From: Eledone cirrhosa
Taxonomy: Eukaryota
Reading direction: 5' to 3'
Assembly: GCA_964016885.1 (NCBI GenBank)
Contig: OZ024743.1
Coordinates: 12,338,001-12,402,000 of the forward strand
Length of the DNA stretch: 64,000 nucleotides
Below the pieces are notes generated by a model. That model made no database searches. It was not told where the DNA came from and saw only the letters and a list, made by a program, of their open reading frames with translations. The number at the start of each line of letters is the position of its first letter. Positions within the stretch are counted from its first letter, which is position 1. Shown here piece after piece: positions 1-64,000 of this stretch. Position numbers and translations under genes: made by a program.

Positions 1-631
1 ATGAACACTATAAGAGTTCTGGTTATAAATCCTACCTTGATAACATTCATGTGTAATTGTTACATTACCAAGAATGTATGTCATGATAAGCAAATGTGAG
101 AGAGGTGCAATTAAAGCCAAGAAAAACATTAATATTAAGCATTATAACACTGTGATTTTAAGCTATATAGAAGTAAAGGTATAAAGGATATAAGTCCACA
201 TGCTGTAATTATTGTTCACATGTTCAAATCATCATCATCATCATGATCATCATCGTTTAACGTCTATCTTTCACACTAGACGTAATGTACAAAATATCAA
301 CACCCAAAGACACATTTGACTGTATTACATGTTTTTCAAATATTGTATAGAAGCAATATTAGACTAAACACTGTTTTTGGCAGTGCATGTTTTTTTAGAT
401 GGTATCTGAAAATATGAATTACTGTGAGATATGGCCATGTAGGTAAGACGGTAAAAAGTTCAAAGGTTCCACACTGTAAATGTGGTTGGTGTTGAAACTT
501 TATGTTGGTGATGCTTATGCGATATATTTTTCTGTCAATCATTATTTGAATTCCTATCCTGCAATCCCACTTGTGCAATTATAATTTACACAGTGCACAC
601 CTTATGGAATTTCTGCCTATATAATTAGACA

Positions 632-859
632 AAAAACAAGGAAGTTTTGTTTACATGTATATGATTTTTATTGTGTATCGACTTGTTACTCGTGTTTCAT
701 AGAGAATTGGCTCAAGGTCACCCATAGAGTTATGGACCAGAGTCCACTATTGATGTACTCTTCAGACTTGTGATGTGACGAAAAAAACATTTTTGTTGTA
801 ATAACAGGATGATACACAATAAATATCATATACATGTAAACAAAACTTCCTTGTTTCTT
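632..859. repeat. Inverted repeat (about 48-bp arms) around a spacer with a hammerhead-like core
   Basis: 632-679 mirrors 811-859; minus-strand CTGAAGA...GAAAC-ACGA-GTA at 685-767. Confidence 0.7.
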
Positions 860-1086
860 TCTAAAATATACACTCTGCTTGTGCATAGGGTACTTGCTTT
901 GGTACCAACACCAGTAATACACTGAATCATCTACACTATATATACAGTCCTATACGAGCAAGACAACCAATCTTGCCTCAAGTGGGAAAATTCCCGTCCA
1001 AATCCATGCAAGCGTGGAAGATGGACGTTAAACGATGATGATGATATATATACATATATACATATATATATACATATATACATATA

Positions 1087-1117
<31 letters not shown>

Positions 1118-1449
1118 CAAATCATTCTGTTTATATATTTCTAAATAACATTTTTCAAAGCCAGATAATTGTTATTGCAAGCAGGGAAAAGCGGACGTAG
1201 AATGATGATGATGATGATGAAGCAAATTTGTTTTTATTAATTTCTTTAAAATTATCTCTACATGACGTTAACAGTATGTATAATGTGGAAAGAAATCACA
1301 GTCTGATTGGTCCAGAAATGTTGAAATATTATAACTATAAAGCAAAAACTGAAAGTAAAGAATATACTTGAATTGGGCAGCAAGGATATGGTAATAGATA
1401 AATTGGATAAAAAAAAGAATGTTATGAAAGAAATGTTTTGAAAAATTAC

Positions 1450-1560
1450 CAAGAACTTGCCACATTTAGACATCTTGCAGTCAGTGATCCAATCTTTGTG
1501 ACAATCAAACAAGATTCGATGTGGCTGCCAAATTTTGTTCAAATCCCAAATTACAACTTT
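1450..1560 (-). CDS. TEP1: TEP1-like exon L (KVVIWDLNKIWQPHRILFDCHKDWITDCKMSKCGKFL), WD40
   Basis: ctttcag acceptor, TTG|gtaatt donor, 111 nt, CHKDWITDC motif. Confidence 0.9.
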
Positions 1561-4500
1561 CTGAAAGAAAAGAAAATATTAATAGGGAAATAAAAAAAAT
1601 GTTAATAATGTATTTTCTAAATTGTATGAGATATATGTTGCTATAGCAATATTCCTCCTACACAGGATAAAAGGGATAGTTATTATCTTATAAAGATGTA
1701 ACATGCATGTATAACAGCATATGAACATACAATTATCTACTTTTCTCTGCAGTTTTACATAAAACAATTTTTCTATTTCAGTATAGGTGAGATGATTATG
1801 CAAATTCATGTATTTACTGTTTTGTGTTGCAATTATCTTAACAGTCAGTTGCCCTTCCGAGCTTCCTCACCATAAATAATTTCCAAACCATAAAAATACA
1901 CATGGAATTTTTTTGTTAGTCAGGAATAATAACTGAAGAATGTTTACATAACTTGTCCATCTTTACAGCGCTAAGGCTAATGTAAAATTTTAACTCATGA
2001 TCATATGGCACACAGCATAAACTTAATTTTTAAATGATTATCAGATAATATGGAGGATATCACCCTGCATATAATGCTAGTCAATTGCAGGTAACTCTCC
2101 AAGGTACCCACCACCACTACCATAACCACCATCAGTAAGGTGATATGAGGCAATTTAAAAGTCAATATTTTGCACAGAAATACAACAAAATACTTACAGT
2201 GGGCTTTTACTGACAGTATACAAGCCAACTGATTAATGTCTTTTATATTTAGATGTTAACATCATTCCTTAAACATGAAGAATGGTGTTTGAAATCACAT
2301 TATGTTATTGTGACTATAATCTTAATTAAACTAATAATAACAGTACTGAATAATGATTAATGATGATGATAATGATATTTCCTTTTGTAGTTTACCAAGT
2401 GAGCTATGTCATATAAGTGTCATTGCTTAGCCCCAGATTCAGCCCTCATTGAGCAGACCTATAATCAAAATGTTCCAGTCATTATCAGTCTATCTTTTCA
2501 TGTACTCATTAAACTATATTAGCCAATGTATCTTCCAATTGGCTTCTTTAAAAGAAAATAATGGGTGATTTTAGATAGAGCTCTGGCTACTATTTTAGCA
2601 AATTAGTTATATTTCAATAGATAGTAACATTTGATAATTATGATTAGTAAAATAAGTAATTGTTGCTCTTGTTCTTGACTAACTACACTCATCATTGCTC
2701 AGGTAGACATAACACCTGTAGGTAGATGATCATACGAATGAGTGTAACTCTCTGATCAAGCACCTCAAATATACTATACTTCCATCTGGCTGATGACTAA
2801 ATTACACACCCCAGCATGCTTCCTCCATTTCCTCCACAGTCACATCTGCTCTTGTACGTCTGTTGTTGATCCAGCATATATAAACATCTTTCTAGCTGTG
2901 ACCACCCATCTTTTTAGGGGGCCTACAATGTATCTAGAACTACATTATCTAGTTAGATGTTTCTCTTGGAATTTTAGATCAGCTTGACCAGGGTCGAAGT
3001 AAGGCTATACATTACCATATAACTGGTATTTAATTTGTCAAACTTAAAGGAACAAAAATAAAGGACATTATATATCCAACCTCGCTCATCTCTATTTGTT
3101 TATCTCCTGTCCCATGTCTCTTACATTTTGCCTATTTCTCGCTTCCTCTCACCTCTGAATTATCTCAACCCACAGACACTCTGCTACAGAAATAATATCA
3201 AAAATAAATTCTTCAGTAAACTAAAACCACAAATATTGATTTCCTTCAAGTCATTATGAAGTAACTCTTAGTTTCCACTCTCGGATTTTCCAGTCACAGA
3301 AAATCAATATATCTATCTAACTAATTGCTATGAAGACAAGCTTTGAATAACTTCATCAGAGTTTGGCTTTCTGTCCTGCTTACTTCACTTAGGTTTCTAA
3401 TTACCCTTTTATTCTCTCTCAACTCAAAACAACATGAAAGTATTTTGGTGCCTGTGGCAAACATTTTAAAAACTGTTGACATAAGATTTCTAAACACATG
3501 ACAAACCAAGTTATGTTGCTAACAAATAAGTTTTTAAAACACCTGGGAAAAAAGCAAACAAACAATATTATTTCATATTTTAAAGTGACTGTGAAATAGA
3601 GCTTTGAAACCTTTGAAATGTTAGACCATGTGTTTAAACTGAAGACAGTTATACCATGGATGTATCATTTTAGTCATTTAGCATCTTCCTTTTACATAAA
3701 CTTTCCATGCTGGTATTGATTGGATAGGCTGTTATGGTCCGAGTCGGTTCTTAGTTGGAATTACTGCTCTCCTTGACAGAGGAAGATGTCTAGCACATAT
3801 ATTCCCATTTTGGTGTAGTTTCTATGAATGGATGCAATTTCTAAGGCCAAACACTTAACAGAGTGTACTGAGTGCATTTTATCATGACATCAATACATGA
3901 GAGATTGCCATGTTCTTGACAAGTCTAAAGAGCCCTCTGTAACCTAAGCGGTCTCCATTTGATCCCCAACTACTAGGTGTACTTTACTACAGAGGGCGCC
4001 TTGTACCTTACATGGCAAAATAATCCTCTCAGTTCTACAATATCTTCATTCTTTCAAAGCAAAATGTGTAATTGAAAGGGAGTATTGGCTAAATGAAGGG
4101 AGAGTACGAATATGAGTGTGAAGAGAAAGTGATAGCATGATAGAGGAGGAAGACTGATAGTGTTAGCTACATGTTAGTTGTCAATAGGAAGTTAAGCAAT
4201 AGGAATATATCACAGTAAATGTGATGGATAGCAGTAGAGAAGCATGATAGCTAGAGCCGTATGAAACAGCTAAGTCTCTGGATAGCAACAGAGAAGTGTG
4301 ATAGGGAGAATTGTAAGAAACAGCTAAGTCTAATGGAAGAAAACAATTATGATGGCTGGCAGTGGACAATGTTGGTATTGTATGTAACCATGTGTGATGG
4401 GTAAATGTGAATAAAGAGTTTCAAGGGGATAGAGAGAAAATAATAATTAGTAGTAAAGGGTGATAGTATGGAAAGATAATGGATGCCTTCATTGTCACTC

Positions 4501-4796
4501 ACACAGATACTATGATAGGAAATAAAGGGTTAATGGTGAGAGAGATAGCATGATAATTAATAATGAATGATGGTATTTATTCTTGTTGAAACTGCTTAAT
4601 AACTGGTGTTTGTTTCTTCTAATTTAGAAGTTCAAAATCTATAAAATAGGTTCTTGACAGAAAATAAAGTACTGGTGTCGATATGATCAACTAAATCCTA
4701 AAGGCAGTGCTCTAGCATGGCTACAGTGAAATGACTGAAGCCAGTAAAAGATTAAAAGAATAAGCATATAATTGTAGACAATAACTTAAGTCTTAC

Positions 4797-4899
4797 CATG
4801 TCTCGACCTGCTGTTATTAAAAAGACTTCATCAAAACTAAATGTACAAGAATTTATTGGAGCATCGTGTTGCTGATGTAATTCAGTCACTGTTTTTGAC
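4797..4899 (-). CDS. TEP1: TEP1-like exon K (SKTVTELHQQHDAPINSCTFSFDEVFLITAGRDM), WD40
   Basis: tattacag acceptor, ATG|gtaaga donor, 103 nt, phase 2-0. Confidence 0.9.
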
Positions 4900-5640
4900 C
4901 TGTAATACAAATAATTATAATAAAAAACTATGTCAGATCATTAAAAAAATTATACATATAAAGATATATGGATGAGTGGATAACTAAAGATATATGGATG
5001 AGTGGATGGATAGATAGTCCTGTAACTCCTGGTGTAATCGTAGAGATGCCATATTGACATACAGCATTTCTAGGGCATTTTTAAACCTGGTTTCCATCCC
5101 TCTCCAGGTCAGAATGTAGCAGATTTCTTTTAGAGAAGGACAGAGAGTGAGAGAAAGGAAGTGAAGAAGAAACAGGGGAAGAATTGGCCCCAGTATTAGA
5201 CTGGTACTTTTTTTATCAACCTCGAAAAGATGAAAGGCAAAGTTGACTTCAGCGAGCAGAGAGCAGAGAGCCAAAACAATTACGGCAAAACATTCTATCC
5301 GATGAATTTGCCGCCTGTCAAAATATATATATTTCAGCTAATTAAAATATTTTCTATTAATTACTTACTCTTGCAAGAAAATCAACCTAGGACAAAAGGA
5401 AAATTAATTCTATAGCTAGAAACAGGCGTTAAATTAAAACACAAGCCAATGTGGTCATTTGACCTACTAGGAATAATATCCACATCTCCCAAAAAAACAC
5501 CCATGTGTATATATCTACGTATGTATGTGTGTGTATGTATGTAAATATATATATATATATATATAGTGAAAGAATAACATTATTGGCTGTACAAAAAGGT
5601 TTTATTTACAGTATTACCTTAAACAATACCTAATTATCCT

Positions 5641-7534
5641 ATCAAAGATATGAAGATGGGGAAGGTAACCGGTCCATCAGGTATAGCTGCCGAGATGCTG
5701 AAGGCATCTGGGTCGGTAGATCACACTATAACCACACGTATTGTTAACCAGGTAATACTAGAAGGTGTCATCCCAAAAGATTGGTGCAGTAGCATCATTG
5801 TCAACTGCTACAAAGGTAAAGGTGATGCACTAAATAGAGGAAACTATAGAGGTATAAAGCTGATGGACCAGGTCATGAAAGTAACAGAAAGAGTTATAGC
5901 ACAGTTGATTAGGGTCCAGGTGAAACTAGATGAGACGCAATTTGGGTTTGTACCAGGAAGAGGCACCACTGATGCCCTCTTCCTTGTGAGGCAGTTACAG
6001 GAAAAGTACCTAGCTAAAAGTAAGCCACTCTACCTGGCATTCGTCGATCTTGAGAAAGCCTTTGACAGAGTACCACGTGCTATAATAATTAGTAGATGAA
6101 TGGCTTGTGAAAGCTGTACAGGCCATGTATAGGGGAGCAGTCAGCAAAGTTAGGATTAGCAATGAGTATAGTGAGGAATTTAGCGTACAGGTCGGTGTCC
6201 ACCAGGGCTCTGTTCTTAGCCCTTTCCTGTTCATCGTAGTCCTGCAGGCAATAATGGAGGAGTTTAAGACCGGATGCCCATGGGAACTCCTGTATGCAGA
6301 TGACCTTGCACTTATAGCTGAATCAATGGTAGAACTAGAGAAGAAATTCCAAACTTGGAAGCAGGGACTAGAAAGAAAGGGTCTCAAAGTCAACCTGACA
6401 AAGACTAAGGTCCTTGTAAGTAGACGAGAAAACAGAACCCAGATCCCCTCAGGGAAATGGCCTTGCTCAGTATGTAGGAAAGGTGTAGGTAGGAATTCCA
6501 TTCTCTGCCCCAAATGCAAACAATGGGTACACAATGGGTACACAAGAGATGTAGCGGGATCTCAGGAAGCTTAATTAAGAATGTAGGCTTCACATGTAGC
6601 AGCTGTGCTGGGATAGCAAGCAGCAAACAGCCACAGGAAACAAGTACCCCCAGTCTCTGAGAGGGCTCTGTAGAAACAGTAGACAGCTTCTGCTACCTAG
6701 GTGACTGAATTAGCAGCGGAGGTGGGTGTTCAGAAAGTACAATAACTAGGGTAAGAACGGGATGGAAGAAGTTCAGGGAGCTACTGCCACTGCTAGCTGC
6801 AAAAGATTTTTCCCTCAAAATGAAAGGCAGACTGTATGATGCATGTATACGAACAGCAATGTTACATGGTAGTGAGACCTGGATGTTGAATGTGGAAACT
6901 TGCGTAGATTAGAAAGAAACGAAGCCTGCATGCTCAGATGGATGTGTAATAGTAATATACGTGAATGGCAAAGCATAAATGAATTGAGAGAGAGACTGAG
7001 CATAAGAGGAATCAAACGCTGTGTGCAGGAGAGGCAGTTGCGTTGGTATGGACATGTGATGCGTATGAAGGATGACAGCTGCATAAAAAGGTACAGAGCA
7101 CTAGAAAACCTGGGATGAGGGATAAAAGCCGATCTTACCCAATTATACCTCTCAAAGGCGATGACACATGACCGTGACCTCTGGCGTCACGCAGTAATAC
7201 AGAGTACCCAACCTCCCATGGGTACAAGCCAAAGCTGAAGCATATAGACAATATGCCCCCACACCCTCCCACTGCAAAGTGGTCATGGAGGTGCCACGGC
7301 AAAAAAGCACCCAGCCCACACTGTAAAGTGGACGTGTAGGCACCATGGAAAAAAAAGCACCCACCACTCACTGTAAATGAGGTTGGTGTTAGGAAGGGCA
7401 TCCAGCTGTAGAAATCAAGCCAGAATCAGTTCCTGTATGAGCAAGACAAGGTCAGCCGACCAGACACTGCCCACAACAGGACAACCCATCTAACCCATGG
7501 TAGCGTGGAAGAACGGACATAAAATGGTGATGAT
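5641..7534 (+). mobile_element. RTE-clade LINE, subfamily A, 5'-truncated and degenerate
   Basis: RT fragments (QFGF..GRGTTDA, DLEKAFD, LLYADD) broken by indels; 3' UTR and short (ATG)n tail run into (TA)n. Confidence 0.92.
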
Positions 7535-8042
7535 ATATATATATATATATATATATAAACACATACACACAGGCATATATGTAAATGACCACGAGCTTTT
7601 AGAATATGGCAGTGGTTAAAATTTTGAAAACTGAATTAGAGATTTTGCCATCTTTTGACTACAGAAAACAGTCTAACAATAGGGCATAAAAGCTCCCATA
7701 ATGGGGAAAAATACCCTGCGTTTAGACTATCTTCTATTGTCAAAATACAGCAAAAGCTCTAATTCAATTTTCAAATTTTCAATTACCGCTGTAAAAAATA
7801 TATATACTGTTATTAATTCACAGCTTCTAAATTTAATGGTGAAAAACTGAGTGGGCAGGTTGATGTATTCAGTCTAGCAGACTTATCCACACAATAAGAA
7901 GTATGGATTCATTTCTCATGTGTGCCGATGCCCATTGTTTTCCGTTATGGGGGCTTATATAACCTGTTATTAGAATATTTTCTGCAGTCAAAATATATGA
8001 CAAGTAAGTATGTTTTGAAACAGTGAGTGAGTTTCAAATTAG

Positions 8043-8244
8043 AAATAGAAGCTTTTGCTGTATTTTTGACTAAAGAAATTTTTAGCCTGATAGTGGAGTT
8101 TAGAATACTCTAAGAAATGGAAAAAGATGAGTATTGACGTACATATATGTCAATGCTCATCTTTTACCATTTCTTAGAGAGTTCTAAACCCCACTATCAG
8201 GCTAAAAATTTCTTTAGTCAAAATTATAGCAAAAGCTTCTATTT
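8043..8244. repeat. Imperfect palindrome with about 100-bp arms; related inverted repeat at 7608-7791
   Basis: aaatagaagcttttgct...attgac mirrored by gtcaat...agcaaaagcttctattt. Confidence 0.85.
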
Positions 8245-8355
8245 AAATATATATATATATATACACACACATGCATATAAATCCCTTATATATATATACA
8301 TATATATATACACACACATATAACACACACACACATATATATACACACACATATA

Positions 8356-8470
8356 TAGGAAAAGGTATGACCCCCAATGGCAGAGCTCAAGCCGTTTCAA
8401 CGGCTATTTCTGGACTGAAATAGCCGTCAAAATGGCTTGAGCTCTGCCGTCGGGGTCATACCTTTTCCTA
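8356..8470. repeat. Imperfect palindrome with about 55-bp arms carrying the 3' half of a hammerhead
   Basis: taggaaaaggtatgacccc...ggggtcataccttttccta; consensus arm GAAA-CGGC-ttgagctct-GCCG-TC. Confidence 0.8.
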
Positions 8471-9906
8471 TTACCCACTCTACTACCCTAAGTATTGAGT
8501 ACTCTGGTGTGTTATGGTCCACCTGGTTCCTTACCACAATTCCTTCGTTATATATATATATATACACACACACATACTCACACTCACACAAGTAAATATG
8601 CATACACAAACATATTCAGGTATAATTTTATCACATACCAATACACACATATGTCCTTTACTATTTTGCTGATTTTACATGTGAGAAACATAGCCAAAAA
8701 GCTGATAGGTTAGAAATAGATGCCAATTCATTAATTGAAAATGTTATTTTAAATTTGTCTGCTTTCCAATATTTCAACAAGACAATTTCCAAAATGGCCA
8801 CATTCCTTTGACACAACAGCCACCTCATCTAGTTTGTTAGTAAATGAATAAGAATCTCATGTTAAATGAACTGATGTTTCCTGATGGTGTCCTTGTTGTT
8901 CTTGTTTTAGTTGTTTAATGAAAGGAGATTCAAATTCTCCTCAGTAAGAGAAAGCTGTAGGTAGGAAATATTTGAATTCAGCATTAAGAGCAATACAAGA
9001 ATAATATATCATCATACAGTATCCCCACCCCAACTTGTTAACAGCAATCATCTCTACTTAGGATAATCAGTAGATTAGGTTATAAAGGAAGTTAAAAATC
9101 GAAATTCCTTTAAGGAGAAGAAACTATAGCTGTGAAGGATTTGAATTCAACACCAAAAATTCTTTAATCCTTTAACTTTATCGCATGCTTGGATTAATAC
9201 AATTATTTGGTCTTTCAGGGTCTTAAGTGGAATCTATTCTTTTACAAGCAATTGGATCAGGTCTCCAATCTAGATGCCATTTGCTCATTCTCTCTTTACC
9301 CACCCCACTCACATCACTAAATTCATCCTTGAATTCCCACTACCTCGTTCAAAGCCAAGTGCACCCCAAAATACCCATAATATCGCCAAACATTCACTCA
9401 CTCACCATAAAACCACCCCACCCAATCTCTACAAACCTTGCTACCATTCCCTCACTTCTATCACTGCCCTCCTAGCTTGGTTGAGGACACAAATGCCCTA
9501 GTGTTGAAATGTGGTTGTGCTGATGCCACAATAAAATGCACTCAGCCCACACTATAAAATGGCAGTGCTGGTGCCATTATAAAATGCAGCACACTGTAAA
9601 GCAGTAGTGTTAGTACCATGATAAAAAGCACCCAATTTATCCTGGTAGGTGGAAGTGGGGGACGGTGATAAAATGTATACTGTACATACTGTGAAGTTGT
9701 TGGCATTAAGAAAGGCATCCAACCATAGAAACTATGTCAGAATGGAACGTATGAGTAAGATGCAGTCATCTAACCTGTCAGAACATGACAGGTTATCTAG
9801 AACATGATCAGTCATCAGAACATGACAGCTTATCTAACCAATGCAAGTATAAGACAGTGATTATGATGATAATGATTATTATTATCATCATTACTATTAT
9901 CATTAT

Positions 9907-10080
9907 TGAGGCGGTGAATTGGTAGCATCGGGCGCCATGCTTTCTAGCATAGTTACATCCCTTTACAGTCTGAGTTCAAATCCCGCCGAGGTTAACTTTG
10001 CCTTTTATCCTTACGGGGTCGATAAAATAAAGTACCAGTAATGTACTGGGTGATTGCTGGCCTTGTGCCAAAGTAGAAAC
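9907..10080 (+). mobile_element. Older tRNA-derived SINE family (other copies at about 16235-16445, 16560-16770, 57706-57887 on the minus strand)
   Basis: GAGTTCAAATCCCGCCGAGGTTAACTTTGCCTTT...GATAAAATAAAGTACCAG recurs many times in the window. Confidence 0.7.
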
Positions 10081-10386
10081 AATTATTATTATCATTACTG
10101 TTATCTTAATGCAGCACTGTTTCCTATTGTAGGAACTCAGGAGTCATGGATTCTTCCCTGTCTTTTGACCAGTCTTAGATACCCCATAAATGTGGTGGAT
10201 TCTGCTACTCTTCTGATTTATCATCATTAATAACTTTCAGTGTTAAGAATTTGATTCCATTGAATTTCTCTGTTCTAAGATGGGTGTATAAACCTATTTT
10301 ATCTAACCCTTACAACAAGAATATGAGAATTATTGTGCAGCTGGATCCAAGAATCCTCATTGTCAGCTTGCTTTCTTCTGACTATG

Positions 10387-10710
10387 AAGGTGCATGGCTT
10401 AGTAGTTAGGGCATCGGGCTTACAATAGTGAGGTAGTGAGTTCAATTCTCGAACCGGGCTTTGCATTGTCTTCTTGAACAAGACTCTTTATTTCACATTG
10501 CTTCAGTTCACTCAGATGCAGAAATTAGTTGTAACGTCACTGGTGCCAAGCTGTATCAGCTGTATCAGCCTTTCCCTCGGACAACATTGTTTGTGTGGAC
10601 AAGGGAGACTGGTATGCATGGGCGACTGCAGTTCTTCCACAAAGAGCCTTGTACCTCAGAGGGGAACTTTCTAGATGCAAATCCCATGGTCATTTGCGAC
10701 CAAGTGGGGG
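10387..10710 (+). mobile_element. tRNA-derived SINE (related minus-strand copy at 11760-13075 is split by the solo LTR)
   Basis: TGGCTTAGTAG A box, GTTCAATTC B box, CORE-like segment. Confidence 0.7.
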
Positions 10711-11842
10711 GGGGGAGTCTTTACCCTTCTTCTGACAATATTTCCAGGTGTCAGCCTCTGTTTTATGGTTACTTTCAAAGAAATTCTACCCAATGTGGCC
10801 TTTTCTCTTCCAAAGTGGACAATCATGCACATCAACCTCCTACAATGGATCTTAGGCTGATCCTTGTGCCCCTCTTTCAGAGATCCTATTGCATGTAAAT
10901 TCTTAGAATTTTCCTACATGCACATTGTCAGAAGTCAATGAGATGATATTCTTTGAATATGGCTAACCCATTGAAAAAGAAATGTTAATTATATAGTCCT
11001 TCTGCAACTAATAACATTTAGCTTCTGTTCTCCCATGATCCAATGATCTATGCCTATAAATAGTAGGCAGACAGGATTAAATAAAAAGTTGAATAATTTA
11101 AACATAGGCATAGTACAGTGTATGGTGGATGAAAGAATATGAATTGTCAACTCTTTTAACCAGGAAGTCTGCTTTCAATTTCACTATCACTTTACCAAAG
11201 TACAAAGTTTTGATGTCACTATGACATTTCCACATTTTAAACACAGTGATAATGTGTAATGGAAGAATATTTTCATTGATCTCTAAAGGTGTTTAATTCT
11301 GTTGTTTGTATTATTGTTGTTATTATTTCAACAATATTTGCTTTTTTTAATCGCATCTGGAATGTTTGTCTTTTCTTTTTCTCCATTTTAAATCCTTTAT
11401 ACAGTGACAAGATATTTCCTATCAATAACAATTTCAAGGATGTGTTATTCAATTTAGCATATTGATCTTTATGATATGATTCTGAAAGTTAACATATTCT
11501 TCATCATAAAGGGATAGAATTGATAATAAAAAGATCAAAAGTTCAGTTTGTTGAATAATATAATTTCTAAAACAGAGGGGAGTATTTCCTTCATAGTAAC
11601 AAAATCAACAGAATATCAGTTGTAATATCTTCTAGTATTTCTCCATTAACAGTCTGATTTCAAATCACATTAAGTTGGGTTGATAGAATAAATACCAATA
11701 TTAGATTGAGACTCAATGCAGCCTCCTTCCTCTGAACTTGTGACCTTGTACCAATGTAAAGGGTAAAGACCCCGCTTCGATCATGAATGACCATGGAATT
11801 TGTACCTATAAAATTCCCCTCCGAGGCACAAGTTCAAGCAAG

Positions 11843-12826
11843 TGTAGCGCTCTCTAGATAGGGAAGTAGTTAGAGTTACTTCCCGTCGAAAGTCTAGAAC
11901 CCTCTTTTGCAACTTCTGGAAAGAGGTTATAAATAGAGGCAACACAGCCAAGCTATATCTCTTGGCGCTTTCCTTCGAACAGATAACATCTTCCTAGGGA
12001 CCCCCATCAAAGGGCCTAGAGATGGACATGCATTCCGATCCTTTCTTACTGCTGTTTGCTAACATATAACTCCAAGTATGAACTAACATTTATGCACACA
12101 CCACTCCATCAATAAAACATGTTAATCATGGGTTTAGACTATACCTAAATATGTACAAGGATATTTGTGTTCCACAATTATAACGGAGTTACAATAAAAT
12201 GAAGACTTGTTTTCGATATGGTGTTTTGTAAATATATCTTATCTTTTTCTGTATAAAATTTAGTAGAATAATCGAGTATCGAAAAATCGGCGCACGAGTT
12301 CACGATAAACAAAATTCGACATGAGTGGCAGAGGGCTCAATAATTCAGATAAATCAGAGCTATAACTATCGTTAAAATACCAACACACATAGATTATTTC
12401 TAAAATCAACCATACGACCGAAAAATTACGATCAGGAAGATTCGGGTCACTCAGATAAAATATCAATAAATCAATAAATCATGTGAATGTAAAAAGCTTA
12501 CCCGGACCCACTAGAAAGATGGTAAATCTAGCTTCTTGGGTTTCTGTAAATCCTTAAACCGCCCACTATTAGCCCACATAAAAATATATAAGACTTCTAG
12601 AGAGCGGCGGACAGGAAATACTTTATCAACGAGCTTTGTCCAGACGAATAAAAAAGCCAAACCTAGCTGAAAACGCACATGGAATCCAGCAAGGGAGATA
12701 ACCTCTATATCCGCGAAAAATATTTGGGAATGTGGAAAATCACATATCGAATAAGAGTGCTCAGTAGTTAGATTCCGGTGATATTTACTCAAGTAAATAA
12801 TCCTGGGTCTGACAGCGAACACTAAA
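11843..12826 (+). mobile_element. Probable solo LTR (984 bp) inserted in a SINE
   Basis: Starts TGTAGCG, ends CACTAAA (decayed TG..CA); 4-bp TSD CAAG at 11839-11842 and 12827-12830; TATAAATAG at about 11929; AATAAA at about 12111 and 12193; CpG-richer than flanks. Confidence 0.65.
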
Positions 12827-13915
12827 CAAGGTTATTTGTGGAAGACCAGCAGTTGCCCATGCATACCAGTCTCCCCTCTCCATGCCACCGATGTTGTCCT
12901 AGGGAAAGGTTAAGGCTGATACAGCTTGGCACCAGTGACACTGCAACTCAGTTATACTGCTGAGTAAACTAGAACAATGTGAAATAAAGTGCCTTGCTCA
13001 AGAACACAACGCAAAATCTGGTCGGAGAATCAAACTCACAACCTCACGATTGTAAGCCCGACACTCTAAGCCAACTAAGAAACTAATATAATTGGTGGGA
13101 GACAGCCTAATCTGCTAGAAATAGCAGCAAAATTTCCTTTAAATTACATGTGGCTGTTTCTTTTTAAAAAGGAAAGACACATTGGATAATGGTATTGCTA
13201 TAGCATTGAATAAAATGTCTTATGACATTTGTTCCAGTTCTTTATATTCATCTTTTTGGAGTTGATAAAATAAAACACCAATCCGGGGTATTAAATTGGT
13301 GGAATTGTTAGAGTATAAGACAAAATTCTTTCTGGTATATTTTCCAGCTCATTATGTTCTGAGTGCAGAGGAAGAAGTATCAAACTTGTCTACATTTAGT
13401 TGACAAGATGGTGTTTTGAAAAAACTACCTAAATGATGGCAACAGAAACTAGTTTGTATTTTTCTAAGAAAATCCCATGACAAGCACTATGTGCTTATTA
13501 AAGGTTGTTTGTCAACCTGATCTTGTAATGAAGGGAAATACAAAAAAGATTAGATAATCATGGCTGAAATGCCTTTGATAATGTCTCACAAATCTAGGTT
13601 GGCTTGAGGCTAAACAACATCCAATGTGATTTCCATACTCAATGAGGGTGCCTGCTAGAAATAACAGCAAAATCTATGTTAAATTACACCTGACTCTTGA
13701 AAAGAGACAAATTGGAAAATGCTCCTAGTTTAAATACCTTTGATCATAGTTTTTTTTAATATCAGCTGAGTTAGGATTAAAAAAAACAACTAATATCATT
13801 TCCATTTTGTATTCATTAACATATGTATGTAAAAAGTAAACAGAAATAATAAAACAAATGGCGCAGTACATGGAAGAAATATATTAGTTTAATGCTTCAA
13901 ATAGCAGGAAGAGAG

Positions 13916-13951
13916 TCTTAACGTTTCAGACACTAGTCCTTCATCAGAAGA
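13916..13951 (-). ncRNA. Minimal (dimer-type) hammerhead motif
   Basis: TCTT-CTGATGA-aGGACtagtGTCT-GAAAC-GTT-AAGA; palindromic AACGTT replaces stem-loop III. Confidence 0.65.
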
Positions 13952-14176
13952 ACCCAGCTTCACATATCCTGGAGCTGGCCATGAAATTGCTATGTGGGTT
14001 TTCATTGAAGTTCTACATATATTTAAGTGCTTATTTCATATTTAAGTATTTATTTCACATTTTACTCAACAGCAATGAAATATCTTTATGAATAAAGAGA
14101 AAGATATAAAATTGTACTGTCAGTAGTCATGGTAGTTACCACCACCACCAATAACCCACACAACACATAATCTACC

Positions 14177-16020
14177 CAGTGCTTATCAACTTTTTAATAT
14201 TTAATATTGAATTTTGAGGCGATAAAATGTTCATACTATATACTTATATTTCAATTGAAAATAAAAGTAACATACTCTGCATAAAACAATATTACTTGAA
14301 ATTAACTCACATTCGTTGCACAAATAAAGATGATAAATTGAAATTATCTTTAATTTAAGTGATATCATTGAGCATAATTTGCAGCACTAAAACCTGATTC
14401 CACAGAATCATAAAAAGCAGATATTTATTTTGCCATAAATTTTGGTATCCACCACTGTTGAAATTACATTGGCATTCTTTATCCCATTTAAGTACTACAA
14501 GTTATTCCTGCCAAGTAACACTAGTCTTGGCAATATTTACATTAAAAAGATTCACCATGAAATTCAAAATGTCACTAAATTATTTTTTCCATATCTAATT
14601 TAAATAATTCTACATAATGATTACATTCCTTCCTCAAATTTTTCAATGAATAATAATAATGAAACATTTTTACAACCTATAAGTATTATACTGGCTCCTT
14701 GAAGCTGCAAATTAATTACATTAAACTTGAAATGCCTGCCAAATAAAAATGCATCATGCTTAATGTTTTTAATTGTTGACAGAATTCAACTTCATTTTCA
14801 TTAAAAAGAAAATTCTATGACGCTATCATATAATTTGAAAAAATGAGTCAAACATATCTTTTGAGAGCCAATGCACTTCTGTGTGTAGCACTAATCTAAC
14901 AAATTGCCCATTAACATCCTGATACAGCAGTTGAAATATCCTATTGTTTTTAGCATTGAATTTTATAGAGACTTTATTTCACATTGCTCCAGTTTACTCA
15001 GCTGTAGAAATGAGATGATAGGGACTGGGGTCCCTATCATTCCACTGCAAAGTGGACGTGTAGGCGCCATGGAAAAAAGCACCCAGCACTCACTGTAAAT
15101 GAGGTTGGTGTTAGGAAGGGCATCCAGCTGTAGAAATCAAGCCAGAATCAGTTCCCGTCCCACCCTTGCAAGCAGGGAAAAGCGGACGTAAAATGATGAT
15201 GATGATGATGATGATTATACTTAATGATTAATAAAGATTTGTACTCAAATGTTTTCCCTGCAAGATGTTGTCTATATACTACACAATACATGCATCAAAC
15301 ATTTGGGACTTCTTTCAAAAATGAAACAAAGCCATGATAATGACCTATCATTAATGGTACTCCATCAGTAACACATGTAGCAATATTTTTCATGGTATAT
15401 TATTTTTGGAAAAGTATGATTTCACAGAAGTAAACGTTAATAATCCTTTTGCATCAGTAAAAATATATAAAGTGAACAGCATTTCTTCTTTGCAATATGT
15501 TGTTTTGATCAAGGGACCATACATATATCAATAAAGCATTATTATCTGCACCGATAAACTCTTTCAACTGCATGGAAAATGGTGGGTTTTGAAGTATAGC
15601 TATACATTTATTTTCAAAGTTAACTGTCGCTTTGCCAATATGTTACTTTAGTGTGATAACATTTGTATAGCTTCATTCAGGTCCTGGTGCATTACTGTTG
15701 AGATTAATTTGTTGATACCATCAAAGATTTTCTAATGCTATGGCTTTTGCCACTTTTTGCGATTAACTGCGTTTAATCCATCTTAGTTCTTTGAACTTTC
15801 TTCCTTAAATGATATTATTCTAGATCCTTTATACAGATCTTCAAAATATTTTGAGTGTTTTATAACAAGATGTTCTTGCAACCATCTAGGTTTCATAGTT
15901 CCATTAGAAAATGTCATATGACACAATAAAACACATTAGAAATTGTTCATTCATAATAAATTTGATGCAGTCCATCTTTAGAAAAGCAGCTACAATCATA
16001 TTTCATTTTTTACGACATGG
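14177..16020 (-). mobile_element. hAT (Charlie/Buster-like) transposon relic, interrupted by a SINE
   Basis: CAGTGCTTATCAAC terminus at 14177; decayed FSNGTMKPRWLQEHL..KH (about 15870-15910) and VESGFSA (about 14385-14405). Confidence 0.65.
14970..15215 (+). mobile_element. 5'-truncated SINE with subfamily C tail
   Basis: Homologous to 23499-23828; (ATG)n tail. Confidence 0.8.
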
Positions 16021-17303
16021 TTTTAATATTTCTTGAGTGAATTATAATTCACTCAAGAAATATTTCTGTTTTGACTTTTGAATAATTATTCAAAAGTCAA
16101 AACAGAAATATACAAAATAATTCAAAATCTCACTGAGGACAATATGTTGCTCCAGCAATATGCAGTTAGCTTTTTGGAAGAAGCTAGATCTATATTTCAT
16201 GGTGTTACAAAATGTAATGATCCATTAATATTGATTTCTAATTTAGACACAAGGTCAACAAATTTGTGAGAACGACAAAGTTGATTAAATCAACTCCAGT
16301 ACATGGCTGGTATTATATTTTATCAGCCCTGGAAGGATGAAAAGTTGAAATTGGTAGGATTTGAATTCAAAATGTAAAGAATGAGAACAAATATTACAAT
16401 GGTATTCTATTTGATGCTCTACCATCTCTGCCGATTCACCATCCCATAATGGTCAATTAATATTAGAATCAAATCTAGTTCTACAGATCCCAAAATATGA
16501 AAACTGTATCATTAAAAAATTTAACAACCCTTAGCTAATTTGTAAACAATTAGTAATGGTTTCTGATTTATGCACAAGGCCAACAATTTTGAGGAAGGGG
16601 AAAGTTGATTAAATCAACCCAGTACATTACTGGTACTTTATTTTATTGACCCCATAAGGATGAAAGGCTAAGCTAACCTTGGCAGGATTTGAACTCAGAA
16701 CATAAAGGACCGTAACTCTAAGCCACAAAGCATATTGTCCGATGCTCTACTGATACTGCCAAGCCACCGTCCTTGTAAACAATTAATAATAAAAAGATGT
16801 ATATGTAGATATGGATTTGGATTCTAGGCATCAAGAACTAGAATGTTGAATCTACATTTACTAAACTACTAAACTGTTGAAATTAAAGAAGTTAGGTTAT
16901 TGGGCTCACAATTGCAATGCCATGGGTTTGATTCCTGAAGCAGGCAGTATGTTGTGTTCTTCAGCAACTTCACTTCATTGTGATACAATATATTCAACTA
17001 AAATGAGAACCACTATCAGCTGGGAGTTAAATTTCCCATATTGTTGCTTAATACCAATGAAACAAAACATGTTGAGGTTCTGTGAGGGTGAATGTATAAC
17101 GTAATTAATCTGACAGGTTTGGACAGAGTTTGTATTTACTTAATTTCACTGACAAGGCACCCAAGGCTATAACAAAAAGCACTTCCTCAAGATGCTACAC
17201 AGTGCAATTGAACCTAGGACTTCATAAATGAGAAGCAAACTTCATAACCGCCCAAGTATGCCACTATGTATATAAACACACACACACACACACACACATA
17301 TAT

Positions 17304-17591
17304 AATATCATAATGAGAGACACACACATACATGTGTATACATACGTACATGTGTATACATACATACATACATATGTATATATATATTTTCACAAGCATG
17401 TAAGTGTATGTGGTGTCGACCTTAACCAGTTTTGCTCTTCGTAATCATAGAGCAAAATTGGTTAAGGTCGACACCATACACACTCACATGCTTGTGAAAA
17501 TATATATACATACGTATGTATGTATACACATGTATTTATGTATACACATGTATGTATACAGATGTATGTGTGTGTTTCTCATTATGATATT
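17304..17591. repeat. Inverted repeat with about 135-bp arms including microsatellite
   Basis: ttttcacaagcatg...gtcgaccttaacc...gctct mirrored by agagc...ggttaaggtcgac...catgcttgtgaaaa. Confidence 0.85.
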
Positions 17592-18039
17592 GTCTCAAAC
17601 TCCCTTATGGTTGAGTTAACCCGAAAGTATAGTAACTGCTTGTTAGAACACTATAACCACTTTCAGTCCACCTTACTACCCACCTGTAACCTCTGTATCA
17701 TGTATTAATTTTTCCCTCTGCCTTTTGAGATATTTTTTCACTTGCTACAAAAGGATTCAGTTCCCTTTCTTGACCGATGTATCACATGGTAATTTCTCCT
17801 TCCACCTTTTGAGATTTTCTCACTTGCTACGAACGTGTCTGGAAGGCATTCTTTTCCTGACTAATTCCTTGAAACGCTGGTGTGCCTCACTTTGCACTTC
17901 TATAATGTACAATTGTTGCAAACTGACCAGCGAAACTGTACAGTCAGGACTTTGAAGAAAAAATAGGTATATATCTGTGTCTATTACTTCTTCTTATTTT
18001 ATAATTTGTTATATATATATTTGTTATATATATATATAT

Positions 18040-18960
18040 ATCAGCAGTGGTGGAGGGTGCTCTGAAAGTACAGTAACGGGATGGAAAAAAAACGGGATGG
18101 AAAAAGTTCAGAGAGCTTATACCACTATTCGCCGCTAAACGTTTCTCTCTAAAAATGAAAGGAAGGCTGTATGATGACTGCATACGAACAGCAATGTTAC
18201 ATGGCAGTGAGACTTGGGCATTGTGTGCAGAGGATATACGCAGACTGGAGAGGAACGAAGCTTGCATGCTCCGTTGGATGTGTAATAGTAATATACTTGT
18301 ACGGCAAAGCATAAATGAACTAAGTGAGAAATTAGGAATAAGAGGGATCAGATGCTGTTTACTCGAGAGAAGACTACGTTGGTATGGTCACATGATGCGC
18401 ATGAAAGACAACAGCTGCATAAAAAAGTGCAGGGCGATCAAAATAGATGGTAGCCACGGTGTAGGCAGACCCAGAAAAACCTGGGACGACTTAATAAATT
18501 CCGACCTCACACACTTACACCTCTCCAAGACAATGTGACTGGGCCGAGATCTTTGGCGCTACGCAGTAATACAGAAGATCCGCCTACAGTCAGTAGGCAC
18601 CTCTTAACAAAAATACACCCCCATCCCACTACCCCCAACCCATCCACACCACCCCTTTCGATGTAAAGTTATGTTGGTACCACAACATCCAGTCCTAAAT
18701 AAATGAGGTCGTGTAGGTGTCACGACAAAAAAACACACAGTCCACGCTGTAATGTGGCCGTGCAGGTAACACGGTAAAAACCTCCGAGTCCACACTGTAA
18801 ACGTGGTTGGTGTTAAGAAGGGCATCCAGCCGTAGAAAACCCGCCAGACAGTCCTATACGAGCAAGACAACCAATCTAATCTTGCCTCAAGTGGGAAAAT
18901 TCCCGTCCAAACCCATGCTAGCGTGGAAGACGGACGTTAAACGATGATGATGATGATGAT

Positions 18961-18961
<1 letters not shown>
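18040..18961 (+). mobile_element. RTE LINE subfamily B, 3' fragment
   Basis: ORF 18155-18538 (RRLRWYGH...GRPRKTW), B-type 3' UTR, (ATG)n tail, (TA)n on both flanks. Confidence 0.9.
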
Positions 18962-18994
<33 letters not shown>

Positions 18995-19092
18995 CACACA
19001 CACATACATTGTTGCTCTGGACAAATGTCCATAGAGCTTTTCTATTGAAAAGCACAAATAACATACATAATTGATATGTTTTGATACCTTAA

Positions 19093-19164
<72 letters not shown>

Positions 19165-19261
19165 GTAGGTCCCGGGTTGAGTCGGGGATAACCACAGTAA
19201 GTAAGGTACTCAATACATGGCAGAGTAAAATTTTTTTATATATTTTTTATTTATTTATTTT

Positions 19262-19375
19262 ATAGAAGGAGCTTCTACAGGACTAGTACTGTTTCATTCA
19301 GATGAAATCTTCAGGAAGCTTCCTGAAGATTTCATCTGAATGAAACAGTACTAGTCCTGTAGAAGCTCCTTCTAT
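19262..19375. repeat. Perfect 114-bp palindrome
   Basis: Centre AG|CT at 19318/19319, no spacer and no mismatch seen. Confidence 0.95.
19317..19367 (+). ncRNA. Type I hammerhead ribozyme motif, intact core (mirror copy at 19270-19320 on the minus strand)
   Basis: AGCTTC-CTGAAGA-tTTCAtcTGAAt-GAAA-CAGtactagtcCTG-TA-GAAGCT: stems I, II and III pair; GUA cleavage site. Confidence 0.8.
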
Positions 19376-19389
19376 TATATATATAGCCC

Positions 19390-21984
19390 TGAAACAGAGG
19401 CCAACCTGGAGAAGAAAGATCTGGAAGCTGAAAGTCCCCTCAACCAGTAACAGATTTAAAGATATTTTACTCAACGCCTACGACAGTAAAGAAGAACAGA
19501 TAGAGACATTTAACGTAGAAGAGAACTGGGAGTTCCTAAAAAATAACTTACTAGAGGCGACGGATGAGGTTTGTGGCTGGAGTAAGACCTCAAGCAGGAG
19601 GAGAGTGACTTGGTGGTGGAACAATAAGGTAGATGAAGCAGTCAAGGCCAAGAGACAGGCATGGAAAGAATGGAAGAACGGGGGGAGCAGGGTACATTAC
19701 ATAGAGACCAAGAGGGAAGCTAGGCGACAAGTATACTTAGCTAGGAGGGAAGCAGAGGATAGAAAATTCAAGCATGTTTTACAACGTGAGGACCAGAAAC
19801 AGGAGGTATTCAAGATTGCGAGGCAGTGTGTCAGAGATAGTTGTGATGTCATTGGAGAGAAGTGTATCCGGAATGATAAAGGTGAGCTTGCCCTCACAAG
19901 TGCTGAGAAGAAAGATGCATGGAAGAGTCATTATGATAGATTACTAAATGAGGAGAATGCATGGGAAGAAGAGACCCTACCCCACGTAGACCCTATAGAG
20001 GGACCAGCAGTACAAGTCAGCGGCAGCGTAGTAAGTAAGGCAATCAGAGATATGAAGATAGGGAAGGCAACCGGTCCATCGGGTATAGCTGCCGAGATGC
20101 TGAAGGCATCTGGGTCTGTAGGTCACACTATAACCACACGTATCGTTAACCAGGTAATACTAGAGGGGGCCATACCAAAAGATTGGTGCAGTAGCATCAT
20201 TGTCAACTGCTACAAAGGTAAAGGCGATGCACTAGATAGAGGAAACTATAGAGGTATAAAGTTGATGGACCAGGTCATGAAAGTAACAGAAAGAGTTATA
20301 GCACAGCTGATTAGGGACCGGGTGAATATAGACGAGATGCAATTTGGGTTTGTACCAGGGAAAGGCACCACTGATGCCCTCTTCCTTGTGAGGCAATTAC
20401 AGGAAAAGTACCTAGCTAAAAGTAAGCCACTCTACTTGGCATTTGTCGACCTTGAGAAAGCCTTTGACAGAGTTCCACGTGCAGTAATCTGGTGGGCTCT
20501 TAGAAAACTAGGAGTAGATGAATGGCTTGTGAAAGCGGTACAAGCCATGTATAGGGGGAGCAGTCAGCAAAGTTAGGATTGGCAATGAGTATAGCGAGGA
20601 ATTTAGCGTACAGGTTGGGGTCCACCAGGGCTCTGTTCTTAGCCCTCTCCTGTTCATCATAGTCCTGCAGGCAATAACGGAGGAGTTTAAGACCGGATGC
20701 CCATGGGAACTCCTGTATGCTGATGACCTCGCACTCATAGCTGAATCTATGGTAGAACTAGAGAATAAATTCCAAACCTGGAAGCAGGGACTAGAGAGAA
20801 AGGGCCTCAAAGTCAACATGACAAAGACTAAGGTCCTTATAAGTAGACGAGAAAACAGAACCCAGATCCCCTCAGGGAAATGGCCTTGCTCAGTATGTAG
20901 GAAAGGTGTAGGTAGGAACTCCATTCTCTGCCCCAAATGCAAACAATGGGTACACAAGAGATGTAGCGGGATCTCAGGAAGCTTAATTAAGAATGTAGGA
21001 TTCACATGCAGCAGCTGTGCTGAAACAGCAAGCAAACAGCCACAGGAAACAAGTACCACCAATCTCTGGGAGGGCCCTGTAGAAACAGTAGACAGCTTCT
21101 GCTACCTAGGTGACCGAATTAGCAACGGAGGTGGGTGCTCAGAAAGTACAATAACTAGGGTAAGAACGGGATGGAAGAAGTTTAGGGAACTACTACCACT
21201 GCTAGCTGCAAAAGGCTTCTCCCTCAGAATGAAAGGCAGACTGTATGATGCGTGTATCCAAACAGCGATGTTGCATGGTAGTGAGACCTGGGCGCTGAAG
21301 GTGGAAGACTTACGTAGATTAGAGAGAAACGAAGCCTGCATGCTCCGATGGATGTGTAACAGTAATATACGTGAACGACAAAGCATAAAGGAATTGAGAG
21401 AGAGACTGAGCATAAGAGGAATCAAATGCTGCGTGTAGGAGAGGCGGTTACGCTGGTATGGACATGTGATGCGTATGAAGGATGACAGCTGCATAAAAAG
21501 GTGCAGAGCACTAGAAGTTGATGGAAACCGCGGAGTGGGGAGACCCAAGATGACTTGGGATGAGGTGATAAAAGCCGACCTTACCCAACTACACCTCTCA
21601 AAGTCAATGACACACGACCGTGACTTCTGGCGTCACGCAGTAATACAGGGTACCCGACCTCCCATGGGTACATGCTGAAGCATATAAACAATATGCCCCC
21701 ACACCCCCCCACCGCAAGGTGGTCGTGGAGGTGCCACGGCAAAAAAGCACCCAGCCCACACTGTAAAGTGGACGTGTAGGCGCCACGAAAAAGCACCCAG
21801 CACTCACTGTAAATGAGGTTGGTGTTAGGAAGGGCATCCAGCTGTAGAAATTAAGCCAGATCAGTTCCTGTATGAGCAAGGCATGGTCAGCCGACCAGAC
21901 ACTGCCCACAACAGGACAACCCGTCTAACCCATGCTAGCATGGAAGAACGGACGTAAAACGGTGATGATGATGATGATGATGAT
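19390..21984 (+). mobile_element. RTE LINE subfamily A, about 2.6 kb, 5'-truncated, young
   Basis: ORFs 19605-20576, 20749-21438 and 21466-21678 join after one frameshift (about 20555) and one stop (21436); full RT with YADD; (ATG)n tail. Confidence 0.95.
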
Positions 21985-21995
21985 ATATATATGTA

Positions 21996-22415
21996 TAGTG
22001 GTTAGAGCATTGGGCTGGCAATCGAAAGTTTGTGAGTTCAATTCTCGGACCAGGTGGTGTGTTGTTTCCTTGAGCAAGACACTTTATTTCACATTGTTCC
22101 AGTTTACTCAGCTGTAGAAATGAGATGATAGGACTGGGGTCCCTATCATTCCACTGCAAAGTGGTCATGGAGGTGCCACGGCAAAAAAGCACCCAGCCCA
22201 TACTGTAAAGTGGACGTGTAGGTGCCACAGAAAAAAAGCACCCAGCTCTCACTGTAAATGAGGTTGGTGTTAGGAAGGGCATCCAGCTGTAGAAATCAAG
22301 CTAGAATCAGTTCCCGTATGAGCAAGACAAAGTCAGCCGACCGCACACTGCCCACAGCAGAACCCGTCTAACCCATGCTAGCGTGGAAGAACGGACGTAA
22401 AACGGCGATGATGAT
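21996..22415 (+). mobile_element. tRNA-derived SINE with RTE subfamily A 3' end
   Basis: Partial A box, B box GTTCAATTC, CORE-like CCTTGAGCAAGACACTTTA; body and tail match the subfamily A 3' UTR. Confidence 0.85.
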
Positions 22416-23498
22416 AGATATATATATGCATGTATAAATATATATATATATATACACATATATATGTATGTATGTATAAATATATATAAAAGCGGACATA
22501 AAAATGATGATGATGATGATGATATACAAACATACAAATGTGTGTGTGTGTGAATAATGCGATGAAGATATCTTTATAATGGAATTGAACATCTGTATTC
22601 AGTCATTCTACATATTTTGTAATGCACACATGCTCTCATATATATATACCTATATAATGCAAGCCATATGTATATATATATAATATATACGTTTGTCATT
22701 CTCTGAATTGACATGAAATCTTTTTATTATTAGGCTAATAAATATACATGGGGGTTCTGTGCTGAATCCAATTTTATAATTGGTTCACACCATCTGGTGC
22801 TTCAAGTAGATCCTGCTAAATTCAAAAACCTAGTATTTAGAATTTCCTACCAATTAAAGATGAAAGCTGGACAGGAAAAAGTATTGGTAGTGGTGGTGGT
22901 GATATCGGTGGTGATGGCTTAGGGATATTTGTTTATTTTTGTGAGAGGGGGGGGGTTACTTTAGTTCAATTTTCATGTTTCTTTTTGTGTGTTTTTTTTT
23001 CATGTTTCTTTTTGTGTGTTTTTTAATGTATTTTTCCAAAATAGGAGAAAAAAAAAATGGTTTCAAATGGAGAAAAATATTTTTTCAAAAATCATTAATT
23101 CAAATTGTTTGTGTGATAATAACTTTGGAAACAGCCAGAAGAGGAAATTCTAACTAAAAATAAACTGAAGGAGATGCCAGCTGTTTTAACAGAATGCGAA
23201 GAACTTTGCCATCAACTACAATTGCTGCTGTTGCAATAAAATAATGACAATAGTTTTTTTATTGTTGTTTTTTTTTATCATAGAATAGTATAGATTAAAG
23301 ACATGATTGAGTGGTTAAGAAATTTACTTTATAACCATATGGTTTCAAGTTCATTCTCAACTGGGTTAAGTATCTTCTACATTTTAGTCACAGTGTGAAT
23401 GAAAACTGCGAAAAGCCGTTGTTTGAAATCAAACAGTTCTAGTCATATAGATGTCATTTTTATATGAAATAAATATGTACCTTCTCTAGTAATGTATT

Positions 23499-23828
23499 CA
23501 TCATCATTTTATGTCCACTTTTCCTTGCTTGCAAGGGTGGGACGGGAACTGATTCTGGCTTGATTTCTACAGCTGGATGCCCTTCCTAACACCAACCTCA
23601 TTTACAGTGAGTACTGGGTGCTTTTTGCTGTGGCACCTCCACGACCACTTTGCAGTGGAATGATAGGGACTCCAGTCCCTATCATCTCATTTCTACAACT
23701 GAGTAAACTGGAGCAATGTGAAATAAAGTGTCTTGCTCAAGGAAACAACACATCACCCGGTGTGAGAATTGAACTCACAACCTTTCGATTGCAAGCCCAA
23801 TGCTCTAACCACTAAACCATGTGCCTCC
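23499..23828 (-). mobile_element. tRNA-derived SINE with RTE subfamily C tail
   Basis: A/B boxes, CORE-like segment, tail CCCGTCCCACCCTTGCAAGC...(ATG)n. Confidence 0.85.
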
Positions 23829-23894
23829 ATCAGTATTGAGTACCTTAATTAACTGTGGCTTCCTTCTATTCCTCTTTGGAAAACCATTCTTCAT

Positions 23895-24044
<150 letters not shown>

Positions 24045-24348
24045 GTGAAGAATAAGTAAGCATAATGGTTTTTTGCAACAATTTATTTAGATATTTTCCA
24101 TTACAAATGCTTCAACGGATTTGACAGCTATGCCATGTATCAATCTGGCCTCTTCATATAAAATGTGTGTGTGTGTGTGTCTAATCATCGTTATTACCAA
24201 TTTTTTTTGTCTGGCATAAAGTGAATGTGTCCTTACAGACAGTCCTCCTAGACCTGTCTTGCTTAAATACATTCCAGTTTTGGCATGGTTTTTACAGCTG
24301 GATGTCCTTCCTAATGTCAACCAATATATATATATTTACATATATATA

Positions 24349-27286
24349 TCATCATCATCATCATCAGCAACGTTTAACGTCCGTGTTCTACGCTTGCATG
24401 GGTTTGGACGGGGGTAGTCCCACTTGAGGCAAGAGTGATTTTCTTGCTCGCATAGGACTGTCTGGCAGGTTTTCTACAGTTGGATGCCCTTCCTAACACC
24501 AACCACATTTACAGTGTGGGTCTGGGAGGTTTTTACCGTGTTGCCTACACGGCCACATTACAGCGTGGACTGTGTGTTTTTTTGTCGTGATACCTACACG
24601 ATCTCATTTGTTTCGGCCTGGATGGCGCGGCACCAACATAACTTTACATAGAACGGGGTGGTGTGGATGGGGTGGGGGTGGTGGTGGTGGGACGGGGTGT
24701 ATTTTGTTAGAGATGCCTACTGGCAAGGCGGGTCTTCTCTATTACTGAGTACCGCCAAAGGTCTCGGTCCAGTGACATTGTCTTGGTGAGGTGTAAGTGT
24801 GTGAGGTCGGAGTTTATCAGCTCGTCCCAGGTTTTTCTGGGTCTGCCTATTCCGTGGCTACCGTCTATCTTTATTGCCCTGCACTTTGTTATACAGCTAT
24901 CATCCTTCATGCGCATCACGTGACCATACCAACGTAGCCTTCTCTCGAGTAAACAACATCTGATCCTTCTTATTTCTAATTTTTTCCTTAGTTCGTTTAT
25001 GCTTTGTCGTTCACGTATATTACTATTACACATCCAGCGGAGCATGCAAGCTTCGTTTCTCTCTAGTCTGCGTATATCCTCTGCACACAATGCCCAGGTC
25101 TCACTGCCATGCAACATTGCTGTTCGTATGCAGGCATCGTACAGCCTGCCTTTCATTTTTAGGGAGAACCCTTTAGCGGCTAATAGTGGTATAAGCTCTC
25201 TGAACTTTTTCCACCCAGTTCTGACTCTAGCTACTGTACTTTCAGAGCACCCTCCCCCACTGCTGATTTTGTCACCCAGGTAACGGAAGCTATCCACTAT
25301 TTCTATAGAACCCTCTGCGCAGTTGAAAGAGCTAGTATTTTGTGGGCACTTGCTGCTACTTATATCCCCAGAACACCGGCCACATGTAAAATCTATGTTC
25401 TTAGTTAGCTTACCTGTGATCCCACTACATCTTTTATGCACCCAAACTTTGCATTTGGGACACAAAATGGAATTTCTACCTACGCCTTTCCTACACTCTG
25501 CGCATGGCCACTTCCCGGAGGGGACCGCCGCCTTATTTTCTTTCTTACAAACTAGAACTTTAGTCTTAGCTAGGTTAATTTTAAGGCCTTTTGATTCTAG
25601 GCCGTGCTTCCATGTTTGGAATTTCTTCTCTAGCTCGGCCATTGATTCAGCTATGAGCGTTAGATCATCTGCGTATAGGAGTTCCCATGGGCAGCCGGTC
25701 TTGAACTCCACTGTTATAGCCTGAAGGGCAATAATAAATAGTAGGGGGCTAAGAACAGAGCCCTGATGAACACCAACTTTTACACTAAACTCTTCACTAT
25801 ATTCGTTGTTAATTCTAACCTGGCTAACTGTTTCTTTATACATGGCTTGTATAGCTCTCACAAGCCATTCATCAACACCTAGTTTTCTAAGAGCCTACCA
25901 GATAATGGAACGGGGGACTCTGTCGAAGGCCTTCTCCAAGTCGACGAAAGCTAAGTATAGGGGTTTACTTTTAGCTAGGTACTTCTCCTGTAGTTGTCGT
26001 ACAATGAAAAGAGCGTCTGTGGTACTTTTTCCTGACACAAACCCGAACTGCATTTCATCTAGATCAATTCGCTCTCTGATTAGTTGCGCTATAACTTTTT
26101 CCGTGACCTTCATGACCTGGTCGATTAATTTAATGCCTCTATAGTTACTCCTATCTAGGGCATCTCCTTTACCCTTATAACAGTTAACGATAATGCTGCT
26201 GCGCCAGTCCTTCGGAACAACCCCATTCTGTATGACTTGGTTGACTATCCGGGTGACCATGGTGTGTCCCACCGTACCAGATGCCTTCAGCATCTTGGCA
26301 ACTATTTCCGAAGGCCCAGCCGCCTTGCCTGTCTTCATATCTTTGATTGCCTTACTTATTATACTACCCTCGACTAACACTGCTGGTCCCTCTATTGGGT
26401 CGATGTGGGGGAGACTGTCTTTCTCCCATTTATTCTCCTCATTTAGTAGCCTTTCATAGTGACACTTCCAAGCTACCTTCTTATCGGCGTCGGTGATGGC
26501 AAGTATGCCGTCATCGTTAAGTACACACTTCTCCCCGACAATATCACTGTTTTCCTTGACACATTGCCTAGCAATCCTGAACACCTCACGTTTTTGGTCC
26601 TCGCGTTGTAGAACATGCTTGAACTTTCTTTCCTCTGCTTCCCTTCTTGCGAAGTACACTTGTCTCCTAGCTTCCCTCCTGGCCACTTGATAGTCTTCTC
26701 TGCTTCCCCCATCCCGCCATACTTTCCAAGCCTGCTTTTTGGCCTTAATTGACCCCTCCACCTTACTGTTCCACCACCATGTTACTCTCCTCCTGCCTAC
26801 AGGCCTGCTCCAGCCACAGACTTCGTCTGCCACCGTCAGCAGGTTTGCTTTCAGGAATTCCCACTGTTCCTCTACCTTGTACGTCTCTAATTGCTCTTCC
26901 TCACTGTCGAAAGCATCAAGTAATATGCTTTGGAATTTATTTTTGGCTTTGGGGTCCTTTAGCTTCCATATTTTTCTCCTGAGGATAGTCCTCTTCTGTT
27001 GTCTAGTACGTCTCGTCCTGACTATTAGGTCGCTAATTATCAGTCTATGTTGGGAAGTGCATTCTTCATGGGGGAGGGATTTAGTGTTTACGACAGTCAC
27101 TTTGTCACGTCTTCTGGTAAGGATATAATCTACCTGGCTAGTATGTTCCCCTGATCTGTAGGTGATCAAGTGATTGTCTCGTTTTTTGAAGTTAGTGTTG
27201 CAGATAGTTAGGTTATTTGCGTCGCAGAATTCCAGGATTCTGGAGCCTTCCTCATTTCTAGTACCAAACCCATAGCCTCCATGGAT
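24349..27286 (-). mobile_element. RTE LINE subfamily B, about 2.9 kb, truncated within the endonuclease
   Basis: ORFs 27169-25895 and 25861-24707 are in the same frame, separated by one TAG (TGG in other copies); (CAT)n tail at 24349; (TA)n on both flanks. Confidence 0.95.
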
Positions 27287-27613
27287 ATATATATATAGTT
27301 ATGTAATAAACAACATATTTCATTTACCAGTGGTTTCTTGAAAGCAAACAAATTTTGCTTTCAGTCATCAGAATGAAAAAATCCTGGTGTATTATATTTG
27401 TATATATATATATATACAAATATAAATTAACAAGAATCGTATTTCAGCTATTGGAAATTAGCGAAAAACAACTTCCGAGATGTGTGGCAAGTGCTCCATA
27501 GAAGCTAGTGAACTAGAGCTACAACATAAGTTAAAAGGCCAAACACACTGAGATGACGGTTAATATATATATAAATAAATATACACGGGTATGTATGATT
27601 GTGTATAGAAGAT

Positions 27614-28378
27614 TATATTAATAAAAGGAATTCCAACTTTGTCTGATTTACTCGTTTTATTTACAATCCTTTAAAATTATAATGATATTATAATGAAATA
27701 GTATGGTAGAATATTAAATGTTAAGTGTTAATTGAACAAGCACTTGCATGCTTTCGCAATCTTCAGGTTCATATTCAGTGGTGTCAGTCAAGTTTGCAAT
27801 TTTCAACTCTAATGAGATGGGTAAATTCTGTGCCTTATATACAGTAAAAAGGGGCTCCAGAATGCTAAGTTTTGCAAACTGTATTTCGACCAATCGGCGT
27901 GTAGTTTCACTAGATTACTAAAGCTGATTGGTTTAGGCGTCACGGTTGGTTGAGCATGTCTAATGACTTCTATTTGACCCTATCCAAAGCATCAATTGCT
28001 ATTTTTAGAAATGATGAAAATAGAAGTCTTTAGACATGCTCAACCAACTGTGATGCCTAAACCAATCAGCTTTAGTAATCTAGTGAAACTACACACCGAT
28101 TGGTCGAAATACAGTTTGCAAAACTTAGCATTCTGGAGCCCCTTTTACTGTATATAAGGCACAGAATTTACCCATCTCATTAGAGTTGAAAATTGCAAAC
28201 TTGACTGACACCACTGAATATGAACCTGAAGATTGCGAAAGCATGCAAGTGCTTGTTCAATTAACACTTAACATTTAATATTCTACCATACTATTTCATT
28301 ATAATATCATTATAATTTTAAAGGATTGTAAATAAAACGAGTAAATCAGACAAAGTTGGAATTCCTTTTATTAATATA
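27614..28378. repeat. Fold-back inverted repeat, about 361-bp arms and 42-bp spacer (Penelope pLTR-like)
   Basis: Arms 27614-27975 and 28018-28378 differ at about 5 positions; each carries a hammerhead motif. Confidence 0.9.
28221..28259 (+). ncRNA. Minimal type I hammerhead motif (mirror copy at 27733-27771 on the minus strand)
   Basis: TGAAC-CTGAAGA-ttgc-GAAA-GCAtgcaagTGC-TT-GTTCA. Confidence 0.72.
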
Positions 28379-28437
28379 TATATATATAGCTCAAGGAAAG
28401 CATCTTATTAATTTCACGCTTTATATAGGATATATCG

Positions 28438-28932
28438 TCATCATCATCATCATTTTACATCCACTTTTCCCTGCTTTCAAGGGTGGGACGGGAATTGATT
28501 CTGGCTTGATTTCTACAGCTGGATGCCCTTCCTAACACCAACCTCATTTACAGTGAGTACTGGGTGCTTTTTTTCCTGTGGCACCTCCATGACCACTTTG
28601 CAGTGGAATGATATGGACCCCAGTCCCTATCATCTCATTTCTACAGCTGAGTAAACTGGAGCAATGTGAAATAAAGTGTCTTGCTCAAGGAATCAACACA
28701 TCACCCGGTCTGAGAATTGAATATGTGGCCGTGTAGGTAACACGGTAAAAATCTCCCAGACCCACACTGTAAACGTGGTTGGTGTTAGGAAGGGCATCCA
28801 GCCATAGAAAACCCGTCAGACAGTCCTATACGAGCAAGACAACAAATCTTGCCTCAAGTGGGAAAACTCCCGTCCAAACCCATGCAAGCGTGGAAGATGG
28901 ACGATGATGATGATGATGATGATGATGATGAT
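28438..28932. mobile_element. Minus-strand SINE (28438-28722) fused head-to-head to a plus-strand RTE-B 3' UTR (28723-28932)
   Basis: (CAT)n at the left end, (ATG)n at the right end, junction GAGAATTGAA|TATGTGGCC. Confidence 0.8.
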
Positions 28933-30225
28933 ATATATAACAGTGGTGGTTCTGGCTCATCAATGTTACTCAGGCTTACAAAATTTAGTAAACATACAAT
29001 TTAGTGTACCACATTACATAAAGCATTGGATATATTGAATATCTTAGCCACATTACCTGCCCTATATTTTAGTGACCTCCCACTGCCATATATTTTTTTA
29101 GGAATTTTATTATTGCATACACCTTTTTTTTTATGTTTTCATTACTGTATACTTTTGATCTGTATTTGTAATTAAGTGAAACATTAACCTCAGAAATGTT
29201 TTAACCTTTATTTAATATTGATTATGAAAAATATCAATGAGGATATTGTCATAGATTTTCTATAGGAACTGAATGACATTTCAACTTCTAAGAATTGTAT
29301 ACAAAAAAATATATATATATTTTCATCAAAATAATCATAATCTACACTTTTGAAAATGTATCTCTGCAAAATATGCATTATGAAGCAAACTTAGGTGGAA
29401 GACATTAGTTTTTTTTGTTTTGTTTTGTTTTTTTTCCAATAGAAAATATAATTTTATTTATAATAATGTCAACTATATTTTACAAACTTTTACACGACTT
29501 TATTGTGTTGTATCAGATGAAATAATGGTATTTAACTAATGTATTGGGACCCACCCACAGCCCCAGCGGACAGAATGGAGAAGGCGTTAGTTATGTCACC
29601 TATAGTTTATTTACATTTAACAACCAAACATATGGTCAGTTTTAACTATAACTATTTAGTGTGGCAGAGGGCTAATACAAAAGACAAGATTTTCAATGTA
29701 TTTCTGGGAGAAAAGATGACATTAGATAATGTAGTCATAGATATTTTATATCTGAAGAAAGAATAGACGAGATGGCCAAGACTGGAATTTTTTTATCATA
29801 GATCTACTCAATCAGGGCTGACTTGGGTGAAAACAACAACCATCCTACAGATTCTAGAACTGATATTTCAGATATACGTTCTCCTATGTATTGAATGATT
29901 TGCTCCACATACAATGTTAACCTTCTTTCATTTTTAAAACACATAAAATATTTATTTTGTTTGAATTTCCTCTTGTGACGGCTATTTTGTTTTATCCATT
30001 CTTTCACAATAGCTCCTTTGAAAGTTATACAATTCAGAGAATAAAGAAACTTCCAATCAGCACCATTCTCATTGTTTTCTTGAATATTTTTGTGGATTCC
30101 TTATTCATTCCAATGAGTTATGGCATTGGATAAATCCTTATTTTAGCAACTAAGCATGTCGAGTAGTTACAGATGTTTAGAACTAAAATATTATTTGGTT
30201 CTGAAATAAATAAACAGTTACTTAC

Positions 30226-30374
30226 TTGTCTAATGAAGTACTCAGTCTATACAAATAACAAGAGACATCTTCTGCTGTTGTGACAACAAACTTGTTGCAG
30301 ATATCTGCACACAGCAGTGGTTGACAATGTTTAGTGAAATTGTTCTTGCAGTGGCCATTGTTACAAGAGAACAT
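30226..30374 (-). CDS. TEP1: TEP1-like exon J (MFSCNNGHCKNNFTKHCQPLLCADICNKFVVTTAEDVSCYLYRLSTSLD), degenerate WD40
   Basis: ctaaag acceptor, gtaagt donor, 149 nt, phase 0-2; bridges exons I and K in frame. Confidence 0.85.
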
Positions 30375-30413
30375 CTTTAGAAGACAGAAAGCAAAGTATA
30401 CAAGAATTTAAAA

Positions 30414-30498
<85 letters not shown>

Positions 30499-31187
30499 AA
30501 TAAAAGCAAAGAAAAAAGAAATAAACATAAAGCATTAAAGTCCTTCAGATATTTTTTACACTACTACCATCATTTTTTCCCAAGAAAATGTGTCTAATTA
30601 TGCTTTTGTTTTTTCCACTTGATGGCTTAATTGACTATCACTTCAATGTCTACTCTGAAATCTCAAAGACTACAGAAAAGAAAGGAGGGGTCTCACCAAA
30701 TGTACCCATACTTGTTTGCTTTCATTTGCTCTAATATGATCTAATTTATAGGAGAAAATCAACTTTAATTTGTTATTACCTCTACAGATAATAAGAATTT
30801 AGACAAACTAAATTAACAAACTTTTAGAAATTTGTTAATTTTTGTCATTAGTGTTATACATCTGGTTTTTCAAATAACACTGAATTATATTATGGATTTA
30901 TGAATAAAACATTGTGTTAACAATGCTCACAATAAAAACAAATTCTTCAGGTAACTCACTCAAAACTCTTCAAAGCTTCCAAATAATTAAATGAAAGTCC
31001 AATTAAGAGAAAATTAAGATGCTGTGCTTTGTGACTATATTAAATTAACAAGATTTACTGCAGAATTTTCACTCTAATATCTAAATTTAAATATCTAAAT
31101 TCAATTTGTAGCTGAATTACATGGAGAGTAAAATTCAGTATCCACACATCTTCATTATAAGCAAAACACACACACACACACACTCAA

Positions 31188-31240
<53 letters not shown>

Positions 31241-33258
31241 TTGGAGGTAAAGAAAAGTTTAGTGGATTACACAGTTTCCAATACTTGATTGGTAACAATT
31301 TTATCAACATTGGAAGGCAAAGTCTACTTCAGTAGGATTTGAAATCAGAATGTAAAAGTACAAAAAAAAAACAATACATTTTGTCCAACACTCTACCAAT
31401 CTTGCACTGCCAAACCACACCTTTTCATTAGTATACTGTACATATATATCATCATTTAACATGTTTCTTTGCTAGCAAGAGTTGGACAGGTCAGCACAGA
31501 CCAAGTCAATCAGAGCTACTGACTTCTCAGATGAGCCAGAGGACACATTTTGCTTATATATTTTCATGTATTTTCAGAGTGTACTAGGTGTTTTTTTTAT
31601 AGTGGCACCAGCACTAGGGCTGATCTCTTGTTTTTGACACAGCTGAAACAATCTCTTTACTCTTAGTTTGGCAAGTTTTTTTTCAGTTGAATGTCCAACC
31701 CACTGCCATACAATTTACAGCATGTACTGGGTGCATCAATGGAAAAGCAATCTCAATCGTATGAGGGTTGGGGCAATGATATGGCCATGTCAGATGTGTT
31801 TTGGAAAATAATGGGAGAATAGGATAGGGAAATGCGATGAGGAAGGTAAGAAGTATGATATCAATGGTGACAATAGGTGGGGGAGGGGTAGAATATCAAA
31901 GGTGATTTCTTGTTGGATATATATATAGCAGTAATAACTCTTTAGTTTTGCTGAGTACAAAGCCAACTCACTAGTGTTAATGCCATAATTAAATGCAACC
32001 CAGTACTCTCAGTAAAGTGGGTGACAAAACAAATGAGTAGAGACAATATAGTGGAAAGAAGACTGTTGAGCATTGCCAAGGATATGACAATATCTCTGGT
32101 GTTGGTGTCATGTTAAAATGCATCCAGCACACTATTTTCATGTTAGACTTACTATATTGCTTGGTTTAACAATACTACCTGGCCCTTTGATGCAATAAAA
32201 GCAGAGAAATGTTATTTTATCTCAAATATGTATCCCAAAATAGAAAATCATTTTAGATTAAGCTATCTTGCAAAGAGAAATTCACTACCCAATGTATTTT
32301 CTACAGGAACTGCAGTAATCTAAATATGCCTAATAATATTAAAACCCATAAATGTTGACCTATCCAGTTGGGTAGAAAACTTACACTTTTGACATTCTAA
32401 AGTTATCATCATCCAACATCTTCTGCAGTTTCATTATACTGTACTATAACTCAGAGAAATAATTTTAAAAATAGCTTCAGAGTTCTTCTTTATAACTGCT
32501 TCTATGACTTCCTTTATACCTGGTATAATAATATCCTTTCCAATTGTATATGGAATTCAATTCCATTTCTGTTTTATGGACAAGAATATATTGCAAGAGG
32601 CCTTAATTTTCCCTTTATGCTTAACTGCAACTTTCATACTTTTGGGGTCAATAAAAATAGATCAGTTCAAAGAATTTTTAGAGCATTGGATAAAATACTT
32701 TACAGTATCTGTTCTAGTTCTTTAGAGTCTAACTGCAATGCTTATAATGACACTGGAGCAAAGCTGTGACAGCATTTGAATAGAGTCAGTGGCATGAATG
32801 GGAAAAGCATGCAAGCTTAGGTAAATACTGGTCTACAGAGAGAAAACGTGTTGCCCAGGCTTGCATTTTGTAGATGAAGTTTTTAGTTACAGATCAATAG
32901 GTTCACAAGAGATATGGAGGAACTGGAAGAAAAAGAGAGAGAGAGAGAGTGTGTGTGTGTGTTTGTGTGTGCGCGTGTATGCGTGTGTGTACAAACACAA
33001 TGGCTAAATAGATAAGGTATTAGTCTAAACTATCAGCCAATTGATCATAAGCTCAAATCCCACTGCAGACAACTTATTGTGTGTATCAACTATTTCAATT
33101 AGAAAATAATAGATAGATTTGCTTTAAAAAAAGTAATTTTTTCATGTAAATTATAATAATTTATTCATCATTTTATGTCTGCTTTTCCATACTTGTATAG
33201 GTTTTAAAACAACAACAATAATAATTTTGTTTTTAAATCAGAAAGAAATATATCCTAC

Positions 33259-33365
33259 CTTTGCAGTAGTATCAGCAGATCCGGTCAGTATGTACTTCTC
33301 ATCAGGAGAATAACGTATGGAACATATGCTTTTTGTGTGCATCTGATATTCATGCAATTTCTCAC
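33259..33365 (-). CDS. TEP1: TEP1-like exon I (GEKLHEYQMHTKSICSIRYSPDEKYILTGSADTTAK), WD40
   Basis: tacaag acceptor, AAG|gtagga donor, 107 nt, phase 1-0. Confidence 0.9.
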
Positions 33366-34114
33366 CTTGTATAATAGGTAATAGTAAGAAAAATAAGAAT
33401 AACAACAATGGTAACAACTGCTACAATGATAGCAACAACAAGAATTTCTAACATGGTCACAAAAGCAAAACGTGTGTCAAGAACAGTCACATACATCAAT
33501 CCTAGTATTTGACTGCTTCTTTATTTAGATGGAAGCATGAAAGGTAGGGTTGACAGTGGCAGGATTTGAATTTAGCATAAAAATAAAACAGGGACAAATA
33601 TCACAGGGCATTTTGTCTGATGCTCTAAGGAATTTTTCAGTGCTTCAGCCTAACAAACAACAACAGCAGTGAGGATGTCAACAACAACAGAAAAGAGGTG
33701 GCATTGACATACACCACAAAGAAAGGTTTCAAGGGAACTATACTCTGTGGTGTGCCAAGTGACATAAACAAGGAAATGCACTATACACCTCACTAGGATC
33801 ACCAAAATTCTCAATAAGCATTCTATTAAGACAAAATTGTTATTGATGCCTCTACAACCCAATGGCCTATGAGATTACTGATTGTTTTTCTTCATTGTTT
33901 GTCCCAGGGCAGCCCTCTATAAACAGAAAGAGGTGATAGAATTATGGCCGGATATGGTCGGTTTAAATGCTAAAGGGTTAAAGATAGTTTTTAAATATAT
34001 GCAAGGGATTGAAAGAAGAAAGAAAATAAATATTTATTTTAATAATAAAGATTGAAAAAAAAAAGGATGCATGTACAATGTGAGTTTGTAACAATTATAT
34101 TTAAAAAGCCTTAC

Positions 34115-34262
34115 CATTTGTGATATGGAATATTCTGACTTTGCCACTGTGGTAACCAACAGCAACAGTTGACACTGATGGTGAAATTGACACACAGGTT
34201 GCAGCATCACCTTCTCTTCCCTTTAGTTTGTGGATTAACTTCCCAAGATAACTTGACCATAC
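34115..34262 (-). CDS. TEP1: TEP1-like exon H (VWSSYLGKLIHKLKGREGDAATCVSISPSVSTVAVGYHSGKVRIFHITN), WD40
   Basis: cataag acceptor, G|gtaagg donor, 148 nt, phase 0-1. Confidence 0.9.
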
Positions 34263-35172
34263 CTTATGGAAATTTGTAGAAAGATATATTTATATTATTG
34301 GAAATCTTTTAGGTGATTTTATGAAATATGCACATAAATGTTTAATGATGATAAAGATGTATTCCCCCACCACACCCATTACCCACCTCTGCCTTCCACA
34401 CCCTTAGTATAACTCCCCTGTATAACCTATGCAAGCAAGGAAAGACAGACACACTCCACGCCAGCTCTCTCATTGTGCTTCAGCCATGACCAAAATCACC
34501 CATTCCACTCTGTATACAGCTGTATGGTAATAATATTGGTGCTACAAAAATGAAAGCACATAGTCTACCCTGTAAGGTGGTCATGCTGGTGCCTCAACAA
34601 AAAAATGCACCCAGTCCATGCAGTAGTGTGGTTGACATTAAGAAGGGCATCCAGCCATAGAAACCAAGCCAAACACAAATCTATATGAGTAAGACAGAGT
34701 CACTCAACTATAATGTGACACCCATACAAACATGGAAAATATATGCTAAACAGTGATGATGATGATGACAATGGTAACTGGTAAGTCTCTGAATTGCTGG
34801 AGTGTCAGATGTAATACCTTATAGTATTTTTTCTAGCACTTTATGATCTGAGCTTAAATTCTACCAACAACTTTGACTTTTATCCTCTCAGGGTCAATAA
34901 TATAAATTACTATTCCAGGATGTTGGATTATCAGAATTGTTAGAGTATCAGATGGGATGGCAGAGCATCTCATCAGAGATTCTAACACTTCTGCTAATCC
35001 ACTATCAAGGACAGTTACTTTATTTAATCACCCCTGAATAGATGAAAAGCAATGTTGACCTCAGCATAGTTGTCAACTCAGAGCACAGAGAGCTAGAACA
35101 AATGCTTCAGGATATTCTGTTTCCTGCTCTAATGACTATGCCAATTCACTGCTAACACTTGATATATGTTAA

Positions 35173-35379
35173 CCCTTTAGCGTTTAAACTGGCCATATCC
35201 AGCCAGAATTCTCTCTCCCCTTTCTGTTGAAACCAACTATAACTGGCTGCTCATCCAACATTAAGGTATTGTTTTCAAAATAAATGATATCAAAATCTCA
35301 TAGATTTGATATTATGTGAGATAAAGCCTTTACTGTGAAAATACAATAGTTAATATAAAGTAATGTAAATGCGAAAGGG
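35173..35379. mobile_element. piggyBac-like MITE
   Basis: TTAA|CCCTTT...AAAGGG|TTAA; second copy at 58296-58515, partial copy near 33945-33980. Confidence 0.8.
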
Positions 35380-35392
35380 TTAAATAACTTAC

Positions 35393-35491
35393 TTTCACTT
35401 TGCCATCTTCACTGACAGTTACCATTGCTCTTCCATTTGAAGTATACGCAATAGCATTAACTGGACCAATGTGTCCCATAACACTTCCAAC
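35393..35491 (-). CDS. TEP1: TEP1-like exon G (VGSVMGHIGPVNAIAYTSNGRAMVTVSEDGKVK), WD40
   Basis: tttctag acceptor, gtaagt donor, 99 nt, phase 0-0. Confidence 0.92.
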
Positions 35492-36400
35492 CTAGAAATA
35501 GAAACAATAATTAGTTTGGGAAATTTTGAAAACTATAATCTAGTTATCCCCATTACATACCTATAGTGTCCAAAACATTAGGACTCTTTTCCTAACATAT
35601 CAAGAATTAAACTAATATATTTTTTCAATGTACTGTATTGTTTGCTTTTACTTTTCACATACATATATATATATGTAGCAGTAATTTGATATTCTCCTCA
35701 ATAGAGTCTCTTTCACACTATCAAGCAGCAGCCAAGAAGCTTGTGGTGTCACAGATATGTTTCCATTGTCAATGGCTTTTGAGTCACCAATATGTCTGAG
35801 ATTTTGATGTATCAAATGCCATCTTTTTATTCTCAAGTCCCAGAAACAAAGGAAGCAATACTCATAAATAGCCTGCTCCTAGAGTCAATTCCAGCAGTTG
35901 CAGAATTCATATTGACAAGTCAAAATCTAGTGGCCAACTTATACACTGACCCTTTTGGGTCTCTCTCTCTTTGTGTGTCAGGTCAGCAGAAGTTTGGTAA
36001 ATACATTTTTAATAATAGTATTGCAAACAAACATGCATAGTATGCATATTCTTAAAGTACACTTTTGTTAAAAAAATAAATCAGCATGCCATTTTCAGAT
36101 GAACTTTTACTAGAAAATACTTGTGAGCATGTTAAAAAATATTAGAATTTAAAAAACTCTTGCACAAGGTAGATTCTTTAACATAGATTAACTAATATAG
36201 AATTGCATATACAATATACGTGTGTATGTAATAAAAAATATAGTGTGCAATTTAACAGTTTATAAAATATATTCTTCTTCAAATTATTTAATGGATCAAC
36301 TTTATTGCTTGTTCATCACTTATTTGTCAGTTTAATCTGTTCATAAAATTCATAAAATACATAAATAGAATAAATTAAAATTTGCGAGTTATATTTATTA

Positions 36401-36749
36401 ATCATCATCATCATCATTTCATTTTACGTCCGCTTTTTCCCTGCTTGCAAGGGTGGGACGGGAACTGATTCTGGCTTGATTTCTACAGCTGGATGCCCTT
36501 CCTAACACCAACCTCATTTACAGTGAGTGCTGGGTGCTTTTTTGCCATGGCACCTCTACGACCACTTTGCAGTGGAATGATATGGACCCCAGTCCCTATC
36601 ATCTCATTTCTACAGCTGAGTAAACTGGAGCAATGTGAAATAAAGTGTCTTGCTCAAGGAAACAACACATCACCCAGTCTGAGAATTGAACTCACAACCT
36701 TTCGATTGCAAGGCCAATGCTCTAACCACTAAGCCATGTATGTGCCTCC
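36401..36749 (-). mobile_element. tRNA-derived SINE with RTE subfamily C tail, inside the hAT relic
   Basis: Same family as 23499-23828. Confidence 0.85.
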
Positions 36750-38420
36750 ATATTAATATATTTTAATATTTATAATTATATTATATTAATATTATAAATT
36801 TCAGATATATAAAAATCCAGTTGCTAAAGAGGAAAGTAAAAAGATTTGGGCACAAAATATTTGTCATTTTGAGAAGAGAAAGAAATCTAGGAAAACGAAA
36901 ATTCAAAGTACATTAATCGAATTATGCAAGCTACCTACTGAGCAACAGATCATTGATAGATATATCACTCTTGCTGCTGAAGAGAAAAATACCAGAAAAA
37001 GAATTAAGATAATTACTGGAGAATGTGAAAGTTTATGGGAAAAGTTCAGCTTTCCAACTATCAACAAACTTTCAATACCTCGAAAAATTGAAAAAATAAT
37101 TTAAAAAAAGGAAAAAGAAGTGAAAAGACCTGGCTCTGCGAATTTCAATAATCTGTTTGACATTACAAAAAGATATGGGAAGATTTGTCATTTTATGAAA
37201 AGCAAGTTGAGAGTTGTGGAAAGGTTGGGTATACTACAATGAAAATAGACATTGAAAAGAAAATCCATCCTTCTAAGAGAATTAAAAACAAAAAGCAAGA
37301 ACTAGATCATGATAAGCCATCCTGCTCATACATTCATCTGAACTCAAATGAAAGTTACAGTGACACCGATACAAATACCAGCGATTACAAACCTTCACCT
37401 TCACTTTCACCAGAAAAAAAACGAAAAAGAGAAAACACAGCTCATGCTGTTAACCTAGTAAGAAATACTAAATTACCTAGTAGAAAGGCAGCAGCAGTTT
37501 GCAACGAATTTAAAAGTAGTGGTATTTTAAGGTGAGCACCCCGAGTCAGTCGGCAGTGCACAAAGCAGTTATCAGAGAAGGTGAGAAACTCATGGAAAAG
37601 TGGAAAAATGGAGCCTTCATTTTGATGGAAAACGAATGAAAGATGTAGAATATCAGGTTGTAGTGATAAAAAATGATGAGAAAGAAATACGCCTGAGGCC
37701 GAAGACATTAACCGATGGAAAGGCTCTTACTATATTTAATGGATTGAAAGAAGTTATTGACAAATATGAACTGTGGGAATCTATCGTGATGATAGTCTCC
37801 AACACAACTAGTGTCAATACCGGCAAAAAGGCAGGAGTTGTTGCCATGCTCAACAGTGAGTTCGCGGGTCGCGGTTACAGCAAGCCATTATATGTTGGAT
37901 ACCAACACCACATTTTAGACCGTGCATTGAAAGTTTATTTTGATCAACTATATAGTAGCAAAACAACTTCGCCATATATCAATTATTACTTTGTTGAGGC
38001 CATTTTAAAGAACTATGACGAACTGAAGCAGAACTTTTCAAATGGAACGACGGAAATTAATGAAACCCCGACGCGCTGGAGAAGTGACATGGATTTCCTT
38101 CAGCATCTCATGATACCTGTGCAACATTTCTTTGAAAACGGTGCGTTTCCTAAAATAAATTTTAAGAAATTACCTAATTTGCAAAATGCTCGTTGGAATA
38201 GCCGAGCAATTTATTTGTTGCTTGGGTTTATTTTGATGCCTGATGACCGAGTGAAGCTGTGCGCTGGTGCCGAATGTGGGGAAATATGTGGTTCTCAAGT
38301 CAACTGTATAGAACTGACAGCAAGCAGAAACTCATTGACCAACTAATTAAGGCCAAGTGTGAAAAGGCTGCAAACACCATCAGAAAATTTTGGTCTAATG
38401 AAGAATCTCCAATTGTGACG

Positions 38421-39030
38421 CATCATCATCATCATCATCATCATTTTACGTCCGCTTTTCCCTGCTTGCAAGGGTGGGACGGGTCTTATTCAGCACAGCA
38501 TCTCTCCACTCGTCACGGTCCCTCGTCATCTCCACCGTGAGCTTCAATGATCTGAGGTCTGTTCTCACCACCTCCGCCCATGTTTTTCGTGGTCTACCTC
38601 TACCACGTCTTCCTTCAACTGGCATTTCCTGGCACTTCTTCACCCATCGGTCATCCTCCATGCGCATCACATGTCCATACCACCTCAGTCTCCTCTCCCG
38701 TACACTACATTCTATCCCTCTCAGACACAGTTTCTCTCTCAACACATTTATGCTGGGTCGTTCACGCACATTTACACTGCACATCCAACGGAGCATGCTT
38801 GCCTCATTTCTCTCCAGCCGTCGCATATCTTCTGCGGTAGCTGCCCATGTCTCACTATCATGCAGCATTGTGCTCCTCACACAGGCATCATACAACCGGC
38901 CTTTCGTACGCAGGGAGAAACCCTTCTTCGTCAACAGAGGAAGCAGCTCCCTAAACTTCTTAGGGAGATGCTTCCTCTGTTGACGAAGAAGGGTTTCTCC
39001 CTGCGTACGAAAGGCCGGTTGTATGATGCC
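38421..39030 (-). mobile_element. RTE LINE subfamily C 3' fragment with a 5' inverted duplication, inserted in a hAT transposase
   Basis: C-terminal RT ORF; (CAT)n tail at 38421; 38961-39030 mirrors about 38883-38952. Confidence 0.9.
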
Positions 39031-40462
39031 AATGCTCGAATATTTGCGCTGAGCGAGCTGTAAAAGTTGTGCAGGACCTTTTGCCATTTTGTAATAGAGA
39101 TTAAATTTTGTTTACCTAATAATTAAAATAAATTTTTTCTTGTCATAATTTATTGTTTTAGGTATTTATTTTATGGGACTGGCTAATTACCAAAAAATTA
39201 AAGATGTAATTTAGTATGTGCAAGAATTTTTTTCAAAATTTACAAAAAAACTACTGTAATTCTTTCTTTATGACAAAAACCTCATTAGAAAATAGCATGT
39301 TCATATGGGGTTGTAAAAAAGCCATATGCCTATTGCATACACATTACATCTGATTCATAACATCACACAATTAGACTATGGTTATTTGTTCTTCATACAA
39401 TGTCATTATTACTTCAACAAAAATTATATTTTATAAATTATTAACATAGTAGCTCTATGTTATTGTAGTTTATATATTTCATTATCTATGTGATCAGGGT
39501 AAATCACTTGCCCAAGGAATAATCACATCATCATCACCACTTACTTGCACACCTGCAATCTCTGGTTACATCAATTTTCCTTCCTTTATACTCTATGCAA
39601 CAATGACCATATCACTAAACAATCCACACGCGAGTACACACACAACAACTGAATCAACACCACAGCACCACCATTCATCCTAGAACTAAACCCACTATAA
39701 TCGATGAAGCTGACATTTAGAATAAAAGCATCCTTCTGATATTGTTATGGAAAGAACTAGCAATTCTGATGCATTTTCAGATGCAACTTTCTGAAAATAT
39801 ACGAAAACAACATACATAAACGAAAATTAACTTTCGCAAGAAAAAAGATGAGAGAGAGAATGTTTTGAAAAACACGTTCTGTTATGAAAAACAACAATGC
39901 ATCCTACAAATATAACCTTTTTTAACAAACAGATTTTTAAAAAGAAAAACTACTGATAATCTAAATGAACATCAAAATAAAAAACAAGATAAATGTTTCA
40001 AAATGCAGCCTTCTGATTTCAAAAACAAAAACCTCTGTGGTTACATCAACAATGAAAGCAACAGCAGACAACAACAGTGATGTCTGTAATAACAATATGT
40101 TTTGAAAACTAAGCTCTGTTACATCAAAAACATGAAACAGAATACACATGCTCACAAGATTTTCAACACCTATGTATTTAATTTATGTGGAAATCCTGAG
40201 ATAATTCTTTCTAATCTCTTCTATTTCAACTATAGACAGTCAATCGACTTTCATCAAATCAGACCAAGGATACAATGTTTCCGTTGGTCTTTCCAATTGC
40301 TAATACTATCTATCGATCGCAACTCCAGGTAGAAGGGGCAACGTGAAATAAAATATCTCACATCACCCGGTCCAGGAATTGAACTCACAACCTCACAATT
40401 GTGAATCCAATTCTCTAACCAATCAGCCACATGCCTTCACTATTTCAATTTTATATATATAT

Positions 40463-40502
<40 letters not shown>

Positions 40503-40564
40503 CATATATATATATATATATATTTTCATATATATATATATTTTTATATATATATATATATATA

Positions 40565-43500
40565 TCATCATCATCATCACCGTTTTATGTCCGCTCTTCC
40601 ACGCTAACATGGGTTAGACAGGTCGTCCTGTTGTGGACAGTGCCTGGTCAGCTGACCTTGTCTTGCTCATACGGGAACTGATTCTGGCTTGATTTCTACA
40701 GCTGGATGCCCTTCCTAACGCCAACCTCATTTACAGTGAGTGCTGGGTGCTTTTTTTCCGTGGCGCCTACACGTCCACTTTACAGTGTGGGCTGGGTGCT
40801 TTTTTGCCGTGGCACCTCCACGACCACTTTGCAGTGGCAGGGTGTGGTCTTCAGCTTCGGCTTGTACCTGTGGGGGGTCGGGTCTTCTGTATTACTGCAT
40901 GACGCAGAGGTCACGGTTATGTGTCATCGCCTTTGAGAGGTGTAATTGGGTAAGGTCGGCTTTTATCATCTCATCCCAGGTCTTCTTGGGTCTCCCCACT
41001 CCGCAGTTTCCATCGACTTCTAGTGCTCTGTACCTTTTTATGCAGCTGTCATCCTTCATACGCATCACATGTCCATACCAACGCAACCACCTCTCTTGCA
41101 CACAGCATTTGATTCCTCTTATGCTTAGTCTCTCTCTCAATTCATTTATGCTTTGCCATTCACGTATATTACTATTACACATCCATCGGAGCATGCAGGC
41201 TTCGTTTTTTTCTAATCTACGCAAGTCTTCCACAGACAGCGCCCAGGTCTCACTACCATGTAACATTGCTGTTCGTATACACGCATCATACAGTCTGCCT
41301 TTCATTTTGAGGGAAAAGCCTTTTGCAGCTAGCAGTGGCTCCCTGAACTTCTTCCATCCCGTTCTTACCCTAGTTATTGTACTTTCCGAAAACACACCTC
41401 TGCTGCTAATTCGAAGCTGTCTACTGTTTCTACAGAGCCCTCCCAGAGTTTGGTGGTAATTGTTTCCTGTGGCTGTTTGCTGCTTGCTGTCCCAGCACAG
41501 CTGCTGCATGTGAAGCCTACATTCTTAATTAAGCTTCCTGAGATCCCGCTACATCTCTTGTGTACCCATTGTTTGCATTTGGGGCAGAGAATGGAGTTCC
41601 TACCTACACCTTTCCTACATACTGGGCAAGGCCATTTCCCTGAGGGGATCTGGGTGCTGTTTTCTCGTCTACTTACAAGGACCTTAGTCTTTGTCAGGTT
41701 GACTTTGAGACCCTTTCTTTCTAGTCCCTGCTTCCAAGTTTGGAATTTCTTCTCTAGTTCTACCATAGATTCAGCTATAAGTGCAAGGTCATCTGCATAC
41801 AGGAGTTCCATCTGGTCTTAAACTCCTCCGTTATTGCCTGCAGGACTATGATGAACAGGAGAGGGCTAAGAACAGAGTCCTGGTGGACACCGACCTGTAC
41901 ACTAAATTCCTCGCTATACTCATTGCTAATCCTAACTTTGCTGACTGCTCTTCTATACATGGCTTGTACAGCTTTCACAAGCCATTCATCTAATCCTAGT
42001 TTTCTAAGAGCCCACCAGATTATAGCACAGGGAACTCTGTCAAAGGCTTTCTCGAGATCGACGAATGCCAGGTAGAGTTGCTTACTTTTAGCTAGGTACT
42101 TTCTCTGTAACTGCCTCACAAGGAAGAGGGCATCAGTGGTGCCTCTTCCTGGCACAAACCCAAATTGCATCTCATCTAGTTTCACCCGGTCCCTAATCAA
42201 CTATGCTATAACTCTTTCTGTTACTTTCATGACCTGGTCCATCAGCTTTATACCTCTATAGTTTCCTCTATCTACTGCATCACCTCTACCTTTGTAGCAG
42301 TTGACAATGATGCTACTGCACCAATCCTTTGGTATGACACCTTCTAGTATTACCTGGTTAACAATACGTGTAGTTATGGTGTGACCTACCGACCCAGATG
42401 TCTTCAGCATCTCAGCAGCTATACCCGATGGACCGGTTGCCTTCCCCGTCTTCATATCTTTGATTGCCTTACGTACTATGCTGCTGCTGACTTGTACTGC
42501 TGGCCCCTCTATAGGGTCTACTTGGGGTAGGGTCTCTTCTTCCCATGCATTCTCCTCATTTAGTAATCTATCATAATGGCTCTCCCACACATCTTTCTTC
42601 TCAGCACTTGTGAGGGCAAGCTCACCTTTATCATTCCGGATACACTTCTCTCCAATGACATCACAATTCTCTCTGACACACTACCTCGCAATCTTAAACA
42701 CCTCCTGCTTCTGGTCCTCACGTTGCAAAACATGCTTGAATTTTCTATCCTCTGCTTCCCTCCTAGCTAAGTATATTTGTTGCCTAGCTTCCCTCTTGGT
42801 CTCTATGTAATGTACCCTGATTCCCCCGTTATTCCATTCTTTCCATGCTTGTCTCTTGGCCTTAACTGCCTCATCTACCTTATTGTTCCACCACCAGGTC
42901 ACTCTCCTCTTGCCTGTGGTCTTACTCCAGCCACAGATCTCATCCGTCGCCTTTAGTAAGTTATTTTTTAGGAACTCCCAGTGCTCTTCTACGTTGAATA
43001 TCTCTATCTGCTCTTCTTTACTGTCATAGGCGTTGAATAAAATATCTTTAATTGTTACTGGCTGAGGGGTCTTTCAGATTCCAGATCTTTCTTCTCCAGG
43101 TTGGCTTCTGTTTCCAGGTTTGTCTAGTTCTGACAGTGACGTCGCTGACAACTAAGCTATGTTGGCAGGTACATTCCTCACTAGGGAAGGCTTTTGTGTT
43201 TACGACCGTCCATCTGTCATGTCCTCTGATGAGGATAAAATCTATCTGACTAGAATGCTCCCCTGATCTATAGGTGATCAGGTGGTTGTCGGGTTTTTTG
43301 AAGTTTGTGTTACATATCGACATGTCATTGGCGTCGCAGAATTCTAGAAGCCTGAGTCCTTCTTCGTTTCTTGTGCCAACCCCATGGCCTCCATGGACTC
43401 TATAGAAGCCGTCACAGTGTTTACCTACGTGTCCGTTAAAATCTCCTGCAATGATTAGGAAGTCATTGTCGTTTGTTAGAGCAGTAGTGTGCATTAGGGA

Positions 43501-43690
43501 CTCGTAAAACCTATCCTTAAGTTCGTCTGACAACCCTGATTGAGATGCATAAGCTGATATTATTGTGGTAACTGTTTTATTCAGGACTAGTCTGAGTTTA
43601 ATGATTTTTGCATTCTCCCTGTTCACTGAGATTACCTTATCTACCCACTTGTCATCTAGTAGGATACCTACACCACCCATCCCATCGTCA
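40565..43690 (-). mobile_element. RTE LINE subfamily A, about 3.1 kb, degenerate (APE endonuclease plus RT)
   Basis: EN motifs (GGVGILL, AGDFNGH, SQIDFIL) at 43048-43680; RT in several frameshifted pieces; (TA)n flanks. Confidence 0.95.
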
Positions 43691-44507
43691 TATATATATA
43701 TATAAAATTATGGATGGATATCTGATGGGTATTGGAAGGGGACCACAATTAAAAAAGGTATTCAATATGTTAGGAGGGTATAGGCATCTTTATTTTATAT
43801 ATATATATATATATCTACTATGTTAAGCTATCAATACATATTAAATGTATTTTATGATCATGTTTCCCAGTAAAAAAGCTCAATGGACCTTAGTTCTCTC
43901 TCTATATATCAAATATATATATATTCTTATTTTGGATTTTAGGCTATGGAATAGGAACTAGACTTCTTGTATTCTTCATCTTGTAATTGTTTTACTCTTT
44001 TTTTCTTTAATAGCGTAGTATTTTATTTAATCTTAATTGTTTCACATTTGTGTATGTATATTATGATTATTTGAAACCTGGGCCTCCCCATGCATGATAT
44101 CACGTCATCTTGGGGGATTGTTTGAGGGTACATTGGAAAGAGTGGAGCAAGGCCTAATACATAATGGGGTTGTAGTCGCTGCAGGTAATAATGGATATTG
44201 TTTAATGTCTATTCTTATACAGAAACTACATAATTTGACAGCTGCAGAGCTTGAAAAAGTCAATCTCCTACATACTCATATTTAGAGTGGGTTAGGTGTT
44301 GCGATATATGGATGATGCCTAAGGTAGAGAATATGGGGGATGTCTTAGTTCTAATATAGACATTTAGTTCATGGCTCAGTTTTTACAAATGTAAATTTTA
44401 TGAGTTTGGAATCCGCCTTGTTCACTAGATGTTTTGTTTATTGTTGGATTTGTTTTCTGAATGCATTATTTATGTATAGGGTATCTGATGATCGCTTGTG
44501 TTTGTTC

Positions 44508-44542
<35 letters not shown>

Positions 44543-44627
44543 ACGCATATTTAGGGTAATTATCGATGGTGAATAAAGTGGTTTGAGCAATAATGGTCTT
44601 GTTTACGTGTATATATATATATATATA

Positions 44628-45183
44628 TGCAGGGCGATAAAAATAGACGGTAGCCACGGAGTAGGCAGACCCAGAAAAACCTGGGACGACTTGCTAAACT
44701 CCGACCTCACACACTTACACCTCTCCAAGACAATGTCACTGGACCGAGATCTTTGGCGATACACAGTAATACAGAAGACCCGCCTTGCCTAAGTACAAAG
44801 CGAAACCTACAGTCAGTAGGCACCTCTAACAAAAATACACCCTGGCCCCACTACCCCCACCCCATCCACATCACCCCTTCCAATGTAAAATTATGTTGGT
44901 ACCACAGCATCCAGTCCAAAACAAATGAGGGCGTGTAGGTGTCATGACAAAAAAAACACACAGTCCACGCTGTAATGTGGCCGTGTAGGTAACACGGTAA
45001 AAACCTCCCAGTCCACACTGTAAACGTGGTTGGTGTTAGGAAGGGCATCCAGCCGTAGAAAATCCGCCAGACAGTCCTATATGAGCAAGACAACCAATCT
45101 TGCCTCAAGTGGGAAAATTCCCGTCCAAACCCATGCTAGCATGGAAGATGGACGTTAAACGATGATGATGATGATGATGATGA

Positions 45184-45184
<1 letters not shown>
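44628..45184 (+). mobile_element. RTE LINE subfamily B, 3' fragment
   Basis: CRAIKIDGSHGVGRPRKTW C-terminus, B-type 3' UTR, (ATG)n tail, (TA)n flanks. Confidence 0.9.
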
Positions 45185-45230
<46 letters not shown>

Positions 45231-45320
45231 CGTATCATATTCGTTTTTTCCCGTTCTTTGCCAGGGAACGTTTTCACGAACCAAAGTATTCACTTCCGCG
45301 TTCACAGATTGACTTTGTTA

Positions 45321-45369
45321 GTTTCAGAAGATCCCGTTAAGGGTGAAAGCAGCGATTCTTTGCTTAAAC
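45321..45369 (+). ncRNA. Hammerhead motif with a U4A core change
   Basis: GTTT-CaGAAGA-tCCCgttaaGGGt-GAAA-GCAgcgattcttTGC-TT-AAAC. Confidence 0.6.
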
Positions 45370-45408
45370 TTTAATCTGTTATTTTAATAAATATATATAT
45401 ATATATAT

Positions 45409-48400
45409 GATGATGATCATCATCATCATCATTTTACGTCCGCTTTTCCCTGCTTGCAAGGGTGGGACGGGTCTTATTCAGCACAGCATCTCTCCACTCG
45501 TCACGGTCCCTCGTCATCTCCACCGTGAGCTTCAATGATCTGAGGTTTGTTCTCACCACCTCCGCCCATGTTTTTCATGGTCTACCTCTACCACGTCTTC
45601 CTTCAAATGGCAATTCCTGACACTTCTTCACCCATCGGTCATCCTCCATGCGCATCACATGTCCATACCACCTCAGTCTCCTCTCCCGTACACTACATTC
45701 TATCCTTCTCAGACACAGTTTCTCTCTCAACACATTTATGCTGGGTCGTTCACGCACATTTACACTGCACATCCAACGGAGCATGCTTGCCTCATTTCTC
45801 TCCAGCCGTCGCATATCCTCTGCAGTTGCTGCCCATGTCTCACTACCATGCAGCATCGCGCTCCTCACACAGGCATCATACAACCGGCCTTTCGTACGCA
45901 AGGAGAAACCCTTCTTCGTCAACAGAGGAAGCAGCTCCCTAAACTTCTTCCAACCCGTCCTTATTCTAGATACTATGGCCTCGGAACACCCTCCTCCCAT
46001 GCTAATCTGATCTCCTAGGTACCGGAAGCTATCCACCACTTCCATAGCGCCCTCTTGCATTTGAAAAATGTGTCTATCAATGCGACTTCTACTGTCTAAT
46101 TTCCCTGTACATCTACTGCATACATATTTCTCCCTACCTGTTAGTTTGCCTGCTATCCCGCTACATCTCTTGTGTACCCAGGATCTGCATTGTGTGCATT
46201 TTATAGAATTTATGCCAGTTCCTTTTCTGCATATCGAACATGGCCATTTCCCTGACGGAATCAGGGTTTTGTCCTCTTTTCTACTCATCAACACTTTTGT
46301 CTTAGCTAGATTCACTCTCAGTCCTCTTGCTTCCAACTGCTGTTTCCATAGCCGGAATTTATTCTCTAGCTCCTCTACTGATTCTGCTATAAGAACCAGA
46401 TCATCAGCATAGAGAAGTTCCCATGGACAGCCAGTCTTAAACTCCTCTGTTATGGCTTGGAGGACTATAAAGAACAAGAGCGGGCTGAGGACCGAACCCT
46501 GATGTACTCCTACTTGTATCTGGAATTTCTCACTAAACTCCATTCCTACCCTGACTTTACTGAGAGTACCTCTGTACAAAGTTTGCACTGTCCTCACAAG
46601 CCATTCCTCAACACCTAGCTTCCTTAGGGACCACCAGATGACAGATCGAGGTACCCTATCAAAGGCCTTCTCTAGGTCAACAAAGGCTAAGTATAGTGGC
46701 TTATTCTTCTCTAAGAACCTCTCTTGCAATTGTCTCACCAAGAAGAGGGCATCTGTTGTACTCTTCCCAGGCACAAAACCAAACTGCATCTCATCTAGTT
46801 TGACCCTTTCTCTAATTAGTTGCGCTAAAATCCTTTCTGCCACTTTCATAACCTGATCTATCAGTTTTATACCCCTATAATTGCTCCTCTCCAAAGCATC
46901 CCCTTTACCTTTGTAGCAATTTATGAGAATACTGCTGCACCAGTCTTTGGGTATGACACCACCATATATAGCCTGATTGATGATGCGTGCAACCAGTTTA
47001 GTGCCTACATCCCCTGATGCCTTCAGCATCTCAACAACTATTCCCGATGGTCCGGCAGCCTTACCATTTTTCATTTCCCTAATCGCCTCTTGGACCCTAT
47101 ATTCGTCAATCTCAATAGCTGGTCCCTCTGTCGGATCCACCAAGGGTAATTTCTCTCTCTCCCATTCGTTCTCCACATTCATTAGTCTCTCATAATGACA
47201 TTTCCAGGCCTCCTTTTTCTGATCATTCGTGACACTAAGTACACCGGCATCATCCCAGACACATTTATCTCCAACAACATCCTGATTTGCATTGACACAC
47301 TGCCTTGCAATGTGGAACACCGCATGCCTCTGATCTTCCCGTCGCAGAACATTGGCAAACCTCCTACTCTCTGCCTCCCTGCGTGCTAAGTACACCTGAC
47401 GTCTAGCTTCTCTCTTAGTGGCTGTATATTCTTCCCTACTCCCACCCTTTTTCCAAGCCTTCCATGCTAGTCTTTTGTCTCTAATAGCCTTATCTACTGT
47501 GCTGTTCCACCACCAGGTCACTCTCTGTCTGGTTGGAGCTCTGCTCCAGCCACAGGTTTCATCAGTAGCCTGCAGCAAGTTGTCACGTAAGAAATTCCAG
47601 TTATTATCTATGTCATACGTCTCTAAATCGTCTTCTTTTTCGTCATATACATCTTGAAGGGCTTTCCTAAATTTGTATTTTAGTGTAAGGTCTTTTAGCT
47701 TCCAGACCTTTCTTCTCCACACCTTCCTATATGTCTCATTCCATCTCTTGCTTACTGAGATATCACTAACAACTAACCTATGCTGTGGGGTACATTCTTC
47801 CCCAGGGTATGCCTTGGTATTAGACACTATCTGCCTGTCCCGCTGCCTAACTAGCAGGAAGTCAATCTGGCTTATGTGCTCACCAGATTTGTAGGTTATT
47901 AGGTGATTGGCAGGTTTCTGGAAGTTTGTGTTGCAAATAGTCAATGTACCCGCATCACAAAATTCAAGAAGTCTCACTCCTTCTTCATCATCATCATCAC
48001 CGTTTTACGTCTGTTCTTCCACGCTAGCATGGGTTAGACGGGTTGTCCTGTTGTGGGCAGTGTCTGGTCGGCTGACCATGCCTTGCTCATACAGGAACTG
48101 ATCTGGCTTGATTTCTACAGCTGGATGCCCTTCCTAACACCAACCTCATTTACAGTGAGTGCTGGGTGCTTTTTCGTGGCGCCTACACGTCCACTTTACA
48201 GTGTGGGCTGGGTGCTTTTTTGCCGTGGCACCTCCACGACCACCTTGCGGTGGGGGGGGGGGGGGCATATTGTTTATATGCTTCAGCATGTACCCATGGG
48301 AGGTCGGGTACCCTGTATTACTGCGTGACGCCAGAAGTCACGGTCGTGTGTCATTGACTTTGAGAGGTGTAGTTGGGTAAGGTCGGCTTTTATCACCTCA

Positions 48401-50160
48401 TCCCAAGTCATCTTGGGTCTCTCCACTCCGCGGTTTCCATCAACTTCTAGTGCTCTGCACCTTTTTATGCAGCTGTCATCCTTCCTACGCATCACATGTC
48501 CATACCAGCGTAACCGCCTCTCCTCCACGCAGCATTTGATTCCTCTTATGCTCAGTCTCTCTCTCAATTCCTTTATGCTTTGTCGTTCACGTATATTACT
48601 GTTACACATCCATCGGAGCATGCAGGCTTCGTTTCTTTCTAATCTACGTAAGTCTTCCACCTTCAGCGCCCAGGTCTCACTACCATGCAACATCGCTGTT
48701 CGGATACACGCATCATACAGTCTGCCTTTCATTCTGAGGGAGAAGCCTTTTGCAGCTAGCAGTGGTAGTAGTTCCCTAAACTTCTTCCATCCCGTTCTTA
48801 CCCTAGTTATTGTACTTTCTGAGCACCCACCTCCGTTGCTAATTCGGTCACCTAGGTAGCAGAAGCTGTCTACTGTTTCTACAGGGCCCTCCCAGAGATT
48901 GGTGGTACTTGTTTCCTGTGGCTGTTTGCTTGCTGTTTCAGCACAGCTGCTGCATGTGAAGCCTACATTCTTAATTAAGCTTCCTGAGATCCCGCTACAT
49001 CCCTTGTGTACCCATTGTTTGCATTTGGGGCAGAGAATGGAGTTCCTACCTACACCTTTCCTACATACTGAGCAAGGCCATTTCCCTGAGGGGATCTGGG
49101 TTCTGTTTTCTCGTCTACTTATAAGGACCTTAGTCTTTGTCATGTTGACTTTGAGGCCCTTTCTCTCTAGTCCCTGCTTCCAGGTTTGGAATTTATTCTC
49201 TAGTTCTACCATAGATTCAGCTATGAGTGCGAGGTCATCAGCATACAGGAGTTCCCATGGGCATCCGGTCTTAAACTCCTCCGTTATTGCCTGCAGGACT
49301 ATGATGAACAGGAGAGGGCTAAGAACAGAGCCCTGGTGGACCCCAACCTGTACGCTAAATTCCTCGCTATACTCATTGCCAATCCTAACTTTGCTGACTG
49401 CTCCCCTATACATGGCTTGTACCGCTTTCACAAGCCATTCATCTTCATTTCTTGAACCGTAACCGTGCCCACCATGTACCCCAGTGTAACCATCCTGGAG
49501 CTGTCCAACATGACCATTGAAGTCTCCTGCTAGCATAACAATGTCTCCGTCCTCTGTCATTGCGGTTGTTTGCAAAAGTTGCTCATAAAAGCAGTCTTTC
49601 TCATCTTTGCCTAGGCCTGCTTGGGGAGCATAGGCCGAGATGATTGTCAGTAGTCTCCTACCTACAACTAATCTAAGCTTAATTATTCGATTACTAACTC
49701 GAACTACCTCTATTGTCTTATTGATCCATTTCTCAGCCAGGAAAATGCCTACTCCCCCTAGCCCATCATCCTTACCTACCCAGAATAGCTTATAGATAAG
49801 ACGCTTGCCTACGACTAGTCTCGCAGAGGCACCTCTCCATCTCACCTCTTGCACACAGCATACATCCACCTGCCTTCTCTCCAGCATCTCCGCTATTTCA
49901 GCAGATCTACCTCTGAGAGTGCCAACATTAAGTGTTGCAACTCTGAGATGCGACGTCTTCATATTTTGTTGTTGTTCCTATTTGTTGCTGTGCTGATAAG
50001 CGTTTTGGCATTGATACACTGGTTGGATGCCCTTCCTAACACCAGCGCCACTTTACAGCATGGACTGGGTGCTTTTATTTGTGCCACCAGCACTAGAGAG
50101 GATGTCTTACTAGACTCAAGGGCCCTCTCTACCCCTCCATTTTATGGCATGGTCATAGAA
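45409..50160 (-). mobile_element. RTE LINE subfamily C, near full length (5' UTR, EN, RT, tail), interrupted by a subfamily A copy
   Basis: ATG at 49962 with EN start (LRVATLNVGTL, CCVQEVRW); continues in frame at 47983 to the stop at 45575; (CAT)n tail. Confidence 0.93.
47989..49441 (-). mobile_element. RTE LINE subfamily A, 5'-truncated, nested in the subfamily C copy
   Basis: Nearly identical to about 20516-21984; 7-bp TSD TCTTCAT at 47982-47988 and 49442-49448. Confidence 0.93.
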
Positions 50161-50399
50161 AAAAAAAAAAAAAAAACTTAATATATATATATATATATAT
50201 ACATACCTTTTTTTTTCTTGCCTGAAGAATTATAAGTAGCAAGGGCAGATGTATGTGTGTTTGTGTATATGTGTTTATGTGTGCATGTATATATGTATAT
50301 GGGTACAGCTAATTATATCTTTCAATTAACAACATTTTTCTCTATCCATCCCACTCGCCAACCCACACATTATTGAAGCCTCATTCCATTCCAATCTAC

Positions 50400-51250
50400 T
50401 GTCATTGCTTTCTAAACCCACCACTGCTGTTGGTGTTGTTGGTTATGATGGTGGAAGGGTTGGTCATGGCAGTGTTGCTGGTGTTGTAGTTGTTGTTGGT
50501 GGGGGTGGGGGTGGGGGTGAGGGGGTGGGGGTGGGGTGAGGGGTGGGGTGGGGGTGATGGGGGGGGGGGGGGTATAAGGTCATTATAGAAATTAATTATA
50601 CTATATAGAACATCTTGCAATTTCAATAATTAAAAATCAAGAGCAATTCATTAACTCTTTCTGTCTGTCAGTCTGTCTGTCAGTCTGTCTGTCTGTTAGT
50701 CTGTCTCTTTCAATCTGTCTGTCTGTCTGTCAGTCTGTCTGTTAGTCTATTTATTACACAGCTCATTAACACTGTTTTGAAACTGCTTGGAAATATTCTA
50801 GAGTAATTAATAAGTAGAGAGAATATCTTAAATAATTAAACAATGTGGTAGGTTTTCTTTGATTGTTTTTATTTTAATCTTTGGATTAAATATTGAAGAA
50901 AAGAAAGTCATTATCTAATGGGAATGAAGGCCTTGTTGGTGATGCTGCTGGCAGTGGTGGTGGATGTTGTGGTGGTCATGAAGGTAATGATAATGAGAGG
51001 GGATGATCATGGGGATAGTGATTGCAGTGGTGATGACGGTGGCAATGATCATTGAACTGTGAACTGGTCATCATGGTATTACTGATGGTTGTGGTGGAGG
51101 TGATGTTGGTAATAAGTAGTGATGTTATTCATATTGCTTGGTAGTGATGGTACTGCTGGTGAAGGTGGTAGTGGTGAAGGTAATAAGTTGAAGTGGTTAG
51201 TGCTGGTAGTAAGTGGTAATGGTGTTAGTAGTGAGGGTGGCTGTGGTGTT
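50400..51250. repeat. Low-complexity region: G-rich (GGGGTG)n, (GTCT)n, degenerate (GGT/GAT)n
   Basis: Direct reading. Confidence 0.85.
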
Positions 51251-51618
51251 ATCTAGGACTACCATAGCCAACACTCCCCATTTGTATTTAACCAGTAGGA
51301 TGTGACTTAATAGACATATAGCTGTTATTTCAAGCAAATCAAATGAACACAGTAAGTCACCCTATATGTACGCTCATAGTAACTATAATAGTGATTATTA
51401 TCTGAATGTAATTTGGCTGTAATTGTATAGGAGGCTGTGGTTATTGTTGATATTGTTAAGCCGATGGTTATTATCAAAAGCATTCTAGGCCAACATTTTT
51501 TTTATTCAGATAAGGACACATTACATAATGTAGCCCTGATGCACTGTCTAAATCAGTGCTGGATTTAAATTTGATGAGACTCCAAGCTATATAAAACTTT
51601 AAGGCACCTTGTTAAAAA

Positions 51619-51711
51619 GTTACAGGAAAAGGTCTCAAAAAAATGATGACCAGGAGCCCCCCACCCCCACCCCCTCCTGGTCATCATTTTTGTGAGACCT
51701 TTTCTTGTAAC
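51619..51711. repeat. Short inverted repeat (about 38-bp arms, C-rich loop), MITE-like
   Basis: gttacaggaaaaggtctca...ccaggag mirrored by ctcctgg...tgagaccttttcttgtaac. Confidence 0.7.
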
Positions 51712-52008
51712 TTGTGAGGGAGGAGGAGGATATTGTGAGTATCTTCAATTAATCAAAATGATAAATAGACATACATTAAATGACGAATTGTTAGAGTGTA
51801 GGACTCTTGCAGTATTTATTTTGGCTCCCTACACTCTGAGATGAAATCCCACTGAGATCAATTTTGCCTTTTAGCCTTTTGGGGTTGATAAAATAAAGTA
51901 CCAGTCCAGGGTGGTGGATTGGCAGAATTGTTAAAGCTTCAGATAAGATACCATCCATATCTGAGAAAACCATCTTTGAAATGAAGAATCAGATAGCTTA
52001 CAACTTAA

Positions 52009-52279
52009 CCCTTTCGAGACTGCCCCTGGATTGATTCTATGATAAAACCTCACATTATAAAGGGTTCATATTTAAATGCAAAAACTTTCCAACATAATTT
52101 TATTTAAAACCTTTTTTTTTTGTCAAGTTATGTTCCAAAGATCAATTTAATAATGTCGAAGTTTAAATTTTACTAAATCTCTCTGAAATGTTTTTGAAAT
52201 TAATTTTGAAGAATTATTTTCAAAATTAATTGAAACACAAAGGCAGTGTAATTTATTGGTAAGCTTTTTCATGAAAAGG
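52009..52279. mobile_element. piggyBac-like MITE, second family
   Basis: TTAA|CCCTTTCGA ... GAAAAGG|TTAA; related 5' end near 54340. Confidence 0.55.
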
Positions 52280-53545
52280 TTAAATCAGTTATATCACAAT
52301 ATGCTCCAAAATATGCTCCAAAATAAATAATGATATGGCTATAGCTAGAATGTTGACTGGAAGCTTTAGTTAATTCCAGATAAATATAATGGATATTTAA
52401 AATATGCATGCCTGAAGTGTTGGTTCTGTGTGTGGCTCCTGGTGATCTTATTGGCTACATGTCAAGCATAAATCATGTATAATTAAGCAGAGTTGACCAG
52501 ATCTACTCAGTAACAAACAATAATAACAACAGCAACAAGTCAAAGAGGATCATCTCTATCTGATGGCATGGTAACATGCACACAGTACATTTTTAACTGA
52601 GACAACCTAGGACAAAGAGGACTCTTTAATCTTGTCAAGGATTTGACAACCTCTCTAGTATTAGCATGACAGTAAAGACACACCTACTTCACTCTATTAT
52701 GTGGATGATGTTACAAATCACATCCAGCTATAGAAACCATGCCAAATATATGAATGAGGTACAAACCTTAACCTATCTAAGAAGGCAGTAACTTTAAAAA
52801 AACATCTGACTTGGAATGTAAAAACCTATCCAACCAGTGCCAGTATGGAAACCAGATGACAGAAAATGTTAATTATGATTATGATGATGAGGAAAGATAC
52901 TTAGGATAATGTGATCCTATATAAATGATACCTGAAAATAATTGTTTCTACTTTAGGCACAAGGCCAGCAATTTAAAGGGGAAGGGAAAGTTGATTAAAT
53001 CAACCCCAGTACTTACTGGTGCTTTATTTCATTGACCCCGTATGGATGAAAGGCAAAACTAACCTGAAAATAATGCAGGACAATCATAGTTGGAATGCTG
53101 TTGATCACAGATCACCTCAATCAGGATTGAACTGGGGCTTAACTTCAGTAAAGATAAGCCAGAGAAGGAGCCTCTACACAGTTTTTTCTCTACTAGAAAT
53201 AGCATCCAATTCTCCCTCTAATCACATCCTACTGTCTTTAAAAAGAAAAGGACGGTTGATGATGCAATCCTAGATATGCAGTATCTCGAAACAAACAAAG
53301 TATCATGTTCATTGCATTTTATTATAGGTCTACTTGATAAGAATTGACCTGAAGGTAAACAACAACAAAAGCAAACAACACAAACAAATACAACACAATA
53401 AAAACACCAGTAACAACACCAAAAACACAGCAACAAAACAACACACACATGACAATATCAATACACAGCTACAATAACACATGGCCCAAAACAAAAAGTA
53501 GCAGCAGCAAATTAAATCAGAAAAATAACAAATATAAGTAATAAC

Positions 53546-53665
53546 CTGTTTGCCATGTTCAGCTGACCATATTCTCACAGATCCATCTAAAGAAGCAGAT
53601 GTAATATGGGTACCTGTTGGCAAGTATGCAACAGCACGAACAGATGTCATGTGACCACGAATAAC
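53546..53665 (-). CDS. TEP1: TEP1-like exon F (VIRGHMTSVRAVAYLPTGTHITSASLDGSVRIWSAEHGKQ), WD40
   Basis: ttcttag acceptor, CAG|gttatt donor, 120 nt, phase 0-0. Confidence 0.92.
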
Positions 53666-53734
53666 CTAAGAATAAAGGAGAAAATATAGATTATTTTCTA
53701 AACATAATAAGAAAATACCAGTTTTAGTAAAAGA

Positions 53735-54130
53735 ATTTGAGATTGAGCTGGTGGGGTTGAACTGAAAGGATGGCAGATGGCCAGACAGCATCATGATCTT
53801 CCCCTTTCATGGTGGTAAGCCCCTCATCTAGGATGCAATATGCAGCAACACTTTTTCCAGTGGCAACTTAGTGTATTCAGTGACAGACTGAGGCTTCATT
53901 GTCCAACAATCCAAAGATTGCAAGCTATTGAAGTATCAGTCACTTTCTGATTGCTTTGTCATTTAACCTGTAGTGGTGGAGACTTCCAGCATTCTTGGTT
54001 TCCATACAGCCTCCTTACATACTGCTACTGGGGTGTAGTTAACTAGATGCAGGAGTGAGGCCTACGATTTGGAATGGCTATTTCAACACGTATCCCTTGT
54101 TTTCCTCTGATGCAATGCTTTCTCCATTCT
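53735..54130 (+). mobile_element. Relic of a restriction-like-endonuclease non-LTR retrotransposon (CRE-like)
   Basis: Reads DGRWPDSIMIFPFHGGKPLI*DAICSNTF...KYQSLSD...VVETSSILG...WLFQHVSL, matching the RPD..WD..K.KY RLE pattern. Confidence 0.6.
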
Positions 54131-54701
54131 GTCCACTGGGACCAACATACCAAAGAGCATTCTCCCACACCATCCAGGCCTTTATCATTGGAGTAACAAT
54201 GATTGAGTATTCTTTCTCATATTTTTGTTGTATTTAGACTCATTGTTGTTATTAATTACTTTCATCTATTGTTCAGTATATAGCACATATAGAATCTAAA
54301 ATAAAATTTTACTTATACATAAATATCAATCATGATGATTAACCCTTTCGATATCAAAATGTCTTTGGCTTTATGTTACAAGATTGTTAGTTTTAAAGTG
54401 TTTATATTTATCTATAAACCTTCCATCATAATTTGATGTAAGAACATTCGTCAATCATCCTCCAAACCCCAACATAACGTCTATCCACCACGCTAGCATG
54501 GGTTACACAGGTCCTATTTAGAGGCAAGTTGGGTCGGGTGACCGTGTCTCACTCATATAGGAATGTTTCTGGCTGGTTTTCTATGGCTGGATGCTGTTTC
54601 TAACGCCAACCATGTTGACAGTGTGTGCTGGGTGTTTTTTGCCATGTCTTTTACACACACTTTACAGTGTGGGCTGGCTTTTTGCCGTTTCTTTTACACA
54701 T

Positions 54702-54735
<34 letters not shown>

Positions 54736-54772
54736 ACGTGTAAAAGAAATGGCATATATATATATATGTGAA

Positions 54773-54990
54773 GGCGTGTGGCTGAGTGGTTAGAGAATTG
54801 GATTCGCAATCGTAAGGTTGTGAGTTCGATTCCTGGACCAGGCGATGCGTTATGTCCTTGAGCAAGACACTTTATTTCACATTGCTCCTTCTACCTGGAG
54901 TTGCGACCGATAGATAGTATTAGCAATTGGAAAGACCAACGGAAACATTGTTCCCTCGGTCCGATTTGACGAAAGTCGATCGTTCCTTGA
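54773..54990 (+). mobile_element. tRNA-derived SINE (family also at about 61493-61690 + and 40290-40440 -)
   Basis: A box TGGCTGAGTGG, B box GTTCGATTCC (54824-54833), CORE-like segment. Confidence 0.8.
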
Positions 54991-55024
54991 GATATATATA
55001 TATAATCTTTGTCCAAGTGAGTTT

Positions 55025-55106
55025 GTTTCCTGATGAGTTCGAAGCTCGAGAATTAATCCTTGATAGGATATTTCCGAAAGCGAACAAAACCCTAAAGGGT
55101 AGAAAC
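55025..55106 (+). ncRNA. Hammerhead motif with extended stem II and a G12A core change
   Basis: GTTTC-CTGATGA-GTTCG..39 nt..CGAAC-aAAA-CCCTaaAGGG-TA-GAAAC. Confidence 0.65.
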
Positions 55107-55479
55107 GTAATCCTGGTATGTGTATATGCATTTTTTCTTCTAACTTTAATTTTATACCTAATTGTGTATGGTTGACGATATATTTAATCGATTTCTACGT
55201 GCTATTGAAATGCTGGGTAAATATTCTATGGCTGTTGATCACGAATAAATGGCTATCGTTTATTTATCTATTATTTCTTCACGGATACTTTTTAATCTTA
55301 TAGCCTGGTTTAATTGGTTTTTTTGTGTGGTTGATTATGCTAATTGGGAGAGGAAATTGAGTATATATTTTATCAAATGATTCTAAGGACATATATATAT
55401 ATGCTTAACAACAACAAAAGCAATAGAAGAAAAGAAAAAATATATAAAAATAAGAAAAGATTAAGGTATATTTCCTCAC

Positions 55480-55585
55480 AGCAACTGCAGACATTTTGTT
55501 GATGTCCCAAATCTGTAATGTAGCATCCCACAATCCAGCTACAATCAATTCCTTCTCAGGATGAAATGCCACACAATTAACTGGT
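55480..55585 (-). CDS. TEP1: TEP1-like exon E (PVNCVAFHPEKELIVAGLWDATLQIWDINKMSAVA), WD40
   Basis: ttttag acceptor, gtgagg donor, 106 nt, phase 2-0. Confidence 0.92.
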
Positions 55586-56173
55586 CTAAAATATAGAATA
55601 TAGAAAACAAATTTAAAATCTGGTCATAAGTTCAATGTGCAATAAGGAGCCACTCTATTTTTTGCTGTGTACAGTTTACTCATCTAAAGGCAGTAACTCT
55701 AAGTCAGAATTATTAAGGATTAAAGGGGACTCCACAATCTGCTTTGCTTTGTTGGTGACATGATAAAATGTACCCATTAAATTCTGTAGTGTTTAGTGGT
55801 AGGAAGGTCATCCAGATGTAGTAACCATGTCAAAAATGAATTATAATCTGTACCTTTGAGAATGTGTTTCTGCAAAATCTTATTAAGTATGTGAATTGTC
55901 AAGAAATCTATGAGGAAACAAAGTCAGAGGAGCACTAAACTGTAGTTATATTAGTTTCTTTTTTTTTTAGAATTGGCATATTAGCAGATTCATTAAAATA
56001 TCAGATAGAATGTGTTGCAGTATTCATTGAGGCTCTTTACACTAAGTTGTTCAAATCCTGTTAAGATCAACTTTGCCTTTCATCCTTTCAAAATTGATAA
56101 AATTGTACCAGTCGAGTACTGGGTTGATTCTTCCTCAATATTTCTTTCTCACTTCTGCTCTATCACACACACA

Positions 56174-56236
<63 letters not shown>

Positions 56237-56857
56237 TCTCTAGAAGAAATATGCTCTACCAGGTTTGAAATGTTCAAGATTATGTCACTTCCTCAACTCC
56301 ATCAGGAATTACAGGCCCTTACATACATGCTTTATCTCATTTCCTCAAGTAGTTACAGAAGCTCCTGTACATTCTCTGAATAAGCCATAGAAAAAAAACT
56401 GAATTTGTTTTAAGGTTTTAATCTTAACTTTCAATATAGAACAAAAAAAAAATAGAAATCTGTGAGAATGGATATCTGTCATTTCAAGCCTATAATGATC
56501 AACAAGACAGCTACAATTCTTGTGGGACAGAAAAATCATTTTGAATAACCTTACAGTACTGCCTAAGCTGAATTGGAAGAAAAGAAATTAGTGAGAATCT
56601 GGCATTGGCCACAATTCACTCAGTTTGCCTCAGGTGTCTAGCTGTTTAATGACACAAACATACAATTACAAGCAGTATGATGCCTGAAAAAGGATACCAT
56701 GCAGGTTAGTCCGTAGCTTTTATATTACAGATTCAAACATAATGTTTAGAAATCTTTGATAGTTGGTATGAAAAATATTTATAAAGTGTTCTTACAGTTT
56801 TTTTTACAGGGCTAATATGCAACTGTTTAGAAAAGTTTGAAAAAAAACATTGCTCAC

Positions 56858-57001
56858 CGTTTCATCGTAAAAGAACACATCACACTTCCTTTAGAAGCAT
56901 TCCAAATCTTCACTGTTGTGTCCCAAGAAGAAGAAGCAATAAGCTTTTGTGATGAACAACAACAACTGACCTTTCTGGTATGATCTTTCATTAAAAATAC
57001 T
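56858..57001 (-). CDS. TEP1: TEP1-like exon D (VFLMKDHTRKVSCCCSSQKLIASSSWDTTVKIWNASKGSVMCSFTMK), WD40
   Basis: catttag acceptor, gtgagc donor, 144 nt, phase 2-2. Confidence 0.92.
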
Positions 57002-57977
57002 CTAAATGACAAAAATATTGTATATGAGATCAACTTTATCACACAAAAAAATAAAGAAAAATTAAAGATAGCCAATGATATTTTAACAAGTACATCAAAA
57101 AGCTAAGGTTGCATTGTGGTTTCATTTCCCAGTTAAGTTCTTTCATTTAGTATACATCTTAATTTCTTTGTTTGGGATGAGCTGTACCTCTTGCAATGTC
57201 TGAACAATTTGTCATTTAATCAGACATAGTGTATCTTGGGTTATATTATTAGGATCCAACAAGGGAATGTGTAGACAGTCAATCAACTTGCTACAAATAG
57301 CAGCCAACTGGTACTTAGCATCTTAAAAAAGTAAAATCTCATATGTAGTTTTACATACACTGCCTTTAAAACAGATGGGATGGCTAAAGCTTGAACACCT
57401 TTGATCACAGGTTTTCAGGTTCAAAGTTGACCTAGAGGTAAACAAGAACAAAGATTACATCGTCTCATGAGTTTTTTTTTAATGGTAAGGTGTGATTTAG
57501 AGGAGTATTCCGCTTCTATTTCTAGCAGGTCAAATAACTGCTCATTATGGCTGGATTATTTTTCAGTTGGAAAGACATCTCTCTATATATTTATTTTAAA
57601 GCGCTTTAATATTTTATAGTATAAGAAAATGGATGTATAGCAAGATAGATGATAAGCATTATTATTGTCATTGTCATAGATAAAAAATATTCTCAAATAA
57701 TTGTTTCTACTTTTGGCACAAGGCCAGCAATTATCCCAGTGTATTACTGGTACTTTATTTTATCGACCCCTTAAGGATGAAAGGCAAAGTTAACCTCGGT
57801 GGGTTTTGAACTCAATCCGTAAAGGGACGTAACTGTGCTGCAAAGCATGGCGTCCGACCCTCTACCGATACTGCCAATCCACCGCCCTATTCTCAAAAAT
57901 ATTCTCAAATAATGCTTTATTTCTATTTACTTTTTAATGACACCAATTTTTTGTGGGCATAGAATTTAAAAACTTAC

Positions 57978-58102
57978 CTGAACCCATCTTCGATGTCCCA
58001 CAAACAAAGATTTGTATCAAATGAGGCACTGCACAACTGATTAGCTCCAACAAAACAAACGGAGGAAATGCTATCAGAATGTCCAATGAAATTTCGTAGC
58101 TC
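57978..58102 (-). CDS. TEP1: TEP1-like exon C (ELRNFIGHSDSISSVCFVGANQLCSASFDTNLCLWDIEDGF), WD40
   Basis: ttgcag acceptor, AG|gtaagt donor, 125 nt, GH...WD repeat. Confidence 0.92.
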
Positions 58103-58295
58103 CTGCAAGAGTCAATATTTAGAAGCAATCTTTATAGATATCTTTCAAAAGCACATTTTGTATATCTAAAAAAACAAACATTTAAAATTTATTGTTTCTG
58201 TCCATATTGCAAAGTTTTGGTGGTCTAATTCTCATCAGTCAACAATTTGGTATTTTTCTTATATCCCCGAAGATATATCTATCTACATTGTTTAA

Positions 58296-58515
58296 TCCTT
58301 TAGTATTTAAGCCAGCCATATCCGGTCACTATTCTCTTACCTCTTTCTGTTCAAACTGGCTGTAACCGGTCGCTCATACTGCTGTTAAGGTATTGTTCTC
58401 AAAATAAATAATATGAAAATCTCATAGATTCGATATTATGTGAGATATTATGTAAGATAAAGCCTTTACTGCAAAAATACAATAGTAAATATAGAGTAAT
58501 TTAAATGATAAAGGG
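58296..58515. mobile_element. piggyBac-like MITE, same family as 35173-35379
   Basis: TTAA TSD, (T)CCTTT/AAAGGG ends, homologous interior. Confidence 0.75.
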
Positions 58516-59892
58516 TTAAATGTATTCAATTATAGGTCTGCGTAATCAGTATGGCTGAGTGGTTTAAGAAGTTTACTTCACAACAGGAGATTCTGAGTTC
58601 AATCTCACTGTGTGTGTGTGAAATTGGGTAAACAGAAACTGTGTGGAAGCCCGGTGGATTGATTGTACTTATAATTCAAAGGTCTAGCCTTGTCACATAG
58701 TATGTCTTGATAAAATGAAGCACCAGTAATGCACTGGGGTCAATTTAATTAACTTTCCCCACCCCTTCAAATTTCTGGCTTTGTACCTAAAGTTAAAACA
58801 ATTATATATTAACCATAGAGAAATAAAAGATAGAGAAAGAGTTAACCCTGGTAGGATTTGAACATAGAACACAGAAACCCTTGTCTATTTACTGCAGAGG
58901 ATTTAACTTAATATTTCCTGTTTCCTGCAGCCTGCTACCATGAACTCTATAAATATAATTGCCACTTTTCATCCAAGTTGTAGATTATCTCACCATATCA
59001 CTCAAAACTACTGGTGATTCATCTCTATAACAACCTATAAGAAACGAAACTTCATTATCATCCAAGCCTTGAACTATCTTTCATGTTTTTTTTTTAATAT
59101 ATCCTTTGAACTCTGACCTAAGGGTTTCACATCATTCCTATTCTGAATTTAATTAATTCTAGCAATTCATTTAATCAGTTCATTTACTGCTTGTCTATTC
59201 ATTGATATCTAATTAATATATCAAAACTATAAAATTACAGCCACAGCAGGAGTTCCAAGGTTCTATAAAGATGTTTAAACATCGATAAATGCCTATCTAG
59301 AAAACATTGAAATGGATCAAAGAGAGTTTTCAATAGATTTCTTTGAATTAATAAATTAATTTCATAAATTATATGAAATTCAATCATTTCTTGGAATGAA
59401 AAATATTTAAAATGAAAACTTCCCTAAATTATTCCTTTTTCCTCATTTCATTACACATAAGATTAATAGACATAGTAAATATTTTGTAATTTTACATTAT
59501 ATAGTTTAAGTGAGAGGGACTGTCCCCATACCTCTTTCAAACATCTGTTACAACAAGAGAGAAAAATACACAGGAGGAGGTGGTGGTGGTGGAGGTTGAT
59601 TTACTTAATGCTTACTTTAAATTCCTGAACACTGGTGTTTAGGAGGCAAAACATAGACAGGAGCAGGGTTAGAAAACAGGGAGTTCCAGAAGGTTATTCT
59701 GAAGCAGAAGGACTGGATGAAAGGTTTTTATAAAGAAATGTTGTAGCAAGAGATACGTGAGAAGGTGACAAAGAAGAGATAAGTTAAATCGAGCTGAAGT
59801 AGATATAGAAGAGGGAGGTGGGATATAGGGAGAGAGAAAAGGCAAGTAAAGAGAAAGACAGATTGAGAAATAAAAATGTACTATTAACTTAC

Positions 59893-59988
59893 ATTGCCAG
59901 TTTGGGCATCAAACAAGTGGACTACACCATCTTCACTTCCACAAGCCAAAAGAGTGTTATCAGAAGATAGAGCAACACAGGTGGGATT
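59893..59988 (-). CDS. TEP1: TEP1-like exon B (NPTCVALSSDNTLLACGSEDGVVHLFDAQTGN), WD40
   Basis: gattacag acceptor, gtaagt donor, 96 nt, phase 0-0. Confidence 0.9.
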
Positions 59989-61174
59989 CTGTAATCAAAA
60001 TAAATTTTTAACAAAGTGACTATTAAAATCAAATTACACTAAAAACGAAATGAAGTAGAATATTCTGGTAGTCATATCAGCCATTAAAACACCACATAAT
60101 GTTCACTTTTATTTTATTAACATTTGGGTAGATGGAAACTATGCAGAAGCCCATTTGAATCAAATTAAATCGAATTGATGGACCTCTACCTGTTTCAATG
60201 ATGAGTGTTCTAATTGTTCACTCAATGGAACAGCCTTAGTCAGCCATGATCATGTGGTTGCTTCATAATCATGTATTTTTTAAGATTCATTCAGATATCT
60301 TCTACTGTAGTCAATGGTTGACTGAATCAATGTGAATGAAATTTGGAGAGCACATACTTGTGCTTGTGTGTTCGTGTTTGTGTCTTGAAATGTATTGGTT
60401 CAGAAATAAATATTGGATCAATATGATCGATAAATCTCTTGAAAATGGCACCCCAGTATAACTCTTGACTAGCTAAATCACTTATTGAATGACAGCTAAG
60501 TTGGAACACTTCAAAGGTTTTCATCAATAACTGTATATGTTGACACTTAGGATGGAATATAAACATGAGAAAAATCAACTCAAAAGCTGGCTCAAATTTC
60601 ATCCTATGCACCAACATATACAGTTAGTGACTAAATCCTTTGCAGGCAGTGCCCCCCATTAAGTTGTCAGCCAATGAGTGGAACCATTAAAAGTACAAAG
60701 GAATGCATCACAAACTAGATTTGGATGACAAAACTTTATAATCTCATCTCTGACTCATTTTTTTGTAAAACCAAAAATTTCAAATACTTATTTCATAATT
60801 TTTTGTTTATTCTAGCATAGCTACAAAGTTGACAAAAATATGTTTTACATCCTGGCACTTATACAAATTTTATTGAAGAATAACTTTTTAATATAAATTT
60901 GGTTTTTTTATATTTATATGATTTATGATTCCTTACAAAATTTTATGAAATAATATTTTTGTATTTTTTAATTAAATTTTGGAGGTGGAGCATGGACATC
61001 ATGATAGTTTTACAAAGTTTATAAGATATTTTTTAATTTCTTTATTTTAATTTTTAATTTATTGCACCCTGGCACTTCTATACAATTTATAAAATAAATC
61101 TTCCTTAGATAAAAACATAAGGAAAAGATAACAGAAAAATATAAAAATAAACTAGAATATCTTTTTTTATTTAC

Positions 61175-61331
61175 CTCAGAAAGATGATCAATCAACATGA
61201 TGCAAGCATCTTTCACAGTTGGACGATTATTCCAGTGAACATAAACCATTTTATCAAGACCTATTGCTTTCTTATGAACACTGCTGTTAGGAAGACCATT
61301 TATAGCTTGCTGCCAAGTCAGTGATGGGCAC
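61175..61331 (-). CDS. TEP1: TEP1-like exon A (CPSLTWQQAINGLPNSSVHKKAIGLDKMVYVHWNNRPTVKDACIMLIDHLSE)
   Basis: ttttcag acceptor, GAG|gtaaat donor, 157 nt; ends in phase 0, compatible with exon B. Confidence 0.85.
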
Positions 61332-61738
61332 CTGAAAATAATTATAATTTGTTTTTGGTATTATCAATATTGATTTCTATGTTAGGCACAATTTTGTAAA
61401 GATTTGTTGGGAAATGGGGAGATTGTTTCAAGACAAACAGACTTTTTGCTTATTATATATGCATATATATGTGTGTATGTGTGTGTGTATGTTCGTGGTT
61501 AGAGAATTGGATTTGCAATTGTAAGGCTGTGAGTTTGATTCCTGGACCAGACAATCCATTACATCTTTGAGCAAGACACTTTATTTCCCGTGGTTCTTTC
61601 TGCCAGAAGTTGCAACTAGTAGATAGTATCAGCAATTGAACAACTAATGGAAACATCATTTCCTTGGTCCAATTTGATGAGATCCACCCCACTCAGTAAG
61701 TGAATGAGGTCTGGGATCTTGTCAATTATATCCTTGTG

Positions 61739-63435
61739 TATCATCATCATCACCGTTTAATGTCCATTTTTCCACACTAGCATGGGTTAGATGAGTTGTC
61801 CCACAGTGAGACAAGCCAGATCAGATGACCATGTCTTGCTCATACAGAAGTGTTTCTGGCTTGGTTTCTACAGCTGGATGCCCTTCCTAACATCAACCAC
61901 ATTTACTGTGTGGACTGGGGGCTGGGGATGAGGAGATACATGGGTATTGTTGAGATAGTTCCAGTGTGGAGCACTATCTGGAGAAGGGCAGGTGTTGGGG
62001 CATGGATGGAGTGTTAGAAAATGGGAGATGCGTAGAAGGGGGAGGGATGTGGATGAAGGGTGGGATGTTAAGATGGGGGGGGTAGTGCATACAAGATGTA
62101 TGCTTCAACCTGTGCTCATGGAAAGGCATACCTTCTGTATACAGCATAATGCCAGAGATCACAATCCTGTGTCATTGCCTTCAAGAGGTGTCATTGTGCA
62201 AGGTCAGCTTTAATCACCTCATCCCAAGTCTTCCAGGGTCTTCCTACTCCATAGCTTCCATCAACTTTGAGTATTCTACACCCTTTTAAACAGCTGTCAT
62301 CCTTCATACGTATCACATGTCCATACTAATACAATCTCCTCTCATGTGCACTGCCTCTGATCCCTCTTATGCCTAATTTACTTGCAATCACTGATGCTAA
62401 AAAGAAGGTAGCATAGAAATTCCACAATGAAGGACTACTGAATGAGAAGAATGAATGGGAAGAAGGTAGTTTGCTCCAAGTTCACCTAAAAGAGGGACTA
62501 GCTGTGCAAGTCAGCAGTAGTATAGTAAGGCAATCAAGGATATGAAGACAGGCAAAGCAGCTGGGTCTTCGGGGATAGTTGCTGAGATGCTGAAAGCATC
62601 TGGAATGGTGGGTCACACCTTAACCACTCATATTGTAATCCATGTAATACAAAACGGTGTCATACTCAGTGAGTGGCATAGCAGCATGACCATCAGCTGC
62701 TACAAGGGCAAAGAAAATGGTCTGGACAGAGAAAATTATAGAGGCATCAAGTTGATTGACCAGGTCACAAAGATCACAGAAAGAATGATAGCACAGCTAA
62801 TCAGAGACCAAGTTAACCTAGATGAGATGCAGTTAAGATTTGTGCTAGGAAAAAGTACCACTGATGCCCTCTTCCTTGTGAGGCAACTGCAGAAGTACCT
62901 ATCTAAAAGCAAATCCCTTTACTTAGAGAACAAGAGAAGAAATTCTGAATCTGGAACCAAGGCCTAGAATCTAAAGGTCTTAAAGTCAACTTGGCAAAGA
63001 CCAAAATCCTAGTATGTAGAAAGGAAAACAGAGCCAAAATTCCCCCAGGGAAATGGCCTTGCTCGGTGTACAGGAATGGAGTAGATAGAAATTCTGTCCT
63101 ATACTTCAAATATAAACTATGGGTACACAAGTGATGTAGTGGGATTTCAGGTAGGTTAGCAAAGAATGCAGGTTATTGTAGAAGTGAAGTAAGTATTAAC
63201 AGCCCACAGGATACTAGCTCTTTTAAATGCCCAGAGAACTCGGTAAAAGTAGTTGATAGTTTCTGTTACCTGAGCAACCAAATTAGCAGTGAATGTGGGT
63301 ATTTCAAAAGTACTGTAGCCAGAGTGAGAACAGGATAGAGAAAGTTCAGAGAGCTACTACAGAAATATTACATATCCATTGAAGCATGTTAGCTTCATTT
63401 CCCTCCAGCCTCCACATATCATCTGCTTTTACTGC
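61739..63435. mobile_element. Older rearranged RTE relic (minus-strand 3' part, plus-strand RT part about 62380-63360)
   Basis: (CAT)n tail at 61739; ORF 62542-62967 resembles the RT N-terminus; short minus-strand RLEGNEANMLQW piece at about 63370-63430. Confidence 0.8.
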
Positions 63436-63859
63436 AACCAAACACTTCATAGTATTCTAATGTGGGACACACTCAAACTTTATAGATAACCAGTAGTGAG
63501 CAGCTGCTGAAGTAAATTCTAGCTCTAGTACTTGGTTCTTCACATTTGCAAAAATTAATGTTAGGAAAACCAGACATCTCAATTTTATTTCTTTGTTACT
63601 ATCATTTACCATACAAGCTGTTTTTACAGTAAACACAAATATTGCCAACAGGTAACTTGTAGGTAATCAATATTGTTTGCAGCCACCAGCACCAAACTTA
63701 CAAAAATAATTCATGTTTGTGATACTACATTCAATACACTTCAATACCAAAACATTAGTTAGTTTCTACAGTTAAGCCTTATCTTCTGCAGATCAACCAT
63801 CACCATCACTATTTGCCTTCAGCTAATTTAAAGCCAATCACAATTTTGTTTGTCACAGT

Positions 63860-63960
63860 GAGGCTGCCAATATAACGCCTGTTTGGCAATTTCCATTACA
63901 CACAACCACAGTACATGTCCAATCCATCACTTCCAACTTCCATTTACATTATCAGCAGGT
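63860..63960 (-). mobile_element. Highly decayed LINE C-terminal fragment
   Basis: Minus strand reads WK*WIGHVL...IAKQALYWQP, resembling the RTE/CR1-type C-terminal motif. Confidence 0.45.
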
Positions 63961-64000
63961 GATATTTTCTCCTGGCTGTACATGGAATTTCAATATTATC

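What the first reader, a model, noticed from the sequence alone, without database searches (positions are those of the whole stretch)
21705..21850. Covarying hairpin plus H-type pseudoknot module shared by RTE 5' UTR, RTE 3' UTRs and SINEs
The subfamily A 3' UTR repeats a unit of a CCAC-TGYAAA-GTGG-type hairpin followed by CGTGG-a-GGTG-CCACG-gcaaaaaag-CACC (21724-21751), a compact pseudoknot with an A-rich loop. Subfamily B has CCGTG-c-AGGT-aa-CACGG-taaaa-ACCT (18758-18783). The subfamily C 5' UTR has GTGC-t-GGTG-GCAC-aaataaaag-CACC (50093-50068), about 105 nt upstream of its ATG. Both stems show compensatory changes, and each array ends in GGTGTTAGGAAGGGCATCC. An older copy with about four units lies at 9500-9730. 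RTE 5'-derived SINE bodies are known. A 5'-UTR module relocated and amplified in the 3' UTR of autonomous LINEs, with pseudoknot covariation, is not something I can place; it could be an IRES-like, nuclease-blocking or RT-recruiting element.
Basis: partly seen in the sequence, partly recalled or inferred. Interest (0 to 1): 0.72.

Follow-up and report, generated by a model that had tools for sequence, protein, structure and literature searches.

The report
Retrotransposon leader moved to its tail
A short piece of jumping-gene leader, predicted to fold into small RNA knots and still followed by its old start codon, sits in front of the gene in one family of this genome but behind the gene in two sister families, likely because it is a movable handle that helps the RNA dock on ribosomes wherever it lies.

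Summary
The motifs are at the stated coordinates. They are the 3' end of an RTE LINE leader: knot K2, hairpin/knot K1, a 41-nt knot D (GGAAGGGCATCC), then ATG. Subfamily C carries it only 5' of the ORF, A and B only 3' (16 of 16 and 4 of 4 long copies). Four RTE 5' ends from metagenomes have D with an in-frame ATG 22-28 nt after an anchor; 43 of 63 own 3'-type copies keep an ATG at 23-29. This fits capture of a 5'+3' bipartite element behind the ORF. D is 33 of 34 identical between A and B, whose ORFs are about 75% identical. Covariation is weaker than claimed: K2 stem 1 covaries, stem 2 is invariant or partly broken in three of four 3' units, D shows no two-sided change, CpG decay mimics compensation, nested folding is not above shuffles. 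Unit number varies in 5' and 3' UTRs alike. No ribozyme match, no fixed cut site. Best reading: portable ribosome-docking or RNP handle, untested. This scan noted the module before in at least four other windows of this genome.

The parts
21649..21668 (+). Probable remnant of the original short RTE tail at the end of the subfamily A ORF (inferred)
   Evidence: Starts like the C tail, which lies inside the end of the C ORF; older relatives show the same remnant
21709..21722 (+). 5-bp hairpin with GCAA (GNRA-type) loop; K1 variant without its first stem (predicted)
   Evidence: Sequence; other copies read CCACT/AGTGG instead of CCACC/GGTGG
21723..21751 (+). K2 unit 1: predicted H-type pseudoknot, stem 1 CGTGG/CCACG, stem 2 GGTG(C)/(G)CACC, A-rich loop 3; both stems intact
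21752..21771 (+). K1: CCAC/GTGG hairpin around CTGTAAA, with a possible CAG/CTG second stem (predicted; the second stem never varies)
21772..21797 (+). K2 unit 2: degenerate duplicate, stem 1 4 bp, stem 2 with a C.A mismatch
   Evidence: not found by the descriptor
21798..21817 (+). K1 variant (CTCA/TGAG)
21817..21857 (+). D: most conserved part; predicted knot, stem 1 GGTTGG/CCAGCT, stem 2 GGC(A)/(T)GCC, loop 3 GTAGAAA..
21872..21928 (+). Retained ATG and 18-codon mini-ORF behind D, at the spacing of true RTE start codons
21920..21959 (+). RTE 3' tail stem-loop, followed by (GAT)n
   Evidence: RTE tail hairpins are described in PMC6007223 (passages)
21996..22420 (+). SINE: tRNA-like head, CORE-like body (label recalled), A-type module and A-type tail
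   Evidence: sister copies at 23762-23819 and 36675-36738 match Rfam tRNA above the gathering score
18709..18845 (+). Subfamily B 3' UTR array: K2 (18709-18737), K1, K2 (18758-18783), K1, D (18805-18845)
50007..50152 (-). Subfamily C 5' UTR module: K1-type hairpin (50137-50152), 8-bp stem (50094-50131), K2 (50068-50093), K1 (50048-50067), D (50007-50046); ATG at 49962
9500..9740 (+). Old decayed array with about four units, D and a tail remnant
19391..21678 (+). 5'-truncated subfamily A RTE ORF (RT plus PHD finger), frameshifted in this copy

Best explanation
The flagged stretch is the end of an RTE retrotransposon leader (predicted knots K2, K1 and D, then ATG) that the ancestor of subfamilies A and B likely captured behind its ORF as part of a 5'+3' non-autonomous element, and it likely works as a movable handle that docks the RNA on ribosomes. 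Shown: position 5' in C and in four RTEs from other sources, 3' in A and B, central in SINEs; retained ATG; strong conservation of D; labile unit number. Inferred: in the leader D places the start codon on the small subunit; in 3' UTRs and SINEs the same fold keeps the RNA beside ribosomes that make RTE protein, as the Alu 5' domain is proposed to do for L1 protein; A and B then took new, module-free leaders; K2-K1 duplicates arose by slippage and are partly decaying.
For: Exclusive position: D 66-90 nt before the EN query in 25 of 30 C loci; 1 of 30 B and 4 of 30 A loci have a D upstream, at scattered places; D in the 3' UTR of 16 of 16 long A/B copies and 5' only in 4 of 4 C copies. Metagenome scan: 121 loci, 23 clusters; the four with an EN frame downstream (L151, L193, L223, L233) have the first in-frame ATG at +28, +27, +24, +22 from the G of GTAAAA. 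An older C relative (L277) starts its ORF at +21 with MST..; 16 of 19 such loci have ATG at +21 to +25. 43 of 63 distinct own copies with the long pre-tail segment keep ATG at +23 to +29, mostly MSK.., against 12.8% for arbitrary genome windows. D core 33 of 34 identical between A and young B while the ORFs are about 75% identical in DNA and 72.7% in protein. An H-type knot with A-rich loop lies before D in 3 of 23 cluster representatives, 0.39 expected; L151's has K2's layout with other stem letters. K2 pairing beats slid controls (81.7% against 28-50%) and 13 of 500 shuffles reach it.
Against: No functional or RNA data. The youngest C subfamily has lost the near ATG and starts 40-54 nt after D in most copies. 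B copies do not keep the mini-ORF frame and many C-tailed SINEs lack the ATG. D shows 0 two-sided changes in 17 sequences and does not beat shuffles (the search pattern fixed one side of each stem); its stem 2 test is weak (58 of 2000 shuffles). K2 stem 2 is partly broken in A2, B1 and B2, and over 46 unit types no stem 2 pair beats shuffles. Copies are related, so the counts are not independent events. The EN tree does not resolve A+B against C. Conservation of D could also reflect recent exchange of 3' ends. The ribosome reading was first suggested to me by earlier scan notes.
Confidence: 0.45

Rival explanations
1. The module is bound directly by the RTE protein (packaging, or control of first- or second-strand steps), like the R2 5' and 3' pseudoknots; the nearby ATG is incidental.
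For: One D per RNA in every class seen, at any position; non-coding elements keep it; R2 protein binds pseudoknots in both UTRs (PMC12222951 passages; PMC6765202 passages); a YGTAAA-like motif recurs in K1, D and the tail.
Against: C's own short tail stem-loop, shared with SINEs, is the expected RT handle; the fixed spacing to the ATG in four distant RTEs is not predicted by this reading.
Confidence: 0.25
2. The module works only in 5' UTRs; in A/B 3' UTRs and SINEs it is a passenger that came with a captured tail, and the arrays are slippage products.
For: K2-K1 units range from 0 to 5 (by eye); extra units break stem 2; nested folding is ordinary; CpG decay explains part of the apparent compensation in old copies.
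Against: D is far better conserved between A and B than their ORFs or the neighbouring UTR; K1 and D end every intact old 3' UTR examined; A and B lost the module at the 5' end yet have intact ORFs.
Confidence: 0.2
3. The knot chain protects the RNA from exonucleases or replaces a poly(A) tail, like viral xrRNAs or the tobamovirus upstream pseudoknot domain (both recalled).
For: Tandem small H-type knots near an RNA end; elements end in (GAT)n, not poly(A).
Against: Stems are 3-5 bp and partly broken; 5' breakpoints of truncated copies do not pile up at the module (14 of 14 differ); no Rfam match.
Confidence: 0.07
4. The module is a self-cleaving ribozyme.
For: RTE leaders often start with ribozymes (PMC8501958, PMC6765202 passages), and another RTE group in this genome does.
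Against: No Rfam ribozyme match on the module while the same scan finds the twisters; C copies extend well 5' of it; no fixed breakpoint; cleavage in a 3' UTR would cut the ORF from its tail, yet full-length A/B copies exist.
Confidence: 0.03

Closest known systems
Bipartite RTE elements and RTE 5'-UTR-derived SINE bodies (Kojima 2018, PMC5786205; parts 1-4 of 5 read, supplement part 1 and searches)
   Same: RTE 5' UTR piece joined to an RTE tail; tRNA head + CORE + RTE 5' + RTE 3' SINE layout; duplication of a 5' domain within a UTR is noted there for AviRTE; function left open. Older C relatives carry a motif that matches the Ceph-domain 3' half about 65 nt before K2 (13 of 21 loci; compared by eye).
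   Different: D is a different piece (GGGCATCC not found in that supplement's text; its figure S4 is not held as text). The parts read give no pseudoknot and no autonomous LINE that carries the piece in its 3' UTR.
Twister-led RTE leaders (Perere-3, PMC8501958, passages) and HDV-like ribozyme leaders of R2, L1Tc and RTE with IRES-like activity (PMC6765202, passages)
   Same: Structured RTE leader; twister-led RTEs of this genome have a D-like stem, GTAAAAA loop and a second pairing just before the reading frame (by eye).
   Different: No catalytic core or Rfam match in the module; it is not at the 5' end; it also occurs in 3' UTRs.
R2 UTR pseudoknots bound by R2 protein (PMC12222951, passages)
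   Same: Pseudoknot in a non-LTR retrotransposon UTR.
   Different: R2Tg's knot is within the last 67 nt and starts TPRT; here a separate tail hairpin holds that place and the knots lie 60-200 nt upstream.
HCV IRES pseudoknot (only the title of Berry 2010 seen, in the reference list of PMC6765202) and the Alu 5' domain (bioRxiv 10.1101/2024.12.16.628748, abstract)
   Same: A knot a short fixed distance before a start codon; a small RNA domain proposed to bring a non-autonomous element to ribosomes.
   Different: No sequence or fold homology shown; functional analogy only, untested here.

Membership tests
RTE-clade non-LTR retrotransposon (host element) | Single ORF with AP endonuclease and RT, microsatellite tail | tested here: met
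Pfam EN and RT; single ORFs of 1024-1135 aa and (GAT)n ends.
Bipartite RTE element / RTE-derived SINE body | Segment homologous to an RTE 5' UTR joined to an RTE 3' tail | tested here: met
Ceph-domain 3' half (Kojima's conserved RTE 5' domain) | Sequence similarity of the module to that domain | tested here: not met
   D motif absent from the supplement text; the Ceph-like motif lies separately, upstream of K2
H-type pseudoknot (K2) | Two interleaved stems with suitable loops | tested here: met
   A1, C, B1, older B2 and L151 fit the descriptor; A2 does not
H-type pseudoknot (K2) | Covariation in both stems | tested here: inconclusive
   Stem 1 yes; stem 2 has two single cases and several breaks; R-scape not available
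H-type pseudoknot (D) | Covariation in both stems | tested here: inconclusive
   Only one-sided G-C/G-U and U-A/U-G changes, 0 two-sided; set biased by the search pattern
Twister ribozyme | Conserved core recognised by Rfam models | tested here: not met
   No match on the module; the same model finds 9 twister-like sites elsewhere in G000, below the gathering score
HDV-like and other self-cleaving ribozymes | Rfam match; element 5' end fixed at a cut site | tested here: not met
IRES / cap-independent translation element | Fixed short distance to an in-frame start codon | tested here: met
   4 of 4 metagenomic RTE 5' ends and older C relatives; not the youngest C
IRES / cap-independent translation element | Ribosome binding and cap-independent initiation | not testable with these tools
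   needs experiments
Exonuclease-resistant RNA | Blocks Xrn1 | not testable with these tools
   no Rfam match
CORE-SINE (for the SINEs) | Similarity to the CORE consensus | not tested
   Label recalled; no repeat library on hand and the source paper was not held

The most novel reading that the evidence does not exclude
RTE retrotransposons across animals carry a position-independent ribosome-recruiting pseudoknot module: IRES-like before the start codon, a 3' translation or docking enhancer in autonomous LINEs that moved it behind the ORF, and an Alu-like ribosome handle in SINEs, which would explain why RTE 5' UTR pieces are kept in SINE bodies.
Probability: 0.25. Interest if true: 0.8.

Novelty: new variant of a known kind. 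Interest (0 to 1): 0.52.

Why it matters
Why RTE 5' UTR pieces persist in SINE bodies is left open in Kojima 2018. Here sister LINE families form a natural swap experiment: the same piece stands 5' in one and 3' in two others, with its start codon still attached. That makes the question directly testable with short RNAs. If the module recruits ribosomes from either end, it would be a new small eukaryotic translation element and a general counterpart of the Alu docking model. If not, it is still a clear case of an autonomous LINE that rebuilt its 3' end from a non-autonomous partner.

Tried and rejected
Rfam at E<=5 on the window: 102 matches, none on the module; on 12 loci only the twisters. 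ARAGORN: 0 genes. Nested folding z-scores ordinary on both strands. D pattern in viral contigs: 0. Sequencing runs: no RNA holder listed; laying three runs gave only contig coverage, no evidence on expression. EN tree of 6 proteins left A, B, C and L151 unresolved. Covariation from old single copies was set aside because stem 1 holds CpGs on both strands; 46 of 79 unit types were kept after collapsing near-duplicates. A split or permuted twister in the C leader was considered by eye and dropped: no core. Meta-domain identity: passages of PMC4824008 gave no sequence; supplements of PMC4758252 had no match in 4 files, one file not searched. Literature searches with no description of this module: exact motif; 2 unrelated papers; 0; 0; passages of two octopus repeat papers mention no UTR structure. 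Repbase/Dfam and subscription journals were not searchable, so 'not in print' is limited to these searches. PMC15861, PMC3308841 and PMC2905755 were not held.

Full report
Setting. The window lies at G000:C4:12338001-12402000 of a 3.0-Gb animal genome. It holds many copies of LINEs with endonuclease, RT and a PHD finger, in three young subfamilies: A and B (72.7% protein identity) and C (64-65% to both).

Anatomy. D is the 41-nt block around GGAAGGGCATCC, which can pair GGTTGG with CCAGCT and GGC(A) with (T)GCC after an A-rich loop. Behind D come an ATG, 18 codons and the tail stem-loop. The leads that D is a knot near the start codon, and that K1 resembles the end of the SINE body, came from earlier scan notes; I tested the first here and the second only by eye.

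Position. D lies 66-90 nt before the EN query in 25 of 30 C loci; in B 1 of 30 and in A 4 of 30 loci have a D upstream, at scattered places that read as separate insertions (many A/B loci are 5'-truncated, so the informative number is smaller). In long copies, 16 of 16 A/B elements have D in the 3' UTR and unrelated pyrimidine-rich leaders of about 550-700 nt; 4 of 4 C elements have it 5' only and end in a short tail.

Other sources. Most are non-coding repeats. Four lead into an EN frame with the first in-frame ATG at +22 to +28 from the G of GTAAAA, 6-13 nt after the knot. Three of 23 representatives examined (24 picked, 1 too short) have an H-type knot with A-rich loop just before D, against 0.39 expected from shuffles; L151's repeats the K2 layout with other stem letters and L223's has new letters throughout. 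Twister-led RTEs of this genome show a D-like fold after the ribozyme, and the HaSE1 / RTE-2_DPl 5' fragment printed in Kojima's supplement shows a like layout; both comparisons are by eye. So the 5' position is most likely ancestral.

Origin of the 3' copy. 43 of 63 distinct own copies with the long segment before the tail have their first ATG at +23 to +29 (12.8% in arbitrary genome windows; copies are related). An older C relative starts its real ORF at +21 in the same TATGAGCA context, and 16 of 19 such loci have ATG at +21 to +25. A, B and their older relatives also keep what looks like a decayed first tail at the ORF end. The simplest account is fusion of a LINE to a 5'+3' bipartite element. 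The SINEs carry A-specific letters in their module and join it to an A or C tail, so these SINEs likely took it from A.

Amplification. K2-K1 units number 0-5 in old 3' UTRs (20 loci, 3 of them truncated, by eye), and an 89-nt unit with K2 and K1 occurs 1-3 times in old C-type 5' UTRs (319 exact genome matches of the pattern). K1 plus D is the constant part.

How good is the structure? On 11 hand-picked K2 units (6 from multi-copy types, 5 single copies) 81.7% of cells pair, slid controls 28-50%, 13 of 500 shuffles reach it; 3 pairs change on both sides, 81 of 500 shuffles reach that. With the alternative top pair and K1 added, 8 cells change on both sides, 2 of 500. Stem 1 is 88.9% paired, stem 2 74.5%. 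Over 46 unit types only two stem 1 pairs beat shuffles (22 and 17 of 2000), one of them at a CpG, and no stem 2 pair does. For D, 17 sequences give 79.4% pairing against 26-57% slid, but no two-sided change and no gain over shuffles; the stem 2 duplex test gives 58 of 2000. Nested folding is ordinary. The knots are therefore plausible, best kept in 5' UTR units and in A unit 1, and not proven.

Selection in the 3' position. The D core is 33 of 34 identical between A and young B, while their ORFs are about 75% identical and the segment after D has diverged. This argues against a pure passenger, unless 3' ends were exchanged recently.

Mechanism. A knot at a fixed short distance before the start codon in distant RTEs suggests a role in initiation; retrotransposon leaders with IRES-like activity are described (PMC6765202, passages). 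Keeping D in RNAs with nothing to translate fits a docking role like that proposed for the Alu 5' domain (abstract). Direct binding by the RTE protein, as for R2 (passages), fits nearly as well. A ribozyme is unlikely: no Rfam match, 14 of 14 breakpoints differ. Against the initiation reading, the youngest C has lost the near ATG. None of this is tested by experiment, and no RNA run was listed.

Novelty. RTE 5'-derived SINE bodies and bipartite elements are known (PMC5786205, parts 1-4). The searches listed under Tried and rejected found no account of this module, its fold, or its move into the 3' UTR of autonomous LINEs; repeat databases, subscription journals and figure-only supplements were not visible. 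Verdict: real feature, new variant of a known kind, function likely but unproven; noted before by this scan elsewhere in this genome.

Noticed in passing
L031-L039, about 1501-1555: Two RTE groups in G000 begin with twister-like ribozymes lacking a fixed P1 (40-50 bits, below the gathering score), as in Perere-3; several have ACG rather than ATG in frame just after the D-like fold.
   Followed up: partly
window 48283-49977 (-), 45575-48004 (-), 20533-21438 (+), 24707-25894 (-): These RTE proteins carry a PHD finger after the RT domain.
   Followed up: no
L001-L030, L040-L069: Subfamilies C and B are very young, with many intact ORFs among the 150 listed matches each.
   Followed up: partly
L277, L304-L318, about 65 nt before the first K2: [quoted passage not shown] C changed its leader and lost an N-terminal extension.
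   Followed up: partly
L120 cluster (84 metagenome loci), e.g. L133: A short non-coding element that seems to begin at a fixed point about 35 nt before D and ends in a tail with (TG)n; it lacks D's second stem.
   Followed up: no
L105 (-) about 5600-7100; L278 2200-2600; L107 2800-3250: Old 3' UTR-type arrays with K1+D repeated several times, or with about seven K2 units.
   Followed up: no
window 19252-19385, 27614-28378, 38895-39019: Perfect or near-perfect inverted repeats at element junctions, possibly fold-back products of insertion.
   Followed up: no
window about 9910-10050: A second, different tRNA-like SINE family without the module.
   Followed up: no

What the first reader, a model, noticed from the sequence alone, without database searches (positions are those of the whole stretch)
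27614..28378. 765-bp fold-back element: divergent promoter-like arms each followed by a hammerhead
Two arms of about 361 bp with about 5 differences surround a 42-bp spacer. Reading outward, each arm has CCAAT/ATTGG boxes (about 28061, 28099), TATATAAG (about 28151), then a minimal hammerhead about 70 nt later (28221-28259) and an AT-rich end at (TA)n. This matches an inverted pLTR pair of a Penelope-like element with no RT. It could act as a bidirectional promoter making self-cleaving RNAs, and forms a 360-bp hairpin in the host pre-mRNA.
Basis: partly seen in the sequence, partly recalled or inferred. Interest (0 to 1): 0.75.

Follow-up and report, generated by a model that had tools for sequence, protein, structure and literature searches.

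The report
Broken head-to-head Penelope retroelement stub
This DNA hairpin in a gene's intron is two mirror-image ends of a jumping gene present in thousands of copies in this genome, and its self-cutting RNA motif carries the same core mutation in both arms and is likely dead, so it is an ordinary insertion rather than a new two-way promoter device.

Summary
The inverted repeat is real: arms of 362/361 bp, 5 differences, 42-bp loop, junction also found in short-read contigs. Each arm is the 3' pseudo-LTR of a Penelope-like retroelement (RT plus C-terminal GIY-YIG; at least 6,710 copies). The loop is ordinary family sequence, the left arm carries a missed ~40-bp tail, and both ends lie in (TA)n. 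Head-to-head pairs are the family norm (25 of 25 close neighbours among 100 listed matches), and this layout is published. Family 5' ends pile up 33 bp after the TATA box (68 of 109 arms), which supports a real promoter in the family. The family hammerhead uses the second GAAA and a palindromic helix III. In this copy both arms carry A13>C and a broken palindrome, so self-cleavage is unlikely; inside host pre-mRNA the arms would also pair. The copy lies in a ~25-kb intron of a TEP1-like WD40 gene. Transcription and editing were not tested. Side results: 5 of 32 pairs have arms from different subfamilies, which favours two templates over self-priming; four rare changes are mirrored in both arms here. 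This scan reported the same layout before on other DNA of this genome.

The parts
27564..27573 (.). (TA)n target tract, left end
   Evidence: sequence
27574..27613 (-).
   Evidence: same tail follows the arm in many other copies
27614..27975 (-). Left arm: 3' pLTR of the PLE family (main copy)
   Evidence: about 96% identical to other copies
27733..27771 (-). Type I minimal hammerhead site, left arm, mutated (A13>C at 27746; helix III change at 27741)
   Evidence: mirror of 28221-28259
27834..27841 (-). TATATAAG box, left arm; predicted start near 27808
27976..28017 (-). 42-bp loop = upstream family sequence continuing the left arm (5-bp deletion against other copies)
28018..28023 (.). Head-to-head junction with 6-nt microhomology (AAATAG fits both the left copy's continuation and the start of the right arm)
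   Evidence: junction bridged by short-read contigs
28018..28378 (+). Right arm: inverted, more 5'-truncated pLTR copy without tail
28062..28103 (+). CCAAT (28062) and ATTGG (28099) boxes; the upstream CGTGACG motif has lost both CpGs in this arm
   Evidence: conserved across two subfamilies
28151..28187 (+). TATATAAG box and, 33 bp on, the predicted initiator (family CAGTT, here GAGTT); family 5' ends pile up here
28221..28259 (+). Type I minimal hammerhead site, right arm. Family fold: helix I 28221-25/28255-59, core 28226-32, helix II 28234-36/28241-43 with GAAA loop, G12-A15.1 28245-48, palindromic helix III 28247-54, predicted cut after 28254. Here A13>C (28246) and A>G (28251)
28375..28388 (.). 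(TA)n target tract, right end
4926..30236 (-). Approximate host intron (~25 kb) of a TEP1-like WD40 gene; flanking exons near 30237-30377 and 4800-4925
   Evidence: tblastn with P0001: aa 153-209 and 206-246; Pfam TEP1_C and TEP1_2nd above cut-off on P0001

Best explanation
The element is a protein-less, 5'-truncated insertion of a multicopy endonuclease-bearing Penelope-like retroelement: two copies of the 3' pLTR joined head to head in a (TA)n tract inside an intron, with a mutated and likely inactive hammerhead in both arms. Inferred mechanism: the element's GIY-YIG nuclease cut the (TA)n target, and reverse transcription was primed from both cut ends at the two internal start sites (one with the tail, one without). 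Both cDNAs ran past the hammerhead and promoter, stopped about 40 nt apart, and annealed at the 6-nt AAATAG/CTATTT microhomology. In the family, the CCAAT-TATA-initiator block is likely the element's real promoter and the hammerhead a dimer-type minimal ribozyme. In this copy the most likely present-day effect is passive: a long double-stranded hairpin in the host pre-mRNA.
For: SHOWN: (a) The arm is the 3' end of an element with RT (YLDD; RVT_1 E 2.9e-6, just under the Pfam cut-off) and C-terminal GIY-YIG (E 3.3e-6, above cut-off) in one 775-aa open frame (L087/L088; also L031). (b) 6,710 exact matches to the family hammerhead 20-mer, control 0. (c) Among the first 100 listed matches, 25 neighbouring pairs lie within 10 kb and all 25 are head to head; 885 palindromic sites match a junction pattern centred on the initiator. 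(d) One tailed and one untailed arm in 18 of 20 scorable pairs (32 pairs, 12 unscorable; binomial p about 2e-4), as in the window. (e) 68 of 109 arms in 76 loci start at 28180-28190; the TATA-to-A spacing of 33 holds in two subfamilies with different TATA sequences. (f) The family fold has helices I and II as its minimum-energy structure (pair probabilities 0.97 and 0.96) and a perfect 8-nt palindrome; in the window copy the helix II probability falls to 0.04. The A at 28246 and 28251 also dominates in contigs of four other organisms. (g) In 5 of 32 pairs (L057, L065, L074, L080, L086) the arms differ at two or more subfamily-diagnostic sites at 28215-28219, which self-copying cannot give. LITERATURE: inverted 5'-truncated copy, one-sided 30-40 bp tail and (TA)n bias (PMC8557442, passages); two adjacent internal RT start sites defining the tail, both strands cut and extended, predicted dimer, HHR cleavage not needed in vitro (PMC11167929, parts 1-2 of 4); palindromic helix III and dual min-HHRs 100-700 bp apart on opposite strands (PMC4209133, parts 1-2 of 4); core mutations abolish or strongly reduce cleavage (PMC2837043, passage).
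Against: For this copy the junction cannot tell two-primer annealing from fold-back: both give the same sequence, and its arms are concordant at the subfamily sites. Most sampled pairs (27 of 32) do not show multi-site discordance. 5' ends are BLAST ends against one natural copy and are blurred by a few bases; no RNA data confirm the start site. The family fold has U-U at 10.1/11.1 instead of the usual G-C, so even the family ribozyme may be weak. No cleavage assay was run, and the specific effect of A13>C rests on general core-mutation knowledge. The C1 sample was ascertained by an exact 20-mer covering 28231-28250, so conservation there is partly built in (the 28 top BLAST hits, not chosen that way, also all have A at 28246). 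No target-site duplication or empty site was found.
Confidence: 0.85

Rival explanations
1. Same PLE origin, but the second arm arose by self-priming: the first cDNA (or an antisense template) folded back on the 6-nt microhomology across the 42-nt loop and copied itself.
For: Short loop and microhomology; the arms share four rare changes and one variant otherwise seen in the other subfamily; self-priming is the published interpretation of head-to-head palindromes (PMC3846280).
Against: It needs a second step to stop the copied arm exactly at the untailed end (18 of 20 pairs), and it cannot explain the 5 of 32 pairs with subfamily-discordant arms.
Confidence: 0.3
2. The four mirrored rare changes (28183, 28208, 28246, 28251) arose after insertion and were copied between arms by gene conversion or hairpin mismatch repair. 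The alternative is a rare donor RNA that already carried them, which would mean an RNA with a dead hammerhead was retrotransposed.
For: No other place in the assembly shares two of three tested changes (6, 39 and 8 exact matches; only the window's two arms are common to the lists). The outer 235 bp have 0 differences and the inner 126 bp all 5 (p about 0.005 before allowing for a boundary chosen afterwards and for CpG sites; Poisson p 0.004 at the sample rate).
Against: Shared rare changes also occur in other pairs (18 in 6,087 aligned sites; 11 of 32 pairs have at least one; L121 has 4 with arms over 5 kb apart), which fits donor-specific variants. Three of the five differences are at CpG sites, which are richer in the inner part (4 against 2). 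The donor could be lost or unassembled.
Confidence: 0.5
3. One reading: an active bidirectional promoter that makes self-cleaving RNAs in both directions, possibly through an alternative fold that uses the first GAAA with a 4-bp helix III and no helix II.
For: Both arms keep CCAAT, ATTGG and TATA. The G at 28251 does complete a 4-bp helix III in that register (pair probability 0.54). Helix-II-less 'minizymes' with weak activity exist (recalled, no call).
Against: That register has a C-A mismatch and positive energy in the family and no room for helix II; it lacks the G10.1-C11.1 pair and palindromic helix III described for PLE min-HHRs. The haplotype has left no progeny. The initiator -1 base is changed, and CpG decay suggests methylation.
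Confidence: 0.04
4. MITE or DNA-transposon terminal inverted repeats, or an assembly artefact.
For: Long inverted arms around a short centre; palindromes are prone to misassembly.
Against: The arms are fixed 3' ends of RT-EN elements with variable 5' ends; the two ends differ (tail); the arms differ at 5 sites; short-read contigs bridge the junction.
Confidence: 0.02

Closest known systems
Complex insertions of canonical EN+ Penelope-like elements (inverted 5'-truncated pLTR plus one-sided tail; Pen2/Pen2a_Av, PMC3846280; review in PMC8557442)
   Same: Head-to-head inverted pLTRs, tail on one arm, TATA and initiator in the pLTR, suggested bidirectional promoter, microhomology at the 5' junction, (TA)n target.
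   Different: No ORF sequence is left in this copy. In this family most arms begin at one position just after the TATA box (68 of 109), and some pairs mix subfamilies, which the published self-priming reading does not explain.
Neptune/Nematis-type C-terminal EN+ PLEs
   Same: [quoted passage not shown]
   Different: The clade is assigned from motifs only; no tree was built. The two near-intact copies (L087/L088) have their N-terminal region in a separate overlapping frame.
Minimal type I hammerheads of metazoan PLEs (Cervera and de la Pena 2014, PMC4209133)
   Same: 5-bp helix I, CUGAnGA and GAAA core, small palindromic helix III, dual motifs a few hundred bp apart on opposite strands.
   Different: The family has a short 3-bp helix II with U-U at 10.1/11.1 instead of G-C; the window copy has lost A13 and the palindrome.
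PAc Poseidon element of Anolis (PMC11167929)
   Same: Two internal RT start sites giving tailed and untailed ends; AT-rich target.
   Different: Different clade (no CX2-5CxxC linker in Poseidon); the parts read do not show head-to-head products.

Membership tests
EN+ Penelope-like element (parent family) | RT followed by C-terminal GIY-YIG endonuclease in one ORF | tested here: met
   775-aa frame upstream of the same pLTR in L087/L088: RVT_1 E 2.9e-6 (27.6 bits, cut-off 29.6) and GIY-YIG E 3.3e-6. Absent from the window copy itself (truncated).
EN+ Penelope-like element (parent family) | pLTRs in direct or inverted arrangement, with frequent 5' truncation | tested here: met
   Inverted pairs dominate; a partial tandem pLTR precedes the ORF in L031.
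EN+ Penelope-like element (parent family) | 30-40 bp tail on one end | tested here: met
   Left arm tail about 27574-27613; 18 of 20 scorable pairs are one-sided.
EN+ Penelope-like element (parent family) | Hammerhead motif in the pLTR | tested here: met
   Family fold; mutated in the window copy.
Neptune/Nematis clades | CX2-5CxxC linker and CCHH motif; DKG and GxKF motifs | tested here: met
   Read by eye in the L088 translation against the definitions in PMC8557442.
Neptune/Nematis clades | Placement in an RT phylogeny | not tested
   No labelled reference PLE proteins were on hand.
Naiad/Chlamys or Hydra clades | N-terminal EN with DKA (Naiad), or DKT and no CCHH (Hydra) | tested here: not met
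   EN is C-terminal; DKG and the CxxC/His motif are present.
Active minimal type I hammerhead (window copy) | Intact core CUGAnGA ... G12 A13 A14 A15.1 after helix II | tested here: not met
   A13 is C in both arms.
Active minimal type I hammerhead (window copy) | Palindromic helix III for dimer formation | tested here: not met
   Family AAGUACUU is a palindrome; window AAGUGCUU is not a perfect one, although G-U pairs leave a duplex energy of -5.6 against -6.6 kcal/mol.
Active minimal type I hammerhead (family) | G10.1-C11.1 pair closing helix II | tested here: not met
   U-U at that position in 135 of 135 and 134 of 135 arms.
Active minimal type I hammerhead (family) | Self-cleavage | not testable with these tools
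   Needs an in vitro assay.
Non-LTR retrozyme | Head-to-tail tandem monomers, each with an HHR | tested here: not met
   0 of 25 close neighbours are tandem; definition from 10.64898/2026.07.22.740005 (part 1 of 5).
MITE / DNA transposon | Fixed symmetric TIRs and uniform length | tested here: not met
   Asymmetric ends, variable centres, continuity with the RT-EN ORF.
Bidirectional promoter | Transcription in both directions | not testable with these tools
   No RNA run holding the stretch was listed.

The most novel reading that the evidence does not exclude
The family is a genome-scale record of how Penelope-like elements make their inverted ends: two separately primed cDNAs, one tailed and one untailed, sometimes from different subfamily templates, run to the RNA's 5' end and join head to head, rather than one strand folding back. 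This copy would add that an RNA with a dead hammerhead can still be retrotransposed in vivo, or else that the arms repair each other afterwards. The mechanism was not found in the paper searches, but other notes of this scan reach it for other families.
Probability: 0.45. Interest if true: 0.5.

Novelty: new member of a known kind. Interest (0 to 1): 0.22.

Why it matters
As a locus it matters little: it is one of thousands of dead copies, and its layout, tail, promoter motifs and paired hammerheads are all published features of Penelope-like elements. What has value lies in the family. The pile-up of 5' ends predicts the transcription start site, and the one-tail rule with mixed-subfamily arms gives a testable two-primer model for an unexplained step of PLE integration. 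The ~360-bp intronic hairpin is a candidate substrate for RNA editing, untested here.

Tried and rejected
Rfam at E<=5 over 26000-30000 gave no hammerhead; the mir-8517 hit (34 bits, gathering score 70) only reflects the hairpin centre. The first-GAAA register was rejected for the family (C-A mismatch, +3.1 kcal/mol, no helix II). ADAR-type fossil editing as the cause of the mirrored changes was rejected: only 1 of 4 is A>G. A young subfamily carrying the window haplotype was not found. No empty pre-insertion site was found. No RNA holder was listed for the stretch, which says nothing on expression. Contigs could not span the whole element. Four ORF pieces of L031 gave only the GIY-YIG hit. 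113 of 115 candidate non-repeat ORFs were scanned (the other two); this missed the flanking exons, which were found by tblastn. Look-ups of earlier findings by 'near' and by sequence returned nothing. Paper searches for octopus or cephalopod PLE hammerheads, for gene conversion between PLE arms and for head-to-head palindromes at start sites gave listings with no paper on this family. Supplements were not opened; those of PMC8557442 and PMC4209133 may list cephalopod PLE families or this hammerhead variant. Six duplicate locus views (L040, L049, L054, L058, L063, L066) were dropped before counting.

Full report
Observation. The inverted repeat is in the sequence as described: arms 27614-27975 and 28018-28378, 5 differences, a 42-bp loop, and CCAAT, ATTGG, TATATAAG and CUGAAGA mirrored on both strands. 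All five differences lie in the inner 126 bp. Short-read contigs bridge the unique junction (X1 record 5, 0 differences; X2 record 13, 2 differences; one sample, possibly the assembly's own), so the junction is not a long-read fold-back artefact. No contig spans the whole element.

What the arm is. The window lies at G000:C4:12338001-12402000 in a 3.0-Gb animal genome, probably an octopod: the host gene's one listed homologue is named as Octopus bimaculoides, 82% identical over one exon. The arm had 2,357 first-look candidates, of which 40 were scored, at 95-97% identity, and a family 20-mer has 6,710 exact matches (control 0). [quoted passage not shown] GxKF, DKG, a CX4CxxC linker and a CxxC/His motif fit the Neptune/Nematis type as defined in PMC8557442 (passages); no tree was built. 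The arm is therefore a PLE 3' pLTR. The 'spacer' is family sequence continuing the left arm, and the right arm is a shorter inverted copy joined at a 6-nt microhomology. The left arm has a ~40-bp tail outside the reported coordinates, the right arm has none, and both end in (TA)n.

How ordinary is the layout. I examined all of the first 100 listed matches (start of contig C1; 76 loci after dropping 6 duplicate views). Twenty-five neighbouring matches lie within 10 kb and all 25 are head to head; 15 of these are 88-134 bp apart. A junction pattern centred on the initiator has 885 palindromic sites genome-wide, and the same short form appears as joints in the read contigs. Of 32 pairs with two hammerhead-bearing arms, 21 have both ends at 28180-28195 and 6 keep the full promoter block on both arms, like the window copy. 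Of 20 pairs scorable for the tail, 18 have it on one arm only, 1 on neither, and 1 was called on both (its printed end is (TA)n, so probably a false call); 12 could not be scored. Inverted 5'-truncated copies, one-sided tails and (TA)n bias are published (PMC8557442). So are head-to-head palindromes, TATA/initiator motifs and a suggested bidirectional promoter (PMC3846280, passages), and dual minimal hammerheads 100-700 bp apart on opposite strands (PMC4209133).

Promoter. 68 of 109 arms begin at 28180-28190, 15 begin further 3' and 26 further 5'. The peak is 33 bp after the TATA box, at an initiator-like CAGTT. The spacing of 33 holds in 12 of 15 other aligned copies from two subfamilies with different TATA sequences (the other 3 have a changed box or initiator), and CCAAT and ATTGG are kept. 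I infer that this is the element's transcription start; PLE start sites are known to lie in the pLTR. Both window arms extend upstream of it, so they were copied from the 3' pLTR of a longer transcript. Both carry C28183G just before the predicted start, and the right arm shows CpG decay. Whether this copy is transcribed is untested.

Hammerhead. The family sequence folds with helix I (5 bp) and helix II (3 bp, GAAA loop) as its minimum-energy structure, uses the second GAAA as G12-A15.1, and has a perfect 8-nt palindrome as helix III. This matches PLE min-HHRs except for U-U at 10.1/11.1. Both window arms have C at A13 (28246; A in 135 of 135 other arms) and G in the palindrome (28251; 1 of 135), and helix II probability falls from 0.96 to 0.04. 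Only 4 other places in the genome match the C variant, none with the G. Contigs of four other organisms carry the family letters. Core changes abolish or strongly reduce cleavage (PMC2837043, passage; numbering and the role of A13 recalled). The remaining first GAAA leaves no helix II. I put the chance that this copy self-cleaves usefully at about 5%.

Host. WD40 exons lie on the minus strand on both sides. tblastn with P0001 places consecutive exons at about 30237-30377 and 4800-4925, so the element is in one intron of about 25 kb, about 1.9 kb past the upstream exon. P0001 passes the Pfam cut-offs for TEP1_C and TEP1_2nd, along with several general WD40 models. The host pre-mRNA would contain both arms, predicted to pair almost fully (-621 kcal/mol, 732 of 765 nt paired); this would also hide the sense hammerhead, since its complement is made first. 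Editing and small RNAs were not tested.

Mechanism. In vitro, a Poseidon PLE cuts and extends both target strands and starts RT at two internal sites that define the tail; hammerhead cleavage is not required (PMC11167929). The one-tail rule fits priming from both cut ends. In 5 of 32 pairs the arms differ at two or more subfamily sites at 28215-28219, which self-copying cannot produce; in the other 27 they do not. For the window copy the junction fits either two-primer annealing or fold-back; I favour the first by about two to one. The four rare changes shared by both arms (Poisson p 0.02 at the sample rate) and the perfect outer 235 bp suggest arm-to-arm conversion, and no sibling haplotype exists in the assembly. 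However, shared rare changes occur in 11 of 32 other pairs and in L121, so a rare donor is about as likely.

Earlier notes and verdict. This scan has noted the same layout, start-site pile-up, tail asymmetry and mirrored changes for other stretches of this genome; I tested these points on this family myself. The finding is a real but ordinary truncated PLE insertion with a likely dead ribozyme. Novelty: new member of a known kind. Interest 0.22.

Noticed in passing
window 4800-59994 (minus), L123, L124: Exons of a TEP1-like WD40 beta-propeller gene (near 59887-59994, 57977-58111, 56857-57102, 55408-55623, 53540-53665, 35390-35491, 34115-34265, 33257-33370, 30237-30377, 4800-4925, continuing in L123/L124). 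Four WD40 exons lie upstream of the start of P0001, so that record is probably partial.
   Followed up: partly
L087/L088 (G000:C1:21871800-21880950): Two near-full-length copies of the family, head to head 8.4 kb apart, 98.6% identical over 3.9 kb, one tailed and one untailed. Each has a 775-aa RT-EN frame and a separate overlapping upstream frame of about 290 aa.
   Followed up: partly
L031 5740-5921: A partial upstream pLTR with tail and a (TA)n tract lies directly before the ORF region, next to an inverted 3' piece: the full tandem-plus-inverted PLE layout.
   Followed up: partly
family positions 28215-28219: A short hypervariable stretch just before hammerhead helix I separates subfamilies while the neighbouring sequence is nearly invariant.
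   Followed up: partly
L121 (G000:C13:29290900-29298500), L122 (G000:C12:28478900-28479850): Other head-to-head pairs with rare changes mirrored in both arms (4 in L121; 1 in a perfect 110-bp palindrome in L122).
   Followed up: partly
window 5623-6574, 18077-18538, 19344-21438, 24707-27298, 38446-39111, 40892-43707, 45575-49977, 62521-62967: Many fragments of LINE-like elements with AP-endonuclease-like, RT and PHD-like regions (RTE-like by recall); the longest open frame is 809 aa (RVT_1 E 7e-30).
   Followed up: no
window 37161-38346 (+): Two adjacent open frames (124 and 253 aa) without a Pfam hit, resembling a decayed DNA-transposon transposase by eye.
   Followed up: no
window 24378-24558, 28500-28555, 28723-28903: Dispersed SINE-like repeats next to (CAT)n tracts; 24378-24558 and 28723-28903 are 90% complementary and could also pair in the same intron.
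   Followed up: no
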